Virus record (IMG/VR): IMGVR_UViG_3300029454_000001
Location: 1-64,000 of that record
Direction: 5' to 3' (one strand)
Source of the DNA: a virus
DNA length: 64,000 nucleotides
Numbering within the stretch: the first letter of the stretch is position 1; each line of letters opens with the position of its first letter. Positions 1-64,000 of this stretch are shown here, in pieces. The position numbers were made by a program, and so were the translations under genes. The notes beneath the pieces are model-generated. The model did not search any database. It was not told where the DNA came from and worked only from the letters and a program-made list of their open reading frames with translations.

Positions 1-122
1 CGGTATTGGTTGCCGCTGACCGATATCCGGTATTGGTTGCCGCTGACTGATATCCGGTATTGGTTGCCGCTGACTGATTTCCGGTATTGGTTGCCGCTGA
101 CTGATCTCCGGTATTGGTTGCC
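1..122. repeat. 27-bp tandem repeat, 4.5 copies, in frame inside the partial CDS
   Basis: cggtattggttgccgctgac(c/t)gat(a/t/c)tc at 1-27, 28-54, 55-81 and 82-108, with a partial copy at 109-122. Copies differ only at 2-3 positions. Confidence 0.95.
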
Positions 123-445
123 TTATCGTCTTCCCAATTAACTTGCTCTTTGATGTATTCAACGCCAGCTTTGATAATTCCAGCAATTCCAATTTCTGCT
201 TTCACGGAAATTTTCTTCCCAACTCTCTTGCTATCATCAGATGATTTCTGATTATTCGCTTCAAGCTCCACTTCGCAATATCTGGAATCTGAAGGTGGAT
301 AATAATTGAATACATCCATAGGAAATTCGCATGCATGGAATCCATAATTGCAAATGTCTGCTTTTTCTTCCGAATATTCTTTTCCGATTTCATACTGGAA
401 ATCTCTGCACTTTAAGTCTTTATCAAAGCCTTTAAAGCATTTCAT
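1..445 (-). CDS. Partial CDS (C-terminus runs off the window): DUF7666-like N-terminal domain followed by 9-aa tandem repeats ATNTG-x-QSA
   Basis: Absent from the ORF track because it has no stop in the window. ATG at 445-443 overlaps the upstream stop (ATGA). My translation: MKCFKGFDKDLKCRDFQYEIGKEY..CNYGFHACEFPMDVFNYYPPS..VKAEIGIAGIIKAG..DDK, then ATNTGDQSA/ATNTGNQSA/ATNTGYQSA repeats. Confidence 0.7.
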   Translation of the reverse strand, partial: MKCFKGFDKDLKCRDFQYEIGKEYSEEKADICNYGFHACEFPMDVFNYYPPSDSRYCEVELEANNQKSSDDSKRVGKKISVKAEIGIAGIIKAGVEYIKEQVNWEDDKATNTGDQSAATNTGNQSAATNTGYQSAATNTGYRSAATNT

Positions 446-630
446 TCTTTCTTTTCCTCCTTTGATTCCTCTAAACCAAGCCCAAGCATTTTGAATGCCA
501 TGTCCTTTGTGAAATCATAATCTTTCACGCTATTCGCCCAAGCTTCAAATGCCTTTAATCTTCCAACCAGAAGTGCATATTCTTCATTGGCGTTCTCTGG
601 AATGTAATCTGTGCTCTTAGTTTCTCCCAT
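442..630 (-). CDS. Hypothetical small early protein (62 aa)
   Basis: ORF track. Tightly packed with its neighbours: 4-nt overlap downstream and a 2-nt gap upstream. Confidence 0.5.
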   Translation of the reverse strand: MGETKSTDYIPENANEEYALLVGRLKAFEAWANSVKDYDFTKDMAFKMLGLGLEESKEEKKE

Positions 631-632
631 GA

Positions 633-923
633 TTAATTCTCCTTGTCTTTTGTACCGAATGTTTTAAGCATTTCTTCCAGAAGCGAAAAAATCGGAATAA
701 TTGCATCTACCTGTTTGAACTTTTCCTTGATTTCTTTATCAAGTTCTTCCTCGTTCATAAGGCCATGCTCAAATGAATGTCTAAGCTGTTCTTTTATTTC
801 TTTCTCTTCTCCACCATTTTTTACGAACATCTCTTTAATTTCGTGGGTAATAACTGCATACTCTGAAAGAATATCAACCCCTTTACCAGAAATGTTAACT
901 AATCCGTTTTCAAATTTAATCAT
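633..923 (-). CDS. Hypothetical protein (96 aa)
   Basis: ORF track. GGAGG-type RBS upstream (AGGGAGGAAAAACAATG on the minus strand). Confidence 0.55.
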   Translation of the reverse strand: MIKFENGLVNISGKGVDILSEYAVITHEIKEMFVKNGGEEKEIKEQLRHSFEHGLMNEEELDKEIKEKFKQVDAIIPIFSLLEEMLKTFGTKDKEN

Positions 924-997
924 TGTTTTTCCTCCCTATTTTCTTTTATTCTCTCCATCTGAATGGTATAATGTGTTCAGAAAGGAGGTATGTTAAA

Positions 998-1231
998 ATG
1001 TTTCTCAAATTAAAAGTTTCCTGTACTTGTCATTGCGATTACTATATAAGTGAAAGAATAAGTACAGACAAGGTTGTGTGCCCAAATTGCGGAAAGGAAC
1101 ATCCTTATTCTCATAAAATAATTTCAATGCTTCATGCCGCAAATGAGATTGATGATGGTAATGTTCCCGGAGTAGAAACCATAAAAACTTCCGTTATTTC
1201 TGAATGGGAAGATGTGACTGAGCGTCAATAA
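998..1231 (+). CDS. Small Cys-rich (zinc-ribbon-like) protein, 77 aa
   Basis: Internal Met of ORF 923..1231, preceded by AGGAGG at 983-988 with 9-nt spacing. CTCHC and CPNC motifs. Confidence 0.45.
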   Translation: MFLKLKVSCTCHCDYYISERISTDKVVCPNCGKEHPYSHKIISMLHAANEIDDGNVPGVETIKTSVISEWEDVTERQ

Positions 1232-1412
1232 CAATCTTCATGTACTCTAAAAAGCCTTTCGCTTCAGTAGCGGACAGACCGCATTCGGCAATTTCATTTT
1301 TCACTTTTTCTACAAGGTCGCTTGCCTTCTGTCCGTTTTTGCGGCGATATAACTGATATATTTTGGAATCATAATCGGATAACCTTTCAGAAACGTAATC
1401 ATCTGCTAACAT
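1194..1412 (-). CDS. Hypothetical protein (72 aa)
   Basis: ORF track. RBS GGAGGTGGA upstream. Follows the antirepressor gene in the same operon. Confidence 0.5.
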   Translation of the reverse strand: MLADDYVSERLSDYDSKIYQLYRRKNGQKASDLVEKVKNEIAECGLSATEAKGFLEYMKIVIDAQSHLPIQK

Positions 1413-1427
1413 CTTACGTCCACCTCC

Positions 1428-2198
1428 TTAACTTGCTATTTCATTCCCAAGAAACTTATTGATAAAATACAGTTGTCCTTTTCCGGTAACTTTTGTGGTT
1501 CTCGTTACTCTGACACTTCCGTCTGGATTCTGAACACTGGATTCCTTAACTTCAAATAGCCCTTGTTCAATGTATCTCTGCATTGGCATATTGTAACTTG
1601 CACCAGACTTCATCAGATAACCATTGTCTCGCATCCACTGGAACAATCTCTTCTGTCCTGTCTGTACACCATTCTGGCAAATCAACTTTGCGAGGTCTCC
1701 AATAAGGATTGAAGTGTGGCTGGTTGATACCGCATCGGCAAAGATCGTTTTCGGCTTGTCTGCTTCAATTTTTAGTCTTTGCTTTTCGATAATCTTGTCT
1801 CTCTCTGCGATTTTCTTCTTTGCTACCAGAATTGCTTTCGCCATCAATTCTTCATCAGAAAGTGTTTCTTGTCCTAAAATGTAACCGCCATTCTTACGGA
1901 TGGATGGTATAACTTCATCAAACACCCATGTTTCAAACTTTTCTGCGGATGGTAGTTTACTCCTTACTATCAAACGGTAAATATCCCCTTCTGGTATTAC
2001 TTTCATGCACTGGATTCCACCTTTTGAAGGTATGTCCATTTCGGACACCCCTTTACAATGAGTACGAATTGCTTTTGCTGTTTCCACGTAACCAAGTGCT
2101 CTTGCTACATCATTTGCAACAAAATACGGTTTACCATCAATCTCTACCGTCCGAATATCTCCGAACTCTGGCGAATTAAAAATCTGTAATTCGTTCAT
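1428..2198 (-). CDS. Phage antirepressor, BRO-N domain plus KilAC-type C-terminal domain
   Basis: N-terminus FNSPEFGDIRTVEIDGKPYFVANDVARALGY..KLPSAEKFETWVFDEVIPSIRKNGGY is the BRO-N signature. The C-terminal half resembles KilAC/ANT domains. Confidence 0.85.
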   Translation of the reverse strand: MNELQIFNSPEFGDIRTVEIDGKPYFVANDVARALGYVETAKAIRTHCKGVSEMDIPSKGGIQCMKVIPEGDIYRLIVRSKLPSAEKFETWVFDEVIPSIRKNGGYILGQETLSDEELMAKAILVAKKKIAERDKIIEKQRLKIEADKPKTIFADAVSTSHTSILIGDLAKLICQNGVQTGQKRLFQWMRDNGYLMKSGASYNMPMQRYIEQGLFEVKESSVQNPDGSVRVTRTTKVTGKGQLYFINKFLGNEIAS

Positions 2199-2380
2199 TA
2201 TTCTCCTTTCTTGTTTAAAATAAGAATCTTCCTGCTAAGAATATTCCACAAAAAATCCCGATAATTATAAAAATTATGTCAACTATGGAATACCTCTTCT
2301 TTAACACTTCATATTTAAGCCTTTTGATTTTAACTATTTCCTTTCTGTGATATAATCTCCTTTAGGAAGGAGGTGTTAAT

Positions 2381-2557
2381 TTGAAAAGCTTTGATGATTT
2401 CTTAAACACTGTTGACATGGAAAAACTAATCACCCCAACAGTTAGCACGATCGAAAATACAGATAATTTTGTAACTGTCATTACTGGATTATCTACCTCG
2501 ATTGCCGTTAATCTTCTACGTCAGTATCACGAATGGATTTCTGAACAGCAGAAGTAA
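2381..2557 (+). CDS. Small plus-strand ORF (58 aa, TTG start)
   Basis: Extended -10 TGTGATATAAT at about 2346-2356, strong RBS GGAAGGAGGTG at 2366-2376, TTG at 2381. Below the ORF-track size cutoff. Its 3' end overlaps the convergent ORF 2508..2699. Confidence 0.35.
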   Translation: MKSFDDFLNTVDMEKLITPTVSTIENTDNFVTVITGLSTSIAVNLLRQYHEWISEQQK

Positions 2558-2699
2558 TTCCATCAGAAACACATTTTGAAATGCTTTTCCCATCAATATT
2601 AGTTTCAAAAATACGTTTCTTTTTAGAGGGCTCCAGGATATTATGAATAGCTTGGAGCTCTTTCAAAATAGCGCAAAGAACATTATATGTACCACTCAT
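2508..2699 (-). CDS. Hypothetical early protein (63 aa)
   Basis: ORF track. RBS AAGGAGGTG lies 5 nt upstream of the ATG. Confidence 0.55.
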   Translation of the reverse strand: MSGTYNVLCAILKELQAIHNILEPSKKKRIFETNIDGKSISKCVSDGITSAVQKSIRDTDVED

Positions 2700-2711
2700 C
2701 TTCCCACCTCC

Positions 2712-2858
2712 TTATGAGCTTTCCTTCTTGTCAATAGTGTTTTCTGTAGTGTCAATGACACCATTCATATATCCAAGAAGATAGTTTTTCTTATCATCTG
2801 GCAACTTATCAATTCGTTCAGTTACGTTTCTGATAAGTTCTTTCTTTTCCTCTGACAT
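2712..2858 (-). CDS. First gene of the leftward early operon (48 aa, occupies the Cro position but has no obvious HTH)
   Basis: My translation MSEEKKELIRNVTERIDKLPDDKKNYLLGYMNGVIDTTENTIDKKESS. RBS GGAGGTGATTGA. Directly downstream of the consensus promoter at 2893-2921. Confidence 0.45.
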   Translation of the reverse strand: MSEEKKELIRNVTERIDKLPDDKKNYLLGYMNGVIDTTENTIDKKESS

Positions 2859-2892
2859 TCAATCACCTCCTATTTGTTCATCTGATGTACAC

Positions 2893-2921
2893 AATATACC
2901 ACACTTAATGTGCATTGTCAA
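2893..2921 (-). promoter_or_regulatory. Leftward early promoter, TTGACA-17-TATATT with TG extension
   Basis: Minus strand reads TTGACA (2921-2916), a 17-nt spacer, then TGGTATATT (-10 at 2898-2893). Confidence 0.6.
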
Positions 2922-2931
2922 TAACTTTTTG

Positions 2932-2960
2932 TTGACTAAATGTACAAAATATGATATATT
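2932..2960 (+). promoter_or_regulatory. Rightward repressor promoter, TTGACT-17-TATATT
   Basis: TTGACT at 2932-2937, 17-nt spacer, TATATT at 2955-2960. Back-to-back with the leftward promoter, the -35 boxes 10 bp apart. Confidence 0.6.
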
Positions 2961-2979
2961 ATTTTTAGGAGGTGAGAAA

Positions 2980-3336
2980 ATGACATTAGCGGAAAGAATT
3001 CGGTTTGTTCGTGAAAAATACGGTGATAGCCAAACTAAATTTGCCGAAAAAATTAAGATTTCCAGATCTGCTGTAAGCAAGATTGAAAGTGGTGAAAATA
3101 CTCCTTCCAATCAGACTATTACTTTAATCTGTAAGGAGTATCACACAAACTATCTGTGGCTAACAGAAGAAAAAGGTGAACAGGAATCTGACAATAGTGA
3201 TGCGCAGGCTATTGTAGATTCAGTAATGAAGGGCGATAACGAATTTGCTAAAAGTGTTTTGGTAAAATTTGCGAAGCTCAGTGAAGATCACTGGAAACAA
3301 ATTGAAAACATTCTAAATGAATTGGAAAAGAATTAA
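2980..3336 (+). CDS. CI-like XRE-family HTH repressor (118 aa)
   Basis: Internal Met after RBS AGGAGGTGAGAAA. HTH signature QTKFAEKIKISRSAVSKIESGENTPSNQTITLICKEY. Divergent from the early operon. Confidence 0.85.
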   Translation: MTLAERIRFVREKYGDSQTKFAEKIKISRSAVSKIESGENTPSNQTITLICKEYHTNYLWLTEEKGEQESDNSDAQAIVDSVMKGDNEFAKSVLVKFAKLSEDHWKQIENILNELEKN

Positions 3337-3343
3337 AGAAAGG

Positions 3344-3371
3344 CCGGGGTTAATCCCCGGTCATTTCTTTT
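3344..3371 (+). terminator. Rho-independent terminator after the repressor gene
   Basis: CCGGGG-TTAAT-CCCCGG hairpin (3344-3360) followed by the T-rich run tcatttctttt. Confidence 0.6.
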
Positions 3372-3517
3372 ATATAAAGATATTCAAGAAGCTTATAAAC
3401 ACGTTTAAGCGTGTAAGGGTCTTTCACCTCTTCTAAAAGTTTTTTAATTTCCTCTTTGTAATTAATATCATCATTTTTCTTGTAATCCACGTAAATCCCT
3501 CCCAATATTCCAAACAT
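3350..3517 (-). CDS. Possible small ORF (55 aa from ATG, or about 46 aa from an internal GTG with a GGGAGGG RBS)
   Basis: My translation ..VDYKKNDDINYKEEIKKLLEEVKDPYTLKRVYKLLEYLYIKEMTGD. Below the ORF-track cutoff and overlaps the terminator hairpin. Confidence 0.3.
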   Translation of the reverse strand: MFGILGGIYVDYKKNDDINYKEEIKKLLEEVKDPYTLKRVYKLLEYLYIKEMTGD

Positions 3518-3535
3518 TTGTTCTTATTTATTAAA

Positions 3536-3892
3536 TTATACCATGTTTCCATAACTATATACTGGGACGGAATCATCTCCGCTTAAATCCTTTCTGGCAA
3601 GTTGCTTTTCCTCTATATTTTTACAGATTACGAGATTTTTTGTATAAATATTGTGATTTTCGCTTTTCCAAATCGTAATAATAATAGATAGAAATAAAGG
3701 GGCTGGATGCTTGTCTGCGAGGGATTTATAGCGTTCATGAACAACCTGTTTTACCTCTGCTTTTGCAGTTTCGATAGTTTTATTCCTCCCAAAGATAATA
3801 CTACGATCCGGGCGGAAGTAAACGTATTGAATCAAGAACGCCTGCACGAATATCAGTATAAACACAATTATGATTTTTTTATGTTTCTCCAT
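3536..3892 (-). CDS. Small membrane-anchored or secreted protein (118 aa), candidate target of the LytTR regulator
   Basis: N-terminal hydrophobic segment KKIIIVFILIFVQAFLIQYVYF. RBS AAAGGGGATGGATTC. Divergent from the LytTR gene. Confidence 0.6.
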   Translation of the reverse strand: MEKHKKIIIVFILIFVQAFLIQYVYFRPDRSIIFGRNKTIETAKAEVKQVVHERYKSLADKHPAPLFLSIIITIWKSENHNIYTKNLVICKNIEEKQLARKDLSGDDSVPVYSYGNMV

Positions 3893-3969
3893 GAATCCAT
3901 CCCCTTTACACTATCATCTTAATGTATTACAATAACATTGTATCAAAAAATATACAATCACACAGGAAA

Positions 3970-4000
3970 TGGCGAAATTAGCACCTCTGGTGGCGAATTT
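3970..4000 (-). promoter_or_regulatory. Candidate LytTR box: two 10-bp direct repeats phased 21 bp apart
   Basis: Plus strand TGGCGAAATT (3970-3979) and TGGCGAATTT (3991-4000). On the minus strand AAWTTCGCCA-N11-AAWTTCGCCA lies 27 nt upstream of a TACAAT -10 with a poor -35, facing gene 3536..3892. Confidence 0.35.
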
Positions 4001-4022
4001 TACGTGAAAAGAGATGATTTGA

Positions 4023-4724
4023 ATGAGAATTGCAATATGTGATGATAGCGAAATCCAGATTGATATATTTATGCATCGGATTAATAATTTTCTCAAACGA
4101 AATGGTGATATAAAAGCATTGATTACTCCGTATGATAAAGGGCAGCCGCTTATTGATGATGTGGCAGATGGCGAGTGGTATGATATTGTGGTTTTGGATA
4201 TCGTTTTGAAAGAAGAAAATGGAATTGAAGTCGCAAAGGAATTGAGATTAAATGGCTATAATGGAAATATTATTTTCTGGACAGCCCACAAAGAGTATGT
4301 TTTTGAAGCTCTTGATATACTCCCGGTACACTATATCATAAAAGGTTCTGAAAACGGCAGAATGTATAGTGCTTTCAATCATGCTCTGGAACATATCAGC
4401 AAAAGCACTCTTATGATAAAAGGAAAAGACTTTATTCATCGGGTGGAGTTTCAAAATATCGAATATATTGAGAGCCGAAACAAATACATCATTATCCACT
4501 GCACTTGCGGTATAGTTTATACGGAACGATGTAAACTATCCGATATTGAAGAATTACTGGATTCCAGATTCTTGAGATGTCACCAGAGCTACATAATAAA
4601 CATGGATGAGGTAAAAGAAATAAATACTTCGTTCCTTATGTTTTCTGGGAATACTGTGCCAATCAGAAGAAAAGACTTTGTGAAAATAAGAAACGAATTT
4701 GAAGAATATACAACATTTAAGTAG
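4023..4724 (+). CDS. Orphan response regulator, receiver domain plus LytTR DNA-binding domain (AgrA/LytR type)
   Basis: MRIAICDDSE..IVVLDIVL..IIFWTAHKEY is receiver-like. RVEFQNIEYIESRNKYIIIH..FLRCHQSYIINMDEV..IPIRRKD is LytTR-like. No histidine kinase in the window. Confidence 0.9.
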   Translation: MRIAICDDSEIQIDIFMHRINNFLKRNGDIKALITPYDKGQPLIDDVADGEWYDIVVLDIVLKEENGIEVAKELRLNGYNGNIIFWTAHKEYVFEALDILPVHYIIKGSENGRMYSAFNHALEHISKSTLMIKGKDFIHRVEFQNIEYIESRNKYIIIHCTCGIVYTERCKLSDIEELLDSRFLRCHQSYIINMDEVKEINTSFLMFSGNTVPIRRKDFVKIRNEFEEYTTFK

Positions 4725-4745
4725 CTCCCGGGAAAACCCCGGGAG
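4725..4745. terminator. Hairpin between convergent genes, putative bidirectional terminator
   Basis: CTCCCGGG-AAAAC-CCCGGGAG, an 8-bp GC-rich stem between the stops at 4724 and 4751. U-tracts are weak. Confidence 0.5.
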
Positions 4746-4750
4746 TGTTA

Positions 4751-5557
4751 TTATTTCAGTAATTCATTGACTTTTTTCTGCACTTCTGCGTAGTTGTAGC
4801 CAGCGGATTCCAGGCGGTCTCGTCTATCTTGTCCATTTCCCCATTCGCCGTTGATTACCTCTTTTGCGACCTGGGCTACACTTTTCTTTGCAGTCACGGA
4901 ATACACAGATTTTCCATTCCAATCAAAAACAGAATAACCGGCTTTGCAAGCCTTCTTTGCATTTTTGAATGACTTGTACGCCCCGATCTGGCTCTTAGAA
5001 TCCTTCCAGGTCTTGCGGACACGGTAATACTTGTCAACCTTTACTGTCGGCTTTGTGGTTGGAACTGTCACGGTTTCACTGGAAATAAGCTTCTTAAATC
5101 TATTCCAGTCTCCCTTTCCACGGATAATGGAAGGGCAATTCTTAGCGCACACATCGTAGTGCTGAACAACTCGGCTTGCCGGAATGCCGTATTTTTTCAT
5201 AAGCTGCTTACATACATCAACTGTATTTTGGAATGCCTTTTCGTAGTTGTAACCGGCATTCATGCACATTTCAATCCCGATAGAGTTGTGATTGTTTATA
5301 GTTCCAAAAAGCTTACTGCCGTAATTTACGCCAACGTGCCATGCTCCACGATTATACGGCAAAGCTTGGTATGCTGATTTATCATCAACGAATACGTGGG
5401 CTGAATAGCCATGAAAATTGCCGTTATGCTGTGCGGTGGCGTGTGCCTTGGCATCTGCTGTCTTGGCGGTATTATCCGTATTGTGGATGACAATATACAG
5501 AGGTGTCTGTCCGGCGTAGCTGTTGTTGTTGCTGATTAATGAGGTATTGATATTCAT
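4751..5557 (-). CDS. Endolysin: N-acetylmuramoyl-L-alanine amidase (Amidase_2/PGRP type), SPOR-like middle segment, C-terminal Cpl-7 (CW_7) motif
   Basis: PLYIVIHNTDN..AHVFVDD..GAWHVG is the amidase_2 pattern. YYRVRKTWKDSKSQIGAYKSFKNAKKACKAGY is SPOR-like. VINGEWGNGQDRRDRLESAGYNYAEVQKKVNELL is CW_7-like. Start chosen at the internal Met with RBS AAAGGAGAACATAC. The alternative upstream ATG at 5677 is discussed in findings. Confidence 0.85.
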   Translation of the reverse strand: MNINTSLISNNNSYAGQTPLYIVIHNTDNTAKTADAKAHATAQHNGNFHGYSAHVFVDDKSAYQALPYNRGAWHVGVNYGSKLFGTINNHNSIGIEMCMNAGYNYEKAFQNTVDVCKQLMKKYGIPASRVVQHYDVCAKNCPSIIRGKGDWNRFKKLISSETVTVPTTKPTVKVDKYYRVRKTWKDSKSQIGAYKSFKNAKKACKAGYSVFDWNGKSVYSVTAKKSVAQVAKEVINGEWGNGQDRRDRLESAGYNYAEVQKKVNELLK

Positions 5558-5593
5558 GTATGTTCTCCTTTCATTGTTGAGGTTAAAAAAGTG

Positions 5594-5623
5594 CATAATA
5601 AAAAGCACCCCAAATGGGATGCT
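5594..5623 (-). terminator. Terminator-like hairpin just upstream of the endolysin start
   Basis: Minus strand AGCAUCCC-AUUU-GGGGUGCU followed by UUUUUAUUAU. It lies inside the long form of ORF 4751..5677. Confidence 0.5.
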
Positions 5624-6219
5624 CTTTAACATAAACTTTTTATACAATATACCTACCATGATTAAATTCTCTGTCATAATGACATCACCTCCTTACCACA
5701 AGTATAGCTGTACCGTGATAAGGAGGCTATAATTTCCGCAGCTCTCTAACACATAAAATAGTGAGACCAAAAAATACATTAGCAGAGCTGAATATAAAAA
5801 AACCGAAAATAATCGTACTCTATATCGTATTGCACCAATCGTTTCAGATATTAGCGTATTGTGCATTAATAGAACTGGGCTTTATCTTATAACTCTCGGA
5901 CAAACTGGTGGAGTATTTAATAATGCATCAGTAAAAAAAATATATGAAGGTGGAAAAGATGCCAAAATTCAAATTGGTGAGAATAGAAAAAGTATAATTT
6001 TTGAATGTGATATATATTCCAATCCTATTTTTATTAGTGTTTTTAAATAACCTTGTATAATTATTATTTTAGTAAAGTAATCGTCAGATTGTCGCCTGAT
6101 GATAATACCATTCCATGAAGCCATTCAAGAGATTTGCTTTTAAATGTGACTATTTTAAAATCTGTAGAAACAGATATTAACAGATCATTGTCTTGGAATG
6201 AGTGGAAAAAGCTTGTTTC

Positions 6220-6678
6220 TTAATACAAAATCTTTTTACACGATGCCCAATTATTACTTGACTTATAGGCTACAGTGATTTGATTAGTATTAGCAAAAAT
6301 TGCGCAAGCGTCAGAGCCGTATGTAGAAGGTAAAAAAATTCCAAAAGACCATGCTGGAATTTTCTCACCAGTATTTCCCACGTTAACACTTGTTCCTCCA
6401 ACACTTAATAATTTTGCCTTAGTTCCATCCGGCATTTGTGTAATTCTCTCGGCAATATTGGGAAGCGAGTCACTATTTAATGTGTTAAGTGCCCCAATAA
6501 TTGTCTTGTTTTCCGTTTCCAATTTACTGATAACAGCCGTTGACATTTTATCCACGACATAATCCCAAAATTTGCTCATCAGTCCGCGCTTGTTTGCTCT
6601 CGCAGTTGCGTCATACAGCATTACTTCGTCATTATCCGCTAACGTATCTTTTGTTGTGTATTCAGTCCATTTTGGCAT
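6220..6678 (-). CDS. Hypothetical tail-tip associated protein (152 aa)
   Basis: ORF track. Immediately downstream of the giant tail fiber gene. N-terminus TTKDTLADNDEVMLYD resembles N-termini of phage fiber or spike accessory proteins. Confidence 0.55.
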   Translation of the reverse strand: MPKWTEYTTKDTLADNDEVMLYDATARANKRGLMSKFWDYVVDKMSTAVISKLETENKTIIGALNTLNSDSLPNIAERITQMPDGTKAKLLSVGGTSVNVGNTGEKIPAWSFGIFLPSTYGSDACAIFANTNQITVAYKSSNNWASCKKILY

Positions 6679-6741
6679 GTTGTTGTCCTCCTTTTAATTA
6701 TTGATATTAATTTATAAAAAGAGGATGATTTCTCACCCTCT

Positions 6742-9700
6742 TTATATTGATTTGCCTAACAATTGTTTGATTTCTGCAAGTTCTTCTTTAATGCTTTTTA
6801 ATTCAGATTTCAATTTTTCATTCTCGCATTTGAGTTCCTTGATTTTCTCGTGATTGAATTTTATCATAGCGAACATGGATGGAATCATAATTCTGTAATT
6901 CCAATCCTCGGGCTTCCCATCTGGCAAATGGTTTACTGCAATTGGGAAACGTCTTTCCATGTCCTCTGCAAGGAACATAGGCATTAACTTGTCATATCTG
7001 CTGTCGTTTTTATCGAGATATCCTTCTTTATACTTTGCCCAAACAACCTTTGTCCTATATAGTTCTTCCAGCTCTTCTTCTTTAACTGTTGTCCGAATTG
7101 ACTTATAACGCCAAGAAGATGATGGGACTTTAATAACCATTCCATCTGAATTAATACCCAAGTGTGTTCCGTCTGTAATATTTCCCATATTTTCAAGACA
7201 GAAAAAATTCGTAGCATCACCGAAACCGCTTAGTGGATTTCTGATTTTTATGCCGCCATCAATTACAAATCCGCTTCCATTTGCTTTTAGATCAACGCCA
7301 TTTATGGTTACCATGTTGTTTTTCGCATCAAGTACAATGGCACCGTTTGCAGAGGTTAATTTTCCATTTGTTTTATCAATCTGCCAGTTTCCAATTTCCC
7401 CAGTTAGCGACTTTACGCTTCCAGAAAATTCGCCTTGGTTAAAATGAACACCTGTATTGTCAATATATCCAACCTGTGTGCCACTTGCATTCAGAATGGA
7501 AAGTAACCCATTTCCGTTATTTGAACCGCCAAGTTTCAATGTACCTCCATGTGCATAGGTGAATGAAAAATACAATTCTCCATTTTCCATGTACATGCCC
7601 TTTATTGCACCGTTGTTTGTAAGCATATTGAACACTTGCTCATTTGTGTAAGCGTATTCAAGTTTTGGCATATAAATATAAGTATCATATTTTACGCTAG
7701 ACCCAACTGATGATGTCAAGATTCTCAAACTGTTTAAACTATCATTTGGTAAGCTAGATAAAGTTGTTGTTACTTGCAGTCTTTGCCATTCAGTTGTAGT
7801 TTTAGCATTTAATATTGTTTTACTTCCAAGATACACATATACTTGTGTTGCAACACTAGTTTTTATCCAAAACGAAAAAGTATAATTTCCAGTAACTTTT
7901 ATTGGCTTATAATTTTTCGTTCCAAATTGTGCTCCAGTTCCGTTTATTTTAATTGCATTTTTGCCGCCATCTACATCCTGAACTCCATACTCATATGTAT
8001 ATGCACTCTGTGTAGACCAATAATCTTTAACATTTTGTTCTGTTAGATAATAGCCTTTAATAATATTGTCCGATGTAATATCTTGGACTTGTTTTATAGC
8101 TTCTTCCTGTGCTATATCAGTAACGCTTTTATCTCCTAATGTAAACTGTGAAGCTGCTATTGTTACTGCACCAGTAGTTTTGTCAATAGCAAAAGTGGTC
8201 TTTCCATTGCTATCAACAACCTTAATACCTTTGGCTTGCACGTATTCTCCGTTTACATAGACATTTCCGTTTTCATCCAAGTAAATCCCCTGTGCCTTGC
8301 CGCCATTGGTGAGTTTGTTGAAAATATCGGCTTGTGTCTGTCCAGAAACTGCGGTGCTGGCAGAAGAATCTGCAATTTCCTTTACTGTTTTGCCTTGTAA
8401 GGAAAAAGTTTTTGGAGCTAGGATGACGTTTCCTTTGCTGTCGATTTCTAAGGTTACGTTCTTGTCATCATTAATGACTTTTAGCCCACGACCATTAATT
8501 CTCTCACCGGCAAGCAATCCAGCTAAAATGTATTTTGCATTGATATATACTTTTCCATCTTGAATATAGATTCCCTGTTCCGTTCCGCCTTTTGTAAGCT
8601 TATTAAACACTTCATCCTGTCCAAGACTGGTATCGTAATTATCAATTGCATTTTTGATATCGTCTTTGTCTGCGTACTTGAAGTCAATCCAATCGGATGC
8701 AGTAAAGTCACCATTAATACGATTTACAAAAGAAGTTTTGAGAGAAGCCTTTCCTTCACTATTAGTTGTTACCCACAAGTCGCCTTCGTAATATGGTGGT
8801 TTCGGCTGAACCATATAGACAGATGACTTCCCATCTATCTTGTCCAATAATTCATCTGGAATTGATTGTGGTTGCCAGATGCCAGATTTGTATATCCACT
8901 GGGTGTTATCCGTGGTATTATGCCAAAGATCGCCTTCATGCTCTACCTTCTCAGATTCCCATACCAAAACAATTTCATTCCCGGATTCATCCAGAATCTT
9001 GTTTCCGTCAATATCACACCATGGATATTCCTCTGTTTTTGTCCATTTTACAGATGGATCGTTTGGCTGATACCAAGTCTCAATTTTCCCGTCTATCTGC
9101 GTCTTTAAAGAATTAAGTGAATCTTTAAAAACACCATTGATAAATAAGTCTAAAGAGCTATCATCCGTATACTTTGAAGCCTTTTCCCAATCATCCACTG
9201 AATAAGAGCCGCTTGCTCTGGCAACCTTACATCTCATCAAGTCACCATTAGAGCCTTGCGTCCATAAGTCTCCAATGTCATAAGGTGGTTCTGGCTGAAC
9301 TACGAATACTCTGCGCTTATGATTTGCTGTGTCCTGTGCTTTTTCTGCGGCGGCAAGTGCTAACGTGATATCAGTATCTTGCACCAATTGCCATTTCCAT
9401 GTTGCCCCATCTTGCATAAAACGGTAAGCATATCCCTTGGATTTCCAGTAAAACAAGTCACCCTCATGTTTCTTTCGTTCTTCGTTTGTAGTCCATCCAG
9501 AAGCCGGGATATTCTGTAAGGTTGGTTCATAATCATAAAAAAAAGTCTCAATCTGTCCATCGATTTGAGACTGCAAATTATTGATATCGGTTGTGTATGT
9601 ATTGCTTATAAAATTATTTACTTCTGTTTCTGCTTTTTCCTTTGCAATTGCATTAACATCTTTTCCCTTGATTTGTACTGAGTCTGCATTAATAACAACC

Positions 9701-11265
9701 CTTCCTGTTGTTACATCAACCAGGAAAGTTGTATTTCCGTCTTTGTCAATTGCTTTAATAGTTCCTGTATTAATCCAGTCAGCATTAACGCCTGTGGCAG
9801 TAAGGATTCTGGCAATTACATCACCATCAACCGTCATGCCGCCATTCCAATGTTGTCCACCATCTGTAGATACAGCCCACGCTTCCGCAGTCATTTTCCA
9901 TATAATGTCAGAATCGGATAACTGCGGCTTGTTATGAAGATAATAGATGTTGCTTCCGTCCGGCTGTGTTTCCACAGTAGTATATGTACCGGAAGATTCA
10001 GACAATCTTTGAGACAATTCTTCAATTGCCTTTTCTCTTGCGGTGCGTTCATCTTTTAAGTTCTTTTTGCTTTCGGCTTGCACCTGTTGGCTTAGTGTAT
10101 ACTGCTTTTGCTTATTCCTAGATACGCTTTTAGCACTGCACTCAAGTTGCTCAAATGCGCCTGGATTCAAAGTAACAGAAGTTAGGAAGCTCTTGTACTG
10201 TTTTCCGTTTCTATCGGAAATCGCAATGGTGTCACCAGCTTCCCATGCAATATTTGTTAAAGCACCAGTAGAAAACGGTCTGAATTTCATTCCAACACAT
10301 CTGTCTGAAATAATCTTGCAGATTGCTTCTCCTGTTCCCTCTTGAATTAGCTTATTATCACTTATTTCGATAACGTAGCCAGATTTCCCCGACTGATATG
10401 TTTTCGCTTCATTTTTAGAAGAATTTTCAACGTATTCTGTAACTTTTATACCTGTTATTTCAAGATCATACAGCCACGGAGTAAATCCGTTTGTTTGAAT
10501 TGCTGTAATCCCAGTCTGCATGATAGTAATGATTTGTTCACCAGTGGTATCTAATATGTCGTTACCTTCTACATCTTTCCATGGAGTTTCCACCAAATCA
10601 TAAAAATTATCCGGGACTTCACGTTCGTACCATCCAAAGCATAAGCGACCATATTCGTCACATTTTGCCCACTGGCAGCCCATCTGTGCTACCCATGCAA
10701 TTACCTGTCTGAAAGTAATGCTGCTATCATCTGGTCGATTCTGGATTATGAAATCATCGTTATCAAATCTTGTAGATTGCAGTGTTACTCCACAGACTTT
10801 ACAAGCATCTTGAATAATTTGCAATCTTGTTGCCGGATAAGTCAGTTTACTTTCTGAATAATCACGATCAAATAATCGCATTGAATCTTCGCAAGTTAGG
10901 CTGATAATTGCAGTGCTTTGATATGGCGCATCTGTTACCGTCATAGTACAGATACGGATTTTTTCAATACCAGTAGATAATTCAAGTCCAATATGGCAAA
11001 CAACCCTTGCTCCATCCCAAATGTAATCTGTGTACTTGCCAGAAAAGTTGTTGATCTGCAAAGTCAGTTTATTTATAATAGCTGCGCCAATATCAAAGGA
11101 ACCATTTTGTGATACTGCATCCTCAAACTTGAAGCCGTTAGACCATAAATCTTTGTCGGTAATGGATAATGTGCTTCCGTCCGTAAAGGTAAAATCTGCA
11201 TATTTCAGATAGTTACGATTCCCACTATTCTGTTGTTCTTTAAATTTCGTTGATAAATTTCGCAT
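6742..11265 (-). CDS. Tail-associated (Tal-like N-terminus) giant fiber / anti-receptor with C-terminal intramolecular chaperone (Peptidase_S74-like) domain
   Basis: 1507 aa. N-terminus resembles siphovirus tail endopeptidase / minor structural protein. Three FN(K/M)LT..G..G(I/M)Y..G..Y repeats and repeated PPY..GDLW motifs. C-terminus SSSWRYKSI..ELY..VWAKY plus a coiled coil is typical of auto-cleaving chaperone domains. Confidence 0.85.
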   Translation of the reverse strand: MRNLSTKFKEQQNSGNRNYLKYADFTFTDGSTLSITDKDLWSNGFKFEDAVSQNGSFDIGAAIINKLTLQINNFSGKYTDYIWDGARVVCHIGLELSTGIEKIRICTMTVTDAPYQSTAIISLTCEDSMRLFDRDYSESKLTYPATRLQIIQDACKVCGVTLQSTRFDNDDFIIQNRPDDSSITFRQVIAWVAQMGCQWAKCDEYGRLCFGWYEREVPDNFYDLVETPWKDVEGNDILDTTGEQIITIMQTGITAIQTNGFTPWLYDLEITGIKVTEYVENSSKNEAKTYQSGKSGYVIEISDNKLIQEGTGEAICKIISDRCVGMKFRPFSTGALTNIAWEAGDTIAISDRNGKQYKSFLTSVTLNPGAFEQLECSAKSVSRNKQKQYTLSQQVQAESKKNLKDERTAREKAIEELSQRLSESSGTYTTVETQPDGSNIYYLHNKPQLSDSDIIWKMTAEAWAVSTDGGQHWNGGMTVDGDVIARILTATGVNADWINTGTIKAIDKDGNTTFLVDVTTGRVVINADSVQIKGKDVNAIAKEKAETEVNNFISNTYTTDINNLQSQIDGQIETFFYDYEPTLQNIPASGWTTNEERKKHEGDLFYWKSKGYAYRFMQDGATWKWQLVQDTDITLALAAAEKAQDTANHKRRVFVVQPEPPYDIGDLWTQGSNGDLMRCKVARASGSYSVDDWEKASKYTDDSSLDLFINGVFKDSLNSLKTQIDGKIETWYQPNDPSVKWTKTEEYPWCDIDGNKILDESGNEIVLVWESEKVEHEGDLWHNTTDNTQWIYKSGIWQPQSIPDELLDKIDGKSSVYMVQPKPPYYEGDLWVTTNSEGKASLKTSFVNRINGDFTASDWIDFKYADKDDIKNAIDNYDTSLGQDEVFNKLTKGGTEQGIYIQDGKVYINAKYILAGLLAGERINGRGLKVINDDKNVTLEIDSKGNVILAPKTFSLQGKTVKEIADSSASTAVSGQTQADIFNKLTNGGKAQGIYLDENGNVYVNGEYVQAKGIKVVDSNGKTTFAIDKTTGAVTIAASQFTLGDKSVTDIAQEEAIKQVQDITSDNIIKGYYLTEQNVKDYWSTQSAYTYEYGVQDVDGGKNAIKINGTGAQFGTKNYKPIKVTGNYTFSFWIKTSVATQVYVYLGSKTILNAKTTTEWQRLQVTTTLSSLPNDSLNSLRILTSSVGSSVKYDTYIYMPKLEYAYTNEQVFNMLTNNGAIKGMYMENGELYFSFTYAHGGTLKLGGSNNGNGLLSILNASGTQVGYIDNTGVHFNQGEFSGSVKSLTGEIGNWQIDKTNGKLTSANGAIVLDAKNNMVTINGVDLKANGSGFVIDGGIKIRNPLSGFGDATNFFCLENMGNITDGTHLGINSDGMVIKVPSSSWRYKSIRTTVKEEELEELYRTKVVWAKYKEGYLDKNDSRYDKLMPMFLAEDMERRFPIAVNHLPDGKPEDWNYRIMIPSMFAMIKFNHEKIKELKCENEKLKSELKSIKEELAEIKQLLGKSI

Positions 11266-11268
11266 ATC

Positions 11269-11634
11269 TTACCTCTCGATAAAGTCAAAACTAAGTCCTT
11301 CCATGCGCTCATTTCCAGCCCACCAGCACTTAAAGGGTGATTCCCTGTCCCCAACATAAAATGTTCTGGTTTCGTGCTTATTTGCAGATAGCAGGTCTGG
11401 ATATGTGACCTGTATGTACTCTGGGTTTACCGCCTGTATAATCTTGCAAGCAGTGTCCCAGTCTGGGGCATTCCAACCTACAGACAGCTTTCGTTTCTGT
11501 CCAACTCTGTTTTTGTGCATGGTCGTATCGTCTGTTCTGCCGGATTCTGATGCCGATATATCCTGTAATCCCCATGTAAAAGAAGAAGGACAGGGCAATG
11601 CTACCCCATCCACTTTAAGAAATACTTCTGCCAT
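11269..11634 (-). CDS. Small tail component (Dit-position, DUF6711-like)
   Basis: Directly upstream of the Tal-like gene with a 3-nt gap. The pattern LKVDGVALPCPSSFTWGLQDISASESGRTDD..MHKNRVGQKRKL..W matches a siphophage tail family as I recall it. Confidence 0.45.
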   Translation of the reverse strand: MAEVFLKVDGVALPCPSSFTWGLQDISASESGRTDDTTMHKNRVGQKRKLSVGWNAPDWDTACKIIQAVNPEYIQVTYPDLLSANKHETRTFYVGDRESPFKCWWAGNERMEGLSFDFIER

Positions 11635-11677
11635 ATATTCACCTACTTTAGCACTCTGATTTCAAATTAGAGTGCTC

Positions 11678-12394
11678 TCAAGCAATCATTTTAGTTGCTT
11701 CACTTTGAACAAATTCTTTAATTTGCTGATATCCCCATCCGCAATTAATAAGGCTGCTTACAAGCATTTCCATATTTTGTACTTTTGCTAAGTCATCACC
11801 TGTGAAGAAATCTCTAAGATTTTCTTTTGCTTTTACCCCATAATCACTTTCAAGCTCTTTGGCTGTTTTTCCGAATAAATTACGATAAATTAAATTTGTG
11901 TAATTTGGATAAGCAAATCTTTTATTTTGGCTTTCCGTTATTTTCATCTTAATTGTATCTGTTAGGATATGTCGAATAACAACACCCTTGTCACGCTCGA
12001 TTTGCCATTGCTGACGTTCTGTATGAATTCTTTTTAATTCAGATTCCATTTTATTAAAAGCGTCAATGTATTTAAGTTTCCACTGTAATGCTTTTTCACC
12101 ATTAAATCCCATGGCTAACAAGGAAAATCCATCTCTTGTTATAAGGTATTCGGTATACTCACGATTGTTTTCTCCGATATAAGAAGTTTTTATAAAATAA
12201 TCAGAAAGGGGGATATCTCCCCTTTGAGAAATCTGTGTTACAAGACCTAAATGTTTGGTTTTACCCTCTGCGTCAACTTGTCCTTCAATTGCCCTTATTA
12301 CTTCCTTGTGCTCTTTTTCGAAAGATTCTGCGATTTTTCTTGACGTAGTAAGTAACTTTTCTTCGTATCTTTTTCCAACGATTTCTACCAGCAT
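11678..12394 (-). CDS. Rha-family phage regulatory protein (paralog 1)
   Basis: TTSRKIAESFEKEHKEVIRAIE..YLITRDGFSLLAMGFNGEKALQWKLKYIDAFNKME is the Phage_pRha pattern. The C-terminus is shared with 20466..21113. Confidence 0.8.
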   Translation of the reverse strand: MLVEIVGKRYEEKLLTTSRKIAESFEKEHKEVIRAIEGQVDAEGKTKHLGLVTQISQRGDIPLSDYFIKTSYIGENNREYTEYLITRDGFSLLAMGFNGEKALQWKLKYIDAFNKMESELKRIHTERQQWQIERDKGVVIRHILTDTIKMKITESQNKRFAYPNYTNLIYRNLFGKTAKELESDYGVKAKENLRDFFTGDDLAKVQNMEMLVSSLINCGWGYQQIKEFVQSEATKMIA

Positions 12395-12429
12395 AAATTC
12401 ATATCTCCTTTATGATTTATTTTTTGGCA

Positions 12430-12464
12430 ACAAAAAAGCGCCTACCCCGAAAGGTAAACGCTTT
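12430..12464 (-). terminator. Rho-independent terminator between the HNH operon and the Rha gene
   Basis: Minus strand AAAGCGUUUACC-UUUCGG-GGUAGGCGCUUU followed by UUUUUUG. Confidence 0.55.
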
Positions 12465-12530
12465 AAAAATTGCTTATTATGATTTTATAGTATAACATAC
12501 GGTGAACGTATCATTCAGTATACTTCGGTA

Positions 12531-12647
12531 TCATTTAAAATTCTTTTCTTTCTCAAAAAGAGTGTGTGCAAATGCATGAATCATTGCAATAAAAGTTATA
12601 TTGTGCATTTTTTCAACCATCTCAATAAGTTCCTCTTTATAATTCAT
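12531..12647 (-). CDS. Possible 38-aa ORF translationally coupled to the HNH gene
   Basis: ATGA overlap with the HNH stop. My translation MNYKEELIEMVEKMHNITFIAMIHAFAHTLFEKEKNFK. Confidence 0.3.
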   Translation of the reverse strand: MNYKEELIEMVEKMHNITFIAMIHAFAHTLFEKEKNFK

Positions 12648-12940
12648 TCCACAATTCCTCCTAACACTCTAATCAACTTCTGTTTGCGGTTATACTTCAA
12701 AATCTCGGAAATCTGCCCCATCATATCATCCATTGTCATGTTGCTCTTCATGCTGTTGCAACGCTTACACGCCAGCTGCAGATTCTTAATATCATTGGTG
12801 CCGCCACGAGACAACGGCATAATGTGGTCGATTGTCATTTTCTTAAATTTGACTGGCTTACCGCATATCGCACATTTTCCGTTGCATTTGGCGTACACAC
12901 TCTTTTTCTGAAAGTCATTGAACTGGATTCTATTTGCCAT
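12644..12940 (-). CDS. HNH endonuclease (98 aa)
   Basis: CNGKCAICGKPV..IDHIMPLSRGGTNDIKNLQLACKRCNSMK. Start moved to the internal Met just downstream of the stop of 12945..13196. Confidence 0.8.
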   Translation of the reverse strand: MANRIQFNDFQKKSVYAKCNGKCAICGKPVKFKKMTIDHIMPLSRGGTNDIKNLQLACKRCNSMKSNMTMDDMMGQISEILKYNRKQKLIRVLGGIVE

Positions 12941-12944
12941 ACGA

Positions 12945-13196
12945 TCACGCTTTCTGCTCCATAGATTCAAGAGCCTTAAATTTCTGTCTTGCTTTATTGG
13001 CATAATCGCTCAAAATCAACAATTTCATTGTCATAAATTGCTTGTTATATGCAAACTGCCATTTTTTCAGTTCGTCCATCTCTTCTGTGCTGTTAAATCC
13101 ATACTGTTCCATGAAATCATCCACAAGAAACTTGATTTTATCAATAGTGTCTTCTACTTCGAACATTGTGTCTTCTCTATCCATATTTTCTGCCAT
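12945..13196 (-). CDS. Hypothetical protein (83 aa)
   Basis: ORF track. RBS CAGGAGGAAAATAAA upstream. Confidence 0.55.
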   Translation of the reverse strand: MAENMDREDTMFEVEDTIDKIKFLVDDFMEQYGFNSTEEMDELKKWQFAYNKQFMTMKLLILSDYANKARQKFKALESMEQKA

Positions 13197-13232
13197 TTTA
13201 TTTTCCTCCTGTGTATCCCTGTAAGAATCTAA

Positions 13233-14054
13233 TTATGCAATTTCTACTCTGTATGCAATCATCATTTCTTTAATCACGCTAACGTAAATATCTTTCAGCC
13301 GCTTATTCTGCATAATCACGGACAGTTTGTTAATCTGGTTGGTCTGTGCCTTGGTGCAGCCTCTTTCTTCGGCTCTGGAAATCGCATTTCTAAGTTGCTG
13401 ATCTAATCGGCAACCAGCTCTGTCTGATAATCTGCGGTAGCTTTCGTTTCTGGCGGCGGCATATTTATTCCCGAATGAGTAAGAGAAATCATCGCTCTCG
13501 GCAATCTTTGAAATACATCTGTTTACCCACTTCTCTGTGCCAACATCGGAATCCGTCCCCTTGAAAGTATCAATGATGGTTTTCATGTTCTTCTCTTGTT
13601 GGTCGGCACGTTCCGCAAGTTTCTTCTGTTCCAGTTCGGTCTTGGCTACCTGTTGGAAAATCTGATTGAACATTTGCAGTTCGGGGGACAATTTAGAATA
13701 ATCAATTACTTGTTGTTTTACCTTTTCTTCAAGTCTAGTAAAATATTCTCTAGCTTCTTCTGCTTTTTCGCTATTACCTTTTACCGATAACTTCTTTGCA
13801 AAATGAGCAGTAATTTTGTAGTCCTTAGTAGCCTGCCCTCCCCATTCGTCATTAATGACGAATGCCCAATAATCAACGTTTTCCTCTGCAAATTCATTTC
13901 CTGTAATGTTGCTTTTGCACCATCTTGAATAATTGCTAGAATCCAATTCTAAAAAGGCATATAACTTTCTGGCAGTAGTCATTCCCTCTTCATCAATACC
14001 AAGTGCGATTTCAATAGGTGTCCGGTTTGCTGTGTTAATTGTGATTTCGTTCAT
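13233..14054 (-). CDS. AntA/AntB-type antirepressor-like protein
   Basis: N-terminus TARKLYAFLELDSSNYSRWCKSNITGNEFAEENVDYWAF fits the AntA domain pattern. Coiled-coil C-terminal half. Confidence 0.7.
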   Translation of the reverse strand: MNEITINTANRTPIEIALGIDEEGMTTARKLYAFLELDSSNYSRWCKSNITGNEFAEENVDYWAFVINDEWGGQATKDYKITAHFAKKLSVKGNSEKAEEAREYFTRLEEKVKQQVIDYSKLSPELQMFNQIFQQVAKTELEQKKLAERADQQEKNMKTIIDTFKGTDSDVGTEKWVNRCISKIAESDDFSYSFGNKYAAARNESYRRLSDRAGCRLDQQLRNAISRAEERGCTKAQTNQINKLSVIMQNKRLKDIYVSVIKEMMIAYRVEIA

Positions 14055-14178
14055 ATAGAAAATCCTCCTGTTGTTAAAAAATCTATTTGCAAACAGGGGA
14101 TATACAGTGTTATAATTTGCATATCCCCTGTAGGGGGTGTTGTATAAGGGACTGTTTCTTTCCTAGGGAGCCAGTTCC

Positions 14179-14361
14179 TTATTTTTCGCCTATTTCATCT
14201 TCTATTAGACCGATTCCTTTCATAATGGTGTCCGTTCTTGAAATTCCAAGTTCTTCTGCACATTTGTCTATGCGTCCTTTTTCTTCTTTTGTAAGACGAA
14301 TATTGAGCTTTTCCTTTCTTGATTCACCATTTACAGGTGGTCTACCTGTTCTTGGGGACAT
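14179..14361 (-). CDS. Ribbon-helix-helix (CopG/Arc-like) protein, 60 aa
   Basis: Internal Met after AAGGAGGTGAACAAA. RTGRPPVNGESRKEKLNIRLTKEEKGRIDKCAEELGISRTDTIMKGI shows a beta-strand plus two helices pattern. Confidence 0.65.
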   Translation of the reverse strand: MSPRTGRPPVNGESRKEKLNIRLTKEEKGRIDKCAEELGISRTDTIMKGIGLIEDEIGEK

Positions 14362-14515
14362 TTTGTTCACCTCCTTATTTTGTCCTTGCATAATTCATTA
14401 TAATTTATGGGCGTACAAAAGTCAAGAGCATTTTCTATTATTTTAGAAAACGTATCAATCAAGGTTCTCGTCATTATGACGAACACCTTTTTTCTAAAAT
14501 TTTAGTGAAACTAGC

Positions 14516-14941
14516 TTCCACAAAATAATGGAGCCGAAATTTCGGCGGCTTGGGGTTCGACATGAACGTCAAGCCCCTGCTCCCCATTTTTGAGGTTCGC
14601 CACAATGGCAAACGTTAAAATTTACGGTTTGCTATAATCCTGGCGTTTCGTGAAAATCACGATTTGAGCCTCGGACAATTTGACTGAAGTGCTAACCGTC
14701 ATCAAATTGATGATAGTTCAAAATATCAATCATAGAAATAGGGTGCATCAAATTAGAAGCACCCCTATTAAAAATAAAAGGTGTCGAAATTTCTACGCCT
14801 TTTCGCCATGTATGGCTAAAACCCATATAAGCTGCTCAAATTTGTGCACCTTGTATGAATAAACAGTTTGCCATAGTAACGAAAGGTCAATTTGTCCGTT
14901 CGCTTCTCATGGCGAAAAACAGCTCCATAAATTTGTGGAAC
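14516..14941. repeat. Noncoding block bounded by about 20-bp imperfect inverted repeats and packed with AAATTT-centred palindromes
   Basis: Left end GCTTCCACAAAATAATGGAGC and right end GCTCCATAAATTTGTGGAACAGC. Internal palindromes GCCGAAATTTCGGC, CGTGAAAATCACG, CATCAAATTGATG. Pair GGACAATTTGAC / GTCAATTTGTCC. No credible ORF. Confidence 0.4.
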
Positions 14942-15075
14942 AGCTATTAACCGTCTTGAAATTCACGACAGTTTTTTTTACTGACGAATCGTTATTTTTT
15001 TAAATTTCCTATTCCCTTATCCATTTTGGAGTGGTAAAATACAGATATCATACTGATTTAGGGAGGAAAACGCAT

Positions 15076-15972
15076 ATGAAAAAATCAAAAAAGCTACTGG
15101 CAATTTTTACCATAATGTTACTGATTGTCTGTATGGCAGTTCCAGTATCGGCGGCCGGTAAAATTAACAAGAAAGAAGCCACTTTAAAAGTCGGGCAAAC
15201 ATTACAATTAAAAGTGACTGGAACAAAAAGAAAAGTAAAATGGACAAGTAGCAAGAAGTCTGTTGCAACGGTATCTTCTAAAGGACGAGTAAAAGCTAAG
15301 AAAAAAGGATCCGCAACGATTACTGCAAAGGTCGGCAAAAAGAAATACACTTGTAAAGTTACCGTGAAAAAGGTTTCTAACGGCAATGGTGGTTTTGGAG
15401 GAAATCCTAGCACTAACAGTAGCGGTAAGAAGAATATTGTTACATATCATGCAGAATCTACACCGTATGGAGCGGTGGCAATTCTTGAAAATCATTATGA
15501 TTATGCAGTACGTGTTAGAGTTGAGTTTGTTTATTTTTTGAATGGTTCTATGATTGGAACAGATTCTGATAGTATATACGCTTTTGCTCCACATTCAAAA
15601 TGTGCGCTTCAAGGTTGGAACGCTGACAAGACCTGGGATTCTTTCAAAGTTAATTTAAAAATTGAAAAAGCTTCTTCGAGCCTTATTTTGAACAATTCCG
15701 GAATACACTATTCAGCTAATTTTGGAGCTGGAAATGTTATGGTAAAAGTAACTAATAATGGAAAAAGAAACTCTTACACAACTATTGCAGTCGTATTTTA
15801 CAAAGATGGAAGAATAGTTGGATATGATTATCAATTTGCTCACGTTGAAAATCCTGGTTCAACTGCTTATCTTGAATTTAGATTCCCTCACGATAGGAAT
15901 TACGATACAATAACGCCAGATAAATTTGAAGTATATGTTAATGATTCTTACACATATAATTGGATGAACTAA
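15076..15972 (+). CDS. Secreted protein with Big_2 (bacterial Ig-like) domain and an unknown C-terminal domain
   Basis: Signal peptide MKKSKKLLAIFTIMLLIVCMAVPVSAAG. Big_2 pattern ATLKVGQTLQLKVTGTKRKVKWTSSKKSVATVSSKGRVKAKKKGSATITAKV. Plus strand, moron-like. Confidence 0.75.
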   Translation: MKKSKKLLAIFTIMLLIVCMAVPVSAAGKINKKEATLKVGQTLQLKVTGTKRKVKWTSSKKSVATVSSKGRVKAKKKGSATITAKVGKKKYTCKVTVKKVSNGNGGFGGNPSTNSSGKKNIVTYHAESTPYGAVAILENHYDYAVRVRVEFVYFLNGSMIGTDSDSIYAFAPHSKCALQGWNADKTWDSFKVNLKIEKASSSLILNNSGIHYSANFGAGNVMVKVTNNGKRNSYTTIAVVFYKDGRIVGYDYQFAHVENPGSTAYLEFRFPHDRNYDTITPDKFEVYVNDSYTYNWMN

Positions 15973-15978
15973 AATAAA

Positions 15979-16000
15979 GGCTAGGGAGAAATCCCTAGCC
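15979..16000. terminator. Bidirectional terminator hairpin between convergent genes
   Basis: GGCTAGGGA-GAAA-TCCCTAGCC, a 9-bp stem between the stops at 15972 and 16009. Confidence 0.7.
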
Positions 16001-16008
16001 TAATCATT

Positions 16009-16935
16009 TTAATACCCTACTTGAGTGACCCCATACTCTGCCTGTTCAGAAGTAAAGCCATCAAATTCCAATTGCTGAATTAGCCCATCTCTTGAAAAAC
16101 TTGTAATATCCAAATAACTTTTAGCAGATTTTTCAGCTTGTCTATTCCAACTTGCGCCACAAAAGTCTGCTGCATATTTAGCTTCTTCATCTGTATATTG
16201 TGAAAATTTCAGTTGTTGAATTATTCCATTATAAGAAAACGAATTTATATCTAAATAGTCTATAGCTTCTTTCAGCGCATTTTTCTTTCCAAGCGGTACT
16301 TGTGGTGCATCTTCGCATTTTGAGATAGCGCAATCATATATATAATCTTGCGTAGAAATTGAATCTGGTTTTAAAAATATTCCCTCAACAGTAACGTAAT
16401 CTCCCACCTGTAGTTTTAATACATTTGAGTTGTTGCTTCTTACGAACATTGCAAATTCATCATATCCTGTATATGTTATAGAATTATCAATTGAAATTTC
16501 AACACGATATGCGCCAGCCTTATTAACACTATTTGCTTGCCATTCTTGTTCTGTCGGAAGCTCTATGGTCTGTAACACATATCCATTTATTTTTACCTTG
16601 TCTCCCATTGAAAAGTCTGGATAATCATTAATTTTTTCTGAATATATTTCTTTGATTACATCTTCGTAGTGGATTTCTGTATCCGCAGAATCATCAGAAT
16701 CTCCAAATATCTCTGAATGGCTCATTTTATAAGTTTTCAATTCCAAATCTTCCCACAAATCCTTGCATACAGAAAATACCGCTTCTGTTTCTTCTTCTGT
16801 TGCTGGTTCTATTTGTGTTGTTTCTTTAGTTTCTTCCTTCTGTCCGATTTCCCACTTAAACGCCATGACAGGTGTCGTAGTCACCAAACTCGCCATCACG
16901 GTTGCAGCAACAATAACTCTTTTTACTTTCTTCAT
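16009..16935 (-). CDS. Ltp-like surface protein (superinfection exclusion family) with signal peptide and two C-terminal Ltp repeats
   Basis: C-terminus NALKEAIDYLDINSFSYNGIIQQLKFSQYTDEEAKYAADFCGASWNRQAEKSAKSYLDITSFSRDGLIQQLEFDGFTSEQAEYGV matches the two-repeat Lipoprotein_Ltp pattern of phage TP-J34 Ltp. N-terminal signal peptide without a lipobox Cys. Confidence 0.75.
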   Translation of the reverse strand: MKKVKRVIVAATVMASLVTTTPVMAFKWEIGQKEETKETTQIEPATEEETEAVFSVCKDLWEDLELKTYKMSHSEIFGDSDDSADTEIHYEDVIKEIYSEKINDYPDFSMGDKVKINGYVLQTIELPTEQEWQANSVNKAGAYRVEISIDNSITYTGYDEFAMFVRSNNSNVLKLQVGDYVTVEGIFLKPDSISTQDYIYDCAISKCEDAPQVPLGKKNALKEAIDYLDINSFSYNGIIQQLKFSQYTDEEAKYAADFCGASWNRQAEKSAKSYLDITSFSRDGLIQQLEFDGFTSEQAEYGVTQVGY

Positions 16936-16998
16936 ACATACGTACCTCCCAATAATTGATACCCATATTGTACCACCTTGGGACGTATTCTGGAAGTC

Positions 16999-17223
16999 CT
17001 ATTTCGCTTTTCTATCAATTTCCGCAGTTACGGCAAACAAAAGAGCTTCGGCAAATTTCGCGCCGACCGAATCGGAGTATTTATCGTGAATCCGGCTTGC
17101 TTCCATGGTGAGATTTTCCCACTGCGGAATATCATCCTTTGAGATAAAGGCGTACTTCTTGTGGAGATTCCATATATCTTGCCAGATGGAAAAATAAGTC
17201 TGCTTGAAATTCATCAATACCAC
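16999..17223 (-). CDS. Hypothetical protein (74 aa)
   Basis: ORF track. 10-nt overlap with the upstream gene. Confidence 0.5.
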   Translation of the reverse strand: MVLMNFKQTYFSIWQDIWNLHKKYAFISKDDIPQWENLTMEASRIHDKYSDSVGAKFAEALLFAVTAEIDRKAK

Positions 17224-17546
17224 TTCTCCGTCAGTTGATTAATCGGTGTTCCGGCAACTCCGGCACTTTCTCCGCTGTCTGTTGCCTTGAAGTATGCTCC
17301 TTGAATCTGCGGATACATAAACTCAAACATTAGATAATTAGCAGCGTCACAAAGATATTCTGTATTTCCGGTCTTTCTGTATTTTTCAATGCACAAATCA
17401 TGTGATTCCAATGCATTAACCAGTTTCTCCCCGAAATTATCCTTTGCTGTGCCATATTTGTAAAAACTCATCTCAGCCCGATTTTGACGCAATTTATCAA
17501 AACGGTCTGAATATTCTGTTGGAAGTTCTGTTCCTATTTTGCTCAT
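17214..17546 (-). CDS. Hypothetical protein, possibly dATP/dGTP diphosphohydrolase N-domain-like
   Basis: FYKYGTAKDNFGE..KTGNTEYLCDAANYLMFEF resembles a MazG-related phage family from memory only. Confidence 0.45.
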   Translation of the reverse strand: MSKIGTELPTEYSDRFDKLRQNRAEMSFYKYGTAKDNFGEKLVNALESHDLCIEKYRKTGNTEYLCDAANYLMFEFMYPQIQGAYFKATDSGESAGVAGTPINQLTEKWY

Positions 17547-17665
17547 ATGTTTTAATTCTCCACAATTAATTAATTTCTTGGCTCAAATTTCAATTTTCTT
17601 GGCTTGTGCCTATATTTTATCTGGCAAGAGGTTTTGAAACGTATTTGGTTATTTTATCATGTCAA

Positions 17666-18109
17666 TTAATTACCCTCATATGTCTCATAATCAATCGTTC
17701 CAAGATCACCGTACACATCTGGATAATAAATTCCAATCCAGAAGTTATCTTCCATTGCTTTGTAGTAAGTTACTTTTACATTCCATCTCTGTACCTCGTC
17801 AATAATTTCTTTGTTGAGAAGTCCGAATTGATCTCGGCAAGCTTCACTTTCCAGTTTGTAAGTCAATGCTTTGTATTTCTCGGCATTTGCCTGTCTGGTG
17901 GCGGTAATATTGGTTTGAGTAAGTAGTAAAATCAATCCAGCTACCAGGAACCATACTGCACCGATAAAAGAAATTACCACGCCAAAAGACAATATAAAGC
18001 CACTCACATTTGAATACTCATATTCGTAGCTTAAAGATTCGCCTATTCTATTTGCAATCAGAATAGCAACGCCGACCGCAAAAATGATTACTGATAGCCA
18101 AAATATCAT
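17666..18109 (-). CDS. Membrane protein (3 predicted TM segments plus a soluble C-terminal domain)
   Basis: Hydrophobic stretches IFWLSVIIFAVGVAILIA, GFILSFGVVISFIGAVWFLVAGLILLL. Confidence 0.6.
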   Translation of the reverse strand: MIFWLSVIIFAVGVAILIANRIGESLSYEYEYSNVSGFILSFGVVISFIGAVWFLVAGLILLLTQTNITATRQANAEKYKALTYKLESEACRDQFGLLNKEIIDEVQRWNVKVTYYKAMEDNFWIGIYYPDVYGDLGTIDYETYEGN

Positions 18110-19170
18110 AGTGTGTCCTCCCTGTCCTCAACTTTCATTAACAAATTTTTCCGTATGTAGCCAGACATGAAATGCGAATAATGATGATCCGTGTACTCAC
18201 TAAATGAAGTTCCAAAGTATTCATCAATCACTTTCATGTATGTTTCAATCTCAACATTCTGGAAATAATCTGGATTTGGCCCGAATCCAAACTTGTCCAG
18301 GATATTATCCAAAGCGTCTTGATTAATTTTTATGTGCGGTTTTCTGGTTCGTTCTTCGTACCTCTTGAAGAAATACTTTGATACTACCAGGAAGCGGTTG
18401 GTTGTATATGGGCTTGTCGTATATCCCAATTCTTCAATACGCACTGCAACCTGGTTCTTGAATGCAGACCAATTAAAAGATTTACGGTCTATTGGAGTAT
18501 ACTGGATGCTTTCTTCTGTCAACATATTTTTGATATGTTGAGAATTGAACCACTCGTTAGAGTGGTATGCATTTTTCTCTTCTTCTTTTAACTCCGTAGG
18601 AGATGTAGTATCTGGTTTATCATTAATATCTGAAATATAATCTCTGTTTGTAGTTTCTGGTATTGCTTGACGGTTTGAATCGTATTGATCGTTCATGAGT
18701 GCTTCATTCATTGCGCACTCATGCGCATTGGAAAAATCATCTGGCAAATTAATTTTGTAATCGCTTAAAGGATAACCTTTTTCTTTAAGTGCTTTTGCTA
18801 TATTTACAAGGCTAACGCGATATTGTAAAGTTCTGTCCCATTTGTATTTTGGGTTATTTCTTTTTGAAATAAAGCCCATATTAACCAGTTCATTGATATA
18901 CCGCCTTACTTGGCTCACAGATAAGCCAAGCATGATTTCATTGGATAGTTCTTCTGCTGTTTTGTATATCCAGCCATAAAATAATTCCTTTTCTTCTTCT
19001 CCATTTTTTCGTGCGATTTCATTTTCTTTTTCAATGAATTTATCTGCATCGGAAACTCTTTCAGACCAATAAATAAATTGTTTTAATATGATTGCTTTAC
19101 GAAAATCTCCTGTAATAGCAAGCAAATCTTCACGCAAAACTACTTTTTTAATTTTCTCCATCTTATTCAC
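18106..19170 (-). CDS. Winged-helix replication-initiator-like protein (RepA_N / replisome-organizer style)
   Basis: FIYWSERV..GWIYKTAEELSNEIMLGLSVSQVRRYINELVNMGFISKRNNPKYKWDRTLQYRV is a wHTH pattern typical of Firmicute plasmid and phage initiators. Confidence 0.55.
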   Translation of the reverse strand: MNKMEKIKKVVLREDLLAITGDFRKAIILKQFIYWSERVSDADKFIEKENEIARKNGEEEKELFYGWIYKTAEELSNEIMLGLSVSQVRRYINELVNMGFISKRNNPKYKWDRTLQYRVSLVNIAKALKEKGYPLSDYKINLPDDFSNAHECAMNEALMNDQYDSNRQAIPETTNRDYISDINDKPDTTSPTELKEEEKNAYHSNEWFNSQHIKNMLTEESIQYTPIDRKSFNWSAFKNQVAVRIEELGYTTSPYTTNRFLVVSKYFFKRYEERTRKPHIKINQDALDNILDKFGFGPNPDYFQNVEIETYMKVIDEYFGTSFSEYTDHHYSHFMSGYIRKNLLMKVEDREDTL

Positions 19171-19951
19171 CTGCCGCTCTGTCTAATTTATCGTGAAATT
19201 TTCTATGGCAATTTTCGCATAACACTATGAGATCGTTATCTGCAACTGATCTCATATGTTCTCGTCCGTGATTTTCATATGTTTTATGGTGGACATTAAG
19301 TTTTCCACTCTTTCCGCATAGCTGGCAACGGTAATTTGCGCTTTTTAATTTATAATTCCTAACGCCATCCCAATACGGTGTATGTAAAAAATCGTTATAA
19401 TCCATATTGCTAATCTCTTTGCATATTTCGTCTTGATCTGGGTTAGTTCCATATTTTTGATACATGATATAGTTAATTTTGTCTTTTGCAGATACTCCAT
19501 CTCTAAAGCAAGCTTTAGGATTTAAATACTCCTTGTATCTGAGAGTAAGATTTGCAAGTTCCTCTTTTCTTTCTTTTTCCCATTTTTCATGAGATATTGA
19601 TTGTTTGATCTTTATTTGCTTCTGATATTCTGTCTCACATTCTTCGCATCTGAAATACTCGTTATTAGTGTCTTTATTATTGATACATTTAATCATATTT
19701 AAAATTCTAGTTTTAGAAATCATCCGAGTATATATTTTCCCGCAAATAGGACATTTTATTTGATATTCATATAAAACCTTATCTGTGGGAGTTAAGTTAT
19801 CATATCTATAAAATGCATTAGTGATTTCTGTTGTTTTTGCATTCATCAGAATTTTTGTAAGTTCAAAGTCGATAAGATCTCCACGTTTTATTAAATTGTC
19901 ATTTTTTCGGATATCAGAAAAGACTACATTTTTGATAAATTCTTTGTTCAT
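19163..19951 (-). CDS. Zinc-ribbon-rich protein with C-terminal HNH nuclease motif
   Basis: CPICGK..C..CEECE zinc knuckles, and YRCQLCGKSGKLNVHHKTYENHG..LIVLCENCHRKFH. Confidence 0.7.
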   Translation of the reverse strand: MNKEFIKNVVFSDIRKNDNLIKRGDLIDFELTKILMNAKTTEITNAFYRYDNLTPTDKVLYEYQIKCPICGKIYTRMISKTRILNMIKCINNKDTNNEYFRCEECETEYQKQIKIKQSISHEKWEKERKEELANLTLRYKEYLNPKACFRDGVSAKDKINYIMYQKYGTNPDQDEICKEISNMDYNDFLHTPYWDGVRNYKLKSANYRCQLCGKSGKLNVHHKTYENHGREHMRSVADNDLIVLCENCHRKFHDKLDRAAGE

Positions 19952-20082
19952 ATAGATAACCTCCGTATTGGTTGTTGGCGTACCATGAACCGCCAGAATC
20001 CGTAATTATAAAACAGTGGACAGGCGTATTACGGTTTACGCTTTTCGGCGGCCAACCTAGCCCACTGGTTTTACCGAATTAA

Positions 20083-20379
20083 TTAATCAAACATTTTGAA
20101 TGTTTCCTTGCAAAATTCCTCATAATCGGTTTTTCCGACCAGTGGCATTTTATTCCTCAGTTTTTCCATGGCTCTAAAAAACTTGCCTTGGTCTTTATTC
20201 CAGATTTTACAGGAAATTAGAAGATACTTCTCTTCTGTATGTCCAAATTCTTTTCCGAAATTCACTCTAATTTTCTCATTTTTAAAAAGTTGGTCTGCCA
20301 GATACTCTTCTGTATCTGCGAAAATGTATTCGCTACGGAATAAATGTTTTTGAATTAAGATGTAATTTTTATATGACAT
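20083..20379 (-). CDS. Hypothetical protein (98 aa)
   Basis: ORF track. RBS AAGGGAGGAATATC upstream. Confidence 0.55.
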   Translation of the reverse strand: MSYKNYILIQKHLFRSEYIFADTEEYLADQLFKNEKIRVNFGKEFGHTEEKYLLISCKIWNKDQGKFFRAMEKLRNKMPLVGKTDYEEFCKETFKMFD

Positions 20380-20465
20380 GATATTCCTCCCTTTGAAAAA
20401 GGTTCCATTTTAAATCGAACCTTTCCAGACCTCATTTTAAATGCGGGCTGTCTAAAAATTCAAAA

Positions 20466-21113
20466 TCATGCGGCAATTTTATTAATTCCTTTATTCAGAA
20501 TAAATTCTTTAATTTCGTTATATCCCCAGCCGTATCCAACCAATGCACTTACAAGCATTTCGGCGTTCTGGACTTTCACCAACTCTTCTTCTGAAAAATA
20601 ATCTCTCATACTTTCTTTCTTGGAAATTCCAAATTCATCTCTCAGTTGCTTGGCGTTTTTGCCAAATATGGACTTGTAAATAACGTCCGTATATGTAGAA
20701 TAGGCATGTCCGTGCATTCTTTCATTTTCAGAAGATTGCTGGATTGCCTTGGTAAACGCTTGCCTTACTGCAATTCCTTTTTCACGTTCTTTGATTTTTC
20801 CAATAAGGAGCTTTTCCATTGCATTGAACTGCCGAATATAGCCCTCTTTGAATTTCATTGCTTTTTCGCCAGTATAGCCCATAGCTAAAAGTGTAAATCC
20901 ATCTCTGGTTACATAGTACATTGGCTGTTTCTTATTTTGACAATTGACGTAAGAGGACTGCACGAAATTGTGCCTTCTAAAATCCTCACTGCATTCAAGT
21001 TCTCTTATATCTTGCAAAACCCTTTTATGTTCTTTCTCAAATGTCTCCGCAATATCTAGGCTTGTTACAATACTGGTTTCTACTTTTCCAATCATCATAA
21101 CTTCTACCAACAT
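20466..21113 (-). CDS. Rha-family phage regulatory protein (paralog 2)
   Basis: Internal Met after AAGGAGGAATGGAGA. TSLDIAETFEKEHKRVLQDIRE..YYVTRDGFTLLAMGYTGEKAMKFKEGYIRQFNAME. Collinear with 11678..12394 along its whole length. Confidence 0.8.
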   Translation of the reverse strand: MLVEVMMIGKVETSIVTSLDIAETFEKEHKRVLQDIRELECSEDFRRHNFVQSSYVNCQNKKQPMYYVTRDGFTLLAMGYTGEKAMKFKEGYIRQFNAMEKLLIGKIKEREKGIAVRQAFTKAIQQSSENERMHGHAYSTYTDVIYKSIFGKNAKQLRDEFGISKKESMRDYFSEEELVKVQNAEMLVSALVGYGWGYNEIKEFILNKGINKIAA

Positions 21114-21140
21114 TCTCCATTCCTCCTTATATTGATGGAT

Positions 21141-21214
21141 AAAATAAAAAAGAGCCGCCAAGTAAGATAAAAATTCCTCAAAATCGAGAAATATTAATTT
21201 CTTCTTAGCGGCTC
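21141..21214 (-). terminator. Leader terminator / attenuator upstream of Rha paralog 2
   Basis: Minus strand GAGCCGC..(50 nt containing the inner hairpin AGAAAT-TAAT-ATTTCT)..GCGGCUC followed by UUUUUUAUUUU. Alternative pairing of AUUUCUUC with GAAGAAAU is possible. Confidence 0.45.
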
Positions 21215-21250
21215 AAAAATCAAGACCGTGTGTACTTCTTCATTGAAGAA

Positions 21251-21272
21251 ATTATACCACACAATCAGTCAA
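21251..21272 (-). promoter_or_regulatory. Extended -10 promoter (TGGTATAAT) immediately after the tape measure stop
   Basis: Minus strand TTGACTGATTGTGTGGTATAAT. The TTGACT is only 10 nt from the -10, so only the extended -10 is credible. Confidence 0.4.
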
Positions 21273-21275
21273 AAA

Positions 21276-24200
21276 TCAATATGCCGGGGACGGTTTGAAA
21301 CGGCTATCCGTATCGTTCTGTGCTTTTGTTACTGCTTTTGCAATCTCGCTTCCGTCCAGAATAATGCTGTTCATAATGTACTGCGGATTGTTATTTCCGC
21401 TGTTCATGCTCATTGCCATTGCAACTCCCTGGGCTACTGCTTTTGTCATTTCTTCTTTTGTAAGTCCCATGCTTCCGTCCGAACTGGAAACAATGCTGTC
21501 TGCAATCTTCTTCATGGTTCGTGGATTTTCCAAAGGAAGGACGGCTTCAGAACCAGCTTCACCGATACCAATTACCTGTGCGCCATTGAAAAGACCACCT
21601 TTGGCATACCAATTTGGATAATACCAATTAGGACTATATACAGGAGTGGAACTAGTCTTTCCTCCTCCAAGATTGTGTTTTTTCCACTCAGAAATTTTGT
21701 ATGACAGCGTTGGAAAGCTAACGAGCTTCATCCCATTGACATAAGATTGTGCCGCTTGCTGACCAGCAGAGGTTAGATCAACACTAAATAAGCCTTTTAT
21801 TTTATCGGAAATTCCAGATAGGTTATTTTCTGTATAGGTCTTCATTTTTTGAGTCTCGGTGTCAACTTTACCAGAAGCCTTTTCCCAAATCTGGTTTGTA
21901 TTGATAAGAACGGAAGACCAATAGCTTTGAATGGTTGTCATAACTTTACCCATTACATCTTTTGTATCGGTGTCCATTGTTCCGAGGGCTGTCGATACAG
22001 CACTTGCGGAATTTCCCCAGTTTGTTTTTGAATCAGAACTAATATTTTCTGTGGAAGTTTTTACTTTTGTCTGTGCGGCAGACATAGCTTTCTCAGTTGC
22101 TGTTTGAATTCCAGACATTGCAGTTCCTGTAGCTTTGGATATGCTTCCCATTCCAGTTTTTACAAAAGTATTTGTACTGCTGATAGAGGTTTTCGTCTTA
22201 GTTTCCATCTCTTTCACGGAATCTGGGAATACTTGTGCAAAAATCTTTGCTACAGATTCTGTATTGATTCCGAGTTCCTTGGCGCGCGCCATGATATTAT
22301 CAAATGCATCCTGTGCAGTGCCACCAGAATTTTCAGCTTCCATTAATGCTGTATCAAGAGAAACCATTTCATCTGCGCTAAGTCCTAACTGTGTTTGCAA
22401 TTGTGGAAGAACAGTGTCATACAAATCATCAATCGACTGTTTACTAAGGTCAATACTTCCAGACATATTTGTTGTTTTATCATCCAATGTTTTAATAGAA
22501 TCAGACAATATTTTAAACATGTCGTCCGTAATAAGACCTTTCTGGTTTAATTGAGAAAATGCTTGCTCTGCCTGGTCAGATGTAACCCCCATTTCTCCCA
22601 ACTTGTCAATCAATTTTTGTGTTGCTTTTGCCTTATCCTCGGCGGTCATCCCTTCTTGCTCAAGGCTTTCTTTTAACTGCCAAATTTCCTCTGCTGATCC
22701 AGAAAGAATATCACCTCTTCTCTGTAAAGTTTGAATGAAGTTATTCATGGTATTGCCGAATGTGGTTCCAACACCATTACCGCCTTGCATGGTTTCAACA
22801 AGACCAGCCAATTGAGAGGTTGCGCCAGCTGCAGCTACTCCTACTGCCACGATAAGTCCAGCTTCACCTACAAGAGGGCCAAGTGCTTTAGTAAGAGAGC
22901 CAAATTTACTGCTTGAAGAACCTGCCGCATCCCCTAAATCTTTTATTGCTTCTTTTGCTCCACTTGTGCCATCTCCAAGGACATCTGCTAATTTTTCAGC
23001 AATCATTTCAGCGTTTTTCTTTTCAGCTATTTTACTCGCAATATGTCCCACAAGTGAACCAACAAGAGTACTGATACCTGTGATATTTGCTATTTTTACT
23101 GCAATAAAGGCTTTTCCAAGAATATCAACAAGACTTCCAACAAGCGGATGGTTTTCTTTTATTCCGTCCACTAATCCGTTAAATGCATCTGATAAACCAC
23201 CAAGAATCAAATCAGCTGCTGTACTAAGGATTTCACCCCATGGCAATTCACCAAGGAATGTTCCAACTCCTTGTCCGAACTCATAGAATGTGTCTGTAGT
23301 GAGAGAATCTTTTAATGCGGTACACAGGTGAGATATAAAATCTCCAAGAGCCTGTCCATTTTCTTTCCAGTTTGTTTCTTTGATGAATTTAGCGATTCCA
23401 TCTCTTATCTTGGTTGCGAGATCATCCCAATTAAATGTTTCGGTAAATGATTTTAAGCTTTCGAACGCTCCGTTTAATAAACCAGAAAGTGCATCTGCAA
23501 TTGTGTTCATGTCTATCTTTTTTATTGCACCATTTAAGGCTTTTCCAATAGCAGTGCCAAGCTTACCCCATCCAGTAATTCCAGCACCATCCTTTTTAGA
23601 CATATCCTTTACAAAGCCAGAAAGCATTTTCCAAGATGCCATAAAACTGTTCCCAATTAAGTTTCCAAGACCTGTCCAGTCAATTTCCTTTATAGCACCT
23701 TTTAAAAGTTGAGACAGTTTTGCCCCTATTCCGGAAAAATCTATTCCTCCATCTCCAAGCAACAGGTTTAGAGTATTTACTGCTGTGTTAATTCCAGCTC
23801 CAAGCAATCTTCCCATTAAGTCAAAATCTATACCGCTAACCATGGAATTGAATGCCGTGGTAAATGCATTTACAAATTCGGTTATTTTCGGGCCAACATT
23901 ATTCCAATTAATAACTTCGTATATTTTTTGCATTCCAACATTTATCATATCTGCAATAGTAAAGCCTAGTCCCTGCCAGTCTTTATTGATAAATGCTTTT
24001 CTGATTTTAGCAGCCCATTTATTGATTGGTGTTTCGTCAACAGTCAAAACTTCATCCAGTGAATCTTGTATTCCAGCAAAACTATCTGCTAAATCTCCAA
24101 GTCCAGAACCAAGACTTTTAGATTCAGTTCCAGAATTATCGGAATTATCTGTAAGCTGATTTAATTGGTCGAATGGCAATACAGAAAGTGCCTTTTTTAA

Positions 24201-25967
24201 TTTCTTGGCAGATGATGTAGCGTCATCAAGCCCGGAGGAGGCATCGTCACCAGCTGTTTCTATACCGCCTAAGTTAGATACAATATCACTAACTCCACTC
24301 TGCGAGCCTTTTAGTTTCTTACCCATCAATACATACATGAAGTTGCGGAATGCATTTGCGGCTTGCATAAGCTTTGACATGAGCGCATTAAGTGCTTGAA
24401 TAGCCGGAAGGATTCCAGCAATTAAGCCTTGCCCGATTACTGCGGAAAGTGACTGGAAATTCAGAGTGAGTAAACGAACCTGGTTCGCCCATGTGCCAGA
24501 TGTCCTTGCGAAATCCCCTTGCACATCACCTGTAACTGACATTAAATAGTTATATCGAAGAGCTACTTTTTCAGCTTGAGACATTGCATTATAAGATGTT
24601 GTAATTCCCCTTGAAAGAGCATAAGCCTCCATATTTGCAACGGATAAATTAATGCCCAATTGTCTTAAAGGCTCAATTTCCCCGGAAATTCCAGAACGTA
24701 TTTTCTGAAAAGCAGTATCGGTATCAACATTGTAAAATGATGCAATATCCCCGGCTAATCCAGCAAGAGAAATTGACATTTTAGAAGCTGCATCTTGCGC
24801 AACACCAGATGATTTCATCATTGCCATCATGGTTCCAGAATATTGCTTTGCTGCCAATTCTGATAATCCAAATTGTTCTTTGGCCGTAGAAGCAAATTTG
24901 TAGGCTTCATCTGCCATGCTTCCAAAGGAAACATCTACAACATTTTCGATTTCTGTAATAGCAGAGCCAAAACCAATTGCACTTTTTCCTAAATTTGCCA
25001 GACCACGAATAGCCTTAAAACCGATAGCAGTTTTAAGCAAATTTCCGAGATTAAAAGAAGCGGTTTTAATTCCAGAACTACTATTCCCGAGACGTTGAAA
25101 CCATCCAATAATGCCTTTTACCCCGGTTCCAATTATAGAAGAAGTTTTACTAACAATATTACCAAGGCTAGATGTTGCAGATGATAATTTAGAAAACGCA
25201 CTGGATATAGAATTTGTAGCGGAATTCACTTTACCGCCAGAATTTGCCAACTTTGCTAGTGCTTCCGTCATGCGGATTGTGTTATCACTGATTTTAGGTG
25301 CAGTTTTCATCACGTCAAAGAAAGATAATACTTCCTTTGCTAGTGTTCCAAGTTGGCTTGACGTTTGTCCGATTTTATTTCCAGAGCTTGCCAATTGTGC
25401 AATAGACTGAACTAACCTATTTACAGGTTCAGATATATCGCCAACGCTCGTAAAACTCTCTACGATTGATTTAAGATTTCTTCCAAGCCCAGGCAATTCA
25501 GCAGATACATTCGCAATATATTCACCAGAATTGGCTAGTCTAGCCATTGAATTGACAAAACGATTAACACTGGTAGATACATCTGGAATCTCTGCCAAAT
25601 TGCTTAATTGATGGATTATTTCTCCAAGTTTCCCAGAATCAAATCCACTAACATCAACCTGGCTAAGCCTGTTGATTGAGTTGATAACTGCATTCAGACC
25701 AGAACCTTTATAATCTACTCCACCCATTGTCTTTATGGAATTTGAGAATTTTCCAATTCCATCAGCAATGCTTGTCATTTTCCCTATATCAAGTTCTTTT
25801 AGTTTTCCAAGTTCCCTTACACAACTACGTAATCCGTTTGTATTAACTCCGCTTAATGCGGAATTAACTTCTGTGAGTTTGTTTGAAAGATTAGTCAGCG
25901 CACGTACTGCTTTTTCTGTGCTACTGCTAATCTGTATATCAAGGGTATCAATGGTATTTTCAGCCAT
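21276..25967 (-). CDS. Tail tape measure protein (1563 aa)
   Basis: Very long Ala/Gly/Ser-rich helical protein. Core AKQYSGTMMAMMKSSGV..IRSGISGEIEPLRQLGINL is typical of the TMP family. C-terminal GGLFNGAQVIGIGEAGSEAVLPLE. Sits downstream of the chaperone pair. Confidence 0.9.
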   Translation of the reverse strand: MAENTIDTLDIQISSSTEKAVRALTNLSNKLTEVNSALSGVNTNGLRSCVRELGKLKELDIGKMTSIADGIGKFSNSIKTMGGVDYKGSGLNAVINSINRLSQVDVSGFDSGKLGEIIHQLSNLAEIPDVSTSVNRFVNSMARLANSGEYIANVSAELPGLGRNLKSIVESFTSVGDISEPVNRLVQSIAQLASSGNKIGQTSSQLGTLAKEVLSFFDVMKTAPKISDNTIRMTEALAKLANSGGKVNSATNSISSAFSKLSSATSSLGNIVSKTSSIIGTGVKGIIGWFQRLGNSSSGIKTASFNLGNLLKTAIGFKAIRGLANLGKSAIGFGSAITEIENVVDVSFGSMADEAYKFASTAKEQFGLSELAAKQYSGTMMAMMKSSGVAQDAASKMSISLAGLAGDIASFYNVDTDTAFQKIRSGISGEIEPLRQLGINLSVANMEAYALSRGITTSYNAMSQAEKVALRYNYLMSVTGDVQGDFARTSGTWANQVRLLTLNFQSLSAVIGQGLIAGILPAIQALNALMSKLMQAANAFRNFMYVLMGKKLKGSQSGVSDIVSNLGGIETAGDDASSGLDDATSSAKKLKKALSVLPFDQLNQLTDNSDNSGTESKSLGSGLGDLADSFAGIQDSLDEVLTVDETPINKWAAKIRKAFINKDWQGLGFTIADMINVGMQKIYEVINWNNVGPKITEFVNAFTTAFNSMVSGIDFDLMGRLLGAGINTAVNTLNLLLGDGGIDFSGIGAKLSQLLKGAIKEIDWTGLGNLIGNSFMASWKMLSGFVKDMSKKDGAGITGWGKLGTAIGKALNGAIKKIDMNTIADALSGLLNGAFESLKSFTETFNWDDLATKIRDGIAKFIKETNWKENGQALGDFISHLCTALKDSLTTDTFYEFGQGVGTFLGELPWGEILSTAADLILGGLSDAFNGLVDGIKENHPLVGSLVDILGKAFIAVKIANITGISTLVGSLVGHIASKIAEKKNAEMIAEKLADVLGDGTSGAKEAIKDLGDAAGSSSSKFGSLTKALGPLVGEAGLIVAVGVAAAGATSQLAGLVETMQGGNGVGTTFGNTMNNFIQTLQRRGDILSGSAEEIWQLKESLEQEGMTAEDKAKATQKLIDKLGEMGVTSDQAEQAFSQLNQKGLITDDMFKILSDSIKTLDDKTTNMSGSIDLSKQSIDDLYDTVLPQLQTQLGLSADEMVSLDTALMEAENSGGTAQDAFDNIMARAKELGINTESVAKIFAQVFPDSVKEMETKTKTSISSTNTFVKTGMGSISKATGTAMSGIQTATEKAMSAAQTKVKTSTENISSDSKTNWGNSASAVSTALGTMDTDTKDVMGKVMTTIQSYWSSVLINTNQIWEKASGKVDTETQKMKTYTENNLSGISDKIKGLFSVDLTSAGQQAAQSYVNGMKLVSFPTLSYKISEWKKHNLGGGKTSSTPVYSPNWYYPNWYAKGGLFNGAQVIGIGEAGSEAVLPLENPRTMKKIADSIVSSSDGSMGLTKEEMTKAVAQGVAMAMSMNSGNNNPQYIMNSIILDGSEIAKAVTKAQNDTDSRFKPSPAY

Positions 25968-35573: not shown

Positions 35574-35894
35574 TTAGAATCCGATAAATGGAAAAACACC
35601 ATGATTTACATAGATTTCAGTTTCGGAATCCCAGCTTCTATTCACAGAGGATTCGGAATGTGATCCTTGAAACTCAGCTCCCTGCTTTACTAGAAAGAAA
35701 AGAGCCAAATCAAATATGCAGTCATAGCATTTCTCCATATCGGAATTTATTTTCTCATCACTGTAAGATGAAGGATAATTCCTTTTCTTCTTAAATGAAC
35801 GAATAGCCCTCTTTACTGAAAGAGGAATCATCCTCGCAGTTTCTTCATCATCTTCAAGATAATTTGTTAAGTCCTCTATAAGCTGTTCGTTCAT
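35574..35894 (-). CDS. Head-tail connector (gp6-like DNA packaging / QLRG-type position)
   Basis: Position downstream of the capsid gene. 106 aa, acidic N-terminus. Confidence 0.5.
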   Translation of the reverse strand: MNEQLIEDLTNYLEDDEETARMIPLSVKRAIRSFKKKRNYPSSYSDEKINSDMEKCYDCIFDLALFFLVKQGAEFQGSHSESSVNRSWDSETEIYVNHGVFPFIGF

Positions 35895-35902
35895 TTAATC
35901 AC

Positions 35903-36055
35903 CTACCTTTGCTGAGATAAAATCTCTGATATTATTCCAGCCTTATTCGTTGCTGTCAGGGCATAGCCGTTGTCACTTGCGAGTTGTCTTAACTGAGATA
36001 CAGTCATATTAGACAACTCGCTTTCTGTATACTTGTGTGTTGATGTATCATTCAC
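35903..36055 (-). CDS. Possible small HeH/SAP-like (Rho N-terminal domain-like) protein
   Basis: My translation (V)NDTSTHKYTESELSNMTVSQLRQLASDNGYALTATNKAGIISEILSQQR. GTG or internal ATG (36007) start, no clear RBS. Confidence 0.3.
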   Translation of the reverse strand: MNDTSTHKYTESELSNMTVSQLRQLASDNGYALTATNKAGIISEILSQQR

Positions 36056-36102
36056 ACTTGCTACAGATGGTGACTGGCTGTTTTCGTCGAGACTATGCCC
36101 GG

Positions 36103-37140
36103 TTATTCCCCCGCTTTGGTACCGATTACGATACCGCCGTTAGCTTTCGGTGCGACCGGAACGAACATGCCGGATGCTTTTGTCCATACTGCAACTGGGT
36201 CTGGTGTAGCCCACATGGAAAGAGTAACAAAGGAACGATTCTCTTCCTGTATAAACTGTCTGTATTCAAGCTCTTCTGGTGTCACACCCCATAGGCCAAC
36301 ACCGAAAGAACCGTTAGCATCTGCTTCATACAGAGTAAATACATCCTCTTTGAGGTATCTGGCCGTTTTCAGGGTTCCATCTGCTTTTCTGAAATTAAAG
36401 TTCTCATCACAACGATCAATTGTGATTCCATATTCCTGCATAAGCAGATTGGCAAGCTCCTGCTTTGTGAGAAGCCTTTTATTTGCAGCACCCAGAACAG
36501 CTGTCTGCATTGCAGTGTTGTTCCGCATGTAGTTAATCATTTTAAGAGAAGTAACAGCTTTGTTTACTACATAGCCATTGCCTTCTGCTACAGCTACCAT
36601 TTTCTGGATATCGCCCATGATATCTGCATCTGGCTTAGACCAATCAGTAAGCGTTACTTTTGCACTTGCTGGAACGCCATAGTCAATTCCCATGTCAACA
36701 TGGTTCTCTTTGATTGTTACAGCACCAGTGGAAAGGAACTGTCCTTTCATAACATTTGCTCTTGTAACAACGCCCTCGAACAGTCTGGCTGCATCATCAA
36801 ATACAAAGTTTTTCAGTGCTTCATTATCCGGCACACCGTTTTCAATTGCCTGCCGTAAGTTTTCGGACTGATTGATTTTTCTCTTAATGAAGAGTTTTTC
36901 AGTCAGGACTTTTTCAAATCCAGGTCTTGTGCCGATTTCTGCTTCGCTATCAAGAGCGTGGACGAATGCAACTTCCGGTAGATTCTGTCCAGCCATAAGT
37001 CTGTAATACTCTGCTTTCAGATACTGGGTTTTTGTATCTGGGAAAATGGTATCGAGGATACCTGGTCTTTTAACACTGAAATTCTGAGAGAAATTAAGTC
37101 TTTCTTCTTGGGTAATTGATTCCAAAATATTAAATGGCAT
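36103..37140 (-). CDS. Major capsid protein (Phage_capsid E-like family)
   Basis: 345 aa. MPFNILESITQEERLNFSQNF..YLKAEYYRLMAG..ALDSEAEIG pattern. Position after the scaffold and decoration genes. Confidence 0.85.
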   Translation of the reverse strand: MPFNILESITQEERLNFSQNFSVKRPGILDTIFPDTKTQYLKAEYYRLMAGQNLPEVAFVHALDSEAEIGTRPGFEKVLTEKLFIKRKINQSENLRQAIENGVPDNEALKNFVFDDAARLFEGVVTRANVMKGQFLSTGAVTIKENHVDMGIDYGVPASAKVTLTDWSKPDADIMGDIQKMVAVAEGNGYVVNKAVTSLKMINYMRNNTAMQTAVLGAANKRLLTKQELANLLMQEYGITIDRCDENFNFRKADGTLKTARYLKEDVFTLYEADANGSFGVGLWGVTPEELEYRQFIQEENRSFVTLSMWATPDPVAVWTKASGMFVPVAPKANGGIVIGTKAGE

Positions 37141-37153
37141 TTGTCATACCTCC

Positions 37154-37498
37154 TTAAAATACTGGGTCTTCTGTGACTACAAAAACAATTCCGGCTTTTT
37201 CAAGCTCTGTTTTTGCAGTAGTGTCAACTGTTACTGGAAGTCTTTTTTCGAGAACACGGCCTGCGACGATCACGGAAATTGGTCTCTTGGTATCATCTGT
37301 CATATCAACATCTTCAAATACAATGCCGATTGCGCCTGTCGCATTTGTTGGATATACGGAACCTGCTTTGATAATTTTCTTAGTTCCAACTGTTTCAGCA
37401 TTTGTCTGGTCTGCTGTGTAGGTTTTGAGTACAAGTCCGACCTCGGATTCAAGAATATTTGGAGTGGACTCATACTGCTCTGTTTTCATAAAAGCCAT
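37154..37498 (-). CDS. Head decoration / DUF2190-like protein (114 aa)
   Basis: Position between the scaffold and capsid genes. KAGSVYP..GIVFEDVD..VAGRV pattern. Confidence 0.5.
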   Translation of the reverse strand: MAFMKTEQYESTPNILESEVGLVLKTYTADQTNAETVGTKKIIKAGSVYPTNATGAIGIVFEDVDMTDDTKRPISVIVAGRVLEKRLPVTVDTTAKTELEKAGIVFVVTEDPVF

Positions 37499-37516
37499 TA
37501 TTTATATCTCCTTTAC

Positions 37517-38164
37517 TTAAATATTTACAGGGGCGTTACCGTCCACTGATTTAGTTTCCTGGTTCTTTTTTGCTGAGTAAGCTTTTGCAAATTCAGCAGC
37601 ATCACTTTTTACTGTAGCTTTCCCACCGCTACCACCGCCCGGATTCGGAGTGTTTTCCAATGCTTCCTTCTCCCAAGCTGCTTTTGCGTTATCAAGTGCT
37701 GTTTTATTTGCTTCGGAAACTCCCTTAACAAAAGTTTCGACTTCTTTCATTGCATCTTCTGGTTTCTCATACGGTGCAGATGCGTATGCTTTAATAGCAC
37801 TCGCGTATGTTTCGGTTGAAAGTCCTGCATTTGCGAACATAGAAGTAATTTCACTGGTAAGGGCTTTTTTGTTGGATTCTGCAAGCGCAGCTTTCAAATC
37901 AGCTAACTCCTTATCCACTGCTTCCTTTTCTTTCTTGCGTTCAGCTTCTAGCCGTTCTGCTTCGGTCATGTTCTGCTTTTTCAACTCTTCCAACTCTTTT
38001 TCCAGGGAATCTGCTTTTTCAGCTTTTTCCTTCAGAGAAACATTTTTGTCTTTCTCTTTCTTAGTTTCAGCAGAAATAGAATCAAGAAGCTTAGAAACCT
38101 GTTCCTCGGAAGGTTCTGCAACTCCCATACCGATAAGTGCCTGTTTTGCCTGTTCTCTTGTCAT
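37517..38164 (-). CDS. Scaffolding protein
   Basis: Internal Met after AAAGGAGATTTCA. Highly charged coiled coil EKELEELKKQNMTEAERLEAERKKEKEAVDKELADLKAALAE. Confidence 0.75.
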   Translation of the reverse strand: MTREQAKQALIGMGVAEPSEEQVSKLLDSISAETKKEKDKNVSLKEKAEKADSLEKELEELKKQNMTEAERLEAERKKEKEAVDKELADLKAALAESNKKALTSEITSMFANAGLSTETYASAIKAYASAPYEKPEDAMKEVETFVKGVSEANKTALDNAKAAWEKEALENTPNPGGGSGGKATVKSDAAEFAKAYSAKKNQETKSVDGNAPVNI

Positions 38165-38329
38165 TGAAATCTCCTTTCTTCCAGTCCAATACGCTTTTTC
38201 AACACGGTTCGCTCCGCACATGGTCTGTACCCGATTTACGCTCACGGGCTGTTGCAATTTATTTGATTTTGGGTATTAAAAAAGAAGCCTTAGATTTCTC
38301 TAAAACTCCTTAAATAATCGAAATTTGGT

Positions 38330-39823
38330 TCATTCTTCGTTAGATGGAGAATTTGCCATTGGTTCTGTTTTGGACGGATTTTGAAACTTTCCGTCAAGTA
38401 ATTGCTGTGCTTTCTGCATTTCCGCTTCCGGGTCTGCCAGTTCCGGGTAAATAGTTCCCAGATACGGTAAACTCATTTCGTAGACTTTCTGCGGATCACT
38501 AAATAAACCGCAAGTAATCAGTGCAATAAGCGGATGAATTTTATTTTTAAACAGATAATCAAGTGCCTGTGCTTTTACAAGCATATTGTCTGTTGGGTTT
38601 CTGGTTATCTTCACATCGAAATCTCGTGTTGAGATATTAACATCATTTGATGTACCACGGATAATATTCAGAATAATTCTGGCAGATTCCTTTTCAGCTT
38701 CCTTGGTGAATGCTTCTACCAATTTTGCATCTCTCTCTGCGAAATCCCATCCATTACGAAGGTATACGGCATTTCCTGTATCTCCTCCGCTGTTGCTCTG
38801 TCGGTTTGGCATTGCTTCCACAATCAGCATGTTATTGTAGATATCATCCTTTGCAACCTGGCTCTCTGATTGATTCAGTTCAGCGGTCATCAGTTCAACA
38901 TCCGACTGACAGCCATTTCCAGTATCTTTTACAGAGATGGCACCAAGTTTTACCATTTTCAAAAACTCGTTTTCATCTACCTCGCAGTTCTTGAACTTCA
39001 TAAAGGCTTGCACAAACTGTTCAACGCCATTTAATCTATCAGACTGGTATTTGTTAATTGCATCAAATAAGGTGATTGCAATTTCAACATCTGAAAGCCT
39101 GTCATGATTATTCGGGCATTCAACAATAGGAATTCCTCCAAAACCGTTGATGCCATATTCGGTTACTTTTCCATTCGTGATTTTGAAAAACTGGTTCTTT
39201 GAATAGCATAAGTAGTATTGTTGCTCATCTTCATCCTTCAAAATCTGAACGGACAGCATTGGTTTTCCGTTCCTCTGCGAATATACAATGTAACAATCAC
39301 CAGGATACGGAATGAAGATTCTAAACGGTGGTAAATCTCCGTTTTTTGTCCAATCCTCTTCTTTCAGTATGGCCTTATAAGAAGTTCCTGTTGCACTTTG
39401 GTATATTGCCCTTTGGATGTTTCTTGCATCTGCATTGGCTTCATCCAGATAATCATTCAACAAATCAACTTGCTCATTTATTTTTTTGTCTGCATTTTTT
39501 TTGCATACATACTGGATTGGTTCTCCACAAATCTGTCCAGCTTTAAATTTTACAGTTTCAAATGCGTGATTTTCTACCACTCTGTTATTAACTTCTGGAC
39601 GGACTATTTTATTTCGGTATAATATCGGCTGATCGCCTTTCATGTACCGATACAAGTAATCAATCAATGTTCGGTTTCTATTATGTATGCCAATTGTATC
39701 TGATACTACTTTTACTACATTTTGTGGAGTGATTCGGTCAACACCTGTGTAGGCTACTTTTCGCCCGAACTCACCTCGGCATAAATCTACAAAATTCATT
39801 GTGTTTCTCACGAGCCGAACCAT
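38330..39823 (-). CDS. Portal protein (SPP1 Gp6-like)
   Basis: 497 aa, downstream of terL. IDYLYRYMKGDQPIL..VENHAFETVKFKAG fits the Gp6-like portal pattern. Exact start uncertain. Confidence 0.85.
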   Translation of the reverse strand: MVRLVRNTMNFVDLCRGEFGRKVAYTGVDRITPQNVVKVVSDTIGIHNRNRTLIDYLYRYMKGDQPILYRNKIVRPEVNNRVVENHAFETVKFKAGQICGEPIQYVCKKNADKKINEQVDLLNDYLDEANADARNIQRAIYQSATGTSYKAILKEEDWTKNGDLPPFRIFIPYPGDCYIVYSQRNGKPMLSVQILKDEDEQQYYLCYSKNQFFKITNGKVTEYGINGFGGIPIVECPNNHDRLSDVEIAITLFDAINKYQSDRLNGVEQFVQAFMKFKNCEVDENEFLKMVKLGAISVKDTGNGCQSDVELMTAELNQSESQVAKDDIYNNMLIVEAMPNRQSNSGGDTGNAVYLRNGWDFAERDAKLVEAFTKEAEKESARIILNIIRGTSNDVNISTRDFDVKITRNPTDNMLVKAQALDYLFKNKIHPLIALITCGLFSDPQKVYEMSLPYLGTIYPELADPEAEMQKAQQLLDGKFQNPSKTEPMANSPSNEE

Positions 39824-39917
39824 CCTTTCTGCAAAATAAAAAGCACTGGATATTTTAATCCAATGCTCTACTTTATATTTTACACATATTAAAAGTATAT
39901 TTCAGTATACTTCAGTA

Positions 39918-40340
39918 TCATCTTTCAAAACCTTTTATCTTTTTTATTTCTGCTATGGCTTTTAAATGCTTTTTTTTAATGTGAATCTCTGAATAACCCA
40001 TCTCGTCTGCAATGCGAACCAAAGATTTGTACTCAACATAATGCTTAAATAGTATGTCGTATAGCAACGGGTCTTCAACCTGTTCTATAGTTCGAACTAT
40101 TTCTTGTCTTTTTTGTATAAATTCAGATATCATTTTTGAAATCTCTTCTCGCAGATCAAATATCTTTGCAACCATATCTCCCATCGGATCACGTTTTACA
40201 GAAGTTTGTACCTTTTCTCCAACAGGGATTGCAGATACACTTGTGGAAAGAGAACTGAGCTGTTCTTCTTCGATAAGCTTGTTTTTGATTCTGTTATCAT
40301 AATTTTCAATCTGTCGTAAATATTGAGTTGCAGTCATCAT
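39918..40340 (-). CDS. Sigma region-4-like / ArpU-style late regulator candidate (140 aa)
   Basis: C-terminal YDILFKHYVEYKSLVRIADEMGYSEIHIKKKHLKAIAEI HTH. Unusual position between terL and the portal gene. Confidence 0.5.
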   Translation of the reverse strand: MMTATQYLRQIENYDNRIKNKLIEEEQLSSLSTSVSAIPVGEKVQTSVKRDPMGDMVAKIFDLREEISKMISEFIQKRQEIVRTIEQVEDPLLYDILFKHYVEYKSLVRIADEMGYSEIHIKKKHLKAIAEIKKIKGFER

Positions 40341-40343
40341 ATT

Positions 40344-42038
40344 CTATCTCCTTCCCCACATAAAATTTTTGGTTGCTTTTACTTCTGCAAATCTTTTGCC
40401 GGCAAGCGTTATTGCAAGCTGCGTAACTCCATCGGCAGCGTCATCATGTTCATTATCGCCAATATAGACGAATGTAGTTAATTCATCCATAGCCTTTTGA
40501 TACTGTTTATCTTGATATTTCGGAGCCAAAAATATAAAATTTTGCTTAACATCCCCGGAATATTGATTTATTTTTTCTTTTTTTGCTTGTTTTGAAGGTG
40601 CTTTTGTACTTGTCGTGCTGCAAGCGTATTTATGTTCTTTCAAGCGTTCGTTTACATAATAGGCATACATATCTCCACCATTATTTGCTTCAAAATTGAT
40701 AGATTGAATATTATTTCCCATGATTCTTCCAACAACTAATGGCAATGTTCCTTCTTTTGGTGCTGTGCTAAAAATCCAATCATAAATATATACATCTCCA
40801 TTTTCGTATTCTGCACCCACTGGCATTGATAAGCTATCGCCACCACCCCACGCAACATCACAGGCAGAAACATTTTTAACAAATCCACCTTCTGGGAGAA
40901 TGCCGTTATAATATCTCAATTCGTCAGCTGCAAACACAATTCCTTCACGTAAGAAGGGCTTTTGCTGATATTTGGCTTCCCATTCGTTAGCATCTAACCT
41001 AGCTTTCATATCGACATAATATTTTGTTGAAAATCCAACGCCATACTCATAATCGAAATTCGATTTACCCTCATCATTCAAAGCTGGAATTTTTCTAAAC
41101 CGATACATTGGATTATCCCGATTTAGCTTCTCAATTTTCCCAAGAGGATCATATAAATTCCATCTGGTTCCAACCATAAGCTCTCTTGCGCCATCAATCT
41201 TACGGTCAACCATCTTATTCAGATATTCTTGATATGTATTTTCTAATCGGGTAGGGCTTAATGAATGTTGTCTATCTCTTACAAGGTCATCCACGTACAA
41301 ATACCCATCAGAAGAAATATCAACGGCACCCGTCCAAGTTCCTTCAATACCACGGCAAGTCATTGTTGCAAATCTATCTGGCTTGTCCAGGTTTATTTCA
41401 AAATCATCAGCACTCTGTTTTTGAAGTTTCGACTGTGGAAAAATTTCACTGTAGTTGTATTCCTGTGTATTAATGAGATTAAGAAGTTCTCCGTAAAATC
41501 CTTTTGCCAGTTTTCCAGAATGACCGCCCATTGCACTGTGACTATTCGGTCTTTTACCCATTATCCAAGACATAAAGAAAATACACATAGTGGATTTTCC
41601 AACACGGCTTGGAAGCGATAAACCATAAAACTCTATTTTTCTTTCTTCCAAATCCTGTAAGTCTTGGGCTACCACATGTAGTGTTTTTCTTCGTGGAATA
41701 TAAAATTTCTTGCTGTCTGGTCTGTTTTTTTCCATATAAAGCAAGTAACTTTCAAATAAATGTGGTGCTTCCAGTAACAAATACTGCCAATAGATATCAT
41801 CAAAGTCACCACTACCAGTTAATGCAGCACACTTCTCTGCTATGTTATGTGAGTATTGACTTACTTTCATAGCCATTTTCCGTGCTTCTTGGTTATTGTC
41901 GAAAGGAAGGTCAATATTCATGTTCAAGAGCAAATCAAGGCAATCTTTTTGGTTCTGATAGATTGTCATATCACTACTGATAATTTGATTCAGTACTGCC
42001 CGATACCATTCAAGCGAACCTTCTGTAATTTTTCCCAT
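40344..42038 (-). CDS. terL: Terminase large subunit
   Basis: 564 aa. Walker A-like LPSRVGKST, Walker B YLYVDDLVRD, C-terminal nuclease-like half. Followed by the portal gene. Confidence 0.9.
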   Translation of the reverse strand: MGKITEGSLEWYRAVLNQIISSDMTIYQNQKDCLDLLLNMNIDLPFDNNQEARKMAMKVSQYSHNIAEKCAALTGSGDFDDIYWQYLLLEAPHLFESYLLYMEKNRPDSKKFYIPRRKTLHVVAQDLQDLEERKIEFYGLSLPSRVGKSTMCIFFMSWIMGKRPNSHSAMGGHSGKLAKGFYGELLNLINTQEYNYSEIFPQSKLQKQSADDFEINLDKPDRFATMTCRGIEGTWTGAVDISSDGYLYVDDLVRDRQHSLSPTRLENTYQEYLNKMVDRKIDGARELMVGTRWNLYDPLGKIEKLNRDNPMYRFRKIPALNDEGKSNFDYEYGVGFSTKYYVDMKARLDANEWEAKYQQKPFLREGIVFAADELRYYNGILPEGGFVKNVSACDVAWGGGDSLSMPVGAEYENGDVYIYDWIFSTAPKEGTLPLVVGRIMGNNIQSINFEANNGGDMYAYYVNERLKEHKYACSTTSTKAPSKQAKKEKINQYSGDVKQNFIFLAPKYQDKQYQKAMDELTTFVYIGDNEHDDAADGVTQLAITLAGKRFAEVKATKNFMWGRR

Positions 42039-42228
42039 AAAAATAGAGCCAGACCTCCTTTCTTTTTAGGATTTAGTCTGGCTCTCGTGTGGCTCTCTTG
42101 ACTTTTCTTTTTATTTTTTTGTATTCTAAATATTTTTAAAAACTATATTTTTCACAATATCTACAATTTTCTAATCCATCCAGTTCTGGATGGATACACG
42201 GAATGTTCCTTAATTTGCACCATACCAT

Positions 42229-42432
42229 TTAATCACTTGACTTTCTGCAAATTTCAATAAAATCTGGCTTACTAAGTTCTTTCAGCTTATTAGCATATTT
42301 TGGAAATTCATGTGTATATATCGGATGACCTAAAAGCTTTTCCGCATATTCATATGCAAGTTTTCGGTCATCCCCTGTAAGCATACAAATTCCTGTGTAG
42401 GTTTCAACTACTACGGCTTCTTGTTTTGTCAT
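42229..42432 (-). CDS. Hypothetical protein (67 aa)
   Basis: ORF track. Confidence 0.5.
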   Translation of the reverse strand: MTKQEAVVVETYTGICMLTGDDRKLAYEYAEKLLGHPIYTHEFPKYANKLKELSKPDFIEICRKSSD

Positions 42433-42453
42433 ACATATCCTTTCTTGATAAAA

Positions 42454-42648
42454 TCATATTTTTAATTCCGTAAAAATATTTTCAATTACTTTCCACTCTG
42501 CGAATACTGCCATTGTTAATAATGGTATTGCTGAAAGTCCCCAATTATTTTCAATCATCATTTGTATTGTGGCTATCAAATAATCTGCTACCCATTTGAA
42601 TATTATGAAATTCGCAATTATCCAACATATTTTTCTGATTTTGTTCAT
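42454..42648 (-). CDS. Small two-TM membrane protein (64 aa)
   Basis: Internal Met MNKIRKICWIIANFIIFKWVADYLIATIQ..LSAIPLLTMAVFAEW. Confidence 0.45.
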   Translation of the reverse strand: MNKIRKICWIIANFIIFKWVADYLIATIQMMIENNWGLSAIPLLTMAVFAEWKVIENIFTELKI

Positions 42649-42652
42649 TTTG

Positions 42653-43240
42653 TCACGCTTTCTTGACTGGCCATTCAAAGCCAAAATCTGAACGTTTGAT
42701 TTTGCATTGTGGGCTTCCGTCCTTCCAGAAAACTAATCCCTCTATCTCGTGTTCGGAAAGATATTTCTTGATTCCATAAAATGTACGCTCGACTTCAACG
42801 ATATTGTTGCCATGTCTTACTAAAGAATCATCATCGTCATAATATGGATTGCCTTGAAAATGCTTTCCGACAGCTTCATATGTGCCATCTGGTAATTTAC
42901 AACCTTGATTTGTCCACATTGAAGTTACATAATACGCTTCTACAAACCACTTATCAGACGGATTATTCTCATCAACCTTTACCCATCCCGGCCAATGACC
43001 TGTAATCGCATCTGGTTCGCAACAGGGAATAAATCCCTCTGGTGGTATTTTGCCCTTCTTGCAGTCGTATCGTTTATAAAATTTTCCGTCAATTACTGCA
43101 CAGCAAGAGCCGTCGTATTTGACTGTTGCAATTCCTTCTCCTTCAAGTACCCATTCCATACCCGGATGCGCTTTCGGTAGAGTCTTTACAATCTTGTGGT
43201 CTTTGAATTCTCGCTCAAATAATGTTGGTATCTTTTTCAT
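42653..43240 (-). CDS. ATP-dependent RNA/DNA ligase-like nucleotidyltransferase (195 aa)
   Basis: Motif I KYDGS (ATVKYDGSCCAV), motif IV EGLVFW, motif V CKIKRSDF. N-terminus MKKIPTLFEREF..GMEWVLEGEG matches minimal RNA-ligase-family proteins as I recall them. Confidence 0.7.
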   Translation of the reverse strand: MKKIPTLFEREFKDHKIVKTLPKAHPGMEWVLEGEGIATVKYDGSCCAVIDGKFYKRYDCKKGKIPPEGFIPCCEPDAITGHWPGWVKVDENNPSDKWFVEAYYVTSMWTNQGCKLPDGTYEAVGKHFQGNPYYDDDDSLVRHGNNIVEVERTFYGIKKYLSEHEIEGLVFWKDGSPQCKIKRSDFGFEWPVKKA

Positions 43241-43521
43241 TTCCTCACCATCTTTCTTTTTGATTTCAAGTATTTTCTGTATTTGCGACTGTATTTACGA
43301 AGAATTAAATCGAGCATAATGCTATTTGTCTGTTCTACGTTTTCTGACATAGTTGTGAGATATGGATAATCTTCTCTATCATCTACTAATGTCTTGAAGA
43401 TCAAGTCTAAAGCAAACTGAGCACTGACAGGTGGGTCGCACAGTTCAAAGTCTTTATCCTTGTACCACTCATCAATCTTATTTTGGAATCCATCAAAGGA
43501 TATTTCTTCGTTCCATATCAT
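43237..43521 (-). CDS. Hypothetical protein (94 aa)
   Basis: ORF track. 4-nt overlap with the ligase-like gene. Confidence 0.5.
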   Translation of the reverse strand: MIWNEEISFDGFQNKIDEWYKDKDFELCDPPVSAQFALDLIFKTLVDDREDYPYLTTMSENVEQTNSIMLDLILRKYSRKYRKYLKSKRKMVRK

Positions 43522-43545
43522 ACATTCACCTCAAATAAATTTACA

Positions 43546-44181
43546 TTATTTTCTAAACCACCAAATATGTTTATCAAGAATATCCGCTTTTACATCACCA
43601 TCAAAATAATATTCACACCCATCATCTGCAAATTCTGCTGGTGTTGTAAATTGTGGTATTCCATCTGGTTCCAATATGACACACGCCTGTCCAGAAATAT
43701 AACTTGTTACAACGGCTGGTTCGCTACGCCACCAAACTTTTCTTCCGATAACATTTTTGTCAAAATCTATTTTGTTTAAGTCCATTGGATGTTCGGAAAA
43801 ATCATCAATCATGCACTTCGCACGTTCAATACCACCTCTTACATCACAGAATTTTTCGCCGTTTCTGGTTATAAACACATTTCCAATTGTTCTTGCTTCA
43901 AATTCATCGTGTCTGTATCTTGCATGATTGTACGGCGCATAATTTATGCCCCAACATACAGGCTCTCCGTCGAATTGAACCAGATTCTCAAAACTTGGTT
44001 TTTCTTCTCTTGGGTAAGCCCATAAGTTATTATCTCCGTATTTTCCACCAATCGTATGTATATAGTCTTCTATTAGAACAACAAAATAAGGTTTTCCATT
44101 AATCACTGTGTCCCAGTGCATTTGATGCATTTTTAATTTGGAAATGTCTGTATCTCTATCAATTAGTCTAATACTTTGCAT
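43546..44181 (-). CDS. Hypothetical protein (211 aa)
   Basis: ORF track. No family recognised. Confidence 0.55.
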   Translation of the reverse strand: MQSIRLIDRDTDISKLKMHQMHWDTVINGKPYFVVLIEDYIHTIGGKYGDNNLWAYPREEKPSFENLVQFDGEPVCWGINYAPYNHARYRHDEFEARTIGNVFITRNGEKFCDVRGGIERAKCMIDDFSEHPMDLNKIDFDKNVIGRKVWWRSEPAVVTSYISGQACVILEPDGIPQFTTPAEFADDGCEYYFDGDVKADILDKHIWWFRK

Positions 44182-44200
44182 TTAATATTTCCTCCAAGTT

Positions 44201-44434
44201 TTATACGTTCACCTCGAACTCTTTCTTGCAGTTGCTACCCTTGCATTTCAATTTAAGATGCTGAATCTTTGTGTTTGGGCTAATCAAAAGTGCTTTCTTC
44301 TGGCAAAAAGGGCAACAGGCGTATTTCACTCCATTGATATTCCTCAATAATGCCTGTCCATTCCACGGCTCGGGTGGGTTCATGTATTCAGAAAAATCTA
44401 TTCCTTCGGATTCTAATGCTGACTTAATGCTCAT
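44201..44434 (-). CDS. Zinc-ribbon protein (77 aa)
   Basis: CCPFCQKK..LKCKGSNCKKEF. Confidence 0.55.
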   Translation of the reverse strand: MSIKSALESEGIDFSEYMNPPEPWNGQALLRNINGVKYACCPFCQKKALLISPNTKIQHLKLKCKGSNCKKEFEVNV

Positions 44435-44661
44435 TTATTTACCTTTCTATTTCTTTTATGCTTTATTGGTCTTCCCTCTTTGGCTGCCCTTTTTATCATT
44501 CGTCGCACAACAGATTTAAAAACATTATCAAATTTCCGTTTCCCTTTTCTTCCAGCAATTTGTCTAAATTTTGGCTTTTTATTCATTTTTAAGCAGTTAT
44601 TTGGTATTTGCCCAAAACCAGTTTTCATGACTTCTTCAATGCTTATTTTTTCTTGATCCAT
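44431..44661 (-). CDS. Highly basic small protein (76 aa)
   Basis: ORF track. C-terminal KRKFDNVFKSVVRRMIKRAAKEGRPIKHKRNRKVNK. Confidence 0.5.
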   Translation of the reverse strand: MDQEKISIEEVMKTGFGQIPNNCLKMNKKPKFRQIAGRKGKRKFDNVFKSVVRRMIKRAAKEGRPIKHKRNRKVNK

Positions 44662-44713
44662 TAAATTTTCCTCCGCTTCGGAATGCCATGCATTTTTCGG
44701 AAATTGTTCTGTT

Positions 44714-44899
44714 TTATTCGATCTGGAAAAGCAAAGAGCAAAGCATTTTCTTTACAGATTCAATCATTACTGATGGTTTACTGTGTTCAATCCACTCTGC
44801 TACATCTTTTGCTAAAAACAGTGGTTTCTCTGCTTTTCCATAAACACGAAACTGTTTTCCCAACACTTCTTGTTCATTTAATACTTTCAGTTCATTCAT
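44714..44899 (-). CDS. BRO-N-like N-terminal fragment (61 aa, probably truncated)
   Basis: VLGKQFRVYGKAEKPLFLAKDVAEWIEHS is the first half of a BRO-N domain. The ORF ends soon afterwards. Confidence 0.45.
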   Translation of the reverse strand: MNELKVLNEQEVLGKQFRVYGKAEKPLFLAKDVAEWIEHSKPSVMIESVKKMLCSLLFQIE

Positions 44900-45060
44900 T
44901 TCTCTCTTTTCTCCCTATGCTTCATCTGACAGGCAATCATTTTAGCTATGTTTTCACGTTCCTGTTTTATTCCATGCCCCTGCCGGAACAATTCACATTC
45001 CAGAATCTGTCCACATTTGGAACATTCGTCTTTGATTTCTTTACCGCATACTTCAATCAT
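44896..45060 (-). CDS. Possible Cys-rich 54-aa ORF
   Basis: My translation MIEVCGKEIKDECSKCGQILECELFRQGHGIKQERENIAKMIACQMKHREKREK. Overlaps both neighbouring genes. Confidence 0.35.
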   Translation of the reverse strand: MIEVCGKEIKDECSKCGQILECELFRQGHGIKQERENIAKMIACQMKHREKREK

Positions 45061-45424
45061 TTTCATCACCACAGTAAATCAATAAGTAATTTGCAATTTT
45101 TCTAAGATCATTTTTCCCATACAGACGAATTCCATCTTGCAATCCTCTGTCAATCAGCCAATCAGCTAACTTTATTGGTTGTGTAGGTGGTTCATCTTTG
45201 GATTTTTCTATCTTAAAATCATCTATTAAACCACCTCTATTTATAAGTTCAGAAAGTTCGCTCATCGGTACTATGCCTCCTTGTTTTCCATCTTCTTTTC
45301 CCGCCCTAAACTCGCAACAACACCCTGGCTCAGTAAAGTCTGCACAATATTCACTATCGCCATTGAAGCAAACACATGTGAAGTTATCATGTTTTCTACA
45401 ATTCTTGCAACATTTTTCTTCCAT
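45053..45424 (-). CDS. Cys-rich protein (123 aa)
   Basis: ORF track, with the start moved to the ATG after AAGAGG. CCKNCRKHDNFTCVCFNGDSEYCADFTEPGCCCEF. The C-terminal motif IANYLLIYC is shared with 49168..49584. Confidence 0.55.
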   Translation of the reverse strand: MEEKCCKNCRKHDNFTCVCFNGDSEYCADFTEPGCCCEFRAGKEDGKQGGIVPMSELSELINRGGLIDDFKIEKSKDEPPTQPIKLADWLIDRGLQDGIRLYGKNDLRKIANYLLIYCGDEND

Positions 45425-45444
45425 AAACACCTCTTGTTAAAAAA

Positions 45445-45495
45445 GTCCAGTGCGCCGACTTGAACGGCATAAATCTCCCAACGAGAAACACTGGA
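45445..45495 (-). ncRNA. tRNA-like minihelix lacking an anticodon arm, followed by a U-tract
   Basis: Minus strand UCCAGUG-UU-UCUC-GUUGG-GAGA-UUUA-UGCCG-UUCAAGU-CGGCG-CACUGGA-C-UUUUUU: a 7-bp acceptor-like stem, a D-like hairpin and a canonical T-arm, with no anticodon arm. Confidence 0.4.
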
Positions 45496-45541
45496 ACTTT
45501 AAGGGGGAAAATGCAACTTCTGGCAATGGCAATTTTCCAGA

Positions 45542-51223: not shown

Positions 51224-51814
51224 TTAAAGCTCCGGTTTTTCCATCTCTGGAAGTTGTAAAGCGGCTTTGTGCTTCTCTGCGATCTGCTGCGCGGTCTGCT
51301 GTGGTACGCCATACTGTTGTGTAGCTTGCACCGGTGCAGTTTCTGCCATGCCGTATGCGGCTTTTGCAACAAATATCAAATTCGCATTTGTTCCGGTCTG
51401 ATTATGCAATCTATTGATTGCGCAGTTTTTACAAATATCAAACCATTTTTTAGCCGTGTCACCATGTGACGAGTTTGTTCTATACACTCCATTCATCCAG
51501 TCAGTAAACGTTGTACGATTAATCCCAACTAAAAAACTAAATACCTCCAATGTTGGCAATACATGATATTTACTGCATAATCTCACATAAGTATTAAACA
51601 TTTTATCTAATAGCTCTATATCATCATTACTTGGTTTTTGTATATGATCTGCAATATAAAAAATCATATCTACAAAGCTGTCTGATACTTCTTTCTTATA
51701 ATTTTCGTTATCTGGTGATATACATAATACAGTATTTATATATTCATCAGCATATATATTAATATTATCTAAATAGATATCTACGTCTTGTATATTTACC
51801 GTATTATCTTTCAT
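51224..51814 (-). CDS. terS: Terminase small subunit (Terminase_2-like)
   Basis: HTH PTLEVFSFLVGINRTTFTDW followed by AKKWFDICKNCAINRL..NANLIFVAKAAYGMAE, the typical TerS pattern. Note that it lies 9 kb from terL. Confidence 0.7.
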   Translation of the reverse strand: MKDNTVNIQDVDIYLDNINIYADEYINTVLCISPDNENYKKEVSDSFVDMIFYIADHIQKPSNDDIELLDKMFNTYVRLCSKYHVLPTLEVFSFLVGINRTTFTDWMNGVYRTNSSHGDTAKKWFDICKNCAINRLHNQTGTNANLIFVAKAAYGMAETAPVQATQQYGVPQQTAQQIAEKHKAALQLPEMEKPEL

Positions 51815-51845
51815 GTTATCACCTCACTTTAGCACGTTAATTTGT

Positions 51846-51916
51846 AAATAAAAAAGAGAATGTCACCAGGTAAAGCTTATCCCCGGAAAACTTCCGGGTG
51901 TTCGGGTACATTCTCT
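51846..51916 (-). terminator. Compound terminator directly upstream of the terS RBS
   Basis: Minus strand outer stem AGAGAAUGU/ACAUUCUCU enclosing CCCGGAA-GUU-UUCCGGG, followed by UUUUUUAUUU. Confidence 0.55.
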
Positions 51917-52143
51917 AAAACTTAAAATAAAATATTCTGTTTTCTTTGTTGCTGATACCTTAACACAGTTTTTAATATCTTGTCAAATTTAATTTTGCAT
52001 AAAATAAAACCCTTTATTTTGTCAGTAATTAATAAATAATATTTGTGGTATTATATTATAATCTTCATTTATATTTATATTATATATATTATTATACGGT
52101 ACTGTATAGCATATCTTTTAATAAACTCTAGCTTTAGGAATCT

Positions 52144-52315
52144 AGGAAGGGCAGAGAATAATTATATAATTATATATAATATAAGGGCGGCTACATTTTC
52201 GCAGATTTGCATAATAAAAGCCAGACCTTCCAGGAGTTTCTATCCGGCGTGATCTGGCTTGTTATGCGTGTTATTTAATTAACGATTCTGTGTACTTTCA
52301 GCCTCTGCCCTTCCT
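52144..52315. repeat. 13-bp perfect inverted repeat pair bracketing about 145 nt
   Basis: AGGAAGGGCAGAG at 52144-52156 and CTCTGCCCTTCCT at 52303-52315. Encloses the hairpin at 52218-52260. Confidence 0.6.
52210..52260 (-). terminator. Terminator-like hairpin on the minus strand
   Basis: AAGCCAGA..(27 nt)..UCUGGCUU followed on the minus strand by UUUAUUAUG. Confidence 0.4.
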
Positions 52316-52394
52316 GAGTTCCGTCAGCTCTCGTTATCTGATAGCCTAAAGAAGTTTTAGAAAAATGTCAAGCGGTATTTAAAAAAAATTTCTC

Positions 52395-52424
52395 TTGACA
52401 ATTTGTGAAAAACTGTGTTATTAA
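52395..52424 (+). promoter_or_regulatory. Plus-strand promoter TTGACA-18-TATTAA with TG extension
   Basis: TTGACA at 52395-52400 and TGTTATTAA at 52416-52424. Confidence 0.45.
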
Positions 52425-52430
52425 AATATT

Positions 52431-52521
52431 AACAGGCTCGGCGGCGGTCTGTACTCTGTCCATAGCCGCCACAAATAAGCATTTTAAAAGCCCCGGGATG
52501 ATTTCCAAGGGCTTTTTCTTT
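52431..52521 (+). ncRNA. Candidate small RNA, convergent with and antisense to the late-operon leader
   Basis: Promoter at 52395-52424, stem GGCGGC..GCCGCC (about 52446-52470), terminator AGCCC..GGGCT plus UUUUUCUUUU. The overlapping ORF 52405..52734 runs through two terminators and is implausible. Confidence 0.3.
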
Positions 52522-52544
52522 TGGGTGGGGCGATTGTTCGCCCC
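52489..52544. terminator. Pair of terminator hairpins between convergent transcription units
   Basis: AGCCC(52489-93)/GGGCT(52509-13) has U-runs on both strands. GGGGCGA-TTGT-TCGCCCC (52527-44) is followed by TTTTGG on the plus strand. Confidence 0.6.
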
Positions 52545-52550
52545 TTTTGG

Positions 52551-52709
52551 TTATTCGTTTTCCTTCGTGGTTTCTTTGAGCAGTCCGGCTGAGTGTTTAC
52601 GGATTTCGTTGTTCATTTCTCGGACTTCCTCAATGGTTTCGCATTTGTCTGTCGCTGTTGTGATCAACCAAGCAATAAACTGTAACTGTTTGTCTGTCAT
52701 GTTCTCCAT
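52551..52709 (-). CDS. Small protein (52 aa), first ORF after the consensus minus-strand promoter
   Basis: Internal Met after AAAGGAGAAAAA. MENMTDKQLQFIAWLITTATDKCETIEEVREMNNEIRKH. Confidence 0.45.
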   Translation of the reverse strand: MENMTDKQLQFIAWLITTATDKCETIEEVREMNNEIRKHSAGLLKETTKENE

Positions 52710-52758
52710 TTTTTCTCCTTTCTGTGGTTTATAAGGTTCTTTGTTCCTTACAAGTATT

Positions 52759-52787
52759 ATTATATCTCTATTTTTAGTGATTGTCAA
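52759..52787 (-). promoter_or_regulatory. Perfect consensus promoter TTGACA-17-TATAAT
   Basis: Minus strand TTGACA (52787-82), spacer ATCACTAAAAATAGAGA, TATAAT (52764-59). The spacer is operator copy O1. Confidence 0.65.
52765..52780. promoter_or_regulatory. Operator-like dyad O1 (TCTCTATTTTTAGTGA)
   Basis: One of three near-identical 16-mers. Half-sites TCNCTA / TAGNGA form an inverted repeat. Confidence 0.45.
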
Positions 52788-53037
52788 TATTTTGTTCACA
52801 TATTTTAGAGATTATTTTTTCTCTATCGTTGTCTGTTTCAACATATTTTATAATATCTCTAGGTTGCATTTCAAGAACGGCACAAAGTCTATTCAAATTG
52901 TCTAAAGAAATCGTTGTGTCTCCTTTTTTAAATTTTTGCATTGTAGCTTGTCCGAAAAGCCCTGTATTTTTAGCTTTTGTGGTATTTATACCGACTTTTG
53001 CAAGCTCTTCTATAACATTAATTTTATATTGTAGCAT
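52774..53037 (-). CDS. XRE-type HTH regulator (87 aa)
   Basis: MLQYKINVIEELAKVGINTTKAKNTGLFGQATMQKFKKGDTTISLDNLNRLCAVLEMQPRDIIKY. Flanked by the three operator copies. Confidence 0.8.
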   Translation of the reverse strand: MLQYKINVIEELAKVGINTTKAKNTGLFGQATMQKFKKGDTTISLDNLNRLCAVLEMQPRDIIKYVETDNDREKIISKICEQNIDNH

Positions 53038-53107
53038 TTGTTTTCCTCCTAATCTTTTACTTTATATATAATGTAGCTTTTTTAATGCTGATTGTCAAGA
53101 ATATTTT

Positions 53108-53123
53108 TCTCTATTTTTTGTGA
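53108..53123. promoter_or_regulatory. Operator-like dyad O2 (TCTCTATTTTTTGTGA)
   Basis: One mismatch to O1. Lies between the two divergent promoters. Confidence 0.4.
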
Positions 53124-53131
53124 ATTATATG

Positions 53132-53160
53132 TTGACATTCTCTAATTTTAGTGATATTAT
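53132..53160 (+). promoter_or_regulatory. Plus-strand promoter TTGACA-17-TATTAT for the cargo operon
   Basis: TTGACA at 53132-37 and TATTAT at 53155-60. The spacer contains operator copy O3. Confidence 0.55.
53139..53154. promoter_or_regulatory. Operator-like dyad O3 (TCTCTAATTTTAGTGA)
   Basis: One mismatch to O1. Sits in the spacer of the plus-strand promoter. Confidence 0.45.
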
Positions 53161-53367
53161 AATTACATCAACAAAGGAACAAAAGAAACAAACAACCGGA
53201 ACCGCCCGAACCACTCAAGCCAATGAGGACATAAGGAAAACGGACTGATTAATTGAAAAATTCTAGTTCCCAGAAAATAAAAAAGCCCGGCGATCTTCCA
53301 AACCAAACCGGGCACCAAACTAAAAAGAAAGGCAACCCTATTATAACAGGGGTAAAGGTGAAAAACA

Positions 53368-53646
53368 ATGAAAAAAATCGAAACATTAGTAATTAGAGGC
53401 CGCAGATGGTTTCAAAAATTATATGGAAATACTTATCACACAGTAACGATTGTCGTAAATGGCCATATTTTAAAAAGTAGTATTCAGTATGGCTATGGAA
53501 ATCAGTATCTTGTTACCGCCGCTGATCTCCTTCGTGAAAATGGTTATGATATTCCAGAGAATACCATGGAAGCATTGAGAATGTTAAAGGATCTTTCTGA
53601 AAACGATTATGAAGTCATTGACGTTAAGAGAAAGAAAGATCTGTAG
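53368..53646 (+). CDS. Hypothetical protein (92 aa)
   Basis: ORF track. RBS AAAGGTGAAAAACA. RGRRWFQKLYGNTYHTV..YGYGNQYL motif seen in mobile-element cargo genes, from memory. Confidence 0.6.
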   Translation: MKKIETLVIRGRRWFQKLYGNTYHTVTIVVNGHILKSSIQYGYGNQYLVTAADLLRENGYDIPENTMEALRMLKDLSENDYEVIDVKRKKDL

Positions 53647-53657
53647 GAGGTGCGTAA

Positions 53658-54035
53658 ATGGTAACAATCAAGAAAGCAACACAAGCACAGACAATCGCTG
53701 CCATAAAAAGCGGCGATTTCTCCGTAATTGATACGATCAATAAAAAAGCCAGAAAAGAAGCAATAGAAATTTTTGCGTCTGTTGCTGGCGGCGTTATTAA
53801 ATTAGCTTACTGGGATATGTCCCCGGTAAAGCGCCGGGACGGTAAAAAGTCTGTAATGCGGTACGCCTTGCACAGATCAACGAAAAAAGAAGACTGTTTA
53901 CAACTCTCCTGTATGGAGCTTATCGGCGGCGCGATCATCCCAACAAGCGACCAACAATTTAAAACAAATGATGATTACGACCGCCGGGAATTTTTCCGCA
54001 GTCTTCCGATCGTTACAAAAATGACTTTAAAATAA
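53658..54035 (+). CDS. Hypothetical protein (125 aa)
   Basis: ORF track. Strong RBS TAGGAGGTGCGTAA. Confidence 0.6.
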   Translation: MVTIKKATQAQTIAAIKSGDFSVIDTINKKARKEAIEIFASVAGGVIKLAYWDMSPVKRRDGKKSVMRYALHRSTKKEDCLQLSCMELIGGAIIPTSDQQFKTNDDYDRREFFRSLPIVTKMTLK

Positions 54036-54123
54036 TAAGGGGCTTAAGATTCCTGGCAAGTTTTTGTACTGTTTATTTTTGGCTTAGCGTATGATATAAT
54101 AACATAAAATGGGGGTAATACAT

Positions 54124-54552
54124 ATGATAATGTTAAAAATGGAAAAATGGGAAAATATTGTAAATGAAACTATTAAACATTTTTTTGATAATTATAAAAT
54201 ATTTGATGATAATAACAAGGATTTAGAAAATAAAAGCCTGTATCAATATATTAATGATTTTTACGAAGAAGACCCGGAAACAGAAATTCTGCACTTTTTA
54301 TTTACTGGTGAAAGCGAATATATCCAATTTGCTGGAAAGTACAATATTTCTTTGTACGATGAATTTTCACAAGAACTTGAAAACAAATTGATTGATGAAT
54401 TTTATTCCCTTAATAAAAAGCAATTTTGCGAAGATCTCGAAAATTTTACAGATTATTTTTTAAGTGAACACACAATTTTATTGAAAACATATATTTATGA
54501 TATTCTTGATAGTTTTACGGCTGAAAAGTTAAAAAACCTTATTTTCAAATAG
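54124..54552 (+). CDS. Hypothetical acidic protein (142 aa)
   Basis: Internal Met after GGGGGTAATACAT in ORF 54109..54552. Confidence 0.55.
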   Translation: MIMLKMEKWENIVNETIKHFFDNYKIFDDNNKDLENKSLYQYINDFYEEDPETEILHFLFTGESEYIQFAGKYNISLYDEFSQELENKLIDEFYSLNKKQFCEDLENFTDYFLSEHTILLKTYIYDILDSFTAEKLKNLIFK

Positions 54553-54557
54553 TTTTC

Positions 54558-54612
54558 ACCGCTTCCCGGTATCCAGCCCGGCGGCACGTTCACGGCGTGC
54601 AAGCGGTTTTTT
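54558..54612 (+). terminator. Compound rho-independent terminator of the plus-strand cargo operon
   Basis: ACCGCTT (54558-64) pairs with AAGCGGT (54601-07), enclosing GCACG-TTCACGG-CGTGC, followed by TTTTTT. Confidence 0.6.
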
Positions 54613-54759
54613 GGCATTCTGCCAGATGCACCTTGCAAAGTTAATATAATAAGTCAATCAATTAATGCGCTTTTTTATCCGTAAATGGCTTTTTATGCTG
54701 TTAATGTGGATTTATGCCACATTTGCATTATAAGCCGTTTATGAGCCTTTAAAACGATT

Positions 54760-54895
54760 TGTAGTGCGTTACATGGTTTATTGACTGTCTGTTGCTATGG
54801 GTGTATAATAGCCTTGTATAGCTATGTGCAGCTATGCTTTATTTGCGTACCGTGTAAATGTGCGTATTATGTCCGCTTATGTGCGTAGCTTGTCC
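54760..54895. repeat. Iteron-like array of (A)TGTGCGTA-type motifs
   Basis: TGCGTA at 54844-49, 54861-66 and 54882-87 (17 and 21 bp apart). Related copies GTGCGTTA at 54764-71 and TATGTGCAGCTA at 54823-34. Also TTGTATA/TATACAA motifs at 54803-54980. Confidence 0.4.
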
Positions 54896-55193
54896 AGTCT
54901 TCCCGGTGATCTGTCGCAGTTGACCTGGCTATATATCAATTAGGGCTATACAACTATATTGTGATATGCTTGTATAACGCCGTATTTGCCTTTTTAAGGC
55001 GTTTTATAATCGTAGTCAATAAAATATAGGATAAATACGTTACAAGCCATTTAAGAATTATTTTGCAAGAGTATTATTGTATTTTTAATCACTGCATTAT
55101 ATGCTGTTTGATGCTACGATCTATTATCTGTGGGCTTTTGGTTCTGATCTGCCAGGGCTACGGCTGACGGTCGGCTTTGTTGGTATTCAATTG

Positions 55194-55243
55194 TTCCCGG
55201 CAGATTCCCGGCTTCATCGGTTCGGCGTGGTATCGGTTCCCGG
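55194..55243. repeat. Three TTCCCGG repeats in a GC-rich noncoding patch
   Basis: TTCCCGG at 55194-200, 55205-11 and 55237-43. ATCGGTTC occurs twice. Overlapping ORFs on both strands lack an RBS. Confidence 0.4.
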
Positions 55244-55377
55244 TGCTGTCCCTTGTTGGTTTGTAGCAACGGAAAAACCGCAGCTGTTAAAGGCTTCAAT
55301 AGTTGCAACTAACTTGTGGATGATTCCTAAATTCTAACATTATTTTGGAAGCCGAAAATCAAGGAAATCTAGAAAAA

Positions 55378-55434
55378 AAGTGGCAACCAGAAAAATTCTC
55401 GCATTTTCTAGCTACCACTTAATTTTTAATTTTG
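55378..55434 (+). terminator. Plus-strand terminator at the end of the GC-rich noncoding patch
   Basis: AAGTGG..CAGAAAA..TTTTCTAG..CCACTT stem followed by AATTTTTAATTTT. Confidence 0.5.
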
Positions 55435-55594
55435 CACAAATATTTCTATAGCGTAAAGTTTTAAATGATTCAAAATTCACAATTTATTTAATCCTTCTTT
55501 CTTCCGTGTTCCATATCTTCTGTGGGATGATTTCTCTAAACGTTCAGTCCGCTTCGTTTGGGACTTGGAAAGTTTCTTCTTTCTCTGGTAATTA

Positions 55595-56260
55595 TCAGTC
55601 GTTGTTCCCATTCACGCCCTCCTTGTTAATCTTCTGATTCCTGGTTTCAAAGTTTATAATTTCCGTGTCTGTTTCCAATTCTTCCGGGATTCTTCCAACA
55701 ATTATAACTCGCAGCGGCTTCAATCTGCGCTCCATTTCCTTGAAACCAACGCAAAACTCCAACCGTGCTGCCTTGCTCTTTACTCTTCCATTGGTGCAAC
55801 AGGCAACTGTGCTTCCCTCCGGCAGTCCATCAAAGCACCAGTCCCAACAGTATTCTGGTAATATGCTTACGTTCGGAATTACTGGAATATCATTCAGGAC
55901 CATGTAGTGAGCCAGTGCATGATTGCGATATTTGTTCCACAGGCACATTACCAGTGGCATTCCATTCTTGCCAACTGATATGCTGAAATCCGGCATAATG
56001 ACTGCATGAAAACATTTTAAATGCTTAATATACTTGTCTGGCTGATTCCACAATCTTTGAAACTGTACATCGTCCACATAGAAATTTACATCCAGTTCCC
56101 GGTGGTTCTTAATCTTCCGGCTAAAGCTCTCCGCAAAGTCTACAGTATCTTTTCCAGGATGGATAAAAGTCTTTGGGATTTTCGGGATTTCGTACTTACC
56201 ATCAAGGTCTGCATCCGTGATTAAAAATTCTTTCATTACGTCATAAGCTGTATGTATCAT
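55595..56260 (-). CDS. DUF4417 domain protein
   Basis: FYVDDVQFQRLWNQPDKYIKHLKCFHAVIMPDFS..NKYRNHALAHYMVLNDIPVIPNV..WCFDGLPEGSTVA matches DUF4417 as I recall it. Start at the second Met, after GGGAG. Confidence 0.7.
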   Translation of the reverse strand: MIHTAYDVMKEFLITDADLDGKYEIPKIPKTFIHPGKDTVDFAESFSRKIKNHRELDVNFYVDDVQFQRLWNQPDKYIKHLKCFHAVIMPDFSISVGKNGMPLVMCLWNKYRNHALAHYMVLNDIPVIPNVSILPEYCWDWCFDGLPEGSTVACCTNGRVKSKAARLEFCVGFKEMERRLKPLRVIIVGRIPEELETDTEIINFETRNQKINKEGVNGNND

Positions 56261-56284
56261 TGATTCCACTCCCATTTTTTTCTC

Positions 56285-57997
56285 TTATAGTGCTAAAAGG
56301 TACTTATATTTGAAAAATACCATATCTTGTGTCTTAATGCAAGTTTTCCTACTAAATATCTTGTGTTGTTCTGAATGTAGAGTAAAAATCATATCGTCAG
56401 AACGGCGCAAGGGAAACCCCCATTTTTCAAGGCTTCCAGACCTCAATTGAAATGTCAGTGTTGCACATGTAACCGCCAACGGTTCAACGGTAATCTTCTC
56501 AAAAAGTTCATTAACAATCTGCCTGTTAATGTCTTTTTGAGTAACGCCTTTGAACTTTTTTAACTGCTCTTTAATAGCATTTAATTGTATTTCTACTGGT
56601 TCTGGACTTTTGGTGTTTTGTAGCTCTCGAATATGGCTCTCTGTCTGTTTTATCTGTTTTACATATTCTTTGTTTCTTGAAACAAATTCATCATCAGATA
56701 TTTTGCCATCCAGATTATATTCCAGTATTTTTTCACGCTTTTGTTTTAACAGGTCGATCTGTTTTTCAAGTCTCGTGATTTCGTTTATATTGTCTGGAAT
56801 GTTTTTAATTGAGGACTGTAAAATTTCAAAATATTCCTCCAAAATGCTGTCAATATTTTCAGAAGATTTATTAATCAATTCTGCAATTACTTCTTTTAGC
56901 TCTGATTCTGCCAGCCCGAACGAATTGCAAGAAGCTGCTCCATTTTTTATTTTATAGCTGCATACCCATCGAACATCTTCTTTTCCTCTGATGTAATGTT
57001 GCTTCATCCAGTATGGCGCTCCGTCATTTGCGCAGAAAAGTTTTCCGGTGAAAATATTTTCATTCTTAAAAGACGTTCTTCTCGATTTTATAGCTTCTCC
57101 TCGTTCTCTTAAATATGCATTTGCCTTTTCCCAAGTGGCCTCGTCAATGATCTGCGGCACTCTGGAGCCATCATCTTTAAACATTACCCATTCTGACTGC
57201 GGAAGAAATTCTTGTTTCTTGGTGAACATATCGACAACCTTTACTTTTCCTCCACAATAGTATCCTTTGTATTTTGGATTCCGAATAATATTTTTTATGA
57301 CATCCCGGTTGATTTTCCCACCTTTGAAACTTCTGTATCCCATATCCCAGAGTTTTTTTTCTATTCTTGGCGTAGATATTCCGGAAGCGTAATCTTGAAA
57401 AATCATTCGAACCATGTCCGCTTCTTCTGGAACCAGTTCGAGTTTTCCTTGATTGTTTGAGTATCCATACATTCTGTGCCCGAGAACAACACCATTTTTG
57501 ATTGACTGTGCGTGTCCAAATTTTACTCTTGAAGAAAGCTTGCGGATTTCGTCCTGCGCTACCCCAGCCATAATAGTAAGTCTGAACTCACTATCATCAT
57601 CAATAGTGTTAATTCCATCATTTTGGAACCACACGCATACGCCGTAAGATAACAATTCCCTGGTATATTGGATGCTGTCAAGAGTATTTCGCGCAAATCT
57701 TGAAATTTCTTTCGTAATAATCATGTCAATTTTTCCGAGCTTTGCATCTCTGAGCATTCTTTGAAATTCTTCTCTTTTATCCGCATGTATTCCAGAAATA
57801 CCATCATCAATGTAAGAACCAGCAAACTTCCATCTGTTGTTAGAATGTATCAGCTCTTCAAAATGTTCCTCCTGGTGCTTAATGGATGCTTGCTGTTCAA
57901 CTTTTTCAGTAGAAACCCTGGCATAATAAGCAACATTTAGTTCAATGTCGTAAATAGAGCAATTTCTTAATTTTTCTCTGACATAATAAATATTCAT
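56285..57997 (-). CDS. Large serine recombinase (integrase/transposase type, 570 aa)
   Basis: VAYYARVSTEKVEQ catalytic motif, DMIITKEISRFARN, recombinase domain, Cys-containing zinc-ribbon region, long coiled coil. Confidence 0.9.
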   Translation of the reverse strand: MNIYYVREKLRNCSIYDIELNVAYYARVSTEKVEQQASIKHQEEHFEELIHSNNRWKFAGSYIDDGISGIHADKREEFQRMLRDAKLGKIDMIITKEISRFARNTLDSIQYTRELLSYGVCVWFQNDGINTIDDDSEFRLTIMAGVAQDEIRKLSSRVKFGHAQSIKNGVVLGHRMYGYSNNQGKLELVPEEADMVRMIFQDYASGISTPRIEKKLWDMGYRSFKGGKINRDVIKNIIRNPKYKGYYCGGKVKVVDMFTKKQEFLPQSEWVMFKDDGSRVPQIIDEATWEKANAYLRERGEAIKSRRTSFKNENIFTGKLFCANDGAPYWMKQHYIRGKEDVRWVCSYKIKNGAASCNSFGLAESELKEVIAELINKSSENIDSILEEYFEILQSSIKNIPDNINEITRLEKQIDLLKQKREKILEYNLDGKISDDEFVSRNKEYVKQIKQTESHIRELQNTKSPEPVEIQLNAIKEQLKKFKGVTQKDINRQIVNELFEKITVEPLAVTCATLTFQLRSGSLEKWGFPLRRSDDMIFTLHSEQHKIFSRKTCIKTQDMVFFKYKYLLAL

Positions 57998-58078
57998 AGT
58001 GCATTTCTCCCTTAATAAACAGGGAGTGGAATCATATAAAGTATAACACCTCATATAACTCCACTCAATACATTTTCG

Positions 58079-58264
58079 TTACTTTCTAATGCTGATTTCA
58101 GCTTTAATTTTATCTCTTGTTTTCTCATCTATCAGACCAAGTGAGAACATTCTTTCGTTTATGGCATACAATATAGCTTTTTCCATTAATTGTCCCTCCA
58201 TATAATTATCTCGTTTTAAGCGCTGTTTTTCTTTATCTTTTGTATGCCCTATAATTTCTACCAT
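58079..58264 (-). CDS. Hypothetical small protein (61 aa) upstream of the recombinase
   Basis: ORF track. Confidence 0.5.
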   Translation of the reverse strand: MVEIIGHTKDKEKQRLKRDNYMEGQLMEKAILYAINERMFSLGLIDEKTRDKIKAEISIRK

Positions 58265-58315
58265 TATTCTCTTTTGAACGATTCTGCACTATTTTAAGTA
58301 CACAATTATCACGTT

Positions 58316-58528
58316 TCACAACAAATCAAATATATTGACCTGTCCATCAATCTGAGATTCTTCCAGATTGTAAAATTTGCAAGCTATATAATCTGGGTTC
58401 CAATCAATTTCCAGTTCGTATTGTAAACACCGCGGATGCTTACCACCACGGAAGAATCTGCATTCCGAACAGGTATGCTGATAAGCTGTACCGCCAGATC
58501 GCTTATACATTTCGCTTATCTTCCTCAT
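58316..58528 (-). CDS. Cys-containing small protein (70 aa)
   Basis: ORF track. HTCSECRFFRGGKHPRC. Confidence 0.5.
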   Translation of the reverse strand: MRKISEMYKRSGGTAYQHTCSECRFFRGGKHPRCLQYELEIDWNPDYIACKFYNLEESQIDGQVNIFDLL

Positions 58529-58767
58529 AGAATCACTCGCTTTACTCTTGACTTTCCTCTCACTTTCTTCTTGAAGATACCATTTTTAACACAATCCCTC
58601 GGATCACATCCTCTGCTATGTTCTTCGATCAAGATATAATCACAGGTTGCATTTGTACTCCATGCATTTTCGCTCTTGCTGTAATAGTCGCATTTTGAGC
58701 ATTGTCTCCGCTTTAAGCCTATAATTTCAGTGCTTTTTAATTCTCTCCATGGTTTTCTATCTGGCAT
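58525..58767 (-). CDS. Cys-rich small protein (80 aa)
   Basis: Internal Met after GGGAGGTGCGGAAAA. CSKCDYY..CDY..GCDPRDC. Confidence 0.45.
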   Translation of the reverse strand: MPDRKPWRELKSTEIIGLKRRQCSKCDYYSKSENAWSTNATCDYILIEEHSRGCDPRDCVKNGIFKKKVRGKSRVKRVIL

Positions 58768-59297
58768 TTTTCCGCACCTCCCAATCTGGCAGTATCTATA
58801 ATTTTTAAAAGGTCTGGACTTAGTTTTCTTCGTTCCTGTTCTCTCTGCACTTCTGCCCGATACGTCCTTTGAAAATTTGACTGAACTACACTCCACCATG
58901 TACCATCCACATTTTCAGATACCGCCCATTCTCTAAGTTGTGCCGGACTTGATACTGCTTTCTGAATGATTTTTGGAAGCTTATCAAACTCTGCTTCTGC
59001 ATATAATGCAGAGCTTTGAATGGCTCTGCGTACCTTTTCCCATGCTTCCGTTTCATTCAGCTCTTCTTTTTGTGTCTGAAGGCTCTGCGCGCATTGCCGT
59101 AATGCAGCTATTGTAGGTTCTTTCCATTCAGTTTGCATATATTTCTTCAACCCAAAACTTAAAAGCTTGTAATCTATGTCTTTCAAAAGTCCATACCATG
59201 TATCAAAAGCATTCTGATCTGGCAGAAATGATGGAGAAGTGTACACAGCTTTCATTGCCTTTACCAGTACCGCCCATTCTTCCCTTGTCATACCCAA
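58737..59297 (-). CDS. G39P-like helicase loader candidate
   Basis: TREEWAVLVKAMKAVYTSPSFLPDQNAFDTWYGLLKDIDYKLLSFGLKKYMQTEWKEPTIAALRQ fits the loader/inhibitor of G40P pattern. Follows the replisome organizer. No helicase gene in the window. Confidence 0.55.
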   Translation of the reverse strand: MGMTREEWAVLVKAMKAVYTSPSFLPDQNAFDTWYGLLKDIDYKLLSFGLKKYMQTEWKEPTIAALRQCAQSLQTQKEELNETEAWEKVRRAIQSSALYAEAEFDKLPKIIQKAVSSPAQLREWAVSENVDGTWWSVVQSNFQRTYRAEVQREQERRKLSPDLLKIIDTARLGGAEKCQIENHGEN

Positions 59298-60196
59298 TTA
59301 TCTACCTCGCTTACCCTGTTTTGAATTTTCTCCATGTAGCTGCACGGTCTATTCGTAGACTTGTCTGCGTATTGCCCTTCAAATACTTTTGCGAAATTTC
59401 CAGGCTTTAAGAACCAGTCAAACGTAACCATCCAGCCATTTTTATTCTGCCCTTGCAAGAAACTACTATGGCGAATGTTCTCAATGGCTTCTAAGATATC
59501 ATCTATATGGTTCTGACGGATTCTGGCTTTCACCGCTTGTTCTCGTTTTGGTGTCATTCTTTTTACAGGAGTGATACCAAATTCTTCCAGAGTATTCCAT
59601 TCATCAATGATTCGTTGGACGTCAGTCTGACGAATAGTATCTTTAGATACTATTAAATCATTTATATCTTTTTCTTTATCTTTATCTAATTCTGTATCTA
59701 AATCTAATTCTAAATCTTTATCTTTATTCTTATTCTGTTCCGTTACAGTAATGTTACTGTAACGTTTCTGTAACGTTACATCATCTTTCTTGCAAAGCAA
59801 TGCGGCCTTATTTTTTTGACGTTCACGATATTCTGCAACCCTTTTTCTGTTTTGATCTCGTATTTTCTCCAATTCGTCTGCACTTTGATGCTCTTCCCAG
59901 CCGGGAATAGAAAGCAATTCAGAATCTCTGGTAATCATCCCGAACTTTTCCAGAACTGTTAATGCTAATTGAATAATGCTTTCCTCAAAATCCAATTCAT
60001 CTGCAAGCATTTTTGTTGTGTATGGAATATTTTCAGTGAGGAAAATAATTCCGTTTGAATTGCATCTGCCAGCCATTGTCAAAAGCATTACCCAAATAAG
60101 AACAATATTGTTTCCCTCTGGCATTTTCCTTATTTGCTTAATTTTTCGGTTGCTAAACATTTCAATCTCAATTTTAATCCAGCTTACTTTAGCCAT
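59288..60196 (-). CDS. Phage replisome organizer (N-terminal phage_rep_org_N domain plus DnaD-like C-terminus)
   Basis: MAKVSWIKIEIEMFSNRKIKQIRKMPEGNNIVLIWVMLLTMAGRCNSNGIIF. Confidence 0.8.
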   Translation of the reverse strand: MAKVSWIKIEIEMFSNRKIKQIRKMPEGNNIVLIWVMLLTMAGRCNSNGIIFLTENIPYTTKMLADELDFEESIIQLALTVLEKFGMITRDSELLSIPGWEEHQSADELEKIRDQNRKRVAEYRERQKNKAALLCKKDDVTLQKRYSNITVTEQNKNKDKDLELDLDTELDKDKEKDINDLIVSKDTIRQTDVQRIIDEWNTLEEFGITPVKRMTPKREQAVKARIRQNHIDDILEAIENIRHSSFLQGQNKNGWMVTFDWFLKPGNFAKVFEGQYADKSTNRPCSYMEKIQNRVSEVDNWV

Positions 60197-60239
60197 TAAT
60201 GTAATTGCCTCCTCCAATTCCTGGATTTTTCAAAAGTGT

Positions 60240-61361
60240 TTATCTCAATTCAACTTCAATTCCATTGATTTTCAGTTCTCCATTTACCGGAATTACAAGA
60301 GATGGAACGCCGTTTATTTCTTTCAGTTCAATCAGAGCAATTTTATCTGGCTGGATGCAGATTGTTGCATCTGGTGTTACAATTTTTGCAGTTTTTGAAT
60401 TGTGGATATTGTCAAGGGAAACAGGCTCATTACTGAAATACATTTCCCAGTTTTCTTTAAAATCCGATAATTTCTCGCCTGGAATTCCGCAATATCCAAA
60501 AATCTGTTCCATTTCATCACATGATACGGTTATCATCTCCGGGCTATCTTTCTTCTGTTCTCTTACTTCCTGTAATGATTCAATCAGACTTTCCGTGAAA
60601 TTGAATGTTGTATTTCCTTCGAAATTATTCATGATAAAATCTGAAAAGACATTGATCTCATTTCCCGGTATACGTGGAATTGGTGTGCCAAGAACATTTT
60701 CGATGAAGTCTGGATGAATATTCTTTATGTTTTTGTTGAAATACAAGGTTCCATGAATATCAGTGCTTCTATCATTGAATACAGGGAATAAGAATCCTGT
60801 TTCTGGTCTTGAGACTACCCAATCACGAATTCTGTCTTTGATGTTATTTTCAGTCACATCATAGCTAAGACCTGCCTTTGAAAGATTCACCGGACAAATG
60901 CTGCACAGAATGTGTTCATAGATTTCTTCTGAAGAATCGTGCATTTCAGTTCCATCAGAAGCCTTTCCAGGAATGTCATATACTGCATGAATGAGAACTA
61001 TATAGTAATTTTCCGGATAATCATAATTTTCAATCACTTTATCATAAAATTCATCCAAAAGCTCATCATCTTTAAGCTTACTTGCTCTGATTCGCATAAG
61101 AAATTCCTGTGTTCCACCCTCTTTTTCCTGTGCTAATGGAAAATCAAAGTTCATAAGGTTCTTTCCAAGTCTGCCAGACATGGTTTTCTTGAAAATGTCA
61201 AAATACTTAAACATTTCTTCCTCTGGAAGGGAAAGGAAAGCTTCTTTAATTTTGGTTTTCTTATTTTTTTCTGCATCCACATAACAACCACAAATACGTG
61301 TAATGGAACAATTTGCTGGTGTAAACTGTTTCTTGATCTCTGCGATTTCTTTCTTATTCAT
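60240..61361 (-). CDS. DUF4317 family protein
   Basis: MNKKEIAEIKKQFTPANCSITRICGCYVDAEKNKKTKIKEAFLSLPEEEMFKYFDIFKKTMSG matches DUF4317 N-termini from memory. Confidence 0.65.
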   Translation of the reverse strand: MNKKEIAEIKKQFTPANCSITRICGCYVDAEKNKKTKIKEAFLSLPEEEMFKYFDIFKKTMSGRLGKNLMNFDFPLAQEKEGGTQEFLMRIRASKLKDDELLDEFYDKVIENYDYPENYYIVLIHAVYDIPGKASDGTEMHDSSEEIYEHILCSICPVNLSKAGLSYDVTENNIKDRIRDWVVSRPETGFLFPVFNDRSTDIHGTLYFNKNIKNIHPDFIENVLGTPIPRIPGNEINVFSDFIMNNFEGNTTFNFTESLIESLQEVREQKKDSPEMITVSCDEMEQIFGYCGIPGEKLSDFKENWEMYFSNEPVSLDNIHNSKTAKIVTPDATICIQPDKIALIELKEINGVPSLVIPVNGELKINGIEVELR

Positions 61362-61363
61362 GA

Positions 61364-61537
61364 TTAGTCCTCCGCTCCAAATATTTTTCTTAAATTGTTC
61401 TGGTAATTCTTCACTGTTTGTTCGATAGTGTTATAAGTTTGTCTTAATCTGCATCTTTCTTTGTAACCATCGCATATTGTTCCAAAAAGAATGGCATTCC
61501 GACATATCCCATCTTGACTAGCACAACATTTATTCAT
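61364..61537 (-). CDS. Cys-rich small ORF (57 aa)
   Basis: ATGA overlap with the upstream stop. My translation MNKCCASQDGICRNAILFGTICDGYKERCRLRQTYNTIEQTVKNYQNNLRKIFGAED. Confidence 0.45.
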   Translation of the reverse strand: MNKCCASQDGICRNAILFGTICDGYKERCRLRQTYNTIEQTVKNYQNNLRKIFGAED

Positions 61538-61749
61538 TTCTTCATCTCCTCCAACTTCTTCTCTATCGGATTAATAATCTCTTCCAATGCCTGTTGCTCA
61601 TAATTTTCTTTCCAGATTTTTTCTCTTTTCCAAAATGGAACTTTTTTAACCTTGTCGATTAAATCAATACACGCCATAGCTGTCAGTGTTCCCCAGCATC
61701 CGTCACATGCTCTTTCATTGCACCAGTTTACAAATTCTTTAAATTTCAT
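61534..61749 (-). CDS. Hypothetical Cys-containing protein (71 aa)
   Basis: ORF track. Confidence 0.5.
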   Translation of the reverse strand: MKFKEFVNWCNERACDGCWGTLTAMACIDLIDKVKKVPFWKREKIWKENYEQQALEEIINPIEKKLEEMKK

Positions 61750-62161
61750 TTTTGAACTCCTCCAACTTCTTCTCAGCTTCTTCGCGGGTGAGGAATACTA
61801 AAACATTTAATTCTCCGATCCATTCATCATGGTTTGCCCACAAAAACTGTTTACCATCTTTGCCGCATTCAATTCCGCTTACCACGTTTTCTCGAATATC
61901 CATTCCGTATATATCCCATACAGTTGTGCCAATAGGACACGGCAATCTCACAAGCAAGCCCTGTTCTTCTAAGTCTTTATAAGATTTCAGTTCCTCTAAC
62001 CATTTCGCAAGCTGTTCGTGTTCTTCTGCACATTTTATACAATTAGCCTTCATATAATTTTCTACAGAATCATTTGAGTCAAATTTTTCTGCGTCATTAT
62101 AATTCATATCTGCTACTTCTTTTGCGTGTTTAATAGCTTCATCAAGTGTTAATCTCTCCAT
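61739..62161 (-). CDS. Hypothetical protein (140 aa)
   Basis: ORF track. Confidence 0.5.
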   Translation of the reverse strand: MERLTLDEAIKHAKEVADMNYNDAEKFDSNDSVENYMKANCIKCAEEHEQLAKWLEELKSYKDLEEQGLLVRLPCPIGTTVWDIYGMDIRENVVSGIECGKDGKQFLWANHDEWIGELNVLVFLTREEAEKKLEEFKNEI

Positions 62162-62166
62162 CTACT

Positions 62167-62379
62167 TCACCTCTTATATACAACCCACTTATCAGAACCT
62201 TTGAACTTTACCCTTATCTTTATCGGATGTCCATCACCAACCATTCCATTTGGCTTATATTCACCAACAAATGCTGCTCCTTCCAATGACTTATGGCTTT
62301 TCTCGCATGCAATAGCCTTTTCTTTATCCGCATAGTTAGTATTACAGATTTGACATGTATATAATATTTTCTTAATCAT
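62167..62379 (-). CDS. Zinc-ribbon-like small protein (70 aa)
   Basis: ORF track. CQICNTNY..ACEKSH. Confidence 0.5.
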   Translation of the reverse strand: MIKKILYTCQICNTNYADKEKAIACEKSHKSLEGAAFVGEYKPNGMVGDGHPIKIRVKFKGSDKWVVYKR

Positions 62380-62742
62380 CTACTTCACCTCTTCCATCTG
62401 ACTTTCTACAGTATCTGCAAGTAATAGCATTGATTCAATAACTTTATCTGTTAATGACATTCTATATTTATTGTCAGCAAAATACTTAACGTGAGCTATT
62501 GCTTCCTTAATCTTTTCTTCGCACGCAACAATTTCGGATGTTTCATACAAGGGCTTATCATCACTGTAATAAGTTACATTTTTGCCATTGTAAAATTTTA
62601 ACATATTCGGAATCGGAATATTCAGTGCATTTAAATGATTTCCTCCTTCCCACTTAAATCCCTGTAATTTTGCTATTTTCAGAACTTTCAAATACTCTTC
62701 CCGCGTTCTTACAAATATGTTTTTTCCTGTTAAATCAATCAT
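62380..62742 (-). CDS. Hypothetical protein (120 aa)
   Basis: Internal Met after AGGAGGAAATTCTG in ORF 62380..62889. Confidence 0.5.
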   Translation of the reverse strand: MIDLTGKNIFVRTREEYLKVLKIAKLQGFKWEGGNHLNALNIPIPNMLKFYNGKNVTYYSDDKPLYETSEIVACEEKIKEAIAHVKYFADNKYRMSLTDKVIESMLLLADTVESQMEEVK

Positions 62743-62995
62743 CAGAATTTCCTCCTGTAATCTCAGCCAAGCACTTATCATATCCATCTTTATATCCAAG
62801 GTCATAACCGCTTGTAATTTTTGGTGTTTTGATTTTGTCTGGTAACGGTCGCATTGGGCACCGCTCAGGTCTATCAGTTGAATTTTCAATTGTTTTACCA
62901 GTTATTAAACACTGAAATCTGTGATAGGTATAGCAAAACATACAGCAACCCTCACAAGATTCTGGCGTATCAATCACCAATACTGATTTACTCAT
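62735..62995 (-). CDS. Cys-rich protein (86 aa)
   Basis: ORF track. CEGCCMFCYTYHRFQC. Confidence 0.5.
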   Translation of the reverse strand: MSKSVLVIDTPESCEGCCMFCYTYHRFQCLITGKTIENSTDRPERCPMRPLPDKIKTPKITSGYDLGYKDGYDKCLAEITGGNSDD

Positions 62996-63249
62996 TCAAC
63001 TCCACCGCCTTTCACGATTCCTACCGCCCTGCTTAGTCCAGCATTGTATCCTTGATGTACATCAGATAAGATACATTCGGATTCGATGAATTTATCTCTT
63101 TTCAATTCGCCAATAACCTTGTCCACATCAAAAGCTGTCGGCTGTTCGTCAACAGCTTCACATATAATTTCCGGGCTAAATGTTTCTCTCCCTGTGTTTA
63201 AAGAACTATTAATTGCTTCTTTCAGTTTATCTGCATTAATCAACCTCAT
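62992..63249 (-). CDS. Hypothetical protein (85 aa)
   Basis: Internal Met MRLINADK after GAGGAG in ORF 62992..63348. Confidence 0.45.
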   Translation of the reverse strand: MRLINADKLKEAINSSLNTGRETFSPEIICEAVDEQPTAFDVDKVIGELKRDKFIESECILSDVHQGYNAGLSRAVGIVKGGGVE

Positions 63250-63379
63250 AATCTTCACACTCCTCCGCATATTCATAACTGTCCATATCATCACATCTGC
63301 ACTGGCAGGAATCCTGCTTAGTACAGCAGATGCAGCACTCTGTTTCACCGTCCGGGCGCTCTAATTTACATCTTCCCAT
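63236..63379 (-). CDS. Possible Cys-rich acidic mini-protein (47 aa)
   Basis: Internal Met MGRCKLERPDGETECCICCTKQDSCQCRCDD in ORF 63236..63454. Confidence 0.35.
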   Translation of the reverse strand: MGRCKLERPDGETECCICCTKQDSCQCRCDDMDSYEYAEECEDYEVD

Positions 63380-63590
63380 TAATCCAGTCGCCCTCTTCTT
63401 CGAAATAAATGTATCTGCTGTTTTTCTTGACCGGCTTTGATGTATCAATGCCATACTTTATCAGCAGACCTTTCCAAGATTTAAACTCTTTTAGCGTGAC
63501 CTTGAATCTGGTGTAGGTCTTCCCGTCCTTTTTGAAAATTGACATTTCCATGTTTAATCCTCCTTGTATGGTTTCGGAAGAGGCTGCCAT
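63366..63590 (-). CDS. Hypothetical protein (74 aa)
   Basis: ORF track. Confidence 0.5.
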   Translation of the reverse strand: MAASSETIQGGLNMEMSIFKKDGKTYTRFKVTLKEFKSWKGLLIKYGIDTSKPVKKNSRYIYFEEEGDWINGKM

Positions 63591-63874
63591 GCCGTGACGC
63601 CTTCACAGTTTAAATGCCACGAACCGTCTATACAATACCCAGTGCGAACGAATGTTGTTCCCCTTCTGGTTTTGCATGATACAAGAACCGTCGTATCACC
63701 TTCCGGCAATCTCTCACTGACAGGAATCCATCCGTTTTCTTTCTCGTCCTGTTCAAAATCATTTAGAAGAGTATTCACAATATCCAGCGCACTCCCTGGA
63801 AGCCCATGCTTATACTGTGATTTCTTTTCTATCTCAGCTTTGTATTGTTCTAATCTGGTTCGTACTCTGCTCAT
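63554..63874 (-). CDS. DUF551-like protein
   Basis: GWIPVSERLPEGDTTVLVS..GSWHLNCEGVTAWQPLPKPY is the DUF551 pattern. Confidence 0.65.
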   Translation of the reverse strand: MSRVRTRLEQYKAEIEKKSQYKHGLPGSALDIVNTLLNDFEQDEKENGWIPVSERLPEGDTTVLVSCKTRRGTTFVRTGYCIDGSWHLNCEGVTAWQPLPKPYKED

Positions 63875-64000
63875 ACAACCACCTCTTCAAAATGCTCATT
63901 TAGTATTTCTTGTGATATCTCAATCCATCTGTTAACATTTACTCCGTCAAGATGGATTTCTCCATCAATAATTTTTTCATTTCCTACTTCGTAAACTTCG
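63871..64000 (-). CDS. Partial CDS (N-terminus outside the window)
   Basis: Open minus-strand frame ..EVYEVGNEKIIDGEIHLDGVNVNRWIEISQEILNEHFEEVVV ends in a TGA that overlaps the next ATG. Confidence 0.5.
   Translation of the reverse strand, partial: EVYEVGNEKIIDGEIHLDGVNVNRWIEISQEILNEHFEEVVV

What the first reader, a model, noticed from the sequence alone, without database searches (positions are those of the whole stretch)
3536..4724. Orphan LytTR response regulator next to the CI repressor, with a 21-bp-phased direct-repeat box facing a divergent membrane-protein gene
The regulator has an intact receiver (DD pair, VLDI Asp) and a LytTR domain, but there is no kinase in the window. In the 130-bp divergent intergenic region two 10-bp direct repeats (AAWTTCGCCA on the minus strand) start 21 bp apart. 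This is the spacing used by AgrA/LytR-type proteins (9-10-bp repeats with a 12-bp gap, established). They sit 27 nt upstream of a TACAAT -10 that has a poor -35, as expected for an activator-dependent promoter driving 3536..3892. Inference: the prophage reads a host (quorum-sensing or envelope) kinase to switch on a membrane protein. That protein could mediate exclusion, defence or lysis-lysogeny input. Some Clostridial phages carry agr genes, but a lone AgrA-like regulator with its own target is less described.
Basis: partly seen in the sequence, partly recalled or inferred. Interest (0 to 1): 0.6.

Follow-up and report, generated by a model that had tools for sequence, protein, structure and literature searches.

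The report
Phage orphan response regulator and its promoter
A common temperate gut (Blautia-type) phage carries a kinase-less bacterial-style response regulator whose conserved DNA docking site sits in front of a small neighbouring operon, so the phage probably listens to a host kinase to switch those genes on.

Summary
Gene 4023-4724 encodes an intact receiver plus LytTR regulator. The complete 78-kb phage has no histidine kinase. Two 10-bp repeats (TGGCGAAATT at 3970, TGGCGAATTT at 3991) start 21 bp apart. They are the only such pair in the genome.

Relatives whose regulators are only 47-78% identical keep the repeat pair and its spacing while the flanks diverge. In all 12 box instances examined, the box is followed by 24-25 nt and an extended -10 (TGnTAnnnT) with no -35, pointing at the membrane-protein gene. 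In the window this is TGATACAAT, 3945..3937. A Blautia chromosome shows the same layout beside its own LytTR two-component genes.

Three points are new:
- The box also lies at about +30 to +60 of the regulator's own strong promoter (TTTACA-17-TACAAT, 3905-3933). That promoter stands back-to-back with the activated one, so self-repression is likely.
- The target is a two-gene operon: the membrane protein plus a conserved 32-46-aa "MDYKKEII" protein.
- The tail of that small protein tracks the CI repressor type.

Binding, transcription starts, the kinase and the function of the operon remain untested. The scan has noted this phage family on other genomes before.

The parts
2980..3336 (+). CI-like HTH_3 (XRE) repressor, the neighbour of the module
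   Evidence: Pfam HTH_3 8e-13; PHROG transcriptional repressor/regulator families
3342..3362 (.). Bidirectional intrinsic terminator that closes both the CI gene and the leftward operon
   Evidence: Terminator-like site on both strands
3350..3490 (-). Small ORF, 46 aa from a GTG start behind GGGAGGG (MDYKK...KRVYKLLEYLYIKE); second gene of the leftward operon
   Evidence: Sequence and reading frame. The MDYKKEII family follows the membrane gene in 82/83, 58/58, 21/24 and 64/81 related loci. More than 600 protein clusters, all named hypothetical
3535..3543 (-). TGGTATAAT extended -10 overlapping the stop codon of the membrane gene; likely own promoter of the small ORF
   Evidence: Read from the sequence. 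Conserved as TG(G/A)TATAAT, with TTGCCA 17 nt upstream, in lineages B, C and regulator-less relatives
3536..3892 (-). 118-aa protein with an N-terminal membrane helix and a conserved C-terminal motif (NHNIY...QLARKDLSGDDSVP.Y.Y.NM)
   Evidence: ORF. Homologues only in gut phages and Blautia prophages. Only 7 representatives among 1.8 billion proteins. AlphaFold2 model confident only for helix 2-26. Alignment A3
3905..3933 (+). Predicted regulator promoter: TTTACA, 17 nt, TACAAT
   Evidence: Best promoter-like site in 3300-4800, 10 of 12 matches. The -35 and -10 are conserved in lineages A, B and C
3937..3945 (-). Predicted regulator-dependent promoter of the leftward operon: extended -10 TGATACAAT with no -35
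   Evidence: Fixed 24-25 nt from the box to TGn in all 12 box instances examined
3970..4000 (.). LytTR-type box: two 10-bp direct repeats with an 11-bp spacer (21-bp phase)
4023..4724 (+). Kinase-less receiver + LytTR response regulator
   Evidence: Pfam; alignment A1; phrog_8810, full length, unknown function
4724..4746 (+). Terminator of the regulator gene

Best explanation
A temperate Blautia-type gut phage carries a self-contained regulatory cassette: a kinase-less response regulator, one LytTR box, and two back-to-back promoters.

The regulator is made from a good sigma-A promoter (3905-3933). When phosphorylated on Asp59 it should dimerise on the two 21-bp-phased repeats. The phosphate donor would be a host AgrC/LytS-type histidine kinase, or possibly a small-molecule donor. 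From about -40 to -70 the bound regulator recruits RNA polymerase to a -35-less extended -10 promoter (3945..3937). That promoter transcribes leftwards through the 118-aa membrane-anchored protein and the 46-aa MDYKK protein, ending at the terminator shared with the CI gene.

The same box lies at about +30 to +60 of the regulator's own transcript, and the two -10 elements are only 3 bp apart. Activation of the leftward promoter should therefore shut the regulator's promoter.

Shown here: the sequence elements, their conservation and their geometry. Inferred: binding, phosphorylation by a host kinase, the direction of regulation, and what the operon does.
For: - Receiver and LytTR domains are intact and the phospho-acceptor set is conserved.
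- No kinase exists in the complete 78-kb genome.
- The box is unique in the genome and unlikely by chance.
- The box and its 21-bp phase persist in lineages A, A3 and C (47-50% regulator identity) while the spacer and flanks diverge. Lineage B keeps the promoter-proximal half-site.
- In lineage C, cargo genes separate the two genes. The regulator leader and the membrane gene then each carry their own 21-bp-phased box.
- All 12 instances show box, 24-25 nt, then TGnTAnnnT pointing at the membrane gene.
- A Blautia glucerasea chromosome has the same box and extended -10 layout directly after its own LytTR regulator-kinase pair, and a second such locus.
- Two Blautia genomes each hold 14-16 LytTR proteins and about 20 HATPase_c_5 kinases. 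Several kinases have no adjacent regulator.
- The regulator promoter is the best promoter-like site in the region and is conserved.
- The membrane gene type co-varies with the regulator lineage (adjusted mutual information 0.87).
Against: - There is no transcript, binding or phosphorylation data.
- Lineage B has only one good half-site.
- Regulator-less prophages keep a box-like element plus an extended -10 in front of the operon. A host regulator could therefore serve such promoters.
- The 12 instances are not fully independent; there are roughly 7-8 distinct sequence contexts.
- The site matrix was built partly from the sites it then scored.
- The small ORF has its own strong promoter, so its dependence on the regulator is only partial.
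- The membrane topology is ambiguous, with positive charges on both sides of the helix.
Confidence: 0.6

Rival explanations
1. The box is served mainly by a host LytTR regulator. The phage regulator acts as a decoy or phosphate sink, or as a competitor for the same sites, which tunes a host quorum or envelope circuit rather than running its own.
For: Blautia chromosomes carry boxes of the same consensus and the same extended -10 geometry beside their own two-component genes. Regulator-less prophages L352-L354 keep a box-like promoter in front of the operon.
Against: Box sequence tracks the phage regulator lineage: TGGCGAA in A and B, TG(T/A)CAAA in C. The regulator gene and box stay together through rearrangements. 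The phage regulator is only 24-31% identical to the Blautia regulators examined.
Confidence: 0.12
2. The repeats are only a negative autoregulatory operator in the regulator's leader. The membrane-protein operon is not controlled by them.
For: The box lies downstream of the regulator's predicted promoter in every lineage, at a fixed 32-34 nt from the start codon. It stays with the regulator gene when the membrane gene is moved away.
Against: In lineage C the displaced membrane gene has its own 21-bp-phased box at the same 27-28 nt from a perfect TATAAT. A -35-less extended -10 at a fixed distance in 12 of 12 instances is not needed for a simple roadblock. A regulator whose only target is itself would have no output.
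Confidence: 0.1
3. The pair is an LRS-like module (as in HdrRM/BrsRM). The membrane protein would be the signal-sensing inhibitor or partner of the LytTR regulator, and no kinase would be involved.
For: A LytTR regulator and a small membrane protein are neighbours and co-vary. LRS systems consist of a LytTR regulator plus a transmembrane inhibitor with direct repeats (PMC6193735).
Against: The regulator has a full receiver with conserved phospho-acceptor residues. The genes are divergent and not in one operon. The box lies downstream of the regulator's promoter, not upstream of its -35. The membrane gene is truncated in some relatives while the rest persists.
Confidence: 0.05

Closest known systems
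AgrA / ComE / PlnC-type LytTR response regulators and their direct-repeat promoters
   Same: Receiver plus LytTR architecture. Paired 9-10-bp direct repeats with a 21-bp phase, placed about -40 to -70 before a promoter lacking a -35. Control of a divergent promoter pair, as at agr P2/P3 (established knowledge of the family).
   Different: No cognate kinase, peptide precursor or processing genes anywhere in the phage. Scores are far below the NCBIfam AgrA, LytR and BtsR cut-offs. A single box appears to serve two back-to-back promoters with opposite predicted outcomes, whereas those systems autoactivate. The gene is carried by a phage.
[quoted passage not shown]
   Same: A phage-encoded sensory transcription factor sits beside the master repressor. 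It activates a neighbouring, divergently transcribed gene for a small protein (abstract read). Here the small ORF lies directly beside CI and its variable tail tracks the CI type.
   Different: Those modules are in linear plasmid-like phages of Gram-negative bacteria and use one-component factors. Here the factor is a two-component response regulator in an integrase-bearing Firmicute phage. The small ORF is the second gene and has its own promoter. No effect on the repressor is shown.
LytTR Regulatory Systems (HdrRM, BrsRM; PMC6193735)
   Same: A LytTR regulator paired with a small membrane protein and direct-repeat sites.
   Different: LRS regulators lack a receiver, are co-transcribed with their inhibitor, and carry repeats just upstream of the -35 for positive feedback. 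None of these three features holds here.
Phage-borne agr genes and LytTR proteins noted in the literature (phiCDHM1 agrB/C/D; LytTR proteins of Pseudomonas phages Lu11, PMG1, D3; PMC3901668)
   Same: Phages carry pieces of LytTR or agr signalling and are proposed to 'listen in'.
   Different: phiCDHM1 carries the kinase and peptide genes but no regulator, which is the mirror image of this case. The Pseudomonas phage LytTR proteins were only listed, with no target site or target gene given.
Small membrane-anchored superinfection-exclusion proteins in the lysogeny region of Gram-positive temperate phages (for example lactococcal Sie2009, Streptococcus thermophilus Ltp; from my own knowledge)
   Same: Small N-terminally anchored protein encoded next to the repressor.
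   Different: There is no sequence or structural similarity. Those genes are expressed constitutively from the prophage, whereas here expression would be signal-dependent.

Membership tests
LytR/AlgR (LytTR) family two-component response regulators | N-terminal receiver domain with the acidic pocket, phospho-acceptor Asp, and conserved Thr and Lys | tested here: met
   Pfam Response_reg 1.3e-10. D7, T87 and K107 invariant, D8 and D59 at least 90% conserved among 18 homologues
LytR/AlgR (LytTR) family two-component response regulators | C-terminal LytTR DNA-binding domain | tested here: met
   Pfam LytTR 2e-17, 63.6 bits against a cut-off of 22.6
LytR/AlgR (LytTR) family two-component response regulators | Cognate histidine kinase encoded with the regulator | tested here: not met
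   No HATPase_c or HATPase_c_5 match in the complete 78,343-bp phage
LytR/AlgR (LytTR) family two-component response regulators | Target sites are paired 9-10-bp direct repeats about 21 bp apart, upstream of a weak promoter | tested here: met
   Repeats at 3970 and 3991. Conserved phase in relatives. Fixed distance to a -35-less extended -10. Actual binding was not testable
agr quorum-sensing system (AgrA equivalog) | Sequence-level equivalence to AgrA | tested here: not met
   NCBIfam quorum_RR_AgrA 44.7 bits against a cut-off of 400; LytR 62.3 against 375; BtsR 51 against 246
agr quorum-sensing system (AgrA equivalog) | agrB, agrD and agrC genes present | tested here: not met
   No kinase in the phage. 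The neighbours of the regulator are the membrane gene and the endolysin
LytTR Regulatory Systems (HdrRM/BrsRM type) | LytTR regulator without a receiver domain | tested here: not met
   A full receiver is present
LytTR Regulatory Systems (HdrRM/BrsRM type) | Regulator and membrane inhibitor in one operon, with direct repeats just upstream of the operon's -35 (positive feedback) | tested here: not met
   The genes are divergent. The box lies downstream of the regulator's predicted promoter. Definition taken from PMC6193735
Phage transcription factor - small ORF induction modules | Transcription factor beside the repressor that activates a neighbouring small-protein gene | tested here: inconclusive
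   The layout fits, but the small ORF is the second gene and has its own promoter
Phage transcription factor - small ORF induction modules | [quoted passage not shown] | not testable with these tools
   Only indirect evidence: the small-ORF tail type maps almost one-to-one onto the CI type (adjusted mutual information 0.90). Adjacency alone can produce this

The most novel reading that the evidence does not exclude
The cassette is a phosphorylation-driven lysis-lysogeny input. A host kinase signal (quorum peptide or envelope stress) phosphorylates the phage regulator. The regulator then boosts transcription of the repressor-type-specific MDYKK small protein, which acts on the adjacent CI repressor. 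This would be a Gram-positive, two-component version of the transcription factor - small ORF induction modules. The membrane protein would be a co-expressed exclusion or signalling factor.
Probability: 0.18. Interest if true: 0.8.

Novelty: new variant of a known kind. Interest (0 to 1): 0.55.

Why it matters
Phages that read bacterial signals are known mainly from one-component receptors (VqmA, LuxR types) and the arbitrium peptide system. This case is a very common family of human-gut phages (hundreds of contigs of about 45 and 80 kb) that carry only the response-regulator half of a two-component system. They also carry a well-defined, conserved target promoter next to the immunity region. 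The system is therefore directly testable: one protein, one 31-bp site, two promoters and a two-gene output. It could show how prophages in the gut tap host kinase signalling. The fixed layout (box, 25 nt, TGnTAnnnT) also gives a search pattern for LytTR regulons in Lachnospiraceae.

Tried and rejected
- Structure of the membrane protein: the AlphaFold2 model had mean pLDDT 51.5 and only the N-terminal helix was confident. I ran no fold search because the matches would be meaningless.
- Distant relatives of the membrane protein: only 7 representatives among 1.8 billion proteins. There are no Pfam, PHROG, NCBIfam or PADLOC families for it or for the small ORF; the single Cas12i hit at E=0.006 is noise.
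- Box in distant regulator homologues (37% identity or less, Oscillospiraceae and others): not found upstream of their genes. The motif is specific to the clade at 47% identity and above.
- Other boxes in the phage: none.
- Shared operator motifs between the CI/Cro region and the regulator's intergenic region: none.
- Idea that the small protein mimics the C-terminal tail of its cognate CI: cognate pairs scored no better than non-cognate pairs. Rejected.
- Structured RNA in the conserved leader of the small ORF: folding z-score -1.14 and no Rfam match. Not supported.
- Conserved small ORF in the leftward transcript predicted from the lineage C regulator leader: none.

Full report
**What the window is.** The window is the first 64 kb of a complete 78,343-bp virus record with direct terminal repeats.
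- Almost all genes run on the minus strand.
- The CI-like HTH_3 repressor (2980-3336) and the regulator (4023-4724) are among the very few real plus-strand genes.
- The genome has a Bro-N/ANT antirepressor at 1428..2198 and a large serine recombinase at about 56.3-58.1 kb. There is no tyrosine integrase. The phage is therefore temperate.
- Homologues of the membrane protein and the regulator come from human-gut metagenomes and from Blautia faecis and Blautia obeum records. The host is most likely Blautia.

**The observation.**
- The 233-aa product of 4023-4724 has Response_reg and LytTR domains.
- In an alignment of 18 homologues spanning 32-79% identity, D7, T87 and K107 are invariant, and D8 and the phospho-acceptor D59 are at least 90% conserved. 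The receiver is therefore under selection to be phosphorylated.
- One homologue (P0045) has Glu in place of D59, a natural phosphomimetic.
- No HATPase_c or HATPase_c_5 domain exists anywhere in the phage.
- The repeats TGGCGAATTT and TGGCGAAATT (starts 3991 and 3970) are 21 bp apart.
- Shuffles give such a pair in 0.4-1.1% of cases.
- A paired-site scan finds nothing comparable elsewhere in the 78 kb: 26.6 bits against 14.7 for the next best.

**Relatives.** I collected 248 related loci.
- Lineage A: 95-100% regulator identity (L002-L081), plus 78% (L082-L084).
- Lineage B: 62% identity, from about 45-kb phages and Blautia obeum prophages.
- Lineage B': about 70% identical to B.
- Lineage C: 47-50% identity, from about 75-80-kb phages.

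In every lineage the regulator lies in the lysogeny region beside a CI-like gene. PHROGs already holds a full-length family for it (phrog_8810, unknown function).

**Conservation of the box.**
- In lineage A the box is invariant in 16 of 17 intergenic variants.
- The most divergent variant (L070) has a rewritten spacer and flanks, yet it keeps TGGCAAAATC-N11-TGGCGAAATT.
- Lineage C has TGTCAAAA(T/A)C-N11-TG(A/G)CAAA(A/T)T at the same place.
- Lineage B keeps one perfect half-site (TGGCGAAAAY). The other overlaps the ribosome-binding site and is degenerate.
- Regulators at 37% identity or less do not have this motif.

**Two promoters.**
- The plus strand carries TTTACA-17-TACAAT (3905-3933). 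It is the best promoter-like site in the region and is conserved in all lineages.
- The box therefore lies at about +30 to +60 of the regulator's own transcript, 32-34 nt before its start codon.
- Read towards the membrane gene, every box instance examined is followed by 24-25 nt and then TGnTAnnnT, with no -35.
- The instances are window TGATACAAT; L070 TGCTATAAT; B TGTTATAGT; B2 and B3 TGTTATTTT; C TGCTATAAT; and C2 TGCTATTAT, whose box lacks the C at position 4 of both half-sites and was picked out by eye. The boxes in the lineage C regulator leaders show TGGTATTAT and TGATAGTAT.
- By a rough base-composition estimate of my own, that nine-base pattern at one of two offsets is expected in about 0.4% of cases. 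It recurs in about 7-8 distinct sequence contexts.
- The geometry puts the box at about -40 to -70, the classical position for LytTR activators (established family knowledge).
- The two -10 elements are 2-3 bp apart in lineages A and B and 16 bp apart in C. The promoters are therefore back-to-back and overlapping. Occupancy of one should exclude the other.

**Lineage C as a natural experiment.**
- Plus-strand cargo genes (secreted or Big_2 proteins) separate the membrane gene from the regulator by 1.4-2.5 kb.
- The regulator leader keeps its box.
- In about half the loci within reach of the 3-kb flanks, the displaced membrane gene has its own different 21-bp-phased box (GTGCAAAATC-N11-CTGCAAAAAT), 28 nt from a perfect TATAAT.
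- This shows that the membrane operon is a target in its own right and that the regulator gene keeps a site in its own leader.

**Host comparison.**
- A degenerate box pattern found 10 places in two Blautia genomes, against 2 for the reversed control.
- In Blautia glucerasea one box (AATTTTGCCA-N11-GAATTTGCCA, then 28 nt, then TGGTATTTT) lies directly after a LytTR regulator-kinase pair and before a secreted-protein gene.
- A second box lies beside another LytTR regulator with the same 28-nt spacing to TGATATAAT.
- The architecture is therefore a real promoter class of the presumed host genus.
- These genomes hold 14-16 LytTR proteins and about 20 HATPase_c_5 kinases each, and several kinases have no adjacent regulator. 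Kinase candidates abound but none can be assigned.

**The output.**
- The 118-aa protein has one confident N-terminal helix.
- Its middle part is variable and its C-terminal motif is conserved.
- It belongs to a tiny phage-restricted family.
- It is followed by a 46-aa ORF (GTG at 3490, behind GGGAGGG), and then by the terminator shared with CI.
- This MDYKKEII protein follows the membrane gene in nearly all related loci and belongs to a large family in which every member is annotated as hypothetical.
- It has its own promoter inside the 3' end of the membrane gene: TGGTATAAT at 3543..3535, with TTGCCA 17 nt upstream in B and C. It also has a leader conserved at nucleotide level.
- Across 182 loci its variable tail maps almost one-to-one onto the CI type (adjusted mutual information 0.90) and hardly tracks the regulator lineage (0.24). 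The membrane gene tracks the regulator (0.87).
- The region therefore consists of two exchangeable units joined at the conserved block: CI with the small ORF, and the membrane gene with the box and the regulator.
- Prophages without the regulator (L352-L354) keep the small ORF and a box-like extended -10 promoter, sometimes with a truncated membrane gene.

**Interpretation.**
- Best reading (0.6): a host-phosphorylated phage regulator activates the leftward operon and simultaneously shuts its own promoter.
- What the operon does is unknown. Signal-dependent exclusion by the membrane protein and an input to CI through the small protein are both open.
- The lysis-lysogeny reading, analogous to the transcription factor - small ORF modules of Silpe et al., is the most novel one. 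I put it at about 0.18.
- The system is not an agr system and not an LRS.

**Literature and earlier notes.**
- Published work mentions phage LytTR proteins only in passing (PMC3901668, PMC11945551).
- The scan has noted this family repeatedly on other genomes. This is therefore not a first sighting within the scan.

Noticed in passing
window 3350-3545 (minus strand); L184, L250, L306, L353: The 32-46-aa MDYKKEII ORF has its own promoter (TTGCCA-17-TGGTATAAT) inside the 3' end of the membrane gene. Its leader of about 85 nt is conserved at nucleotide level across lineages whose other genes are barely alignable. It looks like a recombination linker between two exchangeable cassettes. The tail of the small protein maps almost one-to-one onto the CI type (adjusted mutual information 0.90).
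   Followed up: partly
L184 about 2740-2925; same region in L171 and L089: In lineage C the box in the regulator leader keeps a leftward extended -10, although no gene lies in that direction. The predicted transcript of about 170 nt would end at a bidirectional terminator and contains a conserved CGGGAGGATGTGTG. It has no conserved ORF and no Rfam match. It could be a relic, a small RNA or an interference promoter.
   Followed up: partly
L345 4473-4540 and L346 2769-2850 (Blautia glucerasea chromosome): Host LytTR two-component loci carry boxes of the same consensus with the same 28-nt spacing to an extended -10. In L346 two boxes face each other 14 nt apart.
   Followed up: partly
L352 and L354, about 2825-2870: Regulator-less prophages keep the small ORF and the box-like promoter, but the membrane gene is cut to a few codons (MKKKCFFL, then a stop). 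The membrane protein is therefore dispensable while the small ORF is retained.
   Followed up: partly
lineage C loci, for example L178 1295-1325, inside the membrane gene: A second 21-bp-phased pair (TTGCGAATAT-N11-TTGCAAATTT) lies inside the coding sequence of the lineage C membrane gene, about 275 nt from the promoter box. It may be chance or an internal site.
   Followed up: no
protein P0045 (47% identical regulator): This homologue has Glu where the phospho-acceptor Asp59 stands (VMETV in place of VLDI). That would make it a natural phosphomimetic, possibly a constitutively active variant.
   Followed up: no
window 3695-3713 and 3890-3908: A 19-nt stretch inside the membrane gene is 84% complementary to that gene's own ribosome-binding site and start codon. 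It could mask translation initiation in the mRNA.
   Followed up: no
window 56285-58054 (minus strand): The only recombinase of the phage is a large serine recombinase about 52 kb away from the CI region. Close relatives carry tyrosine integrases next to the endolysin instead.
   Followed up: no

What the first reader, a model, noticed from the sequence alone, without database searches (positions are those of the whole stretch)
11678..21275. 9.6-kb self-contained accessory island inserted between the tape measure and the tail-tip genes, bracketed by two Rha paralogs
In siphoviruses the tail-tip genes follow the TMP directly. Here the TMP stop at 21276 is followed by an extended -10 promoter and a leader terminator. 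Then come Rha paralog 2, a Zn-ribbon/HNH protein, a wHTH Rep-like initiator, a membrane protein, small genes, an Ltp-type superinfection exclusion protein, an oppositely oriented secreted Big_2 protein, a 600-bp hairpin-dense noncoding block, an RHH protein, an AntA antirepressor, an HNH nuclease, a terminator and Rha paralog 1. The tail genes resume at 11634. The two Rha genes are collinear over their full length but diverged, so this is not a recent duplication. A replication initiator, regulators (Rha, AntA, RHH), nucleases and exclusion genes with their own promoter look like a hitchhiking element inside a phage. It could be satellite-like or plasmid-like, or a defence/moron island. I did not find flanking direct repeats.
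Basis: partly seen in the sequence, partly recalled or inferred. Interest (0 to 1): 0.65.

Follow-up and report, generated by a model that had tools for sequence, protein, structure and literature searches.

The report
Hypervariable accessory bay splitting phage tail genes
A common human-gut temperate phage carries, between its tape-measure gene and its tail-tip genes, a 5.5 to over 10 kb swap-in bay of antirepressor, exclusion and surface-protein genes that differs in almost every relative; it is a fixed variable region of the phage rather than a hitchhiking element.

Summary
In Enterococcus phiFL3A, Lactobacillus Lj965 and an 85-kb sister gut phage, the DUF6711 homologue starts 10-18 bp after the tape-measure gene, so this is an interruption.

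It is not a one-off insertion or a satellite. All 57 close relatives measured have 5.5-9.8 kb at this junction, and six more have over 10 kb. Gene slots keep one order but alleles are swapped: 45 architectures in 48 complete loci. There is no recombinase, flanking repeat or iteron array, and no presence/absence as a unit.

Both edges are conserved promoter-plus-hairpin cassettes. The right one is one of three copies of a late-region cassette, so the tail-tip genes probably restart on their own.

The closest known analogue is the variable immI/sieA region inside the P22 late operon: an RHH-controlled antirepressor plus exclusion-type genes and morons.

Two RNA-level features are unexplained: a covarying int-alpA-like motif and an extremely structured 600-nt block. 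I file it as a new variant of a known kind, of moderate interest.

The parts
21276..25967 (-). Tape-measure protein gene (left flank, not part of the island)
   Evidence: phrog_1535 TMP E 6e-92 and phrog_167. Its last codons are conserved in all relatives.
21145..21279 (-). Left boundary cassette. Extended -10 promoter (TTGATT-17-TGgTATAAT, 21279-21251) followed by a long hairpin GAGCCGC..GCGGCTC and a T-run (about 21214-21145).
   Evidence: -32.9 kcal/mol, z -6.0. It is conserved in every relative whatever gene follows.
20466..21113 (-). Rha paralog 2 (probable true start 21113, 215 aa)
   Evidence: Phage_pRha 1e-32. 40% identical to Rha1. Called as 215 aa in relatives. In relatives this slot alternatively holds T5orf172/MUG113, AntA, HNH-type or other genes.
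20083..20379 (-). 98-aa ORF of unknown function
   Evidence: No Pfam, PHROG or PADLOC match. A copy at 90% identity or more is present in 21 of 47 complete relatives.
20000..20067 (-). int-alpA-like structured RNA motif (RF02996). A three-way junction closed by an 8-bp stem followed by a U-run.
   Evidence: 49 bits against a gathering score of 35.8, E 7e-8. Relatives score 45-54 bits, one with two copies. Compensatory changes occur in the stems.
19163..19951 (-). Zn-ribbon/HNH nuclease-like protein, 262 aa
   Evidence: Pfam HNH 22.0 bits against a cutoff of 21.4. The C-terminal CxxC..HH..CxxCH motif is visible. Rare: present in 5 of 47 relatives.
18106..19170 (-). wHTH 'Rep-like' protein. The N-terminal DNA-binding half is swapped among relatives and the C-terminal half is nearly invariant.
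   Evidence: Weak Pfam HTH_24 and RP-C; PHROG DnaD-like and O-like initiators 1e-13..1e-6. The alternative allele in relatives is PF13730 HTH_36. Domain swap shown. The N-domain family has 1619 representatives, one fused to DnaA_N. The AF2 model is of low confidence.
17666..18109 (-). Membrane protein, 147 aa, two N-terminal hydrophobic helices
   Evidence: Sequence. Weak phrog_944 'membrane protein'.
17214..17546 (-). 110-aa ORF of unknown function
   Evidence: No family match.
16999..17223 (-). 71-74-aa ORF, the anchor gene of the island
   Evidence: Present in 47 of 47 complete relatives, at 90% identity or more in 44. No family match.
16009..16935 (-). Secreted protein with two C-terminal Ltp repeats (candidate superinfection exclusion)
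   Evidence: Lipoprotein_Ltp 1e-24; phrog_4980 'superinfection exclusion' 3.5e-27. Signal peptide without a lipobox Cys. In relatives the slot alternatively holds other secreted or membrane proteins.
15978..16001 (.). Bidirectional terminator between the Ltp-type gene and Big_2
   Evidence: 10-bp stem with 6 GC pairs and T-runs on both strands.
15076..15972 (+). Secreted Big_2 protein on the opposite strand, moron-like, with its own extended -10 (about 15032-15040)
   Evidence: Big_2 3.5e-12. True start, RBS and signal peptide. Variable alleles or an alternative secreted protein in relatives.
14426..15030 (.). Hairpin-dense conserved noncoding block. About 10 imperfect palindromes, each centred on AAATTT.
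   Evidence: z -6.6 and -9.55. 6 of the window's 10 strong AATT-centred palindromes lie here. Conserved at 75-95% identity in about 30 loci. The exact core was found only in this lineage.
14397..14425 (-). Near-consensus sigma-70 promoter of the RHH-AntA operon (TTGACT-17-TATAAT)
   Evidence: 11 of 12 matches. The promoter sequence switches together with the RHH allele in relatives.
14179..14361 (-). Ribbon-helix-helix repressor-like protein, 60 aa
   Evidence: phrog_876 'transcriptional repressor' 6.5e-12. RHH_1 and NikA-like below cutoff. At least 5 alternative RHH alleles in relatives.
13233..14054 (-). AntA-type antirepressor
   Evidence: AntA 6.5e-13; phrog_373 anti-repressor 4.5e-38. Alternative Bro-N+ORF6C or ORF6N alleles occupy this slot in relatives.
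12945..13196 (-). 83-aa ORF between AntA and HNH
   Evidence: Called in relatives. No family match.
12644..13003 (-). HNH endonuclease, 119 aa, second anchor gene
   Evidence: HNH 6e-17. Present at 90% identity or more in 46 of 47 relatives.
12531..12647 (-). 38-aa ORF whose ATG overlaps the HNH stop (ATGA)
   Evidence: Sequence. Called as 33-38 aa in relatives.
12430..12532 (-). Right boundary cassette A: GATACcgaaGTATACtgaatGATAC, then the extended -10 TGtTATACT, then a 13-bp hairpin and T6.
   Evidence: z -4.0. Conserved in all relatives directly before Rha1 or, where Rha1 is absent, directly before DUF6711. The two other window copies are at 28240-28264 and 39895-39919.
11678..12394 (-). 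Rha paralog 1
   Evidence: Phage_pRha 3e-28. Present, replaced by a 76% allele, or absent in relatives.
11269..11634 (-). DUF6711 tail gene (right flank), which normally abuts the TMP gene
   Evidence: DUF6711 5e-7; phrog_1194 1e-36. It directly follows the TMP gene in phiFL3A, Lj965 and L085.
6742..11265 (-). 1507-aa tail protein (right flank)
   Evidence: phrog_6616 'tail protein' 2e-202.

Best explanation
The region is a lineage-fixed, hypervariable accessory bay of a temperate siphophage of gut Firmicutes, probably Lachnospiraceae or Blautia-like. It is not an autonomous element. It sits at the TMP|DUF6711 junction and is bounded by two conserved promoter-plus-hairpin cassettes.

Between the cassettes, genes occupy fixed slots. 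The alleles in those slots are exchanged among co-circulating relatives by recombination at conserved linkers: the two cassettes, the 71-aa anchor ORF, the HNH gene and the int-alpA-like RNA.

Functionally it combines four things:
1. A secondary-immunity module. A near-consensus promoter drives a small RHH repressor and then an AntA-type antirepressor. Extra Rha-type regulators lie at both ends.
2. Cell-envelope proteins likely to be expressed from the prophage. These are an Ltp-repeat secreted protein, a membrane protein and an oppositely oriented Big_2 moron with its own promoter and a bidirectional terminator. They are candidates for superinfection exclusion or surface modification.
3. Selfish or nuclease-type genes (HNH, Zn-HNH; in relatives T5orf172 and TnpB).
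4. A wHTH initiator-like protein of unproven role.

The tail-tip genes downstream stay expressible because cassette A is one of three copies of a late-region cassette. Cassette A probably restarts, or licenses, late transcription just upstream of Rha1/DUF6711.

Shown: position, boundaries, slot mosaicism, domain content, promoter and terminator sequences, the empty site in a sister phage.

Inferred: which genes are expressed in the lysogen, antirepressor and exclusion activities, and the role of the cassettes.
For: **The interruption is real**
- The canonical order TMP, DUF6711, large tail protein, with 10-18 bp gaps, is seen in phiFL3A, Lj965 and the 84.7-kb sister gut phage MT835477.

**Fixed locus, variable content**
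- 184 IMG/VR contigs encode a relative of the DUF6711 protein; the 80 best, which were fetched, are 97-100% identical.
- In the 57 loci where both flanks are visible, the gap is 5.5-9.8 kb (median 8.4 kb) and never empty.
- There are 45 distinct architectures in 48 complete loci. The anchors are o74 (47 of 47) and HNH (46 of 47). All other genes are present, replaced or absent.
- Independent gene calls with precomputed Pfam annotation show the same picture.

**Conserved boundaries**
- Both boundary cassettes are conserved whatever lies next to them.
- The cassette motif occurs 3 times in the window. All copies are intergenic, on the coding strand, in the late region, and each is followed by a -10-like element and a hairpin with a T-run.
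- A DUF1492 protein (LtrB late-activator family) is encoded right beside copy C (PMC3753634).

**Secondary immunity**
- The primary switch lies elsewhere: an HTH_3 CI-like gene at 2908-3336 and a Bro-N/ANT antirepressor at 1428-2198.
- In the island, the promoter, RHH and AntA are arranged in series.
- There are several RHH alleles, and the promoter sequence changes together with the RHH allele.

**Moron features**
- Big_2 lies on the opposite strand with its own -10, RBS and signal peptide, and is followed by a bidirectional terminator.

**Precedent**
Against: - No expression data exist. Every activity (antirepression, exclusion, cassette function) is inferred from domains and sequence signals.
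- The generic promoter scan finds no more hits than shuffled sequence does (40 found against 41 expected). Only the individual near-consensus, conserved sites carry weight.
- The RHH Pfam hits are below their cutoffs.
- The Ltp-type protein lacks the lipobox of true Ltp.
- PADLOC finds no known defence system.
- A Rep-like protein, two HNH genes and a 600-nt structured block are not explained by an immI-plus-moron model.
- The relatives fetched are all very close (DUF6711 97-100% identical), so 'never empty' covers one lineage only.
Confidence: 0.6

Rival explanations
1. A hitchhiking mobile element (satellite-like or plasmid-like) with its own initiator and regulators has integrated into the phage between the TMP and tail-tip genes.
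For: - A wHTH protein gives weak matches to O-like and DnaD-like initiators, and its N-domain family includes a DnaA_N fusion.
- The island has its own promoter and regulators.
- A sister phage has an empty site.
- GC content dips to 0.31 at 19-20 kb.
Against: - There is no integrase or recombinase, no flanking repeats and no iterons.
- The region is never absent as a unit in 57 relatives; variation is slot by slot.
- The Rep-like gene is missing in 27 of 47 relatives, and the hairpin block does not co-occur with it.
- The boundaries are phage regulatory cassettes, one of them repeated elsewhere in the late region.
- No capsid-hijack or packaging genes are present.
Confidence: 0.05
2. A defence/counter-defence hotspot. 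The variable genes (nucleases, T5orf172, Rha C-terminal domains, envelope proteins) mainly serve inter-phage and phage-host conflict rather than immunity control.
For: - The gene content is highly variable.
- HNH, Zn-HNH, T5orf172/MUG113 and TnpB occur among the alleles.
- The Rha1 C-terminus hits the PADLOC candidate PDC-S22 at 2e-12.
- Ltp-domain and other envelope proteins are present.
- The phage carries anti-defence genes elsewhere (Tad8).
Against: - No complete known defence system is detected.
- The most constant theme is the RHH-plus-antirepressor pair.
- Most genes have no known function.
- This reading overlaps with the best explanation rather than excluding it.
Confidence: 0.2
3. 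A mosaic created and maintained by selfish homing-type endonuclease genes (HNH, Zn-HNH, GIY-YIG/T5orf172). The other genes are passengers carried along by repair-associated co-conversion.
For: - There are two HNH genes in the window. One of them is nearly universal and sits next to the right boundary.
- Alternative HNH and T5orf172 genes occupy slot 1 in relatives.
- Allele boundaries at conserved linkers are sharp.
Against: - The universal HNH shows no presence/absence polymorphism of the kind expected for an actively homing gene.
- The slots far from the nucleases are just as variable.
- No target sites have been identified.
Confidence: 0.1

Closest known systems
P22 immI/sieA variable region (mnt-arc-ant plus sieA, between genes 16 and 9)
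   Same: - It lies inside the late structural operon but is transcribed largely on its own.
- It is very variable among relatives.
- Small RHH repressor(s) control an antirepressor, with an exclusion gene next door (PMC8022706).
- Here the equivalent is promoter, RHH, AntA, Ltp-repeat and membrane proteins, while the primary CI-type switch lies elsewhere in the genome.
   Different: - The host phage is a Firmicute siphovirus, not an enterobacterial podovirus.
- The site is TMP|DUF6711.
- The region is 5.5 to over 10 kb with about 17 genes, against about 2-3 kb in P22.
- No sequence homology to Arc, Mnt or Ant was tested or shown.
- Extra components are present: Rha paralogs, HNH genes, a wHTH initiator-like protein, an int-alpA-like RNA and a 600-nt structured block.
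- There is no divergent mnt-like gene.
Morons of lambdoid phages (for example in the HK97/HK022 tail regions)
   Same: They are independent transcription units with their own promoter and terminator, inserted between late genes and variably present (PMC3594210 abstract). Big_2 fits this description.
   Different: This is not a single gene but a multi-slot bay with a conserved backbone. It splits the TMP gene from the gene that normally abuts it.
Ltp superinfection-exclusion lipoprotein of S. thermophilus phage TP-J34
   Same: Two C-terminal Ltp repeat domains are present (86.8 bits). Ltp is expressed from the prophage and blocks DNA injection, and TMP has been reported as its target (PMC3952083 and its reference to Bebeacua 2013).
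   Different: The protein has no lipobox cysteine, has a long unrelated N-terminal part, and is encoded next to the TMP gene rather than in the lysogeny module.
PeSL mobile regulatory cassettes of T4-type phages (from memory: Arbiol et al. 2010)
   Same: Short conserved promoter-plus-stem-loop units flank hyperplastic regions and could serve as recombination linkers. Here the equivalents are the left cassette and cassette A.
   Different: This is a temperate Firmicute phage. The cassette motif GATAC-N4-GTATAC-N5-GATAC is specific to this lineage, and its copies sit before late-gene blocks. Function is untested.
Phage satellites (PICI, P4-like) and the defence hotspots of P2/P4 (from memory: Rousset et al. 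2022)
   Same: Variable accessory cargo is held at a fixed position between conserved genes.
   Different: There is no integrase, no att sites and no packaging hijack. No known defence system is detected.

Membership tests
immI-type secondary immunity region (P22) | Located inside the late operon between structural genes and variable among relatives | tested here: met
   The definition is taken from PMC8022706.
immI-type secondary immunity region (P22) | Antirepressor gene preceded by small RHH repressor gene(s) and a strong promoter | tested here: met
   TTGACT-17-TATAAT, then a 60-aa RHH, then AntA. Met at domain and sequence-signal level only.
immI-type secondary immunity region (P22) | The antirepressor inactivates the primary (CI-type) repressor, and the RHH represses the ant promoter | not testable with these tools
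   Needs genetics or biochemistry. A CI-like HTH_3 gene exists at 2908-3336.
immI-type secondary immunity region (P22) | Homology to P22 Arc, Mnt or Ant | not tested
   No P22 sequences were compared. The analogy is architectural.
Moron | Own promoter and terminator, inserted between late genes, variably present | tested here: met
   Big_2: extended -10, RBS, bidirectional terminator, opposite strand. Alleles are present, replaced or absent in relatives.
Moron | Expressed from the repressed prophage | not testable with these tools
   No transcript data.
Phage satellite / integrative hitchhiker | Integrase or other recombinase, and att-type flanking repeats | tested here: not met
   No recombinase domain is found in any island ORF. 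The only repeats are those of the Rha paralogy.
Phage satellite / integrative hitchhiker | Present or absent as a unit among otherwise identical helpers | tested here: not met
   Never absent in 57 relatives. Variation is per slot.
Plasmid-like or secondary replicon | Bona fide replication initiator | tested here: inconclusive
   Only weak wHTH, RP-C and O-like matches. One family member carries DnaA_N. There is no PDB sequence hit. The AF2 model has pLDDT 46.
Plasmid-like or secondary replicon | Cognate origin (iterons or AT-rich region) linked to the initiator | tested here: not met
   No repeat array at 17.5-20.1 kb. The hairpin block occurs with and without Rep alleles.
Ltp superinfection exclusion lipoprotein | Ltp repeat domain(s) | tested here: met
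   PF07553 86.8 bits, 2 repeats.
Ltp superinfection exclusion lipoprotein | Lipoprotein signal peptide with a lipobox Cys | tested here: not met
   The N-terminus is MKKVKRVIVAATVMASLVTTTPVMAFKWE, with no Cys.
int-alpA RNA (RF02996) | Score at or above the Rfam gathering threshold, with the consensus three-way structure | tested here: met
   49 bits against 35.8. 45-54 bits in 4 relatives. Compensatory changes are seen.
int-alpA RNA (RF02996) | Usual context next to integrase or alpA genes in Proteobacteria (from memory) | tested here: not met
   Here it lies between small ORFs and HNH or wHTH genes in a Firmicute-type phage.
Known anti-phage defence systems (PADLOC) | Match to the component proteins of a system | tested here: not met
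   Only generic HNH similarity and one candidate single-gene hit (PDC-S22) to the Rha1 C-terminus.

The most novel reading that the evidence does not exclude
The 600-nt hairpin-dense block (14426-15030) is a new large structured RNA, or an RNA-based immunity element that governs the adjacent RHH-antirepressor operon. The precedents would be the c4 and CI RNAs of P1 and P4 (from memory). Together with the int-alpA-like leader and the repeated promoter-hairpin cassettes, it would form an insulation system that lets a very abundant gut phage carry a plug-in accessory bay in the middle of its tail operon.
Probability: 0.15. Interest if true: 0.7.

Novelty: new variant of a known kind. Interest (0 to 1): 0.42.

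Why it matters
This phage lineage is common in human gut metagenomes. The exact DUF6711 protein occurs on 146 contigs and its 90% cluster has 764 members. IMG/VR holds 184 contigs encoding a relative.

The bay is this lineage's main site of gene-content diversity in the stretch examined. It probably decides which related phages can induce, exclude or coexist with one another, and what the lysogen displays on its surface.

It also shows that the normally tight TMP-to-tail-tip junction can tolerate 5.5 to over 10 kb of foreign DNA when the downstream genes have their own regulatory cassette. That is useful both for annotating siphophage tail modules and for choosing a payload site when engineering such phages.

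Tried and rejected
- **PDB sequence searches.** DUF6711 and the Rep-like protein gave nothing; Zn-HNH gave only E 0.1.
- **AlphaFold2 of the Rep-like protein.** With a 10-sequence alignment the model had pLDDT 46, so I did not run a fold search.
- **Rep-like protein against the phage's own DnaD-like organizer** (59288-60217). No similarity.
- **Iteron and k-mer search** around the Rep-like gene and at the boundaries. Nothing beyond AT-rich words.
- **RNAalifold on the structured block.** I used 13 and then 31 variants. The relatives are too similar, and they differ by non-homologous segment swaps, so the covariation is uninterpretable and neither strand is favoured.
- **The block in the sister phage and the Blautia MAG.** No equivalent.
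- **Rfam at E up to 1.** No known large RNA (ROOL, GOLLD and so on) in the island.
- **PADLOC.** No defence system.
- **Host identification.** The genome-contig scan gave one Blautia MAG at 81% identity. The cluster and contig look-ups carried no organism names.
- **INPHARED.** No cultured phage carries the island. Only Rha-domain similarity was found, the best being Blautia phage Montmirail.
- **Assembly artefact.** Rejected, because the layout recurs on contigs from many independent samples and sources.

Full report
**What is there**

The window is most of a temperate siphophage genome of about 80 kb, almost all of it on the - strand.
- Terminase, portal and major capsid genes lie at 36-42 kb, and a large serine integrase at 56-58 kb. 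A DnaD-like replisome organizer lies at 59.3-60.2 kb.
- A CI-type HTH_3 gene, a Bro-N/ANT antirepressor, a LytTR regulator and an Amidase_2/CW_7 endolysin lie at 1.4-5.7 kb.
- The 1563-aa ORF at 21276-25967 is a tape-measure protein (phrog_1535, E 6e-92).
- ORF 11269-11634 is a DUF6711/phrog_1194 protein, and 6742-11265 is a 1507-aa tail protein (phrog_6616, E 2e-202).
Pfam and PHROGs confirm the domain calls. Gene starts are corrected and two small ORFs added in the observation check.

**Is it an interruption?**

Yes.
- In Enterococcus phage phiFL3A the order is gp56 (TMP), gp57 (the DUF6711 homologue) and gp58 (tail protein), with a 10-bp gap between the first two.
- In Lactobacillus prophage Lj965 the gap is 17 bp.
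- MT835477 is an 84.7-kb human-gut phage whose DUF6711 protein is 79% identical. There the TMP gene (16107-19970) is followed 16 bp later by DUF6711 (19986-20354) and then the tail protein. This is an empty site in a sister lineage.

**Is it a one-off insertion or a mobile element?**

No.
- IMG/VR holds 184 contigs that encode a relative of the DUF6711 protein; the 80 best are 97-100% identical.
- In the 80 loci I fetched, every one has accessory DNA upstream of DUF6711.
- In the 57 loci where the end of the TMP gene is also visible, the gap is 5.5-9.8 kb with a median of 8.4 kb. In six more the gap exceeds the 10-kb flank.
- Clustering all ORFs shows a conserved order of slots with alternative occupants, giving 45 different architectures among 48 complete loci.
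- The 71-aa ORF (47 of 47) and the 119-aa HNH (46 of 47) are anchors.
- Rha2, o98, Zn-HNH, the Rep-like protein, the membrane protein, Ltp, Big_2, RHH, AntA and Rha1 are each present, replaced by a divergent or unrelated allele, or absent.
- Independent gene calls with precomputed Pfam annotation on 14 further contigs agree. They name the alternatives:
  - T5orf172/MUG113 or AntA in slot 1;
  - HTH_36 alleles of the Rep-like protein;
  - a DUF5052 lipoprotein and DUF1653;
  - Zn-ribbon membrane proteins and a 633-aa Big_2 protein;
  - Bro-N+ORF6C or ORF6N antirepressors;
  - NikA-like RHH proteins.
- TnpB is inserted in three loci.
- A Blautia MAG prophage (DUF6711 81% identical) has a different 5.5-kb island at the same junction with the same themes. 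It carries a membrane protein, two RHH proteins, a Bro-N/ORF6C antirepressor and a wHTH protein.
- The window island has no recombinase, no flanking repeats beyond the Rha paralogy and no iterons.
- The Rep-like gene is missing in 27 of 47 relatives.

**Boundaries**

- *Left.* The 150 nt after the TMP stop codon are conserved in all relatives, whatever gene follows. They hold an extended -10 promoter, then a long hairpin and a T-run (z -6.0).
- *Right.* A roughly 100-nt cassette is conserved in all relatives. It lies directly before Rha1 or, where Rha1 is missing, directly before the DUF6711 start codon. Its parts, in order, are:
  - GATACcgaaGTATACtgaatGATAC;
  - TGtTATACT;
  - a 13-bp hairpin and T6.
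- *Other copies.* The cassette motif has exactly three copies in the window, where 0.67 are expected by chance. All are intergenic and on the coding strand: before Rha1 and the tail-tip genes, before the tail-tube block (28240-28264) and before the portal gene (39895-39919). Each is followed by a -10-like element and a hairpin with a T-run.
- *Possible activator.* The gene just upstream of the portal copy encodes a DUF1492 protein (27 bits against a cutoff of 21.5). That family is LtrB, one of the late-gene activator families of Gram-positive phages (PMC3753634).
- *Inference.* The cassettes are late control sites, and cassette A restores tail-tip expression downstream of the bay. This is inference, not demonstration.

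**What the bay does (inferred)**

The clearest module is a near-consensus promoter (TTGACT-17-TATAAT, 14425-14397), a 60-aa RHH and an AntA antirepressor.
- Relatives carry at least five other RHH alleles, and the promoter sequence changes together with the RHH allele. That is what an immunity-specificity determinant would look like.
- The primary CI-type switch and a canonical Bro-N/ANT antirepressor lie elsewhere in the genome, so this would be a second immunity system.

A second theme is envelope proteins.
- An Ltp-repeat secreted protein lacks a lipobox.
- A membrane protein is present.
- A Big_2 gene lies on the opposite strand with its own promoter, RBS and signal peptide, followed by a bidirectional terminator.
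- Alternative secreted or lipoproteins occupy these slots in relatives.
- Ltp of TP-J34 is a prophage-expressed injection blocker whose reported target is the TMP (PMC3952083). The TMP of these phages is itself highly variable, at 42-98% identity.

PADLOC finds no known defence system.

[quoted passage not shown] **The Rep-like protein**

- Its C-terminal half is nearly invariant across alleles, while the N-terminal wHTH half is swapped.
- The N-domain family is large, with 1619 representatives. Of ten members scanned, one carries a DnaA_N domain and the rest have no annotation.
- The AF2 model was too poor to use.
- An initiator-like role is possible but unproven, and no origin is linked to the gene.

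**RNA-level features**

- *The int-alpA match.* An Rfam int-alpA match lies at 20000-20067(-), with 49 bits against a gathering score of 35.8. It recurs in relatives at 45-54 bits, once in two copies. It shows compensatory changes in all three stems. It ends in a U-run and precedes the HNH and wHTH genes, so it may be a leader or attenuator.
- *The structured block.* The 600-nt block at 14426-15030 folds far better than shuffled sequence on both strands (z -6.6 and -9.55).
  - It contains 6 of the window's 10 strong AATT-centred palindromes.
  - It is conserved in about 30 loci and its core was found only in this lineage.
  - It travels with two RHH alleles plus AntA, not with any Rep allele.
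  - Covariation analysis was inconclusive.
  - Whether it is a large RNA, an operator array or something else remains open.

**Verdict**

The 'hitchhiker' reading is not supported. The region is a fixed, insulated, hypervariable accessory and secondary-immunity bay. It is a new variant of a known kind, with two unexplained RNA-level features that deserve follow-up.

Noticed in passing
window 12508-12532, 28240-28264, 39895-39919 (all - strand): Three copies of GATAC-N4-GTATAC-TGAA-N2-ATAC. Each is followed by a -10-like element and a hairpin with a T-run, and they precede the tail-tip, tail-tube and portal gene blocks. They may be late promoters or antitermination sites. None is found in the sister phage L085 or in the Blautia MAG L092.
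   Followed up: partly
window 39918-40340 (-): A 140-aa DUF1492 (LtrB-type late activator) protein with weak Phage_antitermQ and Sigma70_r4 matches. It is encoded between the large terminase and portal genes rather than upstream of terS, directly beside one cassette copy.
   Followed up: partly
window 20000-20067 (-); L012 2014-2086; L037 2762-2834 and 3349-3418: The Rfam int-alpA motif occurs in a Firmicute-type gut phage, scores above the gathering threshold in several relatives and shows compensatory changes. From memory, the family was described next to integrase and alpA genes in Proteobacteria.
   Followed up: partly
window 14426-15030: A 600-nt noncoding block with extreme predicted structure and about 10 palindromes centred on AAATTT. 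It is specific to this lineage and linked to the RHH-AntA module. Its nature is unknown.
   Followed up: partly
window 43237-43521 (-): A 94-aa protein matches Tad8, a type II Thoeris inhibitor (PF25189, E 2.6e-30). This anti-defence gene lies just upstream of the packaging genes.
   Followed up: no
window 45542-48427 and 45673-47124 (-): Four to five tRNA genes (Ser, 2 Met, Gln and one weaker Rfam hit) surround a 483-aa phrog_850 'RNA-binding protein'. A weak RNA-ligase-like ORF lies at 42653-43240. Together they may form a tRNA-repair or counter-defence module.
   Followed up: no
window 27472-27702 (-): A Phage_r1t_holin family gene (E 8e-13) sits among the tail genes, just upstream of the major tail protein gene and far from the endolysin at 4751-5677.
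   Followed up: no
window 29214-31265 (-): A 683-aa protein in the head-tail connector region has a pectinesterase-like stretch (E 5.6e-8) and no PHROG match.
   Followed up: no
L149-L153, about 16100-17100 (between the tail/holin genes and the amidase): Some relatives carry a 333-aa tyrosine integrase inserted just before the endolysin gene. The window lacks it and has only the serine integrase at 56285-58054. This is a second variable site.
   Followed up: no
L005 3179-4342; also L042 and L072: A 387-aa TnpB/IS605-OrfB-type protein is inserted after the Rep-like gene inside the island in three relatives.
   Followed up: no
window 21276-25967 compared with loci L003-L082: The TMP is strongly mosaic among phages whose DUF6711 protein is 97-100% identical (best TMP segments 42-98% identical). 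This could reflect an arms race with Ltp-type exclusion proteins, which are reported to target the TMP.
   Followed up: no
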